Below the pieces are notes generated by a model, which did no database searches, was not told the origin of the DNA, and saw only the letters and a program-made list of their open reading frames with translations. DNA of 60,180 nucleotides, filler included, from Hausera hauseri (lineage: Eukaryota), in the NCBI GenBank assembly GCA_046269625.1. It is 11 parts of 11 records of this genome, joined end to end, with 100 filler letters (N's around TTAATTAATTAA, not from the genome) between each part and the next. Parts side by side here need not be neighbours in the genome. Positions count along the whole stretch, not along the records: positions 1 to 8,086 come from JBJURY010786534.1; positions 8,187 to 14,329 come from JBJURY010134206.1; 9 more parts are not named here. The stretch is one strand, 5' to 3'. Below, piece by piece: positions 1 to 60,180 of this stretch (within the stretch, counting starts at the first letter, position 1; every line of letters starts with the position of its first letter). The position numbers were made by a program, and so were the translations under genes.

Positions 1-950
1 TAACAAATTCCCTCTTTACTTGCGTCTGTTTTAATTATAAATGGTAAATTAAAATCGGGATATCTTAGCACTGGTTCACTTGTTAGAATTTTCATTTCAT
101 CTAACGCTTTTTGTTCGATATTGGTTTATTTCCACTTGATCCCTTTTTTAAATAGTCGATATAATGGGCATTTATTTTCGATTTGTCTGGCACATAAGTG
201 GCATAATACCTACATAAGCCTAACCAATGTGTTAATTCTTTCTGATTTCGGGGTTCTATACAATCCGATATTTTGCTCAATAGATTTATCTGCCTTCGAC
301 CCTCCTTCTCCGACTATATGTCCAAGATAAGATACAGCATTCTGTGCCCATTTACATTTCTTGGGGTTCAGTTTTAATCCTGCCTGTTCTAATCGCATGA
401 AAGTATCTTCGATGTATTTTAGGTATTCTTCCGTTTTCGATGCTATCATTACGTCGTCTAAATAGGCGAACGCATGATGAAGTCCCATTAGCATTTTATT
501 CATCATCCTGGTGAAGATGGCTGAGCCGATTGTTATACCAAATGGCATTACATTAAATTTATAAACTCCGTCTTGCGTTTTAAACGCTGTTTTATAACGA
601 TCATCCTCAATTTCTACTTGCCATTATCCTGATTGTAAATCTAATGTGGTAAACCATTTTGCTCCTGATAATGTCTAATGCTTTCTTTACTGACGATAGC
701 GGAAGAGTATTTAGGGTTCGGTAATCTGTACAGAATTGATGTTTAGTAGTACCTTTTTTCTTGACCATGAGTATTGGTGAATACCAAGACCGGTAGCTTG
801 GTCGTATTATGTCGGCCTTCAACATACGTTCTACCTCTTTAGTTATTTCGGGACTTAGTGAATGAGGCGGTGGGTACCATTTAGTCATCTTTTGCTCTTC
901 CAAATCAATTTCATCATTGGAGCCAGGTTTCTTTTCTAATGGAATTGTTA
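1..950 (-). pseudogene. Gypsy reverse transcriptase and connection domain (copy 1)
   Basis: ORFs 607..903 (EVERMLKADIIRPS, SPILMVKKK) and 210..548 (MPFGI, FAYLDDVMIAS, LKLNPKKC, VSYLGHIV). Confidence 0.95.
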
Positions 951-1029
951 ACCTTAAGGTTTTTGCTCTACCTATATCTTCATTCTGGGCAATAATCGAC
1001 TTATATTTGCATAATAATTTGTAAAATTG

Positions 1030-1830
1030 ATATTATACTTCTGGTGCGAATTTAGTTTCGACATGGGGTGGAAACTCAGCATATTTGTATGATTTTTTCT
1101 CGATTGTTAATGCCGACACCTTACAAGTATGGCCCAATGTAGTATTGACATATAACCTTACGGGGGTTGGCGCGTTATTCACTAATCTGATCGGTACTCG
1201 ACCTGTCACCACTCTTGTCAAAATGTTACTATGATATTTGGGTTAACGTCTTCTTGTGGCTCCAAATATACCGGTTGATCGTCTTCTTCTTGGATTTGAG
1301 CATAAATTAACATTTCGGTTCTGGGCGGAATGTTTTCGTCGACGGGAAGCCATACTTCTAGCTTCCTTTCTTTCATTGTTTTAATCCCTCTTACTGGTCC
1401 GAGTTCAAGTAGTTTCCCAGTATGTAAATTTATTGCGATATTCGATAATTGTTTCAGTATATCGCATTCTAACACTACATTATCGGTTAGTTGATCCATT
1501 ATGGCAAACTCGTGTCGAAGAATTTGACCCACTTAAATTTCGGTTTGGGTTCTTGCCCGAAGGCTTCTATGCTGCTCGGATCCGACGACGACTCTGGCTG
1601 CAATTGTTTTCATAGTGTCGGCGGTATTGATTCTAACTTGATAAACGATTTTTCCGATCCGCTGTCGATTAAGGCATAGACTTCCCAATCCTCAATGGTA
1701 ACTTTTGTGAAGGGCTTTCCTTCCATAACTGTTCCATAACAACTTGCCACGTCCTTCGGTCGTTTAATTGAAGAAATCTTATGTCCGTTTATTGTTATTT
1801 CTGGTGATGAAATAATATTTTCTGTCAACT
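1030..1830 (-). pseudogene. Retropepsin-like aspartic protease and PR-RT spacer (copy 1)
   Basis: VYALIDSGSEKSFI in ORF 1610..1828, then ECDIL (LGCDIL in copy 2) and the IPPRTEMLI...VPIRLVN spacer common in Gypsy pol. Confidence 0.9.
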
Positions 1831-2399
1831 GTTTCAGTTCTTCGTTAGGGTATAAATCATTAATTGCTATGCTATCTGCATTGCCTCTAATTAATTGTTC
1901 TTGTACTATTGGATTTTGGAGCTATTCCGATCCTTGTATTCCCGAAACTGATCTTGACTCTATATTACGAGTTATTCTTTGTGAGTACAATATTTTATGG
2001 TCATCTTACGCTCATCGCTGATTAGTGATTTGCATTTTCTTCAATACTCCGTATTGTTTTTTTCCTTCATAAGGGTCTTCATAGCTGAAGGGTTTCCGAT
2101 GGATTTCCGATTTGTACAACGTCATCGATGTTTTGTCGCAATCTTCGTATATTGGAGCTGTCGGCGGCATGATGGGTAAAGGTGTCTTAATTACTGAATA
2201 CATTTTGTGTCTATTCGTCTGAGGATTGCTTCTCCCTTAGGCTCGTCATCATCTGAGTTATCTCTTCGTGTTGTTAATTTCTTAGCTTTGCGTTTCGATA
2301 GAAATATGGGTCTTGCTTGTCGTTTGTAATTATGGTAGCCGACATGGCGTTCAACGTCATTCTTCCACCGATTTTCTTCATAGGCTTTAAGCATTTTGC

Positions 2400-4295
2400 C
2401 GAAAGGTGTGATAATTGCGGTTAAAATCTTGCAAGAAAATTCTGTTAGCGTGAATATTTCGTATCCATTTATAACCGCCTGAATTACTGCCTTTATTAAG
2501 TGTACCAAGAAATAAATTGCTAAAAATCCCGATGCGGCTTGTCCAAAGATCAAAAATCGTCCCCATATTTTGTAGAGTATTTCTCTGGTCACCCGTTGGT
2601 AATGATTCACATTGAGTAAAGATTCCCATTTAGCCTGATGACGGGTATCGTCTACTACTTATGCCATGGCTCGATTTAATTCGTGTGTTCGCTGTCGTGG
2701 AAAAGCGAGAAATTGTCGAAAAGCTTCGATCTCTTGGTCTGTAAATGCCCTTTTGTGACGTATCCTGGAACTTGTCGTCGGTAATTTCTTTCGCTAAATT
2801 AGTTCCAGTTAGTTTTTTAGGAACGATAGTGACACCTCCGTTAAGTAAACTAACCCAATCCGTTTTGCTACGTCTAAACATTGGTTTACACAAACTTGCC
2901 TTACAATCCTTTAGGATTGTAGGTTGTGTTGCGTTGTCTATCAACAGCCTAGTGAGGGGCATGGCTAACCGTGGAGTGTTCTGATAGATCACAGGAAGCT
3001 CCTGTATACATCGTTTTTCTTTGACATTAATTGGTACGTCTCTTTTCTCGCACTCATGTCAGTAGAACTTTGCCCGTAACTCGACTAAANNNNNNNNNNG
3101 TTTTTCTTCAACGTTGATTAGTACATCTCTTTTCTCACATTCATAAGTCAGTAGAACTTTGCCAGTAACTCGACTAAAGATTCCTTCTCTCATGGGAATA
3201 ATCGGTGAGGCTAGCTCAGGGTTTACATAAATAAGAGCTAATTTTGTCCTCATAATCTCCGTATCCAATTTGCAATCATTAGTTATCATTTTATGGTATA
3301 GTTCGACTATCCCGACTTGTCCTTTATAATAAAAATAATCGTCCCGGTTTTCAGATAATCTTCAATTCGAATGTCCTTCGTTTCTAAGTTATGTTTTCGC
3401 GTTTATCTCCGTTTCTGCGACGAAAAACGCTTCAGTTAGTGATGAACATTACTGCTTCGCAACGTGAAATCATTTCTTTTTTATGAATTTCAACCCATGT
3501 TGATCAGAAATTAGTATTGTAGGTGTATGATGTTCTAATACGTTTTCACGTGTACTTGAACTGACGTCAGATTTGTCTAGGTATCTCTTTCCGGTGGTTT
3601 TATTAAATTTCAGTTCCTTAATCTTAATAAAATTACAGGCCTTTTCCGGAAGGCGGTTTCCATATTACGACAGAACGTCTGAAGGCACAGGTTCCGTCCT
3701 GTATGTGACATTTTTGATTCTCGGTATATAGCTTAGTGACTCTGGAACATCACTTTCTGGACTCGCATTTCCGATTCGTAAAAGTCTACGACTTTTACAT
3801 TTGCTTCTAATCCTTTTCCGGTGTCGTATTCTGTTCCACTACATTGGCCATTATGCATGTCTAACCTTCCGACTACTATATTATATGCTCTGATTATCTT
3901 CTCAGGCTGCATCTTTAGTTCCATACTATCTCATTTTAGTCTTCCGGTTTCTCGAGCCTGTTTGCAGTGTTGCCTTTCCAAATTCATTGGAATTGGAGGG
4001 GTCGTTGGTTTGGTTATCGAGGAATGTCCATGCATTAATCCACAGTGGAAAATGCTACGAGATCGTCTCAGCATACACTCCATGCCGTCAAAGGATATCA
4101 ATTCTTGTTGTTAGTATAGGAAGTAGCTTTTTTCCTTTGTCTCCAATTTGTGAGGTCTGGCATCTTCACATGCCTCTAGGTGCATTAGTGAATATATTTG
4201 TCTAAGCTTAAATCTATCACAGTCATAGGCAGTAACAGCACCCATCTGTTTTATTAGCATCATTATGGTGAGTAAGCTGATTAACCAACTAGATT
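2400..4295 (-). pseudogene. Chuvirus-like (Jingchuvirales-type) envelope glycoprotein, copy 1
   Basis: Hydrophobic signal WLISLLTIMMLIKQMGAVTAYDC; YSL..LEAC; GQCSGTEY; ITNDCKLDTEIMRTKLAL..NP; KGIY; C-terminal TM WGRFLIFGQAASGFLAIYFLVHLIKAVIQAVINGY. Motif order matches chuvirus G as I recall it. Confidence 0.8.
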
Positions 4296-7200
4296 CCTTC
4301 TTTCGGTTTTTATTATCCGTTGTTGTCAAGTTCCGTAAGATGTCTTCGAGTCTATTGTTACTACTGGTCTTTTTATCTTCTTCCTTATCAAATAATCTTG
4401 GCCAATTTACTTCGCACGGAAGCTTCCTAGCCGCTTTCCGCGCCAAGCTTGTAGCTCGATTGAATTCATTTTCTCGATATGGATTTATCTTGATTAGTAA
4501 GTACAATAATACTTTCCTTAGCTCTTCTGTCGTATTTTCTACCGTGATTTTCTCAACTACTGCGTCGTCAGTTAGATTACTTTTTGATAACTTGAAACGT
4601 GAACTTCTTATTATCCTAGCCGCGTTAAACATTGCTTTTTCTTTATCATCTAATGTATCTCCTCGAAGGCTCGAAAAATTTACGATTCATATTAAATTCC
4701 TTATTAATTCATTTAATTCTTCACTATCCGCACTGAAAGTGGGAATTGACATTTGTCTCAATTCTCTAATTAATTCACCGTTATAGTCCGCTTCTTCTCG
4801 GGTTTTTCTAGGCCTACCGACGGGGCGTTTTGGTTTTGGGACATTGGCCATTATTCCACTCAGTGGCACTAGATTCTTATCGTATTGTTCCTTGTCTTCA
4901 TCCGTTTGTAAATACTCGAAATACATCGCAGCATCTCTTACTCCCACGATTTGTCCTGCACATTGCTCCGTCTTAGCCTTACGCGTGGCTTCTGTCTGTT
5001 CATTAGCTATTATTACCACTATTCGATTTGTTTTGTCGGGGATAATTCCGACGTTTATTAACTGTTCTAAATCGTTGAGTATTCTACCTCTAAAGTAAAA
5101 TTTGTAATTTAGCTAATTTGTTCCGTCATTCTTTAATAACCATTCTCTTATGTCATTTACATGAGAATGTGTAGTTAACTCACATTCCTTTTCTTCCATC
5201 CACTCGGATGATACCATCACTTTCATCGTTACCTCAGGTTTAGCCCTCAAGATGTTCGCATACTTCTTTATCAAAAGTTTCGGCACCACGCTGTAAATTG
5301 TGTTCTCACTAGATAATTTAGTCAAGGTCGGAATAAGTTGTCTTAACTTATTTTCAAAAATGTTTACGTTAATTAGTTCAATCAATTCCTTTTCGGTTAG
5401 CGCTGAGTCCAGGAGCATCTCCACATTGAATTTCCTGTTCAGAGGATACGTTTCTATTTCATTTAGATGTACCGGAGTTACCGGATTTTCGGCCGTTATT
5501 GCTTCTAAATAAGCATCCCATTTGGGTTCATTCCCAATATCTGGAAGTCCATAGTCTGCTAGGGCTGTTTGTTCTTTGTACATTCTCTCGAATTTCTTTC
5601 AATTTTGGATGTATTTCTTTCATCTGCGTAATCCGGAAACCTATTCCGTTTCCACAGGCATATTGAATTATTTTCAATAGTTTGCCTAATTCACCAGAAT
5701 TGATGATCTCTCTCTGGTGATAATCGGTTAGCTCAATAATTACATCTCTGCCATCTTTGTACAAATTCTCGCTTATTTTTGATTTCTGATCCCGTAAAAG
5801 CGTAATTATTCCGGTAGCTTTCAAACTCTTACTAGTTCATCTAACCTTTTTGCTCTTTGTTCTGTTCTGATGCACGTTTCTTCGACTTGCTGTAATTTGG
5901 ACATCAATTGTCTCATCTTCTCATCATCAATCTCCGCAATTTCTACCAATAAGCTAGCCAATACATCTCATTTATAACTTTTGAGTCGGGATCTATTGTA
6001 TCCGGCAATTTCTTAACGAACTTAGATTCTTCGCAACTAAGGCGTTGGTTGTTTCTTATTTTCGTCAACTCAGTATGACAGTTCTGATCTGTACCGGCCA
6101 TCCATTCTTGTGGTTTATGCAAGAATCTTACCTCTTCAGTCAGAGCTGCTCTATGTTCTGGACAAATATCTAGGGTTTCGATATCTTGGATTGAAATCTC
6201 GTCAATAGATTTATCTGTTAAATGTTGGATTCCTTCTCGTCGGATGCTTCGTAACCTTGAGTAGAAATTGCAAGTCATATTTCGCTTTTCTGTAAAGTTC
6301 GTCTCTGATCATTTTATATCTTCCAATATCATTACTTCTTGCTTCTTCATAAAGTTTAGCTGTCGTAAGGCTTCAAATTGCATTCGGATATTTATCTCTG
6401 CTTGCATTGTATTTAAATTACGGGCACCTTCTTCTAGTTGTTTTTTTATAGTTGGTTCACTTTCTGGAAATTCTTTCTTACGGTCTTCTACTAATTTACT
6501 TAATCTCTTTATTAGTTCGTATTATTCTGACAATTGATTGGCGATTATTGGCTTTGCTAATATTGCTTTATCTAGCATCTTATGCATCCTTTAATTCGTC
6601 ATCTGGACCATTTCTGAAATTTATGATTTGGCTAACAGTTAAACTCGTCCTTATATTCATCGAATTCTATGATGCACGCCTTTATTATGAATCTGGTTTC
6701 TTCGTTATTCATTAACATAATTCGATTTTTCAAACTGCTGATTTGTGACCTTCTTTCATTCTGCATTTTAATACGATTTTATAAATTCGTGTATCGTCTG
6801 GGCTTGGTAAAGGCAATTTTTATCATCTCCATTAAGGGAGGAATATCTTTCGGATCTATACCCAATATTTCTAAATCAGCATCTTTTCGAATGCTAACCG
6901 ACTTTTCTCTAAGTTGGTTGATCATAGCATAACGGATTTCATCCGTCTTACGTTCTAAGTTACGGGCTACTCTCTTCAACTTGGGATTAGCTTCTAAGGT
7001 AGATAGTAACGTTTGTGCTTCAGCGACTTTTACACCGACACTATCTTCGTCTTTACTCCATCCTTCCAAAATTCGACTCCACTTTTAATCTGTTACTCTA
7101 ATTCATGGTTCCAATTCATCAACATATACCATGATACCTCTTCGGGTTGTCTTAATTTGATTGCTTTATCTAGCTTCCCTTCGTTACATAATTTTAAACT

Positions 7201-7990
7201 TTTATATAATTTCTCCGCAAATTGTTGTTCTTTACCAGATATATCTGCTTGTTTACTGATCTGTTTAAATCTTTCTAAATTGTGTTGAAGTAGCTCCGAA
7301 TCGTGACACCTAGTTCTTGTTCTCTTAACTCGTCGGAATTCTTCCACAAACGTCGAAATTTCCATTTTCTCCTATCAAGATCATTATTATCTTCCGTTTC
7401 TTCCTCACTAGTGGGAAGCGGACAAATTTCATTAATTTTGTCATTAGCGTTTATTATCTCTGGTGTTTTCAACGTTTCAAAAGTCTTTTTAGGGGTACTG
7501 GAAGTGTCTGAGGGTGAGTTGTCTCTAAAGGTAACAGTTTCTTCCGAGCTCTTTTTAACCGGAGACCGGGAACAAGCCTTAGATTTCCTCTTAGATGATG
7601 GGCTTCTACACTTATTCTTCGTTATTTTGAGAACTAATTCACTTTCGACTTCATTTATCGTTTCATCTGGGTTGTACTTTTAAAATTCTGCGTCTAAATC
7701 TACATGCTAATATGCCGTTGGTTTCTCTGACTGGGCTATTCCTTGGGGAATAGACTTTTTACGCGCCATATTATCAACGCTTGGTGCCCGTGCATATTCT
7801 TCCTCGGTTGGTGGTTCTCTTAGTCTATGATAGGCTTTCATTAGCCGTAATTTCTCTTCATTTTCTTTTCTAGCCTTTATGACTTGAGAATTAGCAGTTT
7901 TACCTAGATTCCTTACCGATCTACGTAGATCTTGCATTTTAATGATCAAGCTTATGTCACCTCACTTACCATAGATAGTTTCTAAATTAT
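4296..7990 (-). pseudogene. Unknown region X of about 1200 codons between Gag and the glycoprotein; charged, with UBL-like and AT-hook-like segments
   Basis: Chain of minus-strand ORF fragments (7707..7949, 7093..7365, 6779..7069, 5943..6278, 5528..5824, 5113..5583, 4687..5019, 4111..4632); the 3' half is conserved at protein level in copy 2 (12700-14329). Confidence 0.75.
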
Positions 7991-8039
7991 TCTTAATCAT
8001 GCTCGTTTTATTTGGTTCTGTAAACGCAACACTTCTAGG

Positions 8040-8086
8040 ATTCGGACATGACTTGGAGATGTGTCCCTCTTTGCCACATGTAAAAC
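8040..8086 (-). other. Gag nucleocapsid CCHC zinc knuckle
   Basis: Minus strand reads (T)GT TTT ACA TGT GGC AAA GAG GGA CAC ATC TCC AAG TCA TGT = CX2CX4HX4C; first base of the first Cys codon is in the gap. Confidence 0.88.
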
Positions 8087-8186
8087 NNNNNNNNNNNNNN
8101 NNNNNNNNNNNNNNNNNNNNNNNNNNNNNNTTAATTAATTAANNNNNNNNNNNNNNNNNNNNNNNNNNNNNNNNNNNNNNNNNNNN
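8087..8186. other. Artificial contig spacer; also at 14330, 20381, 25423, 30621, 35565, 41391, 46125, 50658 and 55488
   Basis: N44-TTAATTAATTAA-N44, with stops in all six frames, identical at all ten joins. Confidence 0.99.
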
Positions 8187-9400
8187 AGATTTCCTTGATC
8201 CACCGGTTTATTCTACATGTCGGGTTGTTGACCCATCCTTTTAACGTTGTAACAGCCTTGTGATTGGTAACTATAATAATATTTTGCCCGTAGACGTAGA
8301 CATTAAAATATCTTAAAGCTTCTTTTACGGCTAATGTCTCTAGTTCAGTGACCGAATAGTTTTTTTCGCATTTTTTAAGCGATTGTTCTTCATATGCAAC
8401 TGGATGTTCTAATTCTTCACCTTCTCATTTCTAGGCCAATTAGTAACCAATTCCTTCTTTACTGGCGTCGGTTTTAATTATAAACGGTAAATTAAAATTG
8501 GAATATCTTAGCAATGGTTCACTAGTTAGAATTTTTTTCATTTCACCGAATGCTTCTTTTTCGATCTCGGTCCATTTCCACTTGATCCTTTTTTTCAATA
8601 GCCGATATAGTAGTGCATTTATTTTCGAGTTGTACGGCACAGAAGTGGCATGGTACCCACATAAGCCTAACCAATGTCTTAATTCTTTCTGGTTGTGGGG
8701 TTCTATAAAATCGGATATTTTGCTCAGTAAGGATTTATCTTCTTCGACCCTCCTTCTCCGACTATGTGTCCCAAATAAGATACAGCATTTTGTGCCCATT
8801 TACATTTCTTGAAGTTGTGTTTCAATCCTGCTTGTTCCAACCTTATAAGAGTATCTTTGATGTTCTTTAGGTGTTCTTCTGTTTTCGATGCCATAATTAC
8901 ATCGTCTAAATAGGCAAACGCGTGATCGAGTTCCATTAACATTTTATTCATCATTCTGGTAAAAATAGCTGGGCCGGTTGTTATACCGAACGGCATGATG
9001 TTAAATTCATAAACTTCGTCATGCGTTTTAAACGCCGTTTTATAACGATCATCTTCTTCAATTTCCACTTGCCAGTATCCGGATTGTAAATCCAGTGTGG
9101 TAAACCACTTTTGCGCCTGATAGTCTGTCTAATGCTTCCTTGACCGACGGTAGTGGGAATGAGTCCTTCATTATGAGCATGTTCAAGGCTTGGTAATCTA
9201 TACAAAATCGATTTTTAGTGGTACCTTTCTTCTTGATCATGAGTATCATTGAGTACCAGTACCGGTAGCTTGATCGTATTGTGTCGGTGTTCAACATGCG
9301 TTCTACCTCTTTGATTATCTCTGGCCTTAATAAATGAGGAGGCGGGTACCATTTCGGCATCTTTTGCTCTTCCAAGTCGATTTCGTCATTGGAACCAGGT
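8187..9400 (-). pseudogene. Gypsy RT and RNase H (copy 2)
   Basis: DSFPLP, LDLQSGYWQ, KTAFKT, YEFNIMPFGI, YLDD, TDAS, HPVAY, NYSVTELE, VTNHKA. Confidence 0.95.
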
Positions 9401-10330
9401 CACTTTTTTAAGGGAATAATTAACCTTAAGGTTTTTGCTCTACCTATATCCTCTTTATTTTGGGCAATAATCGATTTATATCTGCATAGTAATTCAGGAA
9501 ACTGACAGTATGCTTCTGGTGAAAACTTTGTTCCAACATGAGGTGGAAGCTCGGCATATTTGTATGGTTTTTCTTCCATTGTTATTGCCGACACTTTATA
9601 GGTATGACCCATGTAGTAGTATTGGCATACAACTTTACCGGGAGTTGGCGCATTATTTGCTAATCTGATTGGTACTTGTCCCGTCGTCACTCTTGTTAAT
9701 ACGTTACTGAATATGATATTTGGGTAAATATCTTCTTGTGGCTTAAAGTAAACTGGTTGATCGTCTTCTTCCCGGATTTGAGTATAAATTAATATTTCGG
9801 TTCTGGGTTGGATATTTTCGTCGACGGGGATCCATACTTCTCCTAGTTTCCTTTCCTTCATTGTTTTAATCCCTTTCACTGGTCCGAGTTCCAGTAGTTT
9901 TCCAGTATGTAAGTTTATTGCAATATTGGGTAATTGTTTCAGTATATCGCAACCCAATACTACATCATCGGTTAGTTGATTTATTATAGCAAACTCGTGT
10001 CGAAGAATTTAACCCATTAGTTGAACTAAGGGACTCCACTTAAATTTTGGTTTACATTCTTGCCCGAAGGCTCCTATACTGCTTGAATCTAACGACAACG
10101 CTGGCCGTAGTTGTTTTAGTAGTGTTGGTGGTATCGATTCTAACTTGATAAACGATTTTTCCGATCCAGTGTCAATTAAGGCGTAAATTTCCAAATCTTC
10201 GGTGGTAACTTTTGTGAAGGGCCTTCCTTCCATAACTGTTCCAGGGCAACTTGACACGTGCTTTGGTCGTTTAATTGAAGAAATCTTATGTCCGTTTATT
10301 GTTATCTCTGGTGATGACATGATATTTTCG
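9400..10330 (-). pseudogene. Aspartic protease and spacer (copy 2)
   Basis: IYALIDTGSEKSFI in ORF 10009..10494; GCDILKQL in ORF 9400..9957. Confidence 0.9.
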
Positions 10331-10899
10331 GTCAACTGTTTTAGTTTTTCGTTAGGGTATAAGTCTTCTATGCTGTCTGTTTTATTCCTAATTAAGGGTT
10401 TTTGTACTATTGTATTTTGGAGCAATTTCAATCCTTCTATTCCCAAAACAGTTGACCTTGACTCTATGTTTCGAGCTATTCTTGGTGAGTACAATATTTA
10501 TGGTTGTCCTCTGCTCGCCGTTTGTTAATGACCTGCATTTTTTTAATACTCCATATTGTTTTGTCCTTTCATAAGGGTCCTTATAACTGAAGGGTTTCCG
10601 ATGGATTTCCGATTTGTATGACGCCATAGATGTTCTATTGCAATCTTCATATATTGGAGCTGTTGATGGGATGATGGGCAAGGGTGCCTCAATTACTGAA
10701 TACATTTTGTGTCTATTTTGTCTGAGGATCGCTTCTTCTCCCTTAGGCTCGTAATCATAGGAGTTATTTCTTCGTTTTGTTGATTTCTTAGCTTGCAATT
10801 TGATAGAAACGTTGGTATTGCTCGTCGTTTCTAATTGTGATAGCCGACATGGCGCTCAACGTCATTTTTTCATCGATTTTCTTCGTATGCTTTAAGCAT

Positions 10900-12695
10900 T
10901 TTACTGAACGGGGTAATAATTGCAGTTAAAATCTTGCAGGAAAATTTTGCTAGCGTAAATATTTCCTACCCATTTATGATTGCTGGGATTACTGCTTTTA
11001 CTAATTGTACTAAGAAGTAAATTGCTAAAAATTCAGGTGCGGCTTGTCCAAAAATTAAAAATCTTCCCAATATTTTATAGAGTATTTCTGTGGTTACCCG
11101 TTGGTAATGGTTCGTGCCAAGCAGGAATTCCCATTTAGTCTGATAACGGGTATCTTTTACTACTAATACCATGGCTCGCTTTAATTCATGTGTTTACTGC
11201 CGTGGAAAAGCGAGAAATTGTCGAAAAGGTTCGATTTCTTTTGGTCTGTAAATACCCTTTTGTGATGTATCCTGGAACTTGTCGTCGATAATTCCTTTTG
11301 CTAAATTGGTTCCAGTTAGCTTTTTAGGAATGATAGTGACACCTCTATTAGGTACGCTAACCCAATCCGTTTTACTACGTCTAAACGTTGGTTCAGCCAG
11401 ACTTGCCTTACAATACTTTAGGATTGTGGGTTGTGTTGCGTTATCCAACAACACCCTAGTGAGGGGAATGGCTAACCGTGGAGTGTTTTGATAGACTACA
11501 AGAAGCTCTTGTATACATCGTTTTTCTTCCACATTAATCGGCACCTCTCTTTTCTAGCACTATTATGCTAGTAGAACTTTGCCAGTAACTCGACCAAAAA
11601 TTCCTTCTTTCATGGGAATAATCGGTGAGCCTAACCCAGGGTTCGTGTAAATAAGAGCTAGTTTTGTCCTCATAATCTCCGTGCCAAATTTGCAGTCATT
11701 AGTTATAATTTTATGGTATAATTCGGCAATCCCGACTTGTCCTTTATAATAAAAATAATCGTACCGTTTCTTTAGATAATCCTGTGTGTCTAAGTTATAC
11801 GTTTTTGCGTTTATCTCTGTTTCTGCGATGAAGAACGCTTCATAGTTGATGGTGAACATTACTACTTCACAACGTGAGATCATTTCTTTTTTATAAATTT
11901 TAATCCATGTTGATCAGAGGGGTATGATGTTCTAATACGTCTTTACGTGATCTTGAACTCATGTAAGATTTGTCTACGTATCGTTTCCCGGTAGTTTCAT
12001 TGAATTTCAGTTCCTTCATTTTAATAAAATTACACCCTTTTCCAGAGGGCGGTTCCCATATGGCTAAGGAACTTCTGAAGGCGCAGGTTCTATCCTGTAT
12101 ATGGCATTTTTGGTTCTCGGTATATAGCTTAGTGAAGCTATGGAACATAACTTTCTGGACTTGCATTTCCAATTTGTAAAAGTCTACGACTACTACATTT
12201 GCTTCTAATCCTTTTCCGGTATCGTATTCTGCTCCGCTACATTGCCCGTTATGCACATCTAACCTTCCGACTACTATTTTATATTCTGTAATTATCTTCC
12301 CAGGCTGCGTCTCTAGTTCCATACTGCCCCATTTTAGTCTTCCGGTTTCTCGGGCCTGTTTACAGTGTTGCGTTTCCAAATTCTTGGGAATTGGAGGGGT
12401 CGTTGGTTTGACTATTGAAGAATGTCCGTGCATTAATTCACAGTGGAAAACGCTACGAGATCGTCTCAGCATACACTCCATGCCGTCCAAGATTATCTTT
12501 TCTTGTTGTTGATATAGAAAATAACTCTTCTGCTTTGTTTCCAATTTGTGTGATCTGACATCTTCACATGCTTTTAGGCCCATTAATGAATATTTTTGTC
12601 CAAGCTTAAATCTATCGCAATCGTAGACGGTGACAGCGACCATCTATTTTATCAACATTACTATGGTGAGCAAACTGATTAATCAATTAGATTTA
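10900..12695 (-). pseudogene. Chuvirus-like envelope glycoprotein, copy 2
   Basis: ORF 11900..12643 VYDC...YSL...C...RSVFHCELMHGHSS...CKQARETG...NGQCSGAEY...NVVV; 11563..11883; 11194..11544 RCIQEL.V...PLTRVL...KGIYRPKEIEPFRQFLAFP; TM in 10966..11172. Confidence 0.82.
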
Positions 12696-14429
12696 TTCTT
12701 CATATTATCCGTTGTCGTCAAGTTCCGTATAATGTCTCCGAGTCCATTGTTACTATTGGTCTTTTTATCCTCTTCCGTATCAAACAATATTGGTCAATTT
12801 ACTTCACACGAAAATTTTTTGCCGCCTTTCGCGCCAAACTTGTAGCGCGATCAAATTCATTCTCTCGATTTGAATTTGTCTTGATTGCTAAGTACAATAA
12901 TACTTTCGTAGCTCTTCTGTCCTATTCTCTACCATGATTTTCTCAACTATTGCATCATCAGTTAGGTTACTTTTTGACAGCTTGAAACGCGAACTTCTCA
13001 TTATCCTTGCTGCGTTAAATATCGCTTTTTCTTTTTCATCTAATGTATCTCCCCAAAAACTTGAATAATTTACGATACCTATTAAGTTCTTCATTAACTC
13101 GCTTAATTCTTCATTGTCTGTGTTAAAGGTTGGAATAGACATTTGTCTCAGCTCTGGAATTAATTCTCCGTAATAGTTAACCTTTTTTCGGGCTTTCTTG
13201 GGTCTTCGGAATGGGCGTTTTGGCCTTGGAGCATTGTTTGTTATTACACTTAGTGGCACTAGATTCTTATTATATTGTTCCTTGTCTTCATCCATCTGTA
13301 AATACTCGAAATACATAGCCTCATCTTGTACTCCCATAATTTGCCCTATACATTGTTCCGTTTTAGCCTTTCTCGTGGCTTCTTTTGTCTGTTCGTTGGC
13401 TATTATTACTATTATCCGATTTGTTTCGTCGGAAATAATTCCGACGTCTATTAACTGTTCTAACTCGTCGAGTATTCTTCCTCTGAAGTAAGATTTGTAA
13501 TTTAGCTCATTTATTCCGCCATTATTTACTAACCATTTTCTTACGTCCTTCACGTAAGAGTAAGTGGTTAGTTCCCATTCTTTTTTGTTCATCCACTCGG
13601 ATGATATTATTATTTTTTTGTTACCTCAGGATTATCCTTCAAAATTTTCGCATACTTCTTTATTAAAAGTTTCGGCACCGTGCTATAAATGATGTTTTCA
13701 CTGAATAATTTAGTCAAGGTCGGAATGAGTTATCTAAGCTTATTTTTGGTAATATTTACATTAATTAGTTCAATCAAGTCCTTTTCGGTTAACACTGAGT
13801 CCAAAAGCATCTCCACATTGAATTTCCTGTTCTTCGGATACATTTCTATTTCATTTAAGTGCATTGGAGTTACGGGATTTTCGGCCGTTATTGCTTCTAA
13901 ATAAGCATTCCATTCTGGTTCGTTCCCAATATCGGGAAGTACATAGTCTACTAGGGATGTGTTCGTTCTTTGTACATTTTTTCGAATTCCTTTCAATTTT
14001 GGTTGTATTTCTTTCATCTGCGTAGTTCGAAAACCTATTCCATTTCCGCAGGCATCCTGAATCATTTTCAGTGCTTCGCCTAATTCATTAGAATCGATAA
14101 GTCCTTTCTGGTGATAATCGGTTAGTTCAATAATTACGTCCTTTTGCCATCTCTGTACAAACTCTCGCTTATTTTTAATTTCCGATTCGGTAAAAGCATA
14201 TTTGTTTCAGTAGCTTTTGAATTTTAGCCTCGTTGCTCTTTGTTTTGTTCTGATGCATGTTTCTTCAACTTGTTGTAATTTGGGTATCAATTGCCTCATC
14301 TTCTCATCATTAATCTCCGCCATTTCTACNNNNNNNNNNNNNNNNNNNNNNNNNNNNNNNNNNNNNNNNNNNNTTAATTAATTAANNNNNNNNNNNNNNN
14401 NNNNNNNNNNNNNNNNNNNNNNNNNNNNN

Positions 14430-14870
14430 AAAAAAATGTTGAAACCATAAAGAACATCCTTGAGCAGGCCAGGAGGGAGATGGAGGCGCAGCAGCAGGCA
14501 CTCATGGAGATGGAGGCCTGCGGAAGGTCGTCCGCCGCCAGCTCCGGGGTCCAGGTGGAGCGCCTGGGGCCCCCAGAGCGCTCCAGGGTCCTCCCGCTGC
14601 CCATCTCCATCAAACAGGAGGACGGGGGATGCATTGCCGTGTGCATGGCCAACTCCATCAGCAGCCCCCAGACGCCGCTCAGCGTCATCTCCCCGGCCGC
14701 TTTCGTTCAGAACATCATCCGCAAAGTCAAGTCGGAGATCGGCGAAGCCGGCACTTACTTCGATCAGCACTGGTCTCAGGAGCGGGGAGCCATGATACTG
14801 GGCGGCAGCGGCGGCGTCTCCTCCCGGCCCTTTAGCTCCGTCTCGCCCTCCTTGTCTTCCTCCTCCTCCG
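14430..14870 (+). CDS. cux2: Exon fragment of vertebrate (teleost-like) CUX2 homeobox factor; probable host contamination
   Basis: [50 protein letters not shown] and [14 protein letters not shown] match CUX2 as recalled; GC-rich, unlike the flanking DNA. Confidence 0.85.
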
Positions 14871-14899
14871 GGTTGGAACAGGCAGTCAGGGACACATCT

Positions 14900-16330
14900 G
14901 AGTCTCATGCTGTTCTTCTTGGGCTTTTCTCAGAAAATTTTGCGTTTCCCTTTTAATTTTACTAATATAAACTTTCATTGTAATAAATTCTTCTTTTAAT
15001 TTGTTTTCAAAAGAATATACTGGATATCCTATTGATGGATTCATAGCCATACCGGCAAATCCCAGTTCACATTTCATCTGTTTAACATTGTCACAAATAA
15101 ACTTAACCAAATTCGTTTGGTCGCTTTTAAAACCGGCAACTTGTGAACGAGTGTTCAACAGATTAGACTGACATTTGTTTTTCATTTGTGACATTAAGTA
15201 ATTCTTCTTGAAGTCTTGTTGCTTCTTTAGTCTTATCGTCTAATCTCATCGTCAATTCTTTAACTACAGCGATCATATCTTTAGCTTCTTTATCACGAGC
15301 TTCAAATTTATTCTGAAGAGTTGCATTATCCTTTGATAGTATTGCATTTTCTCGTGCTAATTTTACAATTTGACCTTTAACATTATCAACAAATGCTTTC
15401 AGTTTATTTGCTGTTTCGGTCAATTTTGCAAAATTTGCATCCTTCCTATCTATATCGGCATACAACTCTTTCACTTTTTCATCATCAATACAGTCTCTGT
15501 TTTGACTCGTTTGTTTCGTAGCTTGTATTTTGGTTATTTCTTTCACAGCTTTACTTTCCTTCTCAACTTCTTGGCATGGATCAAATATTTCGTCCCAGTC
15601 AGCCCTGTCAACCTTTTCTTTATTTCTCCATATCTTTAGTTCTGCAACAACTTTATTATATGATTCAAGTATGGAGTCATATTTTTTCTTCAAATCCAAG
15701 TATTCATTTCTCCACTGCTCAGCACTAAGTTGCATGTTAACAGTGACTATGTTTTTAATCGTCTTCATTCTCTGGCCAAATAAACATGTTTATTTAGTTT
15801 CAGCTTCATTGAATTAAGCGGGTGAACAGCAAATGATCATCATTGTTTTAGAATTCCCTCCAAGAGAATCTTGTAAAAGTCTTGTTAATTTTGCATCTCT
15901 ATATGGAACATGCGCCACTCCTTCAGTCAACGAATTGATCACATTTCCAAGAACTGAAAGTGATTTATTAATATTTTAGCCTATTCCAAAGTTTGTCCCT
16001 CGGCCTCTGTTTTGCTAACTTTTTTGCTGCCTGCCAAGTCAACAAGATAAAATCGGCTGGTCAACTGTTGTTTCTGAGTTAGATTTTCCTGTTGTATGTT
16101 AAGACAAAATAAACAATGGCTTATCGAACTTTCTTTATTCATGGCGGTTGAGGCCACCCTTCTGTCATCCTGTGTAGTCAGTACGACATTCTCGGTTCTG
16201 TGATTGCTGGGACCCATATATCGATATACATCTTCATGATATATTAATAATTTCCAGATAATATGATTGAATATATTGAATATTTTGATCGATCATATCA
16301 ACATTTTCTAAATTTACATCAAACGAGGCC
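14900..16330 (-). pseudogene. KIF5: Kinesin-1 heavy chain pseudogene (motor C-terminal half, neck, shortened stalk)
   Basis: [87 protein letters not shown]; in-frame TAG/TAA at about 15981, 15815, 15793; no introns seen. Confidence 0.9.
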
Positions 16331-17877
16331 TGGAATGAAATTATTTCTTTGTCGCAACTGTTCACAGAGAATTCACAGAGAATTCGAAATTTTCTGTTAT
16401 GGCTAACATTACGAAGAAATTTACATATGGCATATACATAAATAATTTCTGAAAATATGAATTCCAAGGCTAAATTCCAAGTAAATTTAAATTGAGACAT
16501 CATTAATAACCCAATATTAAATAACACCACACTCTGAACAAAACTTTCTCTCTGACGCTTTTGATGTCGTTTGAAATTCTATCCAGATGCAATTTCGCTG
16601 TTTTCAAGCAAGCTGTACATTTTCGAAGGCGTGTATAACGTCGAGGACATTTCATCTTCATTATTCATCTCGTAACCAATCTTCGCGAAATTTAATATAG
16701 CATTAAATTTTTCATCACCACGAATGATTGCTATCGTGACACATTTAAAGTTTACAATGAACTCATATAATTAAACATCGGATAATTTCGTCATCCTATT
16801 TCGTTCAAATTCATAATTTGCTTTATATAATAATTTTGGCATCAAATTTTTTTTCAACTTCTTCGTTAGACTGTATGATAAATTTTGGAAATGTCCCACT
16901 TGAGATGCCATTTGATGTCCGTTTCAGTATAAAATCTTCATATTTCAACAATATTTTATTTTTCCTTTGAATTATCTCTAATTTTCCTTTTCATCGTTAT
17001 ATCTTCAACTTTCATTTTCTTTTTACAACTTTTGAAATTCAAAAGGAAACGAGATCAATTTCACAATAACTATTTTTTACACACAAAGTTACACTTTTAC
17101 TACAACAAAACAAAAACTGATACACAATTTACAAGAAAGTTCATAGGATTTGTTATCACAATTTATTTTCATGATCCTGGACCTTGATTATTACAATGAT
17201 TTATATATATATTCATTGGCAACTTTATAGTATAATTCCATCTATTTCGTCACGTCATCCACTTCACTGATATACACCACCGTCCGCCGTCTCAATTCCC
17301 CATCTCTTACTTTAATTTATTATTTTGGTGTATACAAGTAGGTTTATTTTTGTTTATTTTTAAAAGGCTTAAAACGATAATATAAACGCGAGACGATATA
17401 CCCCAATAAATTTTATTACAGTAATCACCAAAAGGAGGTTTAAGGCGGGAGCAGAGACGGGTAACGATAATATATACATCAATGCAGAATAACTGACCTT
17501 TTTTTATTGGCTAATTTTTTCCTTTAATCTGATCTCTCGTAGTCCTGGTCATGATTTCATTACTTTTGACACGGCCTGAATTAGTGTGAATAAAATTAAA
17601 CCGAAGGAATTCTTTGTTATAGATTTGGGTTCTCGTTCGTCCAGGATGCCATTTGTTGTTCGAATATCGAATTTCCAGAAAAGGTTCGATTCTTTCGGAT
17701 TTTTATGGGGACCCGTAACCCCATCGTAATCAATAATTGTGGCTATAAAGAGAGCCATTAACATTTCCAATTTTTTGATAGCCTCTACACATCTTATTTT
17801 TGTCTTGTTTTTTTGTTGTGACATCTTTCTTTAAACGATAATAGACGATGAAAAGCTTTGTTTGACTCATGATCAAA

Positions 17878-18810
17878 TTATTTCATTTCATTCTCAAATT
17901 CTGTGGTCTCTAATTCGGTTGTTATTCCCGTATCGTTAAATGGTGAAATCTTAATAAAGATGTTAGAACCATTACAAATTTCATGAAGTGAAGCGATGCC
18001 AGCTCCATTACACTTCGTATAATCAACGGTTTTAGTATCCAGAAAATAATAGACTTCTGTATCCAATCCAATGTTATCTAATGTAATCGCAATCCCATAT
18101 TTATCTATGGAGTCAATTCGATACTTCTCTTTCAAGACCTTATTCGTACTCTCTTTAAGTCTCATTTCTATATCAAGGTCAATACACCGTTCATTATCAA
18201 TAAAACAAGGCCACTCAACTTCATCAAACGTGATCATTGATATGTGGTCATCTAAAACAACTATCATAATCATATTCCCAATATTCGTATTGAACCTGCG
18301 ATCGATTTCGCGTTGTTTAACAAAATTTGTTCGGTCACGGTCGACAATTTTACCACAGAGAAAACGTAAATTTTCATCGTCAACACTACTTTCGACGCCC
18401 TTTACCTTTAAATTTGGTTTTCGTCTCGTAGCACAAACAAGCAATTCTAAACAAGAGAATGTTCCGCAAGTTCCGTTTTTGAAATCGACATTGCATTCCA
18501 CTCCATTTACTTCTTCAACACATTTGTACTCACTATATACCTTTTTTATTTTTTCCCTATTTCCGTTCAACTGTATGGCATTACTTAGTATAAACATATG
18601 AATACTATCCACTTGACAGTAATGTTGTTCATCAGGAACGGAATGCAATACCTTTTCAGCCATAAATTTCCTTGCTCTTCCATTATATGTCAATTTCATA
18701 ATTTGTACCTTTTCTACGGCGGATTTCTTAGTAAGCATCCTTTGTTGATTTTTCATGTATAGAACTACCTCCTGTAGTCTGATACAAGGTTGTCTATTCA
18801 TTAAGGACAT
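17878..18810 (-). CDS. Hypothetical protein, 310 aa, intronless
   Basis: Long ORF in AT-rich DNA; no recognised motif. Confidence 0.5.
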   Translation of the reverse strand: MSLMNRQPCIRLQEVVLYMKNQQRMLTKKSAVEKVQIMKLTYNGRARKFMAEKVLHSVPDEQHYCQVDSIHMFILSNAIQLNGNREKIKKVYSEYKCVEEVNGVECNVDFKNGTCGTFSCLELLVCATRRKPNLKVKGVESSVDDENLRFLCGKIVDRDRTNFVKQREIDRRFNTNIGNMIMIVVLDDHISMITFDEVEWPCFIDNERCIDLDIEMRLKESTNKVLKEKYRIDSIDKYGIAITLDNIGLDTEVYYFLDTKTVDYTKCNGAGIASLHEICNGSNIFIKISPFNDTGITTELETTEFENEMK

Positions 18811-19219
18811 CTCACAGATTTCACCATAGAATGATTTATTTTAACGTTAGGTATATCCTCTGATAAAATTGCATTACTCTCGAGTTTTTCGGTTAATTTT
18901 GTAGAATTAACATCCACTAAATATTCACTACTATCAACCTTCACCTTGTTAGCTTTTTCCGCTTCGTTCAATTTAATACATACCAATTCCGAACTTGTTT
19001 GATCATTGTAAACAATTTCAGGGGGAATTAGTTTATTGTTCCTGTAAACATGAATCCCTAAAAATTCTCCTTTATAATTGTATACAAGGCTATGAATTTT
19101 TTCAACGATTGCAGGATTAAAAATTTCGAAAATGTCATTTTTATACGGCTTTTCTCTTGATCGCGCCCAATAGGTGACAGAATCAACGAGTCTGTCAAAC
19201 GCAGTTTTACCGAGTCTCG

Positions 19220-20293
19220 CTAAGTATTCGGCTGTTTCTTTATCTTCAATATCGTCAAACCACCACCACCAATAACAATTAACTCATTTTTGAGAATAAC
19301 GACTTGGTTAGTTTTCATTCGTGCACTCTCTTCATCATGCGATTCAATTGACGTAGCAACGAAATCCAGTTTTTTATAATACTTTTTGTTTAATGATGAT
19401 TCAGTCTTTTCATAAATTTCTTTAGACGAAACATCAGCAATAGTACAATCATCAGAGTCGTTATCATAGTCAACAACCTTATTTTTTGAAACTTTATCAT
19501 TTTTCAATTTTTGAAACCACGGCTTAATTTCTACACACAACTTGATTATAGCTGGCGTTAAATTATCGCACCGAAACTCTTCCAATGCGACTGTCAGACT
19601 TTGGTATTCTGCTTTTAAATTGTCGATTTCCTTACGACGGGACGATATGTTTTTCTTGTCAGCTGTATTCTGTTTCTCAACCGCATACAAACGTAATTTT
19701 AATTCGGATGTTTCACAACGTAACGAATCCAAACATTCCACATTGCCCTTTAATGCCTTTTCTAAACGTTCCTTCAACATCGTCGAGTCGTACACAACAA
19801 AATGTTGAAATACTGTCAATTGCATCCATAATTCGTCTTTTTTCAATTTACACTTTTTCAATATTTTTAACGTTTTGATTTGCGCTTTTTTATAATTTGC
19901 AGCAAATGCCACTTGTTGACACTCGATCAACTGCTGATGTAACTTATTGATGTATTCTTTTAACATAACGACTTTATTCTGCAGTTGTATTTTAGAGTTT
20001 TTCATTTCAACGGTGTATTTACAATAACAACCTACAACTGCGACTCTTCTACTGAGTAAAATTTTCGTATGCAACTGTTCATATAGTCGACTGTCATCAT
20101 CTCTCAATATTCTAATTTCATCCATTTTCCCATTGACAAATCTGTATGCTGTTGTTTCGGTTGGATTATAATTGGTCACGTCTTTGGACTTTTTCCGTGA
20201 TTTATTACATTGTACATAAAGCTGTCCCAATGTTTCTACTGATCGTAAATTCTGTGACTGCAACTGCTCATTGCACAAAACCAAATGATCCAA
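19220..20293 (-). CDS. Hypothetical coiled-coil-rich protein, 357 aa, intronless
   Basis: Long ORF with heptad-like K/E/L/Q content; no recognised family. Confidence 0.5.
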   Translation of the reverse strand: MDHLVLCNEQLQSQNLRSVETLGQLYVQCNKSRKKSKDVTNYNPTETTAYRFVNGKMDEIRILRDDDSRLYEQLHTKILLSRRVAVVGCYCKYTVEMKNSKIQLQNKVVMLKEYINKLHQQLIECQQVAFAANYKKAQIKTLKILKKCKLKKDELWMQLTVFQHFVVYDSTMLKERLEKALKGNVECLDSLRCETSELKLRLYAVEKQNTADKKNISSRRKEIDNLKAEYQSLTVALEEFRCDNLTPAIIKLCVEIKPWFQKLKNDKVSKNKVVDYDNDSDDCTIADVSSKEIYEKTESSLNKKYYKKLDFVATSIESHDEESARMKTNQVVILKNELIVIGGGGLTILKIKKQPNT

Positions 20294-20480
20294 TTCATAG
20301 AAATGTTCAATTCTTCCTTTTATGACAGAATTTAATAAGAAATTTTTATTATATTTGGATTACTTTAGATTGAACAAATTNNNNNNNNNNNNNNNNNNNN
20401 NNNNNNNNNNNNNNNNNNNNNNNNTTAATTAATTAANNNNNNNNNNNNNNNNNNNNNNNNNNNNNNNNNNNNNNNNNNNN

Positions 20481-20700
20481 GGGAATAGTGAAACCCACTT
20501 GGCCCCAGAAAATCCTTTGTTCCGGGGTGGGAATAGTGAAACCCAGTTGGCCCCAATTCTCCTTGATTGGTCCTCTACTCCCATTGGCTTCCTTCCTTCC
20601 CACGATGACGTGTCTTCCTCCCATTTGCCAGTTTTCCTTCCCCACGATGACGTGTTCTCCTCCCATTAGCTTCCTTCCTTCCGGGGGGGGAGTTGGTGCG
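20481..20700. repeat. Paired direct repeats at contig start, resembling an element terminus
   Basis: GGGAATAGTGAAACCCA(C/G)TTGGCCCCA at 20481 and 20529; TTCCTTCCCACGATGACGTGT..TCCTCCCATT at about 20593 and 20633. Confidence 0.8.
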
Positions 20701-20913
20701 AAGTCCTCACAACCAACTACTGTGCAGCTATCTCGTTGTTTGTCAAATGTGTTCCACCAAAGTAACCCACCAATGTCCAGAATGTAACGAATAACTTCTT
20801 CAATAACGAAACGAAACAGTGTCATGGGCTTCAATGACGTGGAGATAATTTTAACTAGTATGCATCATTGTAATATGAAACAATACTCACAAAGTAAATG
20901 TCTATAGCTTACA

Positions 20914-21327
20914 ATGAAAACAAACCGGTATGAAAAATTTGATATAAATATGAATGTAGTTTCATTTAACGTACATTATCTGCTCAATGCTATTCAACTG
21001 GCATTGACGCAAACGGTCAAAATCAAAACGGTGAAATATGGTCTATTGGTGAAAAAGATCATAGACGATGATTTAGATAGAGTGGTAGAAACAATTATAA
21101 AAGTTGGCAGTGATTTGGTGTTGAGTAACAATATTGGAGATGCATCGTCGACTTTTATCAAAGGAAATATGGCAAAAATTATCAGTTCACATGGCGGAGA
21201 AACAGCAGAGTCAGTTTTGCCACCAGAAAGAGCTAAAGGCTACCTGACACTGAAGCTCAAAGGATTCAAGGAAAGCAGCTTCGTCAAATCTCCAATATGG
21301 AAAATGGGAAAGTTTACTATGATTTAA
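20914..21327 (+). CDS. Hypothetical 137-aa protein convergent with pPolB
   Basis: Intact ATG-started ORF followed by AATAAA at about 21373 and 21451. Confidence 0.55.
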   Translation: MKTNRYEKFDINMNVVSFNVHYLLNAIQLALTQTVKIKTVKYGLLVKKIIDDDLDRVVETIIKVGSDLVLSNNIGDASSTFIKGNMAKIISSHGGETAESVLPPERAKGYLTLKLKGFKESSFVKSPIWKMGKFTMI

Positions 21328-21639
21328 CTGACTTACTTTGTATGTTTTTGTGATTTTAGATTTTCTCCGATCAATAAATAAATGTATTCGTGTTATATAT
21401 TTTGTTTTCTCGTACAAGGTCATTGTTTTACTTTTACTTCTATCTTACTTAATAAAATAGATTAAGTAAGTAACTGAAAACAAAACACAAAAGACATTGA
21501 ACAAAGTACATTATTAACATCGAAATAAAACAATGTACAAAAGATAATTGTCAATAACTGTCACAATATCCAGACCAGATTGAATTGCCTGTATCTGATC
21601 AGATTTGATCTGACACCACCGAACGTGTCTTATTTCAAC

Positions 21640-24600
21640 CTTTAATGCCCATACGTCCAACTCTTACTTCGCCCCACCCGATTTTGCTTATCATCGTTAC
21701 ATGACAAAGAGACTTTAGCACTAGTTATTGTATACAGCTAGTGCTCAATTGATGGGATGATCGTTTGAGACACAACAGCCACTGATTGTCCTCCTCCTTC
21801 TGCTGCTACTGCTTCATATATGCGGCGATAATTACCGTGACCGATTTTCGTCTGCCTCAGCTGAACTTATTTTTCCTGCATTTTCGGTCCACAGTCCGTC
21901 AGAAGATTGTGGCACTTTGGGCGTAGTAATATCCATTTCCGATGCCGGACACGATCTTCACTTTCATCCTTGAAGCAGCCGATTTTATTGGTGGTCGCAC
22001 TGCTGTACAACGGATGATCCGGTAAGTAGTTGGACGTGTCCAGTAATCCATCTGACTGCATTTGCTGCAGTAGCTGTTCGCGATTGACATTTTTCAGACG
22101 TAGGAAAAAACTGTCTGTGTCATCGGCAACTATGTCAATATTGCATCCTTCAAACATTTTCCGGTAACGTGCCAAGTCGTAATACTGCAGTTCACTCATC
22201 CGCAACTTGTTCAGGTCCAATACCACTTGTCCAATTTAACTTGGCCGATCCAAAGCGACTTTTTTCCTGTTTAACAACACCGCAACCATCAATCGGCAAT
22301 GTGCATTGACCACCGAAACTGTAACTTGCTGGTACACGTGACCAGCTCTTTTCCAAGTTACAACCACTTTTTCAGTTTCTTCACTGTTTTTCCATACAGG
22401 GAATTGTTTTTCAACTTGTAGTAATCCTTTTCGAACTTTGTACAAGGTGCGGTTCGTTTCTCCGATTTTTCATCTATGCACGCCTTAAATATTGGAGCCT
22501 GAGCAAATCGAATTGCACGATGCAGCTGTGTGTCGCATACACCGAGCTGCATGTAAAACTGTAGCAGACGCCAATGGACCACGTAGTTCAACTTCGGTTC
22601 ATGAGTCATGAGCAGTTTCTTCACTTTTAAGCTGGGCGGACATTGGTTAAATGATGCGACCGGTAAATCGTCCAAAACATCATGCAGCTCATCTGGTATC
22701 TCAAGATCGACCTCCATCAGGTATCCAACTGAGCCTGCCATGTCTGCTCGTGGTAGGTTGACCATTATGTCGTCCAGATCTTGTCTGCCGACTACCCATT
22801 CAAATGAACCGTACGAAAAGGGTTGCGAAAGCGCCCAGCCATAGAGGTTATTAATATCAATATACAGCAGTGATATAATATCGGTAGCACGGACCTGATG
22901 CTTGTTGACAAATGTCATGCAGTCGTGAATACCAACATGAAACAGCCGATAAATTTCCGGGTTTTGCAGCAGCTCGATGTCTTGATCCAGTAACATTAGA
23001 GCTGACGCCCAACTCATTCCCGGTATTGAATAAAAGTTGAGTGGCCTCAGCCTATCTTCAGCCAAAGCTTTTTCTCGAAACGCTTTGAACACATCGGCTA
23101 ATAAGTACACGTCCAGTTTAAAATACTGGAGCATGTAATCCAACATGTTTCTACAGCCGAGTTCTGTACAACACCTCTGTTCTTTCCGGTATTCATCCTC
23201 TGCAATACCTGTCCATCACAGAGGTAATTCCTATGCTGTCCAGAGTCGCTCATATGATGTTGCAAACTCATATGGAAATATGCCTTTGCTGTGTGCAATA
23301 TGTGCATGGAACTGCGTCAATGCTATCGGCACATCTGGCAAGGCATTTACCACCTTTGACAATGATTCATTGAGAAATTTCAATGAATCAAGGAAACGTA
23401 CCTGGAATCGCTTTACACGTGCCGACAGCCATAAGTATTTTTTCATTGTCGTTGTGATTATGGACAGTTCCCAGTGCGGAAAGCCGTTAATAGCCCATTT
23501 GAGAATATGGTGAGAGTCATAACCTCGGAAATTATGAAAGATCACCGGCAGGAATTGTTGCACTCGCCTTGCTAAATTGCATGAATTGCATGCTGCTCCC
23601 AGGTATCAACCGGTGAAATTGTTGTGATTCGGTACGAGCCGTTCCTGTTCATCAAACGGTATTATTTTGTGGCACAGATAGCATCCATCGGTGACAGAGA
23701 AAAGCAACGGTTGATATTTCTCTGCCCAAATCAATGTCTTATTGCAATTGTTGAGATACTACGACGAGATTTCCGTTTCCACTATTGTTTCCAACAGCTG
23801 CAGAAAATCACGTACATGGTTCCAACCATGGAAAACGTAATACTGCGGTTGTTTGGCGGCTCTTATTAGAACTAGCAACATACCGACGGTAATTGGAACG
23901 TGCTTTAGATCGTATACATTGTGCCATGGTAGAATTGCTTCGATATCGGCATACACGACATATGCCGGACTGTCCGTTTTAGACCAATCACTGAATGTGA
24001 GCTCCTTTTTGACGGGCATGACGTACATTGTTGTCCTTGATGCGTTTTGCCTGCATTTTGTGACATGTTTCTTCCACGTTCTTTCCGATCTGAATCCATG
24101 CAGACATATAGGACACCATTAGCATCGTATTCGTTGTTTAATGAACTGGTCATGCTCCATGTTCAACAGTCTATCCAGATTTGTCACTGCTACGTAATGA
24201 AATTTTTCGGCCTGCTCCAACAGCAACAAAATTACCGAGCGTCCATTCAGGTTCCGACTACGATGAATTATGTCCACATGGGGTTCTTATAAATTTCTCC
24301 GTCTTTCGGTATTTCAGCTATTGTGTTGTACCGGAAAACGTTGATTGACAGCGTCGGATTACGCCCGAAAAAAGCTGGCATTCATCAAATTGCAATTGGG
24401 CAAAATAATGCCCATACTGATTTGGACGATTTGCGTGATATTTGTTCACTTCGATGTACTTCAGTACAACCAGAATACTGCATATAAAACAGTATTCGTC
24501 GCCGTCTTCAGTATTTTGTACATTCATTACAGCCAGAGACTGATTAGAGATACAGGTGTCGGTATGAATGACCGTCCAGACAAATACACCACGTCATTCG

Positions 24601-25393
24601 ACTTTGTTATGATAAAGCCGAGTGTGACAATTCGCATATTTCGCCATCCCTACCCTTTCGGTATAGTTGGAGATTTTCTCATCCAACTTTTCGCCTACGT
24701 CGGCAATAAAATCTTCCGAATACGGTACGGCTCGATGTTATGGGTACCATTGTTTCCTGTCACGTTCAACATTTTTAAATTCTGCACTAAGCAATTGTTG
24801 AGTTCGAATTTCTCAAACTCTAATTCCAACCGGCTGCGCACACTGGACTGAACATGCCTCAGCTTTAGTGTTTTTGTCCCCGACATGTTTACTTTCACGT
24901 CCACGTACGATTTGTTTAGATCACACTTGACAGTAATGGAAAGTTCCTGCTGTTGCATCTGCTGCTGCTGCTGTTCGGTAGTGTTTCGGATTAAGTCGTC
25001 AAGACTTGTTAAAGCCTGACGTTTCCTGCTTGTTGAGGGGATACTGGTTTTTCTTGTCGCCATCACTATTGCCTTTTTGGACCGCTGAAACTGATTCAAG
25101 TGGTCCTTATGCTGGTTATAAATTTGCTTATAGTTGATTTCGTCAACTATAGAACAACCGGGACAAAGGTAGGCCCGTTTACCGTGCACCGTTGTGGCGC
25201 CATAGTACTGCTTTATTACACTATGACAACCATCAAGGTCATACACTCCACTACTACAGTATTGTGGGTATGTGGGGCAATGCACAACCATAATCTTCTT
25301 GTCAAGCGTAAACGGGCAAAGATGATGCTTGTGCATCGCATAAAAGTTGGGATATGGACAAATGGCCGAAATACTACCGCACGTTGTGCACAA
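21640..25393 (-). mobile_element. Decayed protein-primed family B DNA polymerase (Polinton/adintovirus type) with Cys-rich N-terminal region
   Basis: ExoI YADIEAIL, ExoII FHNFRGYDSH, KGIFPYE, ExoIII YFKLDVYLLADVF, motif A YIDINNLYGWA, motif B YKLKNNSLYGKT, motif C DDTDSFF, IGCFKDE; frameshifted. Confidence 0.92.
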
Positions 25394-25539
25394 ATATGAG
25401 TCTGTGCCAACGGAGTAATATTNNNNNNNNNNNNNNNNNNNNNNNNNNNNNNNNNNNNNNNNNNNNTTAATTAATTAANNNNNNNNNNNNNNNNNNNNNN
25501 NNNNNNNNNNNNNNNNNNNNNNAAGGGAAAGTCCTATGA

Positions 25540-25800
25540 GGTTGATTTATACACTATTCGACACAGAATTAAATTCTGAACAACATAGCACTTTCAAAAG
25601 AATTTTGGCACTAAGGAAAAAAATTTCTCGCGTAGAACTAAAAGACATATGCAAATTTTGCACATTTTTGTGCTATAGCACAACAGCGAAAAGTCATATG
25701 AAGTTGCTTCATACACCATTCGACGCAGAATTAAATTCTGCACAAGGTGCAACTTTTAAAATTAATTTACCTACCAAGGGAAAAAAATTTCTCGATAACA
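25540..25800. repeat. Two diverged units of about 160 bp with palindromic core CAGAATT-A-AATTCTG
   Basis: TTCGACACAGAATTAAATTCTGAACAA at about 25557 and TTCGACGCAGAATTAAATTCTGCACAA at about 25719. Confidence 0.7.
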
Positions 25801-26719
25801 TAAAAAACTTTCCCACGCTCAATGCTTTCTTTCCCTGGCGGGGGCTTGGGGCAATGCACTCCTTTCCATCTACTGACGATAAGTTTGTTACGTCGGTTGC
25901 TAACGAATTGGGTATTGCTGTTGATGCATTGTACAGAGTTCTAGCCGAAATAAATCGGCTTTTGCGGAGAATTCCGCTGGCCGTTAGCGAATGAGAATCG
26001 ATGGTTCTGTGGGCCTCGTTCTGCAGTGGTGTAACGGAATCACCGGAGACTTCCTGGCTGCCGGGATTTAACCAGTACAGTCTATACGAAGAACCGTTAT
26101 GTGACGGGGAAGGTAATTGTCATGATGAAGAAGGCGTAAACATCCTATACGCAACTGAGTCCACGTATATAATACGTGTTAGCACGGTGTCCGCCGATGG
26201 GAAATTGCAGTTGGGTTTGCCGACGATGGGGTGTCCGCAGTTCGTCACGAGAACATTGTGTCTGATAATTACAACATTACAATTGGTAAATGCTACTGCC
26301 GATAAAAACACAATAGCACAACTAGTATAGGAATGAATTGAAAGCATTACAAAGTCGAAACAAATATCCTCAACACTTGAATAAGGAATTATTTCGATAT
26401 AACTGCATCCAGGTGTCTTTTTAATTTGAAAACTGAGTTCGTTCAAGATTCCTTCGTTTGAATCCAACTGAATCCTCTCCAACGAAGATTCTTCATTTTC
26501 AGTTCCATTTTTGCTGGAGAAAACCTTACGTGTCTAACTTATAAATTGTTCACGGAAATCTGAATTATGGAGTAAAAGTATCAGTCTAGCTGTTTCAGAG
26601 ATGTGTTCATCGTTTCGGCAGTTACGAGCGACCCATTTATTAAACGAACCAAAATACATTTTAAATATGCGGTCTGTTTCCGATATAATATTACAAATCC
26701 TAATCACGGGAACTCTGTT

Positions 26720-27800
26720 ATTCTGCTTATCCCTCTTGAACTTATTCAGAATTGCGAATAATTGTGCCTCGTTTTGTTTAGATTTTTTTAAAATGTTAAT
26801 TACGACGGACTTCGAAACTCCATCGTATGGACTGTTTTGTTGACCATATTTTCTGATATACGTATTCAAATTAGTCGACAAAATCAAATCAGTAAGTTGC
26901 CTCATTTCTTCAAAAACCAGAATAATTGTATCAGGAGAAACTCCGGTAACTGGAATATTGCGAGAAATTTCCACAAGACATTTTATATCAGCCGATAATT
27001 GTTGCACGAACTTTCTCAATCTGCGCGGCTCATATTCAAGGAATTTACGAACTTTTTCTTGATATATTTGCATGATAACAAGCATGCGATTTGGGCTAGT
27101 CGAGCCGGCAGATTTGTGCAATATTCAAACGTCGTCCGTAAATAAGAAATAACATTGGAATTAAATTCCGAGGGAGGTGCAATGTCGCTAGTGGTAACTG
27201 AATTAATTTTACGATTCAGGAAATGGATTTCGGGGTTGCCATTAGACGAAGAGTGTGAATTAATTTCGACATATTTTCATGAAATATGTGATCAAACATG
27301 ATCACAAACAAAATGTTTGTGGAATGATTTAATTGACCTTTCAATTGCTTTTGATGCAGTTCCAAATTATCAGTAAATTGTTTCGACTTTTTATATGGTC
27401 TCGAAAAGTCTGGTAAATACTGAGTACCATCCAAGAGAAAGATAAGCTTTTAGGACAGGATAACGAGAGAATATCTGGCGATTGAAAACTAAGGTATAAC
27501 TCAACAACCAATTCTATTTTCGAATGACGGTTGACAATGATAGCAGAATAATCTTCACCTTCGAAATTTTCTTGGGATTGCTTTAAATATTCGTACGAGA
27601 GGAGCCTTTGATACTCTTTTCTTAGACTATTATACAACTGTTTAAACCCGGCAACATTAAAACCAAATAATCTCATTGTCTTTCCAAAAGGTACACGATT
27701 GTTTTTGAATTCTAGCAATGTATAAATGTCCTTAAATGTCAGTTTGTAGTTGATGTTGCTTACAATGGTTTCCAGTATAAACAAAATAAGGTCGTCATTA
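26720..27800 (-). pseudogene. EXOC6: Exocyst subunit Sec15/EXOC6-like decayed fragment
   Basis: TMRLFGF...LRKEYQRLL...FEGEDYSAI; FSWMVLSIY; STNILF; VQQLSADIKC...PVTG...DTIILVFEEMRQLTDL...NTYIRKYGQQNSPY...KFKRDKQ are colinear with the Sec15 C-terminal half; split across frames. Confidence 0.7.
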
Positions 27801-29489
27801 TGGAGTCGCACTTTAATATCTGGTTCAAGGTATTTGGGTAACGCAACACAAAAGTAAATAAGAAACGTTGGATCAAATATAAAACTCGATGTAACAAATA
27901 TGACAATATTAAACCAATTGAAATATATTAAAAAACATTGAGTGAGCCAGGTAAAACACAGTTCATTAATGAGATATCCACATATTTGGAAAGATGAATA
28001 AACCGATGGACATTCCGTTGTTACAATAAGTTTAATCCCATGGTCTGTGAAGTGTAACATGAGATTTGGATCACGATGTAGAGCCTTATAAGGCCATAAA
28101 ATTACTGATTCTTTACATTTGTTAAGTGTTAAAAAGTTCTAGACATGATTTTTTTAATATAACATTCCTCGTCTAGTCTTTGTTGGTAATAGTAAATTTT
28201 GTGAGGATCCTTCTCTCACTAACCCCAGCCCAACAAGCAAATCGTGATGCAAGAAACAGACACAGGGCGCCTTAAAGACAAAAACCAGACTCACTAGTGA
28301 GCATCTGTATTCCGAAGTCCAACGAATCCAATCGTTTGTTTCAACAGGATCAGAACTGTACATTAACTGACACCAATTGTAGTAATTTCGTAATATATCG
28401 GCTGTTGTTACTGTCCCTTTTACGTAAATAATAAGAGTAAAATGTTCAAAATTTATAACCAGGTTTTGTTGGTGCATTTAAATGTTACACATAAGATTTC
28501 TTTGCACCAACAAAATGTTATAATGATTTGGTACACCACAACATTTTAAACATATGGTAGGTAATGATATGTACTTCCGTTCCTCGATTTTCATCAAATT
28601 ACGAAAATGAAAAGGCGGTTTCAACTGATGAAGATTTATTTTGCACATTCAATTAAACTTTTTCAACTTTTCTTTTTGGATATCGTGTAATTAAAACAAC
28701 ACATTTTTAACACAGTACCACAGAATAATGAATCCGACCTCCGTCCATGAACCCCCACGGCTGCTTCGCATCACGATTTTCATGCTATTAGTCAGGATTA
28801 TTAAATCCTTTTAAAATTTCTAATTCATCTGTTAATTATAAAATTAGTGAAAAAGTTTTCACATTCATCTACAATTTATTCAAAAATAAAGCTTTTACAC
28901 AGCAGGAGTATAGAACACTGAAAACAAAACTGACCACTTAAACAAAGAGATCCAATATCCAATCACGAAGTGAAGCTCATTGATAAAATCAACTGCCAGA
29001 ATATAAACATCTTTATACAAACTCATGACTTTGGACCAATTACATTTGTGATAAACATAAACCGAACATGAAGTACAGACGAATAAGGAAAATATTTTGC
29101 ATAATGACTTTGATAGAAAATAAATACAAATTTGGCAATGACCAGTTTATTTACAATGGAAACAGTTAACTGAAATTGTCATTAATAATCGAATTTCAAT
29201 TGAAGTCCGCGAGAAAAGCCGTAATGGTGCAAAATTCCATCAGACACGAATCGCGAACGAGTGCTTTTTTGGTATTTTATAAGCCAGGCGGCATGGCAAG
29301 AAATTTACATTTTCTTGAACAAAAAGGATAAAATTTTCTAGCAAAATATATGCAGTTGGTATGTCCAACAAATATCAGGCATTTGGCCATAAATTAGATT
29401 CGCGCCTTGTGCAAGCTAATCAATGTCACATTTCTCGGTTATAAAGCATAATTCTTTTTTTGCAACACACAAATGTGATAGGCACTATA

Positions 29490-30620
29490 ATACCCCCCGC
29501 CCCCCACCATGGCTGAGTTGATAAACAATAAAGGAAAGGCTAAAAGAAAACTGTAGTATCACCAGAACAGACAAATAATTTATCTAACAAGTTTTTATGC
29601 GTACAAGACGTTGTACTCCATCGATGTTTAGTTCTCTGCTATAGTTACTGAAAGTAGCGGACTTGCGACATACCTTGACTATAGTGTCTGACTGCTGGTG
29701 GTGTTTGTCAATAGAAATATTAGTTTTAGTGTGATTTGATGTTGTTGCTGTGGAAGGTAATATAAAAAGTTGAGAAGATGTGGTTATAGCTGAATTATCC
29801 TAGTTTTCTGCGGTAGTTTGGGTAGGTGACAAGTACAGAGGTTAATTGGGAATAGGCGGAGGTATAGAAATATGGGGTGGTGCAGAAGTAGTGTTAAAGT
29901 AGGGGTAGAGGGAAATGTAGGGAGTAGTGGATTTGGTAGATGATGATGTCGGCACATGCGTGGTAGACGGAGGAATTGAAATCGGGGTAGAGGTGGGTAC
30001 AGGTGTGATGAATGAGGTTGATGTCTCGGTTGGTGAGGTATCGTCCACGAAAAAGGAGGGTTTTAGATTAGTTATATGCACAACAACTTCTTTCTCGTCT
30101 TTGAGGATAATACCGCTGTGTGAATGCAGCTGTACCAACTTATATGGTCCTAAGTACAGTGGTTGGAAACCGCACAGTGTCTGGTTTTCTAGCCATACAA
30201 ACTTTACCGAGTATAAGTCTTCGGGTATATAAGATTTGTCATTGTGTGAAAGCCTGCAAAACGAATCTTTGATGATTATAACAAAATGATATTGTGCTGC
30301 TCGTATTCTTTCATCCGTAGAAGACTGTTCAAGAGCCGTTAGTTCAAAAGTGATCGTACAAAGGTTCCGAATAAATCTTCCGTTGGTGAGTATCCTGTGG
30401 ACGTGGCCGAAGTGTTCTACCAGCTCAACAGGACGAACGGTAGAAGTGTAATCCAATTGGTGTTTGACTGTGTAAGGATTCGAAGTTATGTTTTTAAGGT
30501 TCGGTGGAAACGTTCGAGCAGACGATTTGATTGAGGATGATAAGGTGTTGTATGAATGTGACTTATACCCAATCGATTGACTAGAGATTTGAACAGATTT
30601 GACTCGAATTGTAGACCTTG
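29490..30620 (-). mobile_element. 3' end of a CsRn1-like Gypsy element: integrase C-terminus, Pro/Thr-rich tail, polypurine tract
   Basis: HTTPYHPQSNRLLERFHRTLK (30490-30560), LQPLYLGPYKLV, PPT GGTGGGGGGCGGGGGG at 29493-29508; homologous to 41491-41900. Confidence 0.82.
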
Positions 30621-30720
30621 NNNNNNNNNNNNNNNNNNNNNNNNNNNNNNNNNNNNNNNNNNNNTTAATTAATTAANNNNNNNNNNNNNNNNNNNNNNNN
30701 NNNNNNNNNNNNNNNNNNNN

Positions 30721-32070
30721 ATAATTGTATTTCTATTTCTTCTTGATAATCGTTAAAACTATTTTTTAAGAGGTGCAAAAATCGTTTAATGACTTTCACT
30801 GAAGGGTTTTTACTGTAAATTAAACTCCTGTAATCATTTCGAATCTGAATCGTTCTCCAACATGCTTGTATTCTAATAATATATCTTTCATGATACCTAA
30901 AATATCGTAATCGTTGATTATATTTCCTTCTCTTGCAACTCATTCTACAATACAATTGAACTTTAATTATAATTCTCACGTTTCTTTTGTAGTGTGTCAT
31001 TTTGGTATTAAATCTTCTCCTTTGTCTTATCATCTTCCAAAGTGATTGAATCAAAATAATTTTTGACTCGTGATGCATAAAATATAGCCATCTTTCTCAA
31101 AGTTTTTTTAAACTATAAATCCTCGGCTGTTATGTTAGAGTTCCTCTCTATTCAGAAGAATAGAATCTTTTCTAAATTGGGGTAAGTCGTCTTTTCTAAA
31201 TCGTCTTACTTCAAACATACGTAGTAAATAAATTTAATAATAACGCTGGTAAAGTTTAAATCCTTATTTGTCAAGTAATGATAAATTTCAACTGCATCTT
31301 GTTTGTCTAAGGCCAACTTTGTTGCAGTCAGTTTTAATCCCAGTCTCATAGCATGAGCACATATTTTATTAGCATAATTTACAGCTGACTTTACTTCATC
31401 TACAGTATCTTTTCGTCTTTTTCTTTTTCTTTCAAACTGCAAAGCATAAAAATAAGTTTGAGAAGAATCAGGATTTAATTTTGTAAATTCCATGCAAGGT
31501 TCTATAAGTATCTGCATCAGCATTTTATGATTCCCGTGTCTCATACAATCATTTATCTTTTTTAAATGACTTTGTTTTACGTTTTCCACTACAGCACTTT
31601 CATTACATTTATCAATAATTGTCTGAATTTCGGAATGGGTCAAGAGAGGATTTTTTGAACTAAGTTTTTCAATTCTAACTTTCTTTAAAGCATCTAAATA
31701 AGAGTTAGAATATGATGAATGAAGATTTTCAAAATAAGAATCGGTTAACGTTAAAGCTTTGTACAATGGCTCCCTAATTCACTGCAGTAACACACTGAAG
31801 TGCTTCAACAACTTCAGATAATTCTTCATGAGTTAAATCATTTTGCTTATCCTCCTTAGCAAGTTGCAACTCAATGATATAATGGTGCTACATATTCTTT
31901 AAATCCTTGAGGTAACATAACGTTTTTCATTTTCTAAAGCATAAAATGTTTCACCAGGGTTATTTCCATCCAAGAGACTGTTGATATTATAGACTGCTTG
32001 ATTCATTTTCTTTTCTTGATCAGCATATTCATTTCCACGCTGTATACATTGATGCATACTATCAATTATT
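30721..32070 (-). pseudogene. IQGAP: IQGAP-like fragment (IQGAP repeats, IQ motifs, pre-GRD segment)
   Basis: IILIQSLWKM, IIRIQACWR...RNDYRSLI...NPSVKVIKRFLHLL...DYQEEIE; LTHSEIQ; stops or frameshifts between ORFs (tiny introns not fully excluded). Confidence 0.75.
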
Positions 32071-32951
32071 GTCGCTAAGTCAAGTGAACGTGAAATGTAA
32101 TCGACAGATAATTCCTTTAAGCGTCAACATTATAAAGTACCAATCTTTATTTGCAGGAAATAGATATTTTAAGTTCATTTCAGTTAACACTGTCATGATT
32201 TCGGTAATGTTCTGGTTTTCTACTAATTTTAGAAAATCAATTAATCTAAGAACCATGCTATTATAGAATATATTGCTGTTTTACTTTGTAGTAAATGATC
32301 TGACTAAATAGAAATTTTGAAACGAATCCAATACATATGAATCTTTGGATATTCAAAATGAACGAAACCCCAGATCCTGTATTACTAATATTATTACGCT
32401 GAAATAATCGATACAAGCATTGATCAACATTTTAGAAATTCAGGTTTAGATATGTCTATTTGTAATAAGCAAAATATAACAACTTTATAAAAATAAATAA
32501 ACTTTAGAACCGTATATTATCTACTGAATGCATCAAATTTCCAAAATTAAATATTATTGAAGGCGCTAGTATAATAGAGCCACAAATACATCCATTCAAA
32601 AAGATTTCGACATGTATAAAGATTTCCACTTTCGTTTCTCAATTTGTCAGCACGATGACTTTAACGTACTGTTTCTGTATTGTCAAAGTAAAAAATATTC
32701 AACTAAATTTCGTTCACTAATGGATCGTAGTTGACAATTGAAAGTCTGTTTATACGCAACTGATCGGAGATTAGGCGGACACTGTCATTTTGATCGAATA
32801 GCGATGACATTGTTGCAGACACACTACGGACTATGCTTAAATTTTTAATCAGAATGTTTTTGGAGTTGGTTATCATGTTTGTGCACCAATGGATTGCTTT
32901 TGAAAAGTCCCGTGAGATTTGTTTAAATTAATAGATTTTTCAAAAACATTA

Positions 32952-33303
32952 ATGGCAAGTATGGATAACGTTAGAAAAAGCAATGTGTTAGTTGTTGGGA
33001 CCGGTGGTATCGGTTGTGAGTTGATAAAGAATTTAGTCAAATGGAATTTTACAAAGATTACTGTGGTAAATTCCGATTTTTTTCTCATCTGAAATGTTTC
33101 CGACTTAGATTGATTTGGATACTATTGACGTTAGTAACTTAAATCGGCAATTTCTGTTCCGTAAAGAACATGTAGGGAAACCAAAAGCTTTAGTAATTTC
33201 GTTATTGCTGTGTATTTCTATAAGATTTATAGATTGCCAAAGAAAGTGCCTTGAAGTTTAATCCCAATGTCGAAATCGTTGCTTTACATGATGATATAAC
33301 AAA
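32952..33303 (+). CDS. UBA2: SUMO-activating enzyme subunit 2, first three exons (32952-33065, 33109-33192, 33233-33303); not in the ORF track
   Basis: [18 protein letters not shown] / [28 protein letters not shown] / [23 protein letters not shown]; GT-AG introns of 43 and 40 nt preserve frame. Confidence 0.9.
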
Positions 33304-33349
33304 GTTTGTTTTAAACTTTTACGAAAGCTTTGTTAACTGTTACAAAATT

Positions 33350-35564
33350 TTTAAGCATTAAATGATGAATAAGTTAGCTCACATGTCATCTGTACGGGCA
33401 GTACAACAGAGAGAAACTGGCTGCTGTTTGATCAAGCTGATCACAGTAATATTACACATAATATTATGACTTTATCATTTAAATATGACTTTTATTCTAA
33501 TAAAATCTTGACATTATTATATTGTTGTTTTATACCATCTGATATAGCATTGTAAAGTAAATACCATTTAAGTAACTGTATCTATGAATTCTGAGGAGTG
33601 GGAAACCATAAACCATAGTATTTTTGTTTACTAATTTACGGTTTTAAAACAATGTTATAATGGTGAAAATGGTCCAGACTATAGCTTAAATAAAATCTAT
33701 AGAAAGTGTTATGCCTTACAAGTGAAAGGTAATTCCTTCTGATTTTGATTTGACATCTAAACTGTTAAAACAATTCCAAGCTGCAGAACTACGAGGCATG
33801 TTGCTGCCTCCTCTCTGCCACCTCCAATATGGCGGCGACGCGGCTACGCCTTTCAGCTTCCGATGAGGAGTCTAGTGATGTCTATGAGTTTCAACCCAGC
33901 GACAGTTAGCTTGCAGCAGCTAATGTAGCAGCTGACCTGATGGACCGCTGTTTGGTAAGTTTTATGAGCTTATCTTAGAAACATGCATGCTTCATTATTA
34001 CAGTCGGATTATGCCTGTATATATTCACAATATTACTTGGTCTGGAAAAAGACTAGTTTGTAGTTTAACAGGTTAGAAAGTTCAGTATCTGTCTGACCAT
34101 GGAGCTAACGTTATGTTCTCTGCTATAATCATCTGGATGTGAGCAGCCTAAAATCATGTTTATATTGAGTGATAAATACAGAAATCAAACAAGTATGTAA
34201 CAGAACAAACAATGTTTTGACACTTTTGTGTATTATTGAGTTATTTCAGATCAAATTACTGTATTACTTCCTGCAGTATGTTGGTTTAGAAATGCTTATT
34301 GGTTAAATGTTTAATATATTTTGACCTGTTTGTCTTACAGCTCACCTGTCAGACCTTCAGTGATCACAGCAGACCACACATGTGAGTTATAGATAATAAA
34401 CCATCATCTGTATTGCTCACATATATTGTGTACTTTGTGTGACCTAAATTTATAGTTTAAAAAGTAAATTAAATAAATTTTCACGGTTACAGTTGTTTTG
34501 CTCATGTGTTTAGCATCTATTTCAAACAGCAACTGAACTGGGCTGTGATCAATTCATCTATCCTAAATAGAACAACACTGTTTAATTACACAAGCTCTCA
34601 AAATAACAGCAGGTTACAGTAGGTTATCCCGTGAACCAGAAGCTAACTTAATTGGTTGGTTAAAATAATAAACCTTCTTTTTTTACTTTTACCAGATTTG
34701 TATTTGTAGAAAACTAAACCATGTATTTAACAAATGACATTTGTAGATTAGAACAAGCAGCCTCTCTGAACAGAAAACAATAGCAGGCAAACATCTAAAA
34801 CATACAGGAGAGTGGGCCTTTAGGACTGGAGTTGAAAAACACTGCTGTAGACAAGGTAAACCTTCACCTGCTCAGTCTAGTGATAGAAAATAGTAACTGT
34901 TCAGATCCAAAACATTTGTAAAAGACAGGAATTGTGTCCGTTGTGTGACCAATAAAAGGTTAGCCAAAGCTGAAAGTCCAGGTGTCCATAAGTTCTGTTT
35001 CTTTCTCCATCAGTCAGGAACTGGTGGAAACTCTGACAGGAGGAGGTGTAGCAGACCCAACCCTGGATCCAGCAGGACAGCCCCAGATCATCACACTTCT
35101 TCCTCCATGTTTAACAGCTGTCACACTGAGAAACTGTACAGTCCTGCTGATGAACTGCAGCTTCATCAGTCAACACCAGCACCTTGTTCCAGGCTTCACT
35201 GCTCCACTGGTGGTGTTTTATGGTCCAGGCAAGCCTCTTTCTCATTCTGAGCTCTTGGAGAGGGTTTCTCTTGCACCTGCAGCTCCAAGTCTTGTCCTCA
35301 TAGTAGGACAGACCTGTCTTCTACAAACAGTATTAAACAGCTTGAAGCTGAGGGCTGAGCTGCTGTCACACACTGGACTCTCAGAAACATGTGCTCTGAT
35401 GCTGCTGTGGCTCTGAGTCTGCCTGACCTCTGAGTCTGCCTGACCTCTGAGTCTGCCTGAACTGAGTCTGCCTGACCTCTGAGTCTGCCTGAACTGAGTC
35501 TGCCTGACCTCTGAGTCTGCCTGACCTCTGAGTCTGCCTGACCTTTGAGTTTGCCTGAGATCGG
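33350..35564. other. Teleost-like non-coding DNA with a degraded Tc1-like piece at about 35050-35400; probable host contamination
   Basis: Change of sequence character after UBA2 exon 3; CAGCCCCAGATCATCACACTTCTTCCTCCATGTTTAACAG resembles antisense fish Tc1 transposase relics; UBA2 does not continue. Confidence 0.55.
35413..35559 (+). repeat. 17-bp minisatellite CTGAGTCTGCCTGACCT, about 9 units, some 16-bp variants
   Basis: Directly visible tandem array ending at the contig edge. Confidence 0.95.
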
Positions 35565-35664
35565 NNNNNNNNNNNNNNNNNNNNNNNNNNNNNNNNNNNN
35601 NNNNNNNNTTAATTAATTAANNNNNNNNNNNNNNNNNNNNNNNNNNNNNNNNNNNNNNNNNNNN

Positions 35665-38300
35665 TTTGATTCTGGTAGGAAAGGTAACTGATCATGTTCT
35701 GCATGTTGAAGCCAATCGTAGTGAATATCTACCTCAAAGATATATCCCGTTTCAGCATCGCCGGTAATGCTCATGATATCTATGCTATCCGGATATTCTA
35801 CTCATTTAAAGTTATCATATGGAAGGCTGAGACTCATTGCCCAACCGTACAAGTTGTTTGCATCCAGATGTGATGAAAGATGATGGTTTTGTTTCATCGT
35901 AATTTAACAAATAAGTATTATTTGCTTCTGTATGCCGATGGACTACCTGATAAATTCCTCCTCCAATCCTCCTTTCAAGCATCAATATCATATCATAGTC
36001 TTTGAGTTTCTGCAGTCTCACTCCAGTATATCTGAGCATTGCCGCCCATGACATTCCCGGAGCAGTAAAGAAATGTGCGGGGTCCAGTTTGCTATTTGCC
36101 ATAGTAACATGCCTGAAACTCTCAAATACATCGGCTAGTAATAACACATCAGTTTTAAGATATGTATTGCTGTAGCCGCCAATAGTTTTACAATTGAAAG
36201 CCTGCCATACATTCTGGGCATGATTGTAATCATTATCGCTAATATCTGAATTTTATAGTGAACTGTAAAATTCCTGTTTTTCTGGTAGAAAATTTTCACC
36301 TAATTTGTCCCATGATGTAATATAATTATACGGGAAAACTCTTTATGCTTTACTAATCAAAAAGTGTTAGAGGGAAAATTTTCTTGTTTCTTTAAAATCA
36401 ACTGATGGAAGGTTTTTGGCTAAACTCTCAAGTGACACACTCATAAACTTGAAGCTGTCAATAAATCTGAGCTGTATTTTTCCGATGTTTTGTTATTGCT
36501 ATATATTTCTCTTCACTGTGATGGATAACATCAATCTTTCCCGTGACTTCACTTAATTCACGAACAAGGAGGTGAGAATCATACCCAATTAAATTATGAA
36601 AAACAATAGGAATAAAGTTGATTGTTCGGCACGAATTGCACGAATTGCATGCCGCTCCTCTGAAATATCCTGTGATATGACAATGATCCTTGACTTTGTG
36701 ATTGTAAGTAAAGATGTTACTGCATAGATATCGGTTGGTGACATTTTTCCATTCAGCTTTTCAGCCAATATAATAACTATGCGTTGTGATCTCATATTTT
36801 GAGCCGCATTTTCTATACGTTACAATCTCTTGATAAGTAAAAAAGCTGCTCCGGGATCTGTGCACAAAAAGGGCTTTAATCAAATCCTTTCGCATACATA
36901 CAAAATAAAGATAGTTGATGCAGTTGATAAGCTGTTGTAATGGAATGTTGATGATTTTGATGACATCTCTCTATTGTGTGTAATATTGCCTCAAACTCTC
37001 AATAAATGACTATTGATACTCTCAGCATTTTTCATAATCCTTAAACATTATGCAATTCTCGTTTGGAAAATCAACCCGTAAGCACTCATTTTTATTGCAA
37101 CACAATTTGTATTCTTTCAGTTGATCAGTATCATCATTGAAATGAGTAAAGCATCTTTTACACACTTATATTTCCATGGTGATTGGATACTTGTTTTGAG
37201 ACGAGTAGTGAAAGGTTTCTTATCCATACGCAATGATTATTGTCCCCTTCGTTTAATACAAGTAAGTCCATATGATCAGTTTTTTCACATTTATATACTT
37301 TAAGCGGATAAATTTTCTTGGAATCATCAATTGCAAAAAGATTGATTGAAATTAAATTAATTTTTTCAAATTTCTCAATATCATGAAATTGTGGTGGAAA
37401 GCTGATATATGAGAAATCATAGACGTGCTGAAGGTCTGTGTATAATTCCTCCATTTGAGCATTCCTATTTATAAATTTTGATAAAATTGCATATTTGAAA
37501 CAAGACTGATCTTTATTCTTAACATTAATGCATGTCTTTTTACTTTCAATCCAGTCATGTAGTTTAATGCAAGAACTTTCTGTCCATGGATAATATTTAT
37601 GTATCCGAATCAGTAAATTTTTAATCACCGACAGTGCCCAACCCCTGTTTTTTTCTTGACTTTTTCAGCTTCATGTACAAAATGTCCGAACTCATTCTCA
37701 AAAAATTCATTAATATTATTTTGTTCTAGAACTGGCTTGTTTTTTGTTTTAAATGCTCCTTTTGCTTCCTCACCATCTATGTCCGTATATATGGCTTCTA
37801 ATAATAAATTAACTTTGATAGATTTCACTTCAATCAAATTGTCTTCCAATAGTCGAATCGATTCATTTAAAATGGGATTCAGAAAATCCTGCAATGTATT
37901 TTGTCCTTCTGCAGGTAGAAAAAATTTTCGCATTTGACTTTTAAAAGTCACAGCATCAGGACGTCTTCGCCTGCTTCGCTTAATTTCTCTGGTCAAAGTG
38001 ACGCTAGAGCGTTTTCGGCCTCCTCCTGTTTTTACTAGTACACTGATTGACTGTTCATTTTTATTCTCGAATAATTTTGCAGCCATCTGAAGTAAATCCT
38101 TTTGATTTTGAAAATGACCTTTTTCTTTTTTGACAGAAGTCGGACAAGTGATGCCCATGTTGTTTGAAAAATCTGTATATGAAAGTCCTGAGACAGTTTC
38201 ACAGAATGGGCATATATAATAATGGGAACCATAAAATGAAATTCCGTAATATTTTCCAATTGTACTGTGACAATTTTCTTCATTGAGCACTGCGGAAATG
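35665..38300 (-). mobile_element. Decayed pPolB element, N-terminal region to motif A
   Basis: CHSTIGKYYG...YICPFC; CINVKNKDQSCFKYAILS; FEKINLISINLF; LLLADVFESFR, LDPAHFFTAPGMSW, DANNLYGWAMS. Confidence 0.9.
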
Positions 38301-38339
38301 CACTATTTGTAAAGTTGGCATTTCTAAAAATTTAAGGTA

Positions 38340-40770
38340 AAAATGTCAATTGCATAAAAGAAAATTTACTTTTGACATTGAATTGTTTGAAAAGAGGACT
38401 ATATTGAATTCAAGGAGTTCGAGAAGAAGCTCAAGGTACCAATAGTTATCCATTGCGACTTTGAAGCTATTCTCCGGCCAGTTCACAACTGCATTCCCTG
38501 TCCTCAATATAGCAGCACAAAGGCATACCAATATCATGAACTCTAATCATATTGCATGTATGCCAAAGGACTGGACAGTGAACCATTTCTATTCAGAGGT
38601 CCAGATGCAGCAGCACATTTCATAAACGGACTTGAAAACATGCGTCAGCAGCATGAGGATAATATCAGCATGTCGTGGAAACAAGAAGAAGAATGGCGCA
38701 AGGCAACAGCATGTTACTTGTGCTACAAGCCCTTCACCAAGGAAAATCGGAAAGTCAAGGATCACTGCCATTTTACAGGTGCATGTCGAGAGGCAGCATG
38801 AAACAATTGCAATTTTCGCTGCAAAACATGTACATATGTGCCTGTAGTGTTCCATAATCTCAGTGGCTATGATTCCCATTTCATGGTCCGAGAATTAGGC
38901 AACATTGAAGGAAACATTGAGGTGATCCCAAACAGTGAGGAGAAATACATCACATTTACGAAGCATGTTGGGAAAATCCGACTTCGCTTCATAGACGGCT
39001 TTTGTTTCATGTTGTCTTCACTGGACAGTTTAGTGAAGAACCTCCTTGCAAAAGAACTCAAGTAGACGAAGCAATTCTTCCCCACTACATTTGACCTAGT
39101 CAAGAGGAAAGGCCTGTTTCCCTATGACTACATAACATAATGGGAAACACTGGATGAGACCTCATTACCGGCCAAGAAGGACTTTTACAATATCATCTCT
39201 GATTGAGATATCAGTGATGCTGACTACCAGCATGCCCAGAACGTCTGTCATGCATTCCAATGCCGAAAATTAGGGGAATATAGTGATATATATCCAAATC
39301 GATGTGCTGCTGCTGACAGATGTCTTTGAGAGTTTCAGGGATGTTATAATGAAGAACCATGTTTGGATCCGGCTCATTTCTTTACGGCTCCAGGGATGAG
39401 TTGGGCAGCAATGCTGCGCTATACTGATATTAGGCTGCAGATCATTAAGTATATGATATGATCCTTATGATCGAGAAAGGCATTAGAGGCGGAATATGCC
39501 AGGCCATTCACCGGTATAGTGAGGCTAATAACAAGTATATGGCCGAATACGACTCAACAAAGGCATCCTTATATATATCATACCTAGATGCCAACAACTT
39601 GTATGGATGGGCAATGAGCGTCCCATTGCCATATGATAACTTTAAATGGGTCGGGAATCCTGAAAACATCCCTATATTGGACCTGGATTCCACTGAAGAT
39701 ACGGGATACATACTGGAGGTAGATATGGAATATCCGGGTTCTATGCACGCAAGGCATCAACAGCTACCTTTCCTCTCTGAGAGCAGGCCTCCGCCCCATG
39801 GAAAGCAGAGGAAGCTGATTGTCATCTGGGTAATAGGGGGAGGTACGTAGTCCACTACTTCATTCTCCAGCAGGCAGTTAGACATGGACTTCGTATTACT
39901 AAGATCCATAGAGCCCTGCAGTTGAGCCAGTTTATATGGCTGCAGTCATACATAGATTTCAATGTGAAGCTGCGGACTAATGCCAAGAACGACTTTAAGA
40001 AGGATCAATTCAAGCTTTATAACAACTCGGTCTTTGACAAGACCATGAAGAATATCCGCAACAGGATCAACATCGAGCTGGTCTCTGAATGGAAGCGGGC
40101 AAAGAAGTTCATTGCCAAGCCCAACTTCCACAGCAGCACCATATATTCTGAGAACTTGGTCAGCATCCAGATGCTGAAAGCAGCATTGCTATTCAACAAG
40201 CCCATATATGTTGGTATGGCAATCCTCGACCTGTTAAAGAACTTAATGTACAGATTTCATTATGACATCATGGTCCCCAAGTTCAAGTCCATGCAGCTGA
40301 TGTATATGGATACTGATATTTTCGTCTATCAGATCCATACAGTTGATATTTATGAGAACCCTGCCCAGTTGGCCCAACATATGGATACCTCGGACTGCCC
40401 GAAGGGTCATCCTTACTATTCAATTACCAATAAGAAAGTCATTGGGAAATTCAAAGACGAGGTGAATGGAGCAATCATCTCAAGATTTTTAGCTCTCAGA
40501 TCTGAAATGTATGCTCTAGACGTATGTGGCCAAATTAAAAAGAGAGCCAAGGGCGTTCAAAGGGCTACATTGGACAAGAAGATCAGTTTTGAAGACTGTG
40601 AGAGTTCTGCAGGAGCAGACTCACATTATATCGGAAATGAGAAGAATGCAATCTAGGGATCATAACATCCAAACAGTAACTCTCCATAAAAAAGCCTATA
40701 TTGGATGGATGGCAAGAGGCAGATCCTGGGTGATGGAATCGATACACTACCTCAAGGACATGTGGCATTG
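38340..40770 (+). mobile_element. Decayed pPolB, exonuclease to C-terminus, with EndoVII-like zinc-finger insert
   Basis: CDFEAIL, CYLC...KVKDHCHFTG, FHNLSGYDSH, YLDANNLYGWAMS, FKLYNNSVFDKT, YMDTD, IGKFKDE, KRAKGVQR; AATAAA at 40803. Confidence 0.93.
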
Positions 40771-40964
40771 TAAATATTGTTATTCATTGTTACTCATTGT
40801 TTAATAAATGTTGTATAGAAATATCGTGTTGTCTTCTTGATCAATTAATGTGGGATATAGGATAAGGCCAATTAAAACTAAGTAACTACTCTATAGGTTA
40901 AAACCAACTAATTTCATAACACATTTATTTAATAACAATATAACTTTGACATAACGCTGAAAAC

Positions 40965-41340
40965 TTTTTGTCTGTGTGTGTGCTTATATGTGCTTGTAAA
41001 ATATGAGTAATCTGAGAAAAGGTATGTACGAAATATATGTCAGTATGCTTGTGCATGTAAAATGTAAGTAACTTGCGAAATGAATGATTAAGATATATGG
41101 TTTGTGCTTGTGTGCATGTATGTGCATGTAAAGTGCAACTAACCAGAGAAAAGGTATATCTCAGGTATATGTCAGTGTGTTTACCTGTGTGAGTGTTTCT
41201 CTGTGCTTGTAAAATGTGACTTGAGCAAATGTATAGCTCAGTTATATGTATGTGCATGTATGCAAAATGCAACTAACTTGGGAAAATGTATAGCTCAAAT
41301 ATATGTCTGTATGCTTGTGCATGTGTGTAAAATACAAGTA
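40965..41340. repeat. Degenerate TG-rich tandem repeat downstream of pPolB
   Basis: Recurring TGCTTGTGCATGT, TGTAAAATG and GAAAAGGTAT/GAAAATGTATAGCTCA motifs. Confidence 0.7.
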
Positions 41341-41490
41341 ATATTTAGCTGAGAGTAATATGCTGGTATTACAGATTGGGTAATTGTAGTNNNNNNNNNN
41401 NNNNNNNNNNNNNNNNNNNNNNNNNNNNNNNNNNTTAATTAATTAANNNNNNNNNNNNNNNNNNNNNNNNNNNNNNNNNNNNNNNNNNNN

Positions 41491-44400
41491 CTGGAAACCG
41501 CAAGGAGCTTGATTTTTCAGCCAAACGAATTTAGCCGTGTACAAATCTTCAGGTATGTATGTTTTATCTTTGTGAAGTATCCTGCAAAACGAGTCTTTGC
41601 TGACTTCGACGAAGTGATTTGGCGCCGCCCGTATTGTCTAATCTGTGTGAGTGTCGTCTAGGGCGGTTAGTACAAATAATGATCGGACAGGAGCTCCGAA
41701 TAAGGCTTCAGTAGGCGAGCATCCTGTAGAAGTGGACGAAGTGTTCCGCGAGCCAAGCAGAACGAGTGGAAGAAGATTGGTCCAACTACTGTTGGACTCT
41801 GCTAGAATGCGTAGTGACGTTTTCAATGTGCGGTGGAAGCGTTCTAGGAGGCCATTCGATTGGGGATGATAAAGCGTTGTATGAATGTGATGGATCCCCA
41901 ATCGGTTAACGATGGATTTAAACAGGTTGGATTCAAATTTTGGACCTTGGTCCGTGATGATGAAGCAAGGTCATCCGAACCTGCTAATTTATGTGCGAAT
42001 AAAAACGTCAGCTATGGTGTCGGTGTTTGTGCTCCGCTGAGGAATGGCTTCAGGCCATCTCAAGGAACGGTCCATCATGGTGAGGATTAATTGATGACCG
42101 TTGTCGATATGTACGGACTCAAAACGCGATGTGCAGGGAAAGTGGAATAGTAATGTCTTTAAATGCTTAGTTGTTTTGTATTTTTGGAATGCCACACACT
42201 CCTTAACCCATGCCTGCACATCAGAACGTATTGACAGCCATATGACTTTTCGATGCAGAAGACGAAAAATGGCATTATCACCAGGATGGTGTAATGAATG
42301 TACGTGGTGAAGTGCTTGTCTTTGCAATGAAGGTGCTAGAATTATTACTGAATGGCCTGATTTGGATGTGTCTAAAGCCACGCCGTCAACTATTGTGCAA
42401 GATTTGAAAGACTTAAGCATGTATGGAAGTGGCTGGTTCTGTTGGAGTTGTTCTTGTGCAAAAATCGGAAAAAAATTAATAGAACTAACCGACCTAGATA
42501 AAAAATCAGCAACCAAATTGTTAACCCCATTGATATGTTTAACATCAAAATTAAATATCGATAAGTATGATATTTGCCGTTTTTGGCGTGTGGAGGGGTG
42601 TTTCATGTCCATGATGTTAAGTAAAGGTTTGTGGTCAGTTTGTACAGTGAAATGACGAGCGACGAGTAAGTGTGAGAAATGTTTGAGAGCGAGAACGATT
42701 GCCAATAGTTCTCAGTCAAACGTGGAGTATCGAGTTTTAGGTGCGGTTAGTTTGCGAGAGAAAAATTCCAATGGTTGGTTTTCCCCCTTGTAGATTTGGT
42801 GGAGTACAGCGCCTACAGCAGTGGTTGATGCGTCAGTGGTGAGGATAAGTTCTGCATCAGGCTTGGGAAAAGCAAGAATATCTACAGTTTTGATGCCGTC
42901 ACGGAGTTTATCGAATTTGTCAACCAATTCAGGTGTCCATTGGATTAGTTGATGTTTTTTGCCGCCGCTTAGATGTGCGAATGGAGCTGTTAATTCCGAG
43001 CAATATGGCACATATTTATGTACAAAGTGAAGTGTGCCAAGGAAGCGACGCATTTCGGTGGTCGTACGTGGCAATTGGATGTTTTTAAGGGCTTTGACTT
43101 GATCTGATTGGGGAGAATGACCGTCTGATGTAATAACGTAGCCTAAGAAGTTAATTTATTTTTTGAAAAAGTGGCATTTGTCGAAGTTAATCTGTAAATT
43201 ATAGTGATGAAGACGTCGGAATATTGCGCGAAGATGTTTGTCGTGCTGTTTGGCCGAAGATGAAACGACTAAAATGTCGTCGATATGAGGGTGTGCAAAC
43301 GAGAAATCGGAAAGAATTGAGTCGATGTGCCGCTGGAAAGTTTTTGCGGCATTCCGCAAACCGAATGGCATGAATAGATATTCGTAGAGGCCGAACGGAG
43401 TAGTTACTGTGGTTTTTGTAATGTCTTCAGGTGCTACCAGTATTTGATGGTATGCTTTAGCTAGATCAGTGGTTGAATAAATAGTGGTTGAATTAAGACA
43501 ATGCAAGATATCCTTGATGAGTAGTAAAGGATATGCGTCCATGATGGTCAAGTTATTAAGCTGACTACCGAGTCACCGCATGGTCTAAATGTACCATACT
43601 TTTTTGTACGACGTGTAACGGTGATGACAAAGGAGATTTGGAACGGCGTATTATGCCGGAGCGTTCTAGCTCAAGAACTTCGATCGAATGTCTGTATTAG
43701 TATTTAAAAATTTACGGATAGAATTATCGTTATAAAAAATCAAATTATTAGCTGACTTTTCTAATATAGACTTCCGCATTCCGGTCGACTTCGCGTTAGT
43801 CGAAATACTATTTATATGTCCAGAAATGTTGCCAGTGGTGCCGCTCCTGAGACATCGCTGGCCTCAGTCAACCAGTAAATTGTAGTACGAGAGAAAGTCA
43901 GATCCAAAAATTGCCGACTGGACGTTAGCGACTGTGAACGTCCAGCGGAAAGATGTAGAGAAATTTGGTAGGGTGAAAGATAGTGTAACCGTGCCCGAGA
44001 TGTTCGACGGCTGTCCTGAAGCAGTATATAAAGGCTTGATTTTTAAAGGAGAGTTTTGTGCAGGAAAGTTTTGCGGTAATAGAGAAATGGCTGCCCCTGT
44101 ATCAATAAGGAAGACAAGAGATTGAGTTGTAGGGGCAGTAACTGCGGCTTTTAGCGTGAAGACTGAGAAAGAGACATGTCGGCGTTTAGAGTGTGAAGGA
44201 GTGCTATTGCCAGAGGTTGCCGTGACTTCTTGCGGCGAAGTTAGTTTTTTGGAAAAGGAGAAGTGGGACGACTGTTTCAACTGAAGGCAGTACGTCCGTC
44301 GTGCGTATTGGATTTGAAGGTGCAGCCGGGGGTATATTTAAGTGCTTGATTTTTGAATCTCGCATGGTAAATGCAAACAGCGGTGTTGGAGGAAAATTTA

Positions 44401-45435
44401 CTGTTGTAAAATTGGCAACCGAGGCAGCATTTCTGAGCATATGTGTTGAATTTGCTATGGTAATAGCAGATTGACCAACGCGCAGGCGGTGGTGAACGGT
44501 TTTGTTACGTAGAACGGGTACGAGAAGCGGCAAAACCCCCTCGTTGGGACAAAGACAATTCATTTAATTTATCATTTATTGAGTTGATAGTTGCATACAA
44601 TGCAATATTTTCAGCTGGTAGCTGACTTAGCTTCTGTTCCATGGGCGTGTTAGTTGTTTGTATGTCATTGGCAGCAACTGCTGCTGAAACTACAGGTTGC
44701 GAATTTATGTGGAGGACATCGTATGTCCTATCGGCCAATTCGGCCAATTTATCAAGTGGCGTGGAGTCTGCCACCACAGGAAGAAGGGCCCGGATTTGAA
44801 TAGGTAGGGCGTTTATAAAATAATGGCGTAAAAGATCCGGGTTTTGTTCCTTAGTTACTCCAAGAGTACGCAAGTGTGCTAGTGAAGTGCGTAAGAAGTC
44901 ACTGGGTTTTTGCGTGCCCAGTGCATTTTTGTTAAAAAAACTCTGCATTATGAAGTTAATGGAAGGTTCGGTCTGTTTTAAGACAGCGTCTAATAGTTGG
45001 GTGTAAGGGTCCGGGTGCTGAAAAATGTCTAGCAAGTTATATATTCATTCCACCACGGATATGAAGATGTATGTTGAAGCAAGCTCGATTTGGAAAAGAT
45101 AAAGTTTCGTTAAGATGAATGATAGCGCCGTGATGAGTAAGGAAGAAATCTGAAGAGCCAAGGATAGAAGAAAGGTGGGTTTGAAAGGCGGAGATATGCG
45201 GGTGTGTATTATGGAGGGTATATATGTGGACGTTATTATAAAAAAGAGAATGAAGGTAAGGGAAGTGGTGGGCCTAGGGATATGACTTAGAGCAGACATC
45301 GAAGGTGCCCCCCGACCGACCGGCGCAGGATTGGCGGTCGGGATGTCAGCACCGGCAGGGCGGGTACGAAAATACGGGGTGCCGGAGTTTACCCTTAAAG
45401 GTGCCGTCATACATTCCTGGTACAAAGTCACCAAT
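41491..45435 (-). mobile_element. Decayed CsRn1-like Ty3/Gypsy element: gag, PR, RT, RNase H, integrase
   Basis: Gag QKPSDFL...LADR and CYYHSKFNTYAQKCCLGC (CHCC type); FLIDTGAAISLLP; DAYPL, TTPFGLYEY..MPFGLRNA, HIDDIL; TTDAST, QPLEFFSRKL, TDHKPL; HIHTTLYHPQSNGLLERFHRTLK; PBS-like TGGTGAC at about 45427-45433. Confidence 0.93.
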
Positions 45436-45599
45436 GCCCGAGAATTAAATTCGCGATTCACGTTACTCAACACGTTGTCTTCTTTCGGTTCCCGTAAATT
45501 ATTATGAATGCAAACCATATTTGCCCATTTGTTAGATGTATGGAAAAATTGCACAAAACTCACTTTAGAAGCAGGCAATAATCGAGCGGAGGAAGTGTA

Positions 45600-45950
45600 G
45601 GCACCACCCAGGAACAAGGAACTTCTCATACCGGCTTTTCTCGTCGATAACAAGTGATAGAATATATGAAATGATCTTTCTGTTTCTGTTGATACATTCA
45701 ACATTCTTTGAGATTTCTCGAGGATGCCCGAATGAGAAGCTGAAAGTTTTGTTTCGTGTTATGCGGTAAACGTCAACAATCCCTTTCAACAATATTATCC
45801 CCTTATCGGTACTAAATACCTCTACTTTAAGAGGTTCCGTCTCCACTTGATAAATGACTCGAGAAACGTCAGTAATTAACTTTCAACATTTAGCTAGACA
45901 TCTTAACCATTGTTCGAGCATATTTTCGCGACGACTGTGTTGTCATATTT
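45600..45950 (-). pseudogene. Myosin motor-domain fragment
   Basis: ILEKSQR......ERSFHIFYHLL resembles the myosin LLEKSRV...ERNFHIFYQLL motif. Confidence 0.55.
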
Positions 45951-46272
45951 AACTCCTTTTATTGATCTGATAAATCATGCTGATGTACAGATTGTTCTTG
46001 TGAAACACGCTTTTCATTTATACCAGATCAATGCTATTATGCAACGAATGTGATGAAAAATCTTCAAATTCAATGATGGAGTCATTTTGTTTATATTTAT
46101 TATTTTTGTTTGAAAGATCTCTGTNNNNNNNNNNNNNNNNNNNNNNNNNNNNNNNNNNNNNNNNNNNNTTAATTAATTAANNNNNNNNNNNNNNNNNNNN
46201 NNNNNNNNNNNNNNNNNNNNNNNNATCTAGCCCGTGACTGAAACTTATTGTGATAGACGCAAATGGGGTTGT

Positions 46273-47000
46273 TCACAGCGTACCGTTAACTGTAGAACCG
46301 AAAACCCAAAAAGCATTTCGGAGCATCCCTTCAAAACGCGTGTGATAAAAGCAAGTCATGAGTCCACCAGGTGAAATGGATCGAGCAGAGTGTTTGTAAA
46401 TCCTTCTCTCCCTTGAAGGTCTGGTTTCACTTTGTCGAGGCCCATTAAGATTATTTAGTTTTGTAGTAGTGGCCAAAATCGACTGCTGTAACTCGTCAAA
46501 CTGTTGCTGCATCGTTTGCAATTGTTGTGAAAATGTAGTGTTATCTGTGTGCGAATGTATGTGAGCGGTTGCTGCAGCTACTTGTTGTTGACTATTAGAT
46601 TGCAAAATGTCAAAGCTTTTGTCTGCCAATAAGGCGAGCTTTTCAAGGGCCATTGAGTCATCTACTACAGTGAGCAGCGCTCTGATGGAGGTTGGCAGGA
46701 GTGAATGAAAATACCGACGAAGAAGATCGGCATTGTTTATGGGAGTGAATGCTAAGGAGCTCAATTGCGAGATTGCAGTTTTACGGAAATCCGACGGTTT
46801 TTGATTTCCGATGGCGTATTCATTAAAGTATTTCTGAATTATGCTGTCAATGGAATGGTCGGTGATATGCAGAACTGATTCATAAAGCATATCGTATAAA
46901 CTTGAAGAAGTGAGTATGTCGGTCAGATTATTAATTTGCTGCTTGATATTAGCTGGAAGTAGTAGCAGCAGACTGTTCGCCCGCAAAAAGTAGTCTGTGA
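46273..47000 (-). pseudogene. CsRn1-like Gypsy gag, second subfamily
   Basis: QKPSDF...DLLRRYF..LLP..IRALL.VV.DS..LEKLA.LAD and TCFYHTRF; homologous to 44505..45035. Confidence 0.85.
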
Positions 47001-47133
47001 TATGATTGGCTTTAAGCCATTGTAAATAAAACTGTAACCAAGTGCGCCTCGAATTGGTTTTATCAAGAAAAATTCTGAGCAGGAAAGATTTGAAGATGTA
47101 GTTGGTGTGGGGTCGCAGGACGATGACCAGATC

Positions 47134-47746
47134 TGGTTTTTGTTAAATTTTCGGCGGAAGGGTAAGGGTCTGATCCACCACGGAATCGAAAATGGACAGT
47201 AATAATCACTGAATGTTTCCCGGATGCAAAGGATAACAGAGTCGGAAGTAAAAGAGTCAAGCCATTGTGCATGCAATAAAAGTCGGAGGAGTCGAAAAAG
47301 GAAGACAATGCAGAATAAAGGATGTGCGCCGTATATTTGCATGCAACCCTTGGTGTGTATCTGTTTGTTATTGAAAAAAAGTGGATGCAGTACAGCGGGA
47401 GCGTTCACGCTCAATTTCTTATCCAAATCATCGACAGCTCTTTCACTGATAACGTTGTTTCGCATTATAAATGATAGAGTAACCATATGTGTATATCTAT
47501 CATAATTACTTTTTATTGATAGCGACTCTGGCAGTCGTTCCTGAGGTTTTTGCATCAACTGAGCTGATTTCACTAATTCTTTGACAATTTGTTTGGTATG
47601 GTCCACCGAAGTTATCAAAAATGCGGTTTCTGAAGTAGTTGATAATACCGTAGCTAAATTTGTAGTTAAAATTGATAACCCGAGAAGCAAATTTATTGAT
47701 GGATAAAATTGTCGATCGAATGTTGTCAAATATTGGTTTGCCAACA
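47134..47746 (-). repeat. Putative LTR (TG...CA) with G-rich PPT upstream and TGG PBS-like site downstream
   Basis: Minus strand G10-AAACTC-TGTTGGC at 47762-47740; ...CCA-GATC-TGGTCATCG at about 47135-47121, then gag; no second LTR to confirm. Confidence 0.5.
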
Positions 47747-48659
47747 GAGTTTCCCCCCCCCCGTATGCTGATGTGGTTGTGATGCCGAACAACTATCCAC
47801 TGAATAATTTTGGTCAAGTACGATCAAAGACATATTTCTTGAATGTATTCTTTGAGAGTTAAAAAGGTCATACAAAGTTTTCTTTCGGCAAAGTTGCTGG
47901 ACGTGATGGCAACAACCACTTTGGCTTGAGTCATAATGCGATGCCGCGGACTTGGGCCGGAATTGCATAGACAAAATATTTTATGGAGAAAAATGAAATA
48001 GTCCATTTAAACCAACAGGATCTAGAGTCATTTATTTAGGTAATTCACATTTGTTAGCGTTTGTTGTTTTGCTTCGATTTATTTGCTAAGTGTTGTTTTT
48101 GTATACGGATTTTATTTCTGAAATCCAATTTGGTGTTACTTCATACTGTATTTATTTATCGTGTGTTTATTTGATATCGTTCTGTTTGTTAGATGTATGA
48201 AATGGTTAATCCAAAGACAAGGCAGGATTACATAAAGGAAATAGATTCGTTGAAGTTTAGAAAATGGAAGTGATAATCTAATTGATGAACGAATGTTAGA
48301 TGACGATATACCTTTTGGACGTCCTTCGATCTCAGTCTATATACGCGTTCGAAATAATCAGAATCACTAAGCAACAGGTCTTCAAGTTGCACGCAAGAAT
48401 TATTTCCACTGTCTGAACTCTTAAAAGAAGCATGTTCCATGAAGCTTCATTAATAAAGCGATGTTCTTTCTGCGATGAACCATGACATTATGATAAGTCT
48501 TATTGTAATATGTGAGAGTAATTTGTTGGATCTGTAATCTACTTCAAACGACCACAGTTGTTGTTCGTCACTTACAACGTGTACGAACTGTGAAAAGTCT
48601 AAAATTAATTACAAATACGAAGTAGTGTACGTTCTGTCGAAATTTTACATCGGATGATT

Positions 48660-50150
48660 GGACAAGTAGCAATGCTAAAGATCATTATATGTACGATGAG
48701 GCGACGAAATATACATGAAGAATGATGGAACCATGATATTATAGTGGAAGTCATACATCAAGGTCTTGAACAGATCCCATTTTGACATTCCAACATAAAT
48801 TGGCTTGTTGAATTCCAGTGATATTTTCGGCATATGGATACTTATCAGATTTTCTCGATATATAGTGCTGCTGTAGAAATTCGACTTGGCTATGAACTTC
48901 TTTGTCCTTTTCCAATCAAACACTAACTCAATGTTTATCCGGTTCCTGATATTTTCTATCGTTTTGCCAAAAAACACTGTTGTTATATAACTTAAACTGA
49001 TCTTTTTTAAAGTCCTTTTTGGCATTAGCTCTCAACAATGTGTTGAAGTCAATATATGGTTGCAGCTATATGGACTAGCCGAACTTTAGGGCACGATGGA
49101 TCTTGGTGATTTGGAGTCAATTCTTCATAGCCTGCTGCAGATTAATGTAATGGGCTACATATCGTTCTCGATTCTCACAATGGCATAATAAATTTTTGAA
49201 TTTGCCATTCGGTGACTTCTTACTTTCAGTAAGGAAAGGCAGCTGGTCATGCCTTGTGTGGATAGAATGATCGCATTCCACTTACAATATGTAGCCTGTT
49301 TTTCCATTGGAATCAAGGTCTTATATTTTAATGTCTTCAGGATGCTTAACCTATTTGAAGTTATTATATGGCAATGGACACTTATTGCCCATCTATACAA
49401 GTTGTTGGCATCCAAGTATATTATATATGTGGATGGCTTGGATGGATAGTAATCTGATATATACATATTGTTGGCCTCACGATATATCGGTGAATGACCT
49501 GGCAGAATCTTTCACAAATACCTTTCTCGAACATGAGGATCATATTGTAATCTTTCAATATCTATAGTCCAACACCAGTATATCACAGCATAGCTGCCAA
49601 ACTCATTTCTGGAGCGGTAAAGAAATGAGCTGGATTCAACTTATGGCTCTTAAATGTCACTTCCCCAAAACTCTCAAAGACATCGTAACATATTGTTGCG
49701 TTTCTCCATTCATTTTCCGCTTTTAATGATACTATCACAGTTTTACGTTTCATGTTTTTAATTCTGTGTGCCAAACCTTCCAGTCACTCCATGAAAAGCA
49801 CGCTACATTTGGACCACTGAATAAATGTAGCTCCTTGTTCATTCCTTTTGCATACATGAAAAATGATGAGAGCTAATGATGTTGGTATGCTGTCGTATTA
49901 CGTTGTTGTGGATTCGGACTACAAGTCGGAACTGGATTAAGGATGGCCTCAAAGTCACAATACACGGCAACTGGAACTTTGTGCGTTTTCTCATATCCTT
50001 TGAATTTAGTGTAGTCTTCTTTGGGAATTTCGTTCTGATGAAATAATTGCTCTTGTAATACATTTTGTGTGAACAACTGGTGCTGAGGTTATTACAGTAT
50101 TCAATACATTCTGAGAATTTGTATCCTTATGTTCATTAAAAATCATCTTC
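48660..50150 (-). mobile_element. Internally deleted, decayed pPolB
   Basis: VYCDFEAIL, DVFESF...LNPAHFFTAP, YLDANNLY, FFGKTIENIRNRINIELV, FNKPIYVGM; similar to 38340-40770. Confidence 0.9.
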
Positions 50151-50369
50151 TTTGATTCGGTTGTGAAACCACACTAATGAGTTTTATGTTTATTATAAAA
50201 CTACTGATAGTCTGATCTGATCACAATTTCACATTTCGACAGACGAAGAAGTCCAGTCTTTTGAATCTGTATGCATAATATCGCTGCATTGTACTGTGAC
50301 AGTTCTAAGGAATGTGTACACCGGATCTACAATTACTGTACAAATCACATTTTAAATTCAAAAATAAAT

Positions 50370-50657
50370 GCGAGTAGTATAAAAATGCGGGTTCTGGATC
50401 ACACACACCCGCGCCCCTCCCCCGCCCCCCCATGCAGCCAATCCGATGCGTGCTTGATGCGCACACCCGCACGAACGGGTAGAATCGGTGATGTAGGTTC
50501 CAAAAAACACATCGTGCACGGTGCACGGTGCACTGCGGAAGCAGGGGAGATACACGAAAAAAAGCGGATGTTAGAAGGAAGTCATGTGTGGCACATAGAA
50601 ATGATGGGGGGCGGAAGACGCATCGAATGGTGAAGGACCGAAGTCGATGGGGTGTCG
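50370..50657. repeat. GC-richer dispersed repeat upstream of pPolB; second copy inverted at 52140-52340
   Basis: Shared blocks CTTGATGCGCACA, GCGGATGTTAGAAGGAA, GTCATGTGTGG.ACATAGAAATGATGGG, CGCATCGAATGGTGAAGG. Confidence 0.85.
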
Positions 50658-50757
50658 NNNNNNNNNNNNNNNNNNNNNNNNNNNNNNNNNNNNNNNNNNN
50701 NTTAATTAATTAANNNNNNNNNNNNNNNNNNNNNNNNNNNNNNNNNNNNNNNNNNNN

Positions 50758-50960
50758 GACCTTTGCATTCACCTTTCAGCAGCATGTCGAATGCAAATGA
50801 AAGATCGATTCTATTAAACGTGGCAAAGTCTTTTATATCTTCAAGCCACATTGTCGCATCCTGATTGCGACCATCAAAGAATGATGGCTTTGGGGCCAAA
50901 TCATCTTGAGCACTTTGAGGCAGTGACGAAAAATTTTTTCGTCTTTTCTCTGCTTGCTTC
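50758..50960 (-). pseudogene. Retrotransposon Gag-like N-terminal fragment
   Basis: KPSFFDGRNQDATMWLEDIKDFATFN resembles the Gag P..FDG....WL motif. Confidence 0.5.
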
Positions 50961-51099
50961 TCTGTTAACGTACAGATTTCAGATTTCATATCACTGGCGT
51001 GGTCACCAGTAAGAGAACTAAAACACTCCATATCAATTTATTAAACTACCATAACAATCACATTATTTAAGTAAATTATCACATCTTCTAACTGTTGAT

Positions 51100-51420
51100 A
51101 TTGAATATCTGCTTGAATAAACCGTCTGTCATCGAATAAGCTCAGACTTTTCCTTCTTAGTACATTTGTCGTCACGACATGGTCATGTAACACAATTCGC
51201 CGTATATCTGAGAAAAGAGTAGATTGATTGTTAAGGACCGAAATATAATCTTGAAACAAGATATGTTTCTCAAGTCCTCTCTCTGAACACCTTTGGCCCT
51301 TTTGTTAATTCGTCTATCAACATTAAGAGCGTACATTTTCGAACGAAGTCCAACATAAACTAATAATTTTGCTGTTTATTAGTTCCTAAATTTCCCTAAA
51401 ACTTTTATCTTTGACAAGTA
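51100..51420 (-). pseudogene. pPolB C-terminal fragment
   Basis: YVGLRSKMYALNV, KRAKGVQR, RKSLSLFDDRRFI. Confidence 0.85.
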
Positions 51421-52139
51421 AAAGTTTCTGTGAGATATCTTAATTATCTCTCTCTCTCTTTAAAAACTTTAAAATCGCTAAACGCTGTGGGGATGTCTTG
51501 TACAAGCGCGATATTTTTTACATTTTCAGGCCATAAATGCGTCATTTTGGCTTGTAAGATCTATCAAACATAAAGACATCCATAAAACCGAAATAAAAAA
51601 TCTATATTTGTCGAAAGTATTTGTCTAAAACTACATGAAAGTTCATGCCTTCAAAGTTAACATGCACATAGAAAATTGGTTTTCCTTTGCTATACGTTGA
51701 TGGACATGCGTAAAAACTTTCCGACACACATATCTATAATAAGTAACCAACGACCGATAGATTGAATCCGATTATGTCTAATTTCGACGAAATTTTTTCC
51801 AATTTCCAAGGGTCACCCTTTGCCGATTTTCGGGGTTTCCCATCTTTATTCTGTTTTGGAATGGGTCATTTCCATCCGGACAAATTTATCGAAGAGCCAT
51901 TATCATGGGCTTTCGTTTCACGTACTACTCTATTCCGGATTCCATCATCAGTGCACACACATCAGAGTATGTATCGCTATCTTTATACCATGAGTCGCTA
52001 ATTTTCCTTCCGTTCGACTATTCATCGCCCAATTGTTACGGGACCGGTACCATTTCATCAATAAAGTTTCCCAGTTCGCCTTAAACCATATGCCGGTCCT
52101 GGCTCACTTTTTCGACATCGTCCCGTGAAGGTGTGTTAC

Positions 52140-52340
52140 ATCCGATCGATTTCTTTCCTTCACCATTCGATGCGCCCTTGGTATCCCATCATTTCTATGT
52201 ACCACACATGACCATTCATCCTTTCCTTCTAACATCCGCATTTTGGCATCATTCCCCGTACCTGTGTGCGCATCAAGAACGCTTCCTATTAGCTACAGGG
52301 GTAGGGTGAGCGATCCACAACCGGCCTTTCTATACTAATA
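52140..52340. repeat. Inverted, diverged copy of the 50370-50657 repeat
   Basis: CCTTCACCATTCGATGCG, CCCATCATTTCTATGTACCACACATGAC, TTCCTTCTAACATCCGC, TGTGCGCATCAAG. Confidence 0.85.
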
Positions 52341-52630
52341 TTTTTAAATTGGTATGCATATACAACTATTGCGGGATTTACTTTTACCGTTGTAATCACT
52401 AGAAGTCAAACAGGAACAAAAAACTTTTTTGTTCAAGCAAAATTGTTACCTCTCAAGCATTATTCCACTTCTGGGTAAAATACAAAGAATGGACTGAACT
52501 CACTTTCTAAAGTTTAATTGCCTAGTAATTCACTTAATAATTTTCTACAAAAACTATATTGAGCTCACTTAAAACAAAACCAAAAATAGTACTATTGTTA
52601 ACAGTTTATTTACAAGTAGACTCATGTTTA

Positions 52631-55487
52631 TCAAACAGTGTTTATCGGAATTATTGGATGACATGTTTTTTGCTCAGACTCAACCTTTTCGAATATATTA
52701 ATCATTGGTGAACCCTTTGAAGCCTCGATGAGATGAATAAATGAGGTTATCACCTCGATATAACCCATCACGTTGACCTCCAAACAATAGCCAACCCGTC
52801 GCAAATACCGCAGATTCATTAACAGATCATCGATTTTCGGATAATTTGAGCAATGCTGCTCAGGAGATGAATTATTTGTCTGGGAAAATAATTCTTTAAT
52901 ACACACTGGAATGTTCGGTTTCTGATTTTTAAGTTGTGAATAAAATCCAGACAGATATTTCACATGCAACCGAATCAGAGCAACAAGGGACTCCAGCCAA
53001 GTCACTGTACGTTTACTGATAGCCTGAAGTGCTATGCCGTATAAAGTGACCAAATTCGGACACTGTTTCAATAGTTTGTTAAGTTGGGCAATTTCGTTGA
53101 TTGTTGGACGACGACTTCGAGGACGACAAAGGTGACAAAACGAGTTTTCCGGATAATCACTATCCATCAATGGTGTGTTGCAGACACAACACCTTTGCAC
53201 ACCGGTGTGATCCATCGGAGTTTCCATGACGAGACTGTCGACACTGGCTAGTTCGTCAACGATCATCGATTGGTATAGACGCTAAATGGCGAATCGTGTA
53301 GACATCATTGACCAACTATAAATACCTACCATCAGAGAGATCATTTGTGCGTCACTAGGAGCTGCTGATGTCCACAATTGGTGAAATCGTGTGTTGTTTT
53401 GGTTCAGTCTGTCACGGTTTGTGTGCATGTCAACAGAATAATGTCTCGGTAACAGCACTTTCAAGAAATCCTGATCACTGCATCCATATTCACACAAACC
53501 AGTGACGCTGTGTTCCCCGGTACAACCCGTGTACAATAACTTCAATTTGCGAATAGCTCGTGTCATCAACGATAACTGAGCTCGTGCTGAGAGATGTCGT
53601 TGAGTCAAAGTACTAACGTCTTTATCGAGAACACCCTCACTAAACAATGAACTACCCAAATCCAACAGTTCGTTGACATGATCTACATCGACAACTCTAC
53701 CCGGCTTACTCACCAATATTGAGTCAACACACTGACGATACAACCGACATCGAACTTCATCCAATTCTTTCAGACGAACGCCGATTCTTAAGCCACGTTC
53801 GGTTGCTACCTTCAATGTGGACAAAACCTGTGTGGAAATGACTCGTTTCGGTAAACAGATTAGGTCATCGCGCAGCCGGTTCATTTCGCTAACAACGTCA
53901 TACAATGAAGTGAGTGCAGCTTCTAAAGAAGATATAACAGGACGCAAGAATTTCTGTCCTGCATCACCAATCTCGGTGACAGACTCACTAACAGAAGACA
54001 ACAATGACTGGCCATGTTTGACCAATTCCATGAGTGTGCTGTCCCTGACGAGACTCGTAGGTAATGACAGAATACTGCTGCCGCTGTCATAATGGATGGT
54101 TTTGCTGGTCTTGACCGAGTCCTCGCACTCACGAATACGCACCAGCCACTGCAAACATTTGCCCAACAACATTAAACAAGTTCGCTCATCGGTAAATGCT
54201 GTCCAACTGGGAAATAATCTCTTTGCTTCCTCAAAAAGATGTACGACTTTCGGAAGTAGCAGACCAGGATTGGTGAGATTACTACCCATTAATGCATGGC
54301 TATCTGCTCTCCAACGTAACAAACGGTCTACCAGTTGTTCAAATTGACTGCATGGCAAGCATAAGGGAAATCTTATCAGTGTTTGACGCATATGACTAAG
54401 ATTGTCCTCCGTTAGATTAGCCACATTGATGTTCTTTATTTCCACCACACCGTTATCATGCACGCAATCAACAAGAACTGATTTTGGAACCTTCATTATC
54501 CCCTCTGCATCTCCACTTGCACTTGTGGAACCTTCGGCATTCTGCAAAGTACGCATCCAATGTCGACAAACACTGGCCAAATTCTGGCCTCGTTCCAATA
54601 GCGCACGAGCTTTTACGAATTCCTCTGAGCTATCAAATCCGCACTCAGCACCTTCGTTGAGTTTCATCTGAAGCTGATCAAGTGTCCAACGACAATCATT
54701 ATCTTCGGCGACCAATGAAAATTTGGCTTCAGTACAATGTTGCTTGATATCGGTTTCCCATGAGTGGAAATCCTGCAAACGTACTTCCAGCCCATCTAGA
54801 AGGGCTTCCATTTCTGTAATACTAAATCGATACAACAACGTGCATTCTTCTGGCACACAGATAGAGCATATTTCATCAACATGTCGCAAACACACTTGTC
54901 TATGTCGCTTGCATTCATTGTCACCCGCTGTTACCTTCGTCTCATCATTAGGACAGCAACATTGAATCGCCGACAGAAAACATGTAGTTTGACATGAAGC
55001 ACAAGCTCGCTCGTCGTCTGTTAAATTCTCAAAGAGCACTTGTCTTTGCTTCTTCAAATTATATTTAGCCAAGCATGCCCTTCTGGCCTTCTCTTCCTCC
55101 ACGACAATATCAAGTTCTGCATGCACTGTCCGCCGAATGTTAGCGTCCAAACATATATCGATACGATCCATGTTGAGACCAGCCATTAAAGGATATTTGT
55201 GCGACACTTGGTCGTTGGGTAGTGTTTCTTGCTCCAATAACGCAGCTTCCGCTATGGTGCACAGCAATTCCTCGTGTGAAAACACACAATGTCGTTGAAG
55301 TTTAGCGTAATGTTCAACGCAGGATCGTCCCATCGGCAGCCAATTTGCAGGGCAGAAATTTACGGCTTCAGCAAAATTAAAACCCTGGTTAAATCCAGCA
55401 TGGTAAGACCGGGGGAACGTGACAACAAACTGTCCTGCGTGTTGATCAGTGCGATAAATGGGAACACCTTCACGCATTAGAATATTA
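52631..55487 (-). CDS. KDM5: KDM5/JARID1 histone H3K4 demethylase, 3' part (JmjC end, C5HC2 finger, PLU-1-like region, reduced PHD); exons 55487-53330 and 53281-52631
   Basis: QHAGQFVVTFPRSYHAGFNQGFNFAEAVNF; CVFSHEELLC; DDERACASCQTTCFLSA; RSRRP; 48-nt GTAGGT...TTTAG intron (53329-53282) joins the two ORFs in frame. Confidence 0.93.
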
Positions 55488-55739
55488 NNNNNNNNNNNNN
55501 NNNNNNNNNNNNNNNNNNNNNNNNNNNNNNNTTAATTAATTAANNNNNNNNNNNNNNNNNNNNNNNNNNNNNNNNNNNNNNNNNNNNTGCCATTATGTTG
55601 AACCAAATGTTAATGTTGCCGTCCGTTGAAACAGAATCAACGGGGTACATATAATTTCGTGGCTCTATAGTTTCAAATCTCTATAGTTTCATGGGTCAGA
55701 AGACACGAACAGACTGGTTTGACCAAATTCAAAGCAAGA

Positions 55740-56460
55740 TCTGGAAGACCCAGAAAACAACATAGCGGTTTGACAGGCGATGAAATAACGATTTTAACTT
55801 GATTGCTAAGCGTCTCAAGAGGAAACCTCTCATAACATAGGCAATGAGGCAAAAGCAGTTAGAATTCTGCCAAAAGTTCAAAGATTTGTTCAGGAACAAT
55901 GGCGTAGAGTCATATTCAGTAACGAATGCTCCTTCGCATGTGTCAAACCTCAAAACCAGTTTGGCAGAATTCCTCTTATGTCTGACCATTAAATCCATAT
56001 TACACTTNNNNNNNNNNTTACACTTTTAAAACAACAAAGCATCCTGCTTCTGTTATGGTTTGAAGCTACTGTGGATACGAAGGCCGTGGAGCATAAACCT
56101 CTCTTAAACCAAAAACAACGATGATCACCAAATATTATTTGGAAATACGTGAGAAAAAACTTTAACATTTATGGATATTTTGAACTGCAATATTTATTAA
56201 CAGGATTCTGCTCCATGTCATGTATCCAAAGCCTGGAAACAGTCCAGACCTCAATCTGATTGAAAACATGTGGCGAATTGCCAAGAATAAACTGTATTCA
56301 AGAGAATTCAAGAACATTGATGAACTCAAATGTGCTATCACTAATAGTTCGTGCCGGGAAATAACGCCGGAGATCTGCTAGTCATTTACTGATAGCATGC
56401 CCAGGCAAATAAATGCTGTTTTGTTGAACCGAGGATATCCAAGCAAGTATTGTGCTTTAA
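55740..56460 (+). mobile_element. Degraded Tc1-family transposase relic
   Basis: KRLKRKPLIT...KQLEFCQK; VMV*SYCG; PGNSPDLNLIENMW...FKNIDELK...DSMPR. Confidence 0.8.
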
Positions 56461-56638
56461 TGAATATTTTGAGTATTTTGATATGTTTATGTTGTTATAA
56501 TGTGCTATTTTACTTATTCAATAAAAATCAATAAACGTTTCATTTAATTACTGAATTTTTTATGTTTTTAACCAAAACATTCAAAAGATTCAAAAAAAAA
56601 TTACCGTGAGTGTAAACTCATGAGCGATATTGTATATA

Positions 56639-58074
56639 CAGGGTCAGAAGTAACAAGACAAATGGGATAATGAGAATCATTTATGTAGGTAAATAGATAC
56701 CAATATGTTTATATTAAATGTTCAAAACACTTTCCTTTTGCAATGATGCAGGGCTGGAGTCGTTGTACTAGTATCTTGTATTCCTTGACGTAGGTGAAGA
56801 AGATTTAATGGTCGTGTTTCATAAACACGATGTTTCATAAATCCCCATAGAAATAAATACGTTGGGGATAAATCGGGAGATCGAGAAGGCCAAAGAATAG
56901 GACCTCATCGACCAATCCAGTGGTTGGGAAAAGTAGTGTTCAGGAATTGTCTAACATTATGGGCAAAATGGGGAGCAGCACCGTCCTGCTGAAAGAAAAC
57001 TCTGGCCATATTATTATGAAATGCTGTACGCAAGGCAGGTAAAACATGATTTTGTAATAAGTTTAAATAAGCCGCGCCAGTTGTGGTACCTTCAATAAAA
57101 AATGACCAATAATCCCACCGTACCATAATCCAGCCCAAATTATGACACTTTTGGTCCTTTGAGATTTTGATTGATTCATGACATGAGGATTTATATCCGA
57201 CCAGTAATGACAATTATGCCGGTTCACTTGCCCATTTAGAAAGAATCGTGCCTCATCAGAAAAGACTATAAATCGATCATACTGATTATCATGTTCAATA
57301 TTAATTAGGATTTCATTACAAAAATCAAGGCGATTGGCATAATCTTCGTCATTCAATTCCTGAGAGGTAAAGATTTTAAATTGATGGAACTTGTTTTTTT
57401 TTAAATCCTAACAATGGATGACTGACTGACACCTGTTTCCCTTGCTGCTACTCTTGTGGAGATCTTGGGATTAGTAACAAAGGTGGCTCAAATTGCTATA
57501 CTTGTAGCTTCATCTGTAGATGTTCTTGCCCTCCCAAAACGTTTTTTGTCCGCAACATTTCCTGTTGTTTCAAATTTGTTTGCAAGACTTCGAACGGTTT
57601 CCTGAAAAATACGTTTGTCTCGATGAAGGTCAAGGAACTCCGCAGCTGTTCTCCGAGTACTGTTAATTTGATTACGATATTTGCCATAAATGAAAATGAT
57701 TTGAACATGCTCCTGGGTGCTCAAGTGATGTGGCATTTCGTGTGAATTACAAACGTGAAAGTCAAAATAATTGTTTCCCAAAAATCTACAGAGAAAATAT
57801 CACATTCCTAAACTTTAAGTAATGTTTAAGCAGAAAAGTTATGAATTGCCAAACATGCATTAAATACACCACACAGAAATTAACCTACTCGGTCAATAGA
57901 GAAGGATAACCAGAGATCATGACATGCTTTGTCTAGTTTTGATTATTTAATCTGACTAATTTCATGCTTATTTGTTTCTATTTACCTAAATAATTGACCT
58001 ACATAAATGATTCTCATGTAAACCAACCATCTTTTACTTCATCCCATTTGTCTTGTTACTTCTGACTCACCCTG
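56639..58074 (-). mobile_element. Full-length but decayed Tc1/mariner element, DD41D (rosa/Visitor) type, with TIRs and TA flanks
   Basis: TA-CAGGGTCAGAAGTAACAAGACAAATGGGAT ... ATCCCATTTGTCTTGTTACTTCTGACTCACCCTG-TA; FSDEARF, FQQDGAAPH, WPSRSPDLSPT(Y)LFLWG with 41 residues from the second D to the mutated third D. Confidence 0.92.
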
Positions 58075-59021
58075 TATATTAGAATACTTTTACATTTTAA
58101 TATTTTCAAATCTTTTCTACTACATTATCTCATGGAATTACTCACACAGTAGTGCATGAAAATCAATTCTATTTGAACGCAAAGGTTCAAATATATATCT
58201 GGGTTACTATGGTGCTTATCGTATTGTGGAAATCAGGCCAATAGTAGCCTGTCATAGTGAAAGAGTGAATGTAAATTTTGTAAAATTATTTATTCAAAGT
58301 CTGATTTTATTTTGGAGAAAAAAGTGATTGAACTCCAGATTTAATGCGATTTCAGAACTATGAGGAGAACAGACACAAAGAAATGACAACTAGATAATCT
58401 GCAGCTATTGAACAGCGCGGAAACAATTGGGAAAATTTGAAACAAAGAAAACAAAAGGAAGTTATATCAGCAGAAATAATCTAAGTAATTATAAAACAAC
58501 CGATGATGGTTTCCCACAGAATTTTGTTAATATATAATATTCAGTTGAACGCTATTCATTGTTCATTTATTTAAGAAAGGTAAATAGGAAAAAACAATTA
58601 TTTATAGTGTAATTATGGGAATGGTATTCAAAATATCAATTTGTTTATCTCATTCATTTGGATTAAAAATTTTATTTTGAACTTTTCTTCAAACTTTTAA
58701 ATAGTCTTACAGTCATGGGTGCCTCAATAATGGACAATGAGAAACACTTGTCCCCTGGAAAAATTTCTGCCGGTGCCCAAGCATATAGTAGATTCATTGC
58801 TTTATTCAGTGGGTGGTAAACATGTGGCGCAATGAATTGATTCAATTATTGCTTTACGTTTTATGAAGTAATGTTATATACACCAATGTTACACAAACAG
58901 AATATCTACTGTATCAAATTAACATAAATATTGATTTGGAATAATCCTAAGAAATTTCGGTACTTGTTTGTTAATTGCCGACCATTTTTTCAAAGTTTTA
59001 GCATGAAATAACATTTCTGTT

Positions 59022-59790
59022 TTACGCAGGAGGCCTGAAGCGTGCTATATCCTGAAGTATAGTGTCAAACGTATTTAAACCATTCACTTTCAATCTGTTG
59101 CGCCACATGAATTCGCACATGTAAGAGTCCAGCATGTCACAATGAGTGCCGTTATGCTTTTTATTCCTCTCTTTCGCTGCCTTCCATGAACGTTCTATTC
59201 TCTGCGTATTCGCCCCAGTAACTGGGTCCACAAAGTTCACTGAATGATTCACAGTTTGATGTATCGGGCCAGGTAGATTATCTATACCATTATATGCTTG
59301 TCATTGATCCGATATTATTGTGGCACCAGGACAAATTTGATTTTGAATTATTGTTCCTGCCATTCTATCGCCAACTGGAAACATAAAGTATTCATCGCTC
59401 TCACGAAAATTTCTCCAAATACCCACAGCGTTATTTTTGCGACAAGAACAGGCTTTCTTTAATCTCCACCGTCACATTTGGTCTTCCAATAATGCGTTAT
59501 TAATCTGTGTATCGGCACAGACTTCTATTAGGTAATTGTTCCAATCAATTACAGCATTTTTACCTATATCTAATTCTTCTTCGCAAACTTGATGTTCGTC
59601 AACTTATTGTGGTTAGTGTATGAGGAATGAACCAATTCAGAACGTTGTTTGGTCCGTTTTCTGACAAGGAATAAATCAGATGTGTATAATGTATTCTTGA
59701 TTAAATTTGCCGATGGTAGAAATTTTCTTTTGATTTTAAATTCGGTAACCATGAATATTGACTCAAATTGAACTAAACAGCTACACGAAT
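59022..59790 (-). mobile_element. Merlin (IS1595/ISXO2-like) transposase relic
   Basis: IGRPNVTVEI, WVFG, TVNHSVNFVDPVTGANTQRIERSW, LDSYMCEFMWR. Confidence 0.88.
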
Positions 59791-60180
59791 CATTTGAAGT
59801 TCCATTCACTGCACAAATTGACATGGGATTTAATATCAAAGGTCATTGAATAATAACCACCAAAAAGCAAACTTTCCCCAAACTGCACAATTAAATTCTA
59901 TATCGCACAAATTGAAAATTATAACACAAATTCTTCAAAGAAAATGGCCAAAATATTTTTTATTTGAATCGAAAAAAAAGATCAAAACCCATGTATTATT
60001 AAAACAAATTTTTTGTACACTTCAGCACACTACAACCGACACAGCGAAGCAAAGGTCAGCAAATCCGACACGTCACTAACTAGAATTTGTTCTGTTCAAC
60101 TGTAGAAATAACATCATCAGAATGCGTAGAAAAACTGAGACAAAGTTCGTTAAAAATCAATTTTGGTACTTGTTCGTCGG

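Follow-up and report, generated by a model that had tools for sequence, protein, structure and literature searches.

Decayed Ty3/gypsy copies with a predicted gB-type glycoprotein between gag and pol, likely from a Burro-like polyprotein element of a flatworm

Described elements with an envelope gene between gag and pol

The giant gypsy-like LTR retrotransposons Burro / GYPSM1 of planarians, more than 30 kb in size (Arkhipova and Yushenova 2019, PMC6431247, where Jurka 2007 and Grohme et al. 2018 are cited for them), code in one ORF, in this order, for Gag, CCHC, Smc, MATH, a ubiquitin/SUMO-like domain, BCL2, Env, protease (PR), reverse transcriptase (RT), RNase H (RH) and integrase (IN). Decayed fragments of Burro are reported in Dugesia japonica (PMC6431247). 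Ty3/gypsy elements with a GAG-ENV-POL order and an HSV/gB-type env are described in Platyhelminthes, Nematoda and Bryozoa (Chary and Hayashi, eLife 2026, PMC13524379). They are not monophyletic in POL, and the main text of that paper has no words for a fused polyprotein and no mention of Burro. In 38 of the 55 flatworm assemblies of its supplement 6, no parasitic flatworm has more than one ENV hit and none is marked as annotated. The same paper cites non-canonical endogenous retroviruses of nematodes in which ENV and POL are flipped (Sacco et al. 2022, J Gen Virol). Troyka (PMC12440569) was set aside as a comparison because it is not relevant.

The window is the whole stretch analysed here (60,180 nucleotides, filler included, from Hausera hauseri, assembly GCA_046269625.1), which strings together separate contigs with N spacers between them; neighbours need not be linked. 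It holds, we conclude with good confidence, decayed Ty3/gypsy copies with a predicted gB-type glycoprotein between gag and pol, likely once translated as one long Burro-like polyprotein; the host is likely a flatworm. With Burro, as described in PMC6431247, the window shares an Env that lies between gag and pol, probably in their frame, and matches mononegavirus fusion glycoproteins, a CCHC motif, likely ubiquitin/SUMO-like cargo ahead of env and many copies. It differs from that description in having no match to MATH, BIR or ankyrin, in a dUTPase-like region that has no Pfam hit and in a host that is probably not a planarian. The Ty3/gypsy pol, the gene order and a chuvirus-like gB-type env placed after a signal/membrane segment are common to the GAG-ENV-POL errantiviruses and the window (PMC13524379). 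The nine flatworm elements of that study, from Macrostomum, Prostheceraeus and Schmidtea, are intact while those of the window are relics: the study includes elements with intact ORFs and near-identical copies, and the three pieces found here are broken and about 83% identical. The nematode elements, compared by their description only, likewise carry an RNA-virus glycoprotein in a metavirus, in nematode hosts. Anakin elements of mosquitoes (Dezordi et al. 2020, PMC7642597; Dezordi et al. 2023, PMC10084718) share a chuvirus-related glycoprotein within an LTR retrotransposon, but their pol is of BEL/Pao type whereas that of the window matches Ty3/gypsy families and Ty3 RT. The layout, put forward as that of a candidate new family in an earlier sequence-only reading of this DNA, is that of families already catalogued (PMC13524379, PMC6431247).

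Organization of the copies

All coding parts lie on the minus strand in the order zinc knuckle, X, G, protease, RT and RNase H, distributed over three partial copies that all carry stops and frameshifts and have a pairwise identity of about 83%. Positions 8187-14329 (copy 2) run through X-G-PR-RT-RH and positions 3100-8086 through knuckle-X-G, both gap-free as the sequence-only reading had claimed, and the motifs on which it relied were all recovered in place on the minus strand. The gag-X-G-pol order that it ascribed to two copies stands, but its first copy is composed of two pieces of different copies joined across a scaffold gap of 10 N (3090..3099); the flanks share an overlap of ~78 bp that is just 86% identical, which brings the number of partial copies to three. 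Knuckle and RT are spanned by no single gap-free stretch and are linked through 2.8 kb of X and G present in both copies (3100-5946 versus 11520-14329, 83% identical). Two copies that diverged independently, 1-3089 and 8444-11598, cross the G-to-RT junction without a gap and are collinear with 82-89% identity in every 300-base window. Both pol-bearing contigs end within RNase H; capsid, integrase and LTRs of the element fall beyond the contig ends and so are missing from the window, as are the termini of the element. A splice-donor-like hexamer occurs once, where gag ends.

Copy 2 matches 14,847 of the 15.5 million contigs of one sequencing run, in 30 of 30 bins and with about half of them less than 90% alike, which fits a large diverged family. 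This run, the only one listed, contains 0.34 of the query words and may be the source sample, its depth not being equivalent to copy number. RNA runs containing the words are not found among the runs listed. Scans with DNA patterns identified no related locus in two sets of metagenome contig stretches (0 of 80 and 0 of 43) or in viral contigs (0 of 9), and a word-index search with a 247-aa piece of G gave none among 201 candidates.

Gag knuckle and X region

The Gag CCHC zinc knuckle (8040..8084; PF00098, E 2.3e-5) lies at a contig end, with the capsid beyond it, and aligns with the knuckle of the relative P0121. It is followed by the upstream part of X (5233..7961), a long, highly charged coding region (34-37% charged residues in four scanned pieces, all free of hydrophobic segments) which is broken by stops and frameshifts and has no Pfam match below E 0.03. 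This part begins in the frame of the knuckle after one stop, in the only copy that shows the junction, and its dN/dS is 0.18 over the 155 codons common to copy 2. The X of copy 2 (12638..14329, cut by the contig end) is 83% identical to 4228-5946, with dN/dS of 0.18-0.23.

X likely holds a ubiquitin/SUMO-like domain, as judged from profile, shuffle and ESM Atlas comparisons, of which each gives a weak signal when taken singly. In piece 3100-8086 the domain (5000..5232) is the top match to a profile of three relatives in the six frames of the window (8.5 bits, E 0.077), and none of 110 shuffles reaches its hhalign score. Its counterpart in copy 2 (13385..13625; again 0 of 110 shuffles) scores 0.90 in the ESM Atlas with a PF00240 cluster and 0.89 with PF00240/PF11976, three unnamed clusters scoring 0.91, above PF00240; Pfam and PDB sequence searches gave no match for the domain. 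An AT-hook-like motif is found at 4795..4830 (PF02178, E 0.22, below the cut-off), and P0121 has such a motif after its ubiquitin-like part. At the place of the Bcl-2-like domain of relatives there is a helical segment (4365..4746) that aligns end to end with their profile, 4 of 110 shuffles scoring as high; hmmsearch found no Bcl-2-like domain in the window. The single-sequence fold of X has a pLDDT of 34, too low to be of use, and the best Atlas score of a 245-aa X piece is 0.78, a lead only. In the scanned pieces of X, Pfam gave no match for MATH, BIR or ankyrin; weak cargo domains could be missed as X is broken.

The end of X is joined in one frame to G by an internal hydrophobic signal/anchor segment (4228..4284, hydropathy peak 1.69) that also precedes G in relatives, which does away with the idea of X as a gene of its own in a gag-X-env-pol series. 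The ubiquitin-like domain, the AT-hook-like motif and the internal signal follow each other in the same order as in relatives.

The glycoprotein and its intact relatives

The G of copy 2 (10852..12637, about 600 codons, TM helix at 10975-11031) matches the Monjiviricetes fusion family, Pfam PF24664, in three pieces that keep the order of the profile (positions 23-227, E 8.9e-15; 278-378; 392-494). Piece 3100-8086 carries the amino-terminal part (3100..4227), recognized by PF24664 and by tblastn to intact polyproteins, and piece 1-3089 the carboxyl-terminal part (2305..3089, TM helix at 2470-2526, hydropathy 2.16), which matches profile positions 383-483 and 518-611 (E 1.1e-15). Identity to the envs of ten polyproteins is 23-28% over about 550-570 residues (E 1e-38 to 1e-79), versus 19% to the named chuvirus G. 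The intact relative P0124 aligns to the window G over 567 residues (27% identity, E 1e-72) and its fold model (pLDDT 71.6) resembles herpesvirus gB (E 2.6e-13, with low TM-scores of about 0.27) and the G of a chu-like virus (E 2e-38). The gB-type fold is seen on P0124 only, the pieces of the window being assigned by PF24664; G is accordingly predicted to be a gB-type (class III) fusion glycoprotein. When the G profile was searched against PDB sequences, only pseudorabies gB was returned (E 0.44-0.57). The chuvirus-like class III glycoprotein of the earlier reading agrees with these matches, and its position upstream of protease and RT is observed within gap-free stretches. In a quick tree that includes a single named virus, the window G is a long branch (2.62). 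It belongs to a clade (11 rows, SH-aLRT 96) in which six rows have pol domains and which leaves out the G of Wenzhou crab virus 2.

Fourteen of the 48 G relatives were scanned: 4 combine G with protease, RT, RNase H and integrase in a single protein, and 2 have a CCHC knuckle before G. P0291 is a complete example of 3,735 aa (capsid-like, CCHC, ubiquitin-like, Bcl-2-like, G, PR, RT, RH, IN). In P0291, P0121, P0123, P0129 and P0169 the order of parts is that of the window and G is 27-28% identical, but these proteins are intact, unlike the window copies, and nothing in them detectably matches the upstream two thirds of X.

Pol and its placement

Copy 2 codes for an aspartic protease (10010..10365; a weak PF00077 match, E 0.0034, and tblastn) and for RT and RNase H (8188..9400; PF00078 (RVT_1), E 5.9e-29, PF17919, and PF17917 (RT_RNaseH), E 2.8e-18) up to the contig end, before integrase. 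Protease, RT and the start of RNase H are also found in piece 1-3089 (1..1858; RVP weak, RVT_1 E 8.6e-21, tblastn). The region between protease and RT described as dUTPase-like gave no Pfam match. The best PDB matches are Ty3 RT (E 6e-26 and 5e-25), retroviral RTs being weaker, and the listed RT homologs carry Ty3/gypsy-type domains; together with the PR-RT-RH order this bears out a Ty3/gypsy pol.

The best BLAST matches of the RT are env-less elements (43-45% versus 33-42% for env-polyproteins), and PF24664 is not found in 120 listed RT relatives, which are proteins of 390-2,000 aa only, the longest polyproteins being excluded. The RT and G trees, of the kind that the earlier reading proposed, give a divided answer: G groups with polyprotein envs while the RT does not join env-polyprotein RTs in free quick trees. 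A clade of the window RT with env-polyprotein RTs, constrained on 228 columns, has a higher likelihood and is not rejected (p-AU 0.557).

Reading frame and selection

In X and G dN/dS is 0.18-0.23 (0.22 in G), versus 0.65-1.66 in shifted frames, which shows past purifying selection on both; X, at about 0.2, was coding. The 1,873 codons compared in 34 gap-free blocks have 13 and 12 stops private to one copy and one common stop. Third-position bias continues from G across the linker into pol and the frame changes between G and pol fall at indels that differ between copies; from this codon bias and these private indels we infer that G and pol were continuous in one frame.

The single block of the 34 without a frame free of shared stops corresponds to a frame break in the G ectodomain at an A-run (11880..11900, minus strand), common to the other copy (near 3480). 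It is likely homopolymer decay and possibly programmed recoding, in which slippage at the A-run would yield an excess of Gag-X over full Env-Pol instead of a plain single polyprotein. For recoding speaks that this is the sole break common to two copies 17% apart and that synonymous changes are in excess on both sides of it, an excess not given by a simple inherited loss of env. However, A-runs are prone to indels (3 of 4 runs of seven are gapped between copies), no stable structure follows the slip site (z from -1.5 to +0.6), G is read through without a break in intact relatives and the break is known from two copies only. Programmed recoding is thus held to be improbable, and the fuller proposal that a Burro-type element spread in a fish-parasitic flatworm, balancing its one-to-one gag-env-pol ratio by slippage in mid-env, is highly doubtful. 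Neither such recoding nor such an element in a parasitic flatworm was found in the open-access papers searched.

Origin of the element

An assembler could have joined X-G and pol from different repeats. The contigs are short, the assembly is repeat-rich, one scaffold join does link different copies and no record of the sequencing run spans the stretch; the two diverged copies collinear across the G-to-RT junction and the same order within single proteins of intact relatives make such a chimera hardly credible. The independent capture and candidate new family advanced by the sequence-only reading would have a Gypsy lineage take G straight from a chu-like RNA virus and evolve gag-X-env-pol alone. 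The RT, a long and unplaced branch that is not nested in env-polyprotein RTs, the lack of PF24664 in the listed RT relatives of that size range and the non-monophyly of published GAG-ENV-POL elements in POL (PMC13524379) would suit this origin. It is very unlikely, given that gag-env-pol with a gB-type env is published (PMC13524379, PMC6431247), that G is closer to polyprotein envs than to the sole named chuvirus and groups with the former, which argues against independent capture, and that the ubiquitin-like domain, the AT-hook-like motif and the internal signal are ordered as in polyprotein relatives. Recombination of a Burro-type X-env block onto another Ty3/gypsy pol lineage would reconcile a G that clusters with Burro-type polyproteins and an RT that scores closest to env-less elements. 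This swap is rather unlikely: one clade of the window RT with env-polyprotein RTs is not rejected and has the higher likelihood; 228 columns resolve little.

The reading retained is that of a Burro-like polyprotein element, which is a divergent lineage. Its host is probably a fish-associated flatworm. A KDM5 gene on a separate contig groups with three flatworms (SH-aLRT 98), in a host tree without a free-living flatworm and from an assembly that also holds foreign-looking DNA.

Proposed mode of action and implications

The copies of the window are dead. In a functional element Gag and X would be synthesized in the cytosol. The hydrophobic segment ahead of G would then target the ribosome to the ER, where its cleavage by signal peptidase would leave Gag-X tethered to the membrane. 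G would go into the lumen and, with its carboxyl-terminal helix halting translocation, the enzymes encoded after it (protease, RT, RNase H, integrase) would stay on the cytosolic side. One membrane would thus bring capsid, fusogen and enzymes together. The parts would be set free by the viral protease, and the particle, budding off with G, would pass into neighbouring cells of the germline or stem type. The ubiquitin-like domain, and the Bcl-2-like domain if present, would be inherited cargo that modulates the host. If slippage did operate, most ribosomes would stop inside G and a share would go on to full Env and Pol; a programmed env break, if true, would explain how one-protein retroelements balance capsid and enzymes, a proposal based on two copies and a mutable A-run.

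As layout and env type are already in print, the element is a data point rather than a new kind. If the host is a parasitic flatworm, Burro-type enveloped elements would extend beyond the free-living flatworms of the published table. In this very divergent lineage, env has travelled as one block with the internal signal and the likely ubiquitin-like cargo.

Organization of the Element and Its Copies

The window is made of unrelated contigs of 4–8 kb each with N spacers between them, and the element occupies two of these (1–8086 and 8187–14329). The flanks of a 10-N gap at 3090–3099 overlap by ~78 bp at only 86% identity, which indicates that the first contig joins two different copies. The resulting three partial copies are ~83% identical pairwise and collinear throughout; many diverged pieces that span the whole of copy 2 (8187–14329) are found in one sequencing run. 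All motifs named in the sequence-only reading were found, on the minus strand. The CCHC knuckle of Gag lies at 8040–8084, and Pfam identifies a protease (weak match), RT and RNase H after the predicted gB-type fusion glycoprotein region (G). The best match of the RT/RNase H piece among solved structures is the Ty3 RT. The capsid, integrase and LTRs fall beyond the contig ends, hence outside the window.

The observation is real and was read correctly, and the element is a decayed example of an already known gag-env-pol kind. Its earlier proposal as a candidate new family is superseded by GAG-ENV-POL elements with a gB-type envelope already in print: Chary and Hayashi (PMC13524379) describe such Ty3/gypsy elements, with a chuvirus-like ENV, from nematode, bryozoan and flatworm hosts, citing Sacco et al. 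2022 for the nematode ones. The window element resembles those described there in that it would act likewise, has the same gene order and carries the same env type. Assignment by order and env fits the GAG-ENV-POL gB-type group, short of strict membership of Burro, the planarian giant retrotransposon.

Glycoprotein G and Its Relatives

G aligns to PF24664 (Monjiviricetes fusion glycoprotein) in six pieces that follow the order of the profile; two pass the cut-off (E 1e-14 to 1e-15). The full HMMER search gave 48 relatives of G. Among the 14 that were scanned, four have G, protease, RT, RNase H and integrase in a single protein, and in two a zinc knuckle precedes G. The relative P0291, picked up as a cluster mate of an RT match, is a complete polyprotein of 3,735 aa with capsid-like region, knuckle, G and all pol domains. 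The fold was predicted for the intact relative P0124 (pLDDT 71.6, pTM 0.45), to which the window G is 27% identical across 567 residues. In the PDB this model hits herpesvirus gB (E 2.6e-13, TM ~0.27), and in BFVD it hits glycoproteins of chu-like viruses (E 2e-38).

A quick G tree of 22 rows (25 candidates minus four too short, plus the window) places the window G, a long branch, in an 11-row clade (SH-aLRT 96) in which six rows have pol domains. The G of Wenzhou crab virus 2, the one named virus among the rows, sits in a separate clade. In two quick RT trees (62 of 127 rows, and 26 rows) the window RT forms its own long branch, and a constraint grouping it with six RTs of env-polyproteins was not rejected (p-AU 0.557). 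The RT trees do not separate descent from a cassette swap, in which an X-env block of a Burro-type element recombined onto a different Ty3/gypsy pol.

Note that the relatives P0123, P0126, P0132 and P0169 carry two to seven aspartic-protease-like repeats downstream of env, P0169 featuring ankyrin and C2H2 matches too. P0129, a gag-env-pol retroelement polyprotein filed as a bacterial metagenome-assembled genome, is probably animal sequence that ended up in a bacterial bin.

Region X

The region between knuckle and G (X) spans ~1,280 codons, and its end continues in the reading frame of G via a hydrophobic segment. Between copies its dN/dS is 0.18 and 0.23 (0.22 in both halves of G), compared to 0.65–1.66 in shifted frames, which shows that X was functional coding sequence in the past. 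A ubiquitin-like profile was built from three relatives, one found via a sub-threshold Pfam match and two by eye. When searched against all six frames of the whole window, two copies of one X site rank first and second, with low scores; with a five-relative alignment, none of 110 shuffles reaches the score of either copy. The ESM Atlas value of this site to a ubiquitin cluster is 0.90, and Pfam and PDB sequence searches gave no match to it. This probable ubiquitin-like domain has no terminal Gly-Gly, which favours a role as interaction module over one as cleavage tag. An AT-hook-like motif comes after it. Several relatives have a Bcl-2-like segment directly before the signal (Pfam E 0.001–0.055); the window segment in that position (4365–4746) aligns with it over the full length, though weakly (4 of 110 shuffles score as high), and hmmsearch does not detect it. 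The upstream two thirds of X are charged and were unmatched in the comparison with relatives.

A Probable Single Polyprotein with a Break in Env

In 34 gap-free blocks from X to RNase H (1,873 codons, best frame) 13 stops are confined to one side and 12 to the other, with one in common. The third-position bias extends from G through the linker as far as protease and RT; along this stretch, every frame change falls at an indel that differs between copies. Together with the intact relatives, these features favour a single polyprotein. One site departs from this pattern: a frame break at an A-run within the G ectodomain, shared by both copies that reach it (near 11,890 and 3,480). Programmed slippage at this site is improbable, since A-runs are unstable in this element family (three of the four seven-base runs show a gap between copies) and the sequence downstream of the break forms no stable RNA structure; the break more likely arose by loss in each copy independently, or by sequencing error.

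A splice-donor-like hexamer and a single in-frame stop codon are found at 7960–7975, immediately past the Gag knuckle region. Both are seen in just one copy, and decay, read-through and splicing are all candidate explanations.

Host and Other Features of the Window

The element GC (37–38%) is inside the range of the other contigs (34–42%). A KDM5 gene (53282–55531), whose frame of at least 734 codons is intronless, matches Schistosoma mattheei best and groups with three flatworms in a tree of 29 rows (SH-aLRT 98) that has long branches and includes no free-living flatworms. The placement of the host among flatworms is inferred, because this gene is on a different contig from the element. The 64% GC stretch from 14430 to about 14900–14956, which resembles a fish cut-homeobox (CUX2-like) exon, suggests that the host is a fish-associated parasite. 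It joins gap-free to AT-rich DNA with a divergent kinesin-heavy-chain-like gene on the opposite strand (15163–16292), the junction being either a chimeric contig or host DNA taken up by the parasite.

A second Ty3/gypsy family (41491–47142) has gag-like, protease and RT-RNase H-integrase frames, with no PF24664-like match in that interval; a further integrase fragment lies at 30384–30620. Fragments of a protein-primed type B DNA polymerase family lie at 22358–23215 (PF03175, E 1.6e-7 at 22361–23215), 35782–40656 and 48727–49685, and several contigs hold related repeats that have also diverged; together these suggest Polinton/Maverick-like relics. A C-terminal fragment of exocyst Sec15 is found at 26534–27124 (PF04091, E 1.5e-8).

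Proposed Mode of Action

Hydropathy, read in the light of how membrane proteins are generally inserted, suggests how such a polyprotein may operate. Gag-X would be cytosolic and the internal signal would be cleaved by signal peptidase, leaving G luminal up to a putative stop-transfer helix on its C-terminal side, after which Pol would again be cytosolic. Capsid and enzymes would in this way be tethered at the fusogen-bearing membrane, an arrangement that may favour budding of enveloped particles.

Follow-up and report, generated by a model that had tools for sequence, protein, structure and literature searches.

Two decayed copies of a putative Ty3/Gypsy-type enveloped retroelement of the Burro kind in Hausera hauseri

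Introduction

Burro, or GYPSM1, described from planarians in 2019, has its Env joined in frame to Gag and Pol and placed between the two (PMC6431247). It is present in many copies and consists of one open reading frame with a CCHC knuckle, a ubiquitin/SUMO-like domain, a mononegavirus-type Env and PR-RT-RH, together with a cargo of MATH/TRAF, BIR and ankyrin domains, a Bcl-2-like domain just before Env and a dUTPase-like region between PR and RT (PMC6431247). The element is giant, reaching 30 kb, and has LTRs; decayed fragments are known in Dugesia japonica (PMC6431247). Passages of PMC11410931 bring nothing further on how Burro is built. GAG-ENV-POL errantiviruses with a gB-type Env occur in nematodes, bryozoans and flatworms, and env and pol are flipped in the nematode NERVs (PMC13524379). 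The main text of PMC13524379 does not use 'polyprotein' or 'fused', and therefore single-ORF status is not drawn from it.

Two decayed copies of a multi-copy element are described here, in a window (the whole stretch of DNA analysed) of 60,180 nucleotides from Hausera hauseri that joins 11 contigs through N44-spacer-N44 blocks. With good confidence these can be read as remains of a Ty3/Gypsy-type enveloped retroelement of the Burro or GAG-ENV-POL kind, whose ancestors likely made a Gag-cargo-Env-Pol polyprotein.

The two copies and their setting

Both copies lie on the minus strand, copy 1 on the scaffold at 1-8086 and copy 2 on a separate contig at 8187-14329, and they are about 85% identical over aligned columns. 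Pfam matches on this strand follow the order zf-CCHC, Monjiviricetes_fusion, RVP, RVT_1 and RT_RNaseH_2 (Table 1), and the gB/Monjiviricetes-type Env is placed between Gag and Pol. By its sequence the element is assigned to the Ty3/Gypsy type, from the order of the last three domains and from RT identity to integrase-bearing relatives (pairwise, 42-54% to four relatives with integrase after RNase H). The two contigs end within RNase H, and the Gag capsid lies past the end of the copy 1 contig.

The 77-nt duplication flanking the 10-N gap in copy 1 is likely an assembly overlap. An earlier note on this DNA had estimated a polyprotein of more than 2700 codons; about 2,750 codons are covered once the 87-nt gap-plus-duplication (3013-3099) is removed. 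The copy alignment also bears out its statement that 5950-8086 is present in copy 1 only. One sequencing run carries the stretch and no RNA dataset is among the carriers listed, an observation that is silent on expression and splicing.

What is the host? The best matches of a KDM5 gene from another contig are mostly parasitic flatworms. A tree of 35 rows with no planarian places it, on a long branch, with parasitic flatworms and apart from other animals (99/98). Judged from this single long-branch gene, the host is probably a free-living flatworm.

Table 1. Features of the element and their positions in the window
Feature	Positions	Strand	Basis
PR-RT spacer, reverse transcriptase, RNase H start	1..1529	-	Pfam RVT_1 E 8.6e-21
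Retropepsin protease, catalytic motif at 1672	1530..1860	-	Pfam RVP weak, tblastn
Cytoplasmic tail and protease linker, frameshifted near 2216 in copy 1	1861..2479	-	dN/dS 0.13 and 0.23
Predicted Env transmembrane segment	2480..2540	-	hydropathy
Broken Env ectodomain, class III (Monjiviricetes fusion / gB-type)	2560..4230	-	Pfam PF24664, relatives' Env profile
10-N scaffold gap, ~77 nt duplicated on both sides	3013..3099	.	alignment
A-rich run, frame change in both copies inside Env	3470..3485	-	copy 1 ~3480, copy 2 ~11890
Predicted internal signal peptide, adjoining AYDC and preceded by a basic patch	4231..4300	-	hydropathy
Helical region, candidate Bcl-2-like domain (weak)	4237..4578	-	phmmer from P0003 iE 0.0016
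Basic GRP motif	4804..4830	-	comparable motif in 3/14 relatives
Helical module and ubiquitin/SUMO-like domain, without C-terminal di-glycine	4984..5397	-	three-relative profile, fold match
Decayed coding cargo of ~670 codons, without family match, in copy 1 alone	5950..7961	-	break count vs shuffles
In-frame stop, 40 codons past knuckle, frame goes on	7962..7964	-	single copy
Gag CCHC zinc knuckle	8040..8086	-	Pfam zf-CCHC E 2.5e-5
Copy 2: end of X, Env, TM, PR, RT, RNase H	8187..14329	-	alignment, Pfam

Support for a single reading frame from X to Pol

The copies were compared pairwise, with coding phase assigned by hand for each gap-free segment and with 3435-3508 and a few short segments excluded. 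The 1,844 codons aligned in this way contain 12 in-phase stops in copy 1 and 14 in copy 2, and no position is a stop in both; off phase, 246 of 335 stops are common. With dS between the copies at 0.4-0.6, dN/dS is 0.21 in X (the region between Gag and Env), 0.23 in Env, 0.13 in TM plus tail, 0.23 in the linker and 0.18 in Pol. Values of 0.13-0.23 in all five regions indicate that all of them evolved as protein during the divergence of the two lineages.

The earlier note had proposed that the lesions of the two copies are complementary. This holds for the in-phase stops, but one frameshift in the Env ectodomain is present in both copies. The places that it had singled out read as follows. A stop-free stretch, 4111-4686, leads from X over the hydrophobic segment into AYDC at 4230; the copy 1 stop at 4113 has no copy 2 stop in the aligned phase, and where copy 2 has stops at 12685 and 12646, copy 1 has none. 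The ORFs at 2012-2203 and 1610-1828 are in the same frame, the copy 1 stops at 2014 and 2008 being absent from copy 2; a further in-phase stop of copy 1, at 1924, had been missed, and copy 2 is open there. From X through the signal segment into Env, copy 1 has a single frame interrupted solely by point stops.

Does this frame continue into Pol? The Env tail is frameshifted near 2216 in copy 1 and near 10794 in copy 2, within 75 nt, and the two shifts offset each other. The copy 2 ORF that had been put forward as a bridge across the Env tail is seen, but it is not decisive alone, as each copy has its own frameshift, and because these are offsetting the Env/Pol question needs other family members. 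These came from run X1, which may be related to the assembled sample and from which 4,845 contigs were placed on 1400-3089 (40 of 305 differences listed, 15% threshold). Among the differences listed, at least 11 contigs (depth 365/638) differ from copy 1 through a frameshifting indel at 2216, this indel covering 57% of the depth there; at least four of the five copy 1 in-phase stops in 1400-3089 coincide with majority differences. The states of copy 2 are absent from the listed differences at the places matching 2289, 2042 and 1996, although an absent row is no proof of sameness. The copy 1 Env/Pol break is a variant among family members: where the earlier note had proposed to look for a stop or frameshift fixed at Env/protease, the break at 2216 varies among X1 family contigs. 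The A-run at about 10540, where it had proposed to look for a conserved slippery site or readthrough codon, proves by the copy alignment and the listed X1 differences to be a copy 2 lesion and no recoding site.

The non-shared stops, the uniform purifying selection, the family members at Env/Pol and stop-free relatives together support X, signal peptide, Env, TM, linker and Pol having been in one reading frame. The parts themselves are recognizable. PF24664 matches six ORF pieces (best E 1.1e-15), and the Env profile of the relatives matches at iE 5e-75; after AYDC, Env has 535 codons vs 537-552 in relatives. Pfam RVP is weak in both copies (E 0.027 in copy 1, 0.0034 in copy 2), and PR-RT spacing is 402-421 codons vs 403-412 in relatives. 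The Env and protease ORFs had no match in word-index protein searches (2,000-residue limit).

Natural relatives

Relatives are the 40 matches in a search of 1.84 billion representatives, gene calls on contigs rather than observed proteins; their identity across the query is 23-31%. One carries the label of a Flavobacteriaceae MAG protein, probably through mis-binning; among viral contigs searched, no relative was found. Fourteen were scanned, 13 picked from the 40 for length or X match, plus the cluster member P0042. Env is followed by protease in one ORF in 9/14, five of the nine also including RT, and a CCHC knuckle lies upstream in the same ORF in 5/11 of those with an xYDC motif. P0002, P0010, P0013 and P0017 carry a knuckle, an internal signal and an xYDC Env, with protease after it in P0010, P0013 and P0017; in P0010 and P0017 one ORF runs from knuckle to integrase. 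Distances are greater in the present element: about 1,286 codons from knuckle to Env vs 233-625 residues in five relatives, and about 289 from TM to protease vs 133-188. No relative found has an X more than about half as long as that seen here.

Modules upstream of Env

The helical plus ubiquitin-like module was found with a profile of three relatives, which matches at 4987-5397 (iE 7e-14); P0002, P0013 and P0041 carry it, the last of these without Env. A model of the copy 2 ORF is poor overall (pLDDT 44), with a beta-grasp at residues 5-75, and against the PDB it gives 22 matches to ubiquitin-like folds at E<=0.001, ubiquitin and SUMO among them. The model of the homolog P0041 agrees with a ubiquitin-like fold (Z 12.8, rmsd 1.5 over 76 residues). 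No folds but ubiquitin-like and capsid ones were listed in fold searches with it, which barely covered its Bcl-2-like part, and a PDB sequence search with the X ORF gave nothing useful. As modelled, X contains a ubiquitin-like domain, as Burro does. Since the domain has no di-glycine end, a role in binding is more probable than one as a cleavage tag for a host protease.

The GRP motif at 4804-4830 is one that we take to be AT-hook-like. For the candidate Bcl-2-like region, a four-sequence profile found no match in this element, and Pfam Bcl-2 appears on relative P0004 only (E 0.00096). A signal-like segment precedes xYDC in 11/11 relatives shown. Hydropathy and motif position suggest that the segment at 4231-4300 would act as an internal signal peptide, which would leave Pol on the cytoplasmic side.

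Gag and the unmatched cargo

The knuckle is in frame with ORF 7707-7949 across one stop at 7964, as the earlier note had it. Between 5950 and 7964 the least-broken path has 11 breaks vs 27.3 +/- 3.1 in shuffles (0/200 as low) and keeps the frame of the knuckle down to about 7370; the plus strand of the same stretch has 14 breaks on its least-broken path. This stretch is decayed coding DNA. Given that, and the knuckle in the same ORF in relatives, Gag was likely in the same frame as X, a join seen in one copy of the family.

What the cargo encodes was sought in several ways. No useful Pfam or Atlas match was returned for 5950-7960, an Atlas search with 6782-7084 gave weak low-recognition matches only, and one with residues 390-790 of P0002 gave no usable match. 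An internal repeat in the cargo was not significant (6/300 shuffles as good, 21 pairs tested). Eight splice-donor-like hexamers occur in the contig, and the one at 7969 was put down to chance.

Alternative explanations

Could Gag have been made separately? The stop 40 codons after the knuckle would then be ancestral, X-Env-Pol would be reached by leaky read-through, and Gag would be in excess. The stop at 7964 sits where retroelements commonly end Gag, the frame continues beyond it, and a single polyprotein would otherwise yield Gag, Env and Pol in equal amounts. But breaks number 5.5 per kb in the Gag/X stretch, in line with 7.0 in Env and 3.8 in Pol, so that a point stop is expected there. 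The knuckle frame is read through in five relatives, no strong structure lies downstream (z -1.0), and the context of the stop is unlike the usual leaky-stop motifs. A separate Gag is unlikely. A separate Pol is harder still to uphold: in both copies the Env frame runs on to a common stop near 2191 and is shifted equally relative to the Pol frame, as it would be if Env ended there and Pol were a separate, overlapping ORF. Against this, X1 family contigs differ from copy 1 at 2216 and the listed differences are without the break of copy 2, most of the scanned relatives have Env fused to protease, and the linker has been under selection. An Env ending near 2191 is accordingly regarded as highly improbable.

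The frameshift inside Env asks for an explanation of its own. Both copies shift frame at the same A-rich run despite their synonymous divergence, and the codons downstream stayed under selection, with which an inherited dead lesion is hard to square. The run might then serve for programmed recoding, by which full Env plus Pol would be limited and a secreted Env fragment made. Stoichiometry would thereby be solved: most ribosomes would stop mid-env, giving Gag, cargo and the secreted fragment, and a minority would go on to full Env and Pol. Among the 27 incomplete relatives, four stop or cease to be homologous no more than 13 columns from the site, a window set after the data were seen. Yet two of these four sit on contigs of 1.2-1.5 kb, and another, P0025, stops at the site while its 94% identical cluster-mate P0164 reads through; 18 of the 40 relatives span the site unbroken. 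Runs also slip often, a short frameshift separating the copies at 3/16 runs of six or more, and a double independent slip at one run has, by our own estimate, roughly a 15-30% chance. No conserved structure lies downstream of the run (z -1.8 and -0.4). Programmed recoding here is quite unlikely, a little more so than a separate Gag; if family-wide, the shared frameshift would bear on the balance of Gag vs Env/Pol.

Proposed processing and significance

The preferred reading remains an ancestral Gag-cargo-Env-Pol polyprotein. Of the Gag-X-Env-Pol product that the earlier note had proposed, the X-to-Pol frame stands, on stops, selection, X1 and relatives; the join of Gag to X is seen in one copy, with a stop. 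How would such a chain be processed? From where the motifs lie and from what is generally known of ER translocation, the following can be proposed. Gag and cargo would be synthesized in the cytosol. The Env ectodomain would then be directed into the ER by the internal hydrophobic segment, which would hold Gag-cargo at the membrane up to its cleavage by signal peptidase near AYDC. At the TM, transfer would halt and the chain would return to the cytosol, where protease would detach PR, RT and integrase from the tail of Env. The proposed processing resembles that of flavivirus C-prM.

The element adds a divergent, decayed lineage to flatworm-type elements with a class III fusogen inside one polyprotein, and its Gag-to-Env cargo is about twice that of any relative found. 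It touches on how such elements balance Gag vs Env plus Pol, and on the role of unmatched cargo.

Comparison with known systems

NERVs are not known to carry a long UBL-bearing cargo, and they differ also in having a nematode host. These elements, the subject of Sacco et al. 2022 (J Gen Virol 103:1739), reportedly have a continuous gag-env-pro-pol ORF. The errantiviruses of PMC13524379, as far as described there, share with this element a Ty3/gypsy Pol, a gB-type Env upstream of Pol and an ectodomain between a signal peptide and TM or two TMs; they are intact, whereas the copies here are decayed.

Novelty of the layout, which the earlier note had implied, does not hold, as the layout was already described for Burro (PMC6431247). 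Searches returned no named Burro sequence, and the likeness is drawn through the description of its layout. Unlike Burro, this element has about 670 codons of unmatched cargo, and the contigs here are 6-8 kb. The MATH/TRAF, BIR and ankyrin domains of Burro have no Pfam match in this broken, partial sequence; its dUTPase-like region has none at E<=1, PR-RT spacing being as in the relatives, and its Bcl-2-like domain has a weak phmmer match. Like Burro, the element has a knuckle, a ubiquitin-like domain, an in-frame Env before Pol and many copies. By this layout it is placed beside Burro, and it would work as Burro does.

The shared frameshift and the cargo

The only frameshift found to be common to both copies, the two decayed Burro-like Ty3/Gypsy elements, lies in an A-rich run within the class III fusion protein Env. 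It may represent a hotspot, an assembly error or a recoding site. Upstream of Env, part of the cargo of copy 1 has no family match; a candidate internal repeat within it is weak (6/300 shuffles) and is not significant over 21 pairs. In natural relatives found by protein search, several protease-like motifs are present C-terminal to the Env TM: three each in P0005 and P0013, and five in P0042, which is 4,844 aa long and also has ankyrin repeats.

Coordinates of features in the window
Feature	Position (strand)	Content
Env frameshift, copy 1 / copy 2	3470-3485 / ~11886-11894 (-)	A-rich run
Unmatched cargo, copy 1	5950-7960 (-)	~670 codons
Candidate internal repeat	~6700-6950 vs ~6000-6270	
Second Gypsy-type element	41491-46124 (-)	protease, RT, RNase H, integrase zinc finger
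Family B DNA polymerase fragment	22358-23215 (-)	DNA_pol_B_2, E 1.6e-7
Additional repeat family	35782-36703, 38745-40277, 48727-49685	67-72% identity, partly inverted
Long ORFs in series	17878-20359 and 46273-47792 (-)	160-379 aa
BROMI_C/Sec15_C ORF	26534-28138 (-)	intronless
KDM5/JARID1 demethylase fragment	52631-55531 (-)	single open stretch, >730 codons

Other mobile elements and host-type genes

The second Gypsy-type element is distant, and its upstream ORFs have no clear family; nor did a Pfam search assign one to the long ORFs in series. The polymerase fragment is of the protein-primed type and is perhaps part of a Polinton-like element. The additional repeat family is spread over two contigs.

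Of the host-type genes, BROMI_C is followed by the start of Sec15_C within one ORF (Pfam), and Sec15_C carries on in the next. Two host genes are thus oddly joined here; the product may be a chimeric retrocopy, or else cargo that was captured. The demethylase fragment is divergent and groups towards flatworms.
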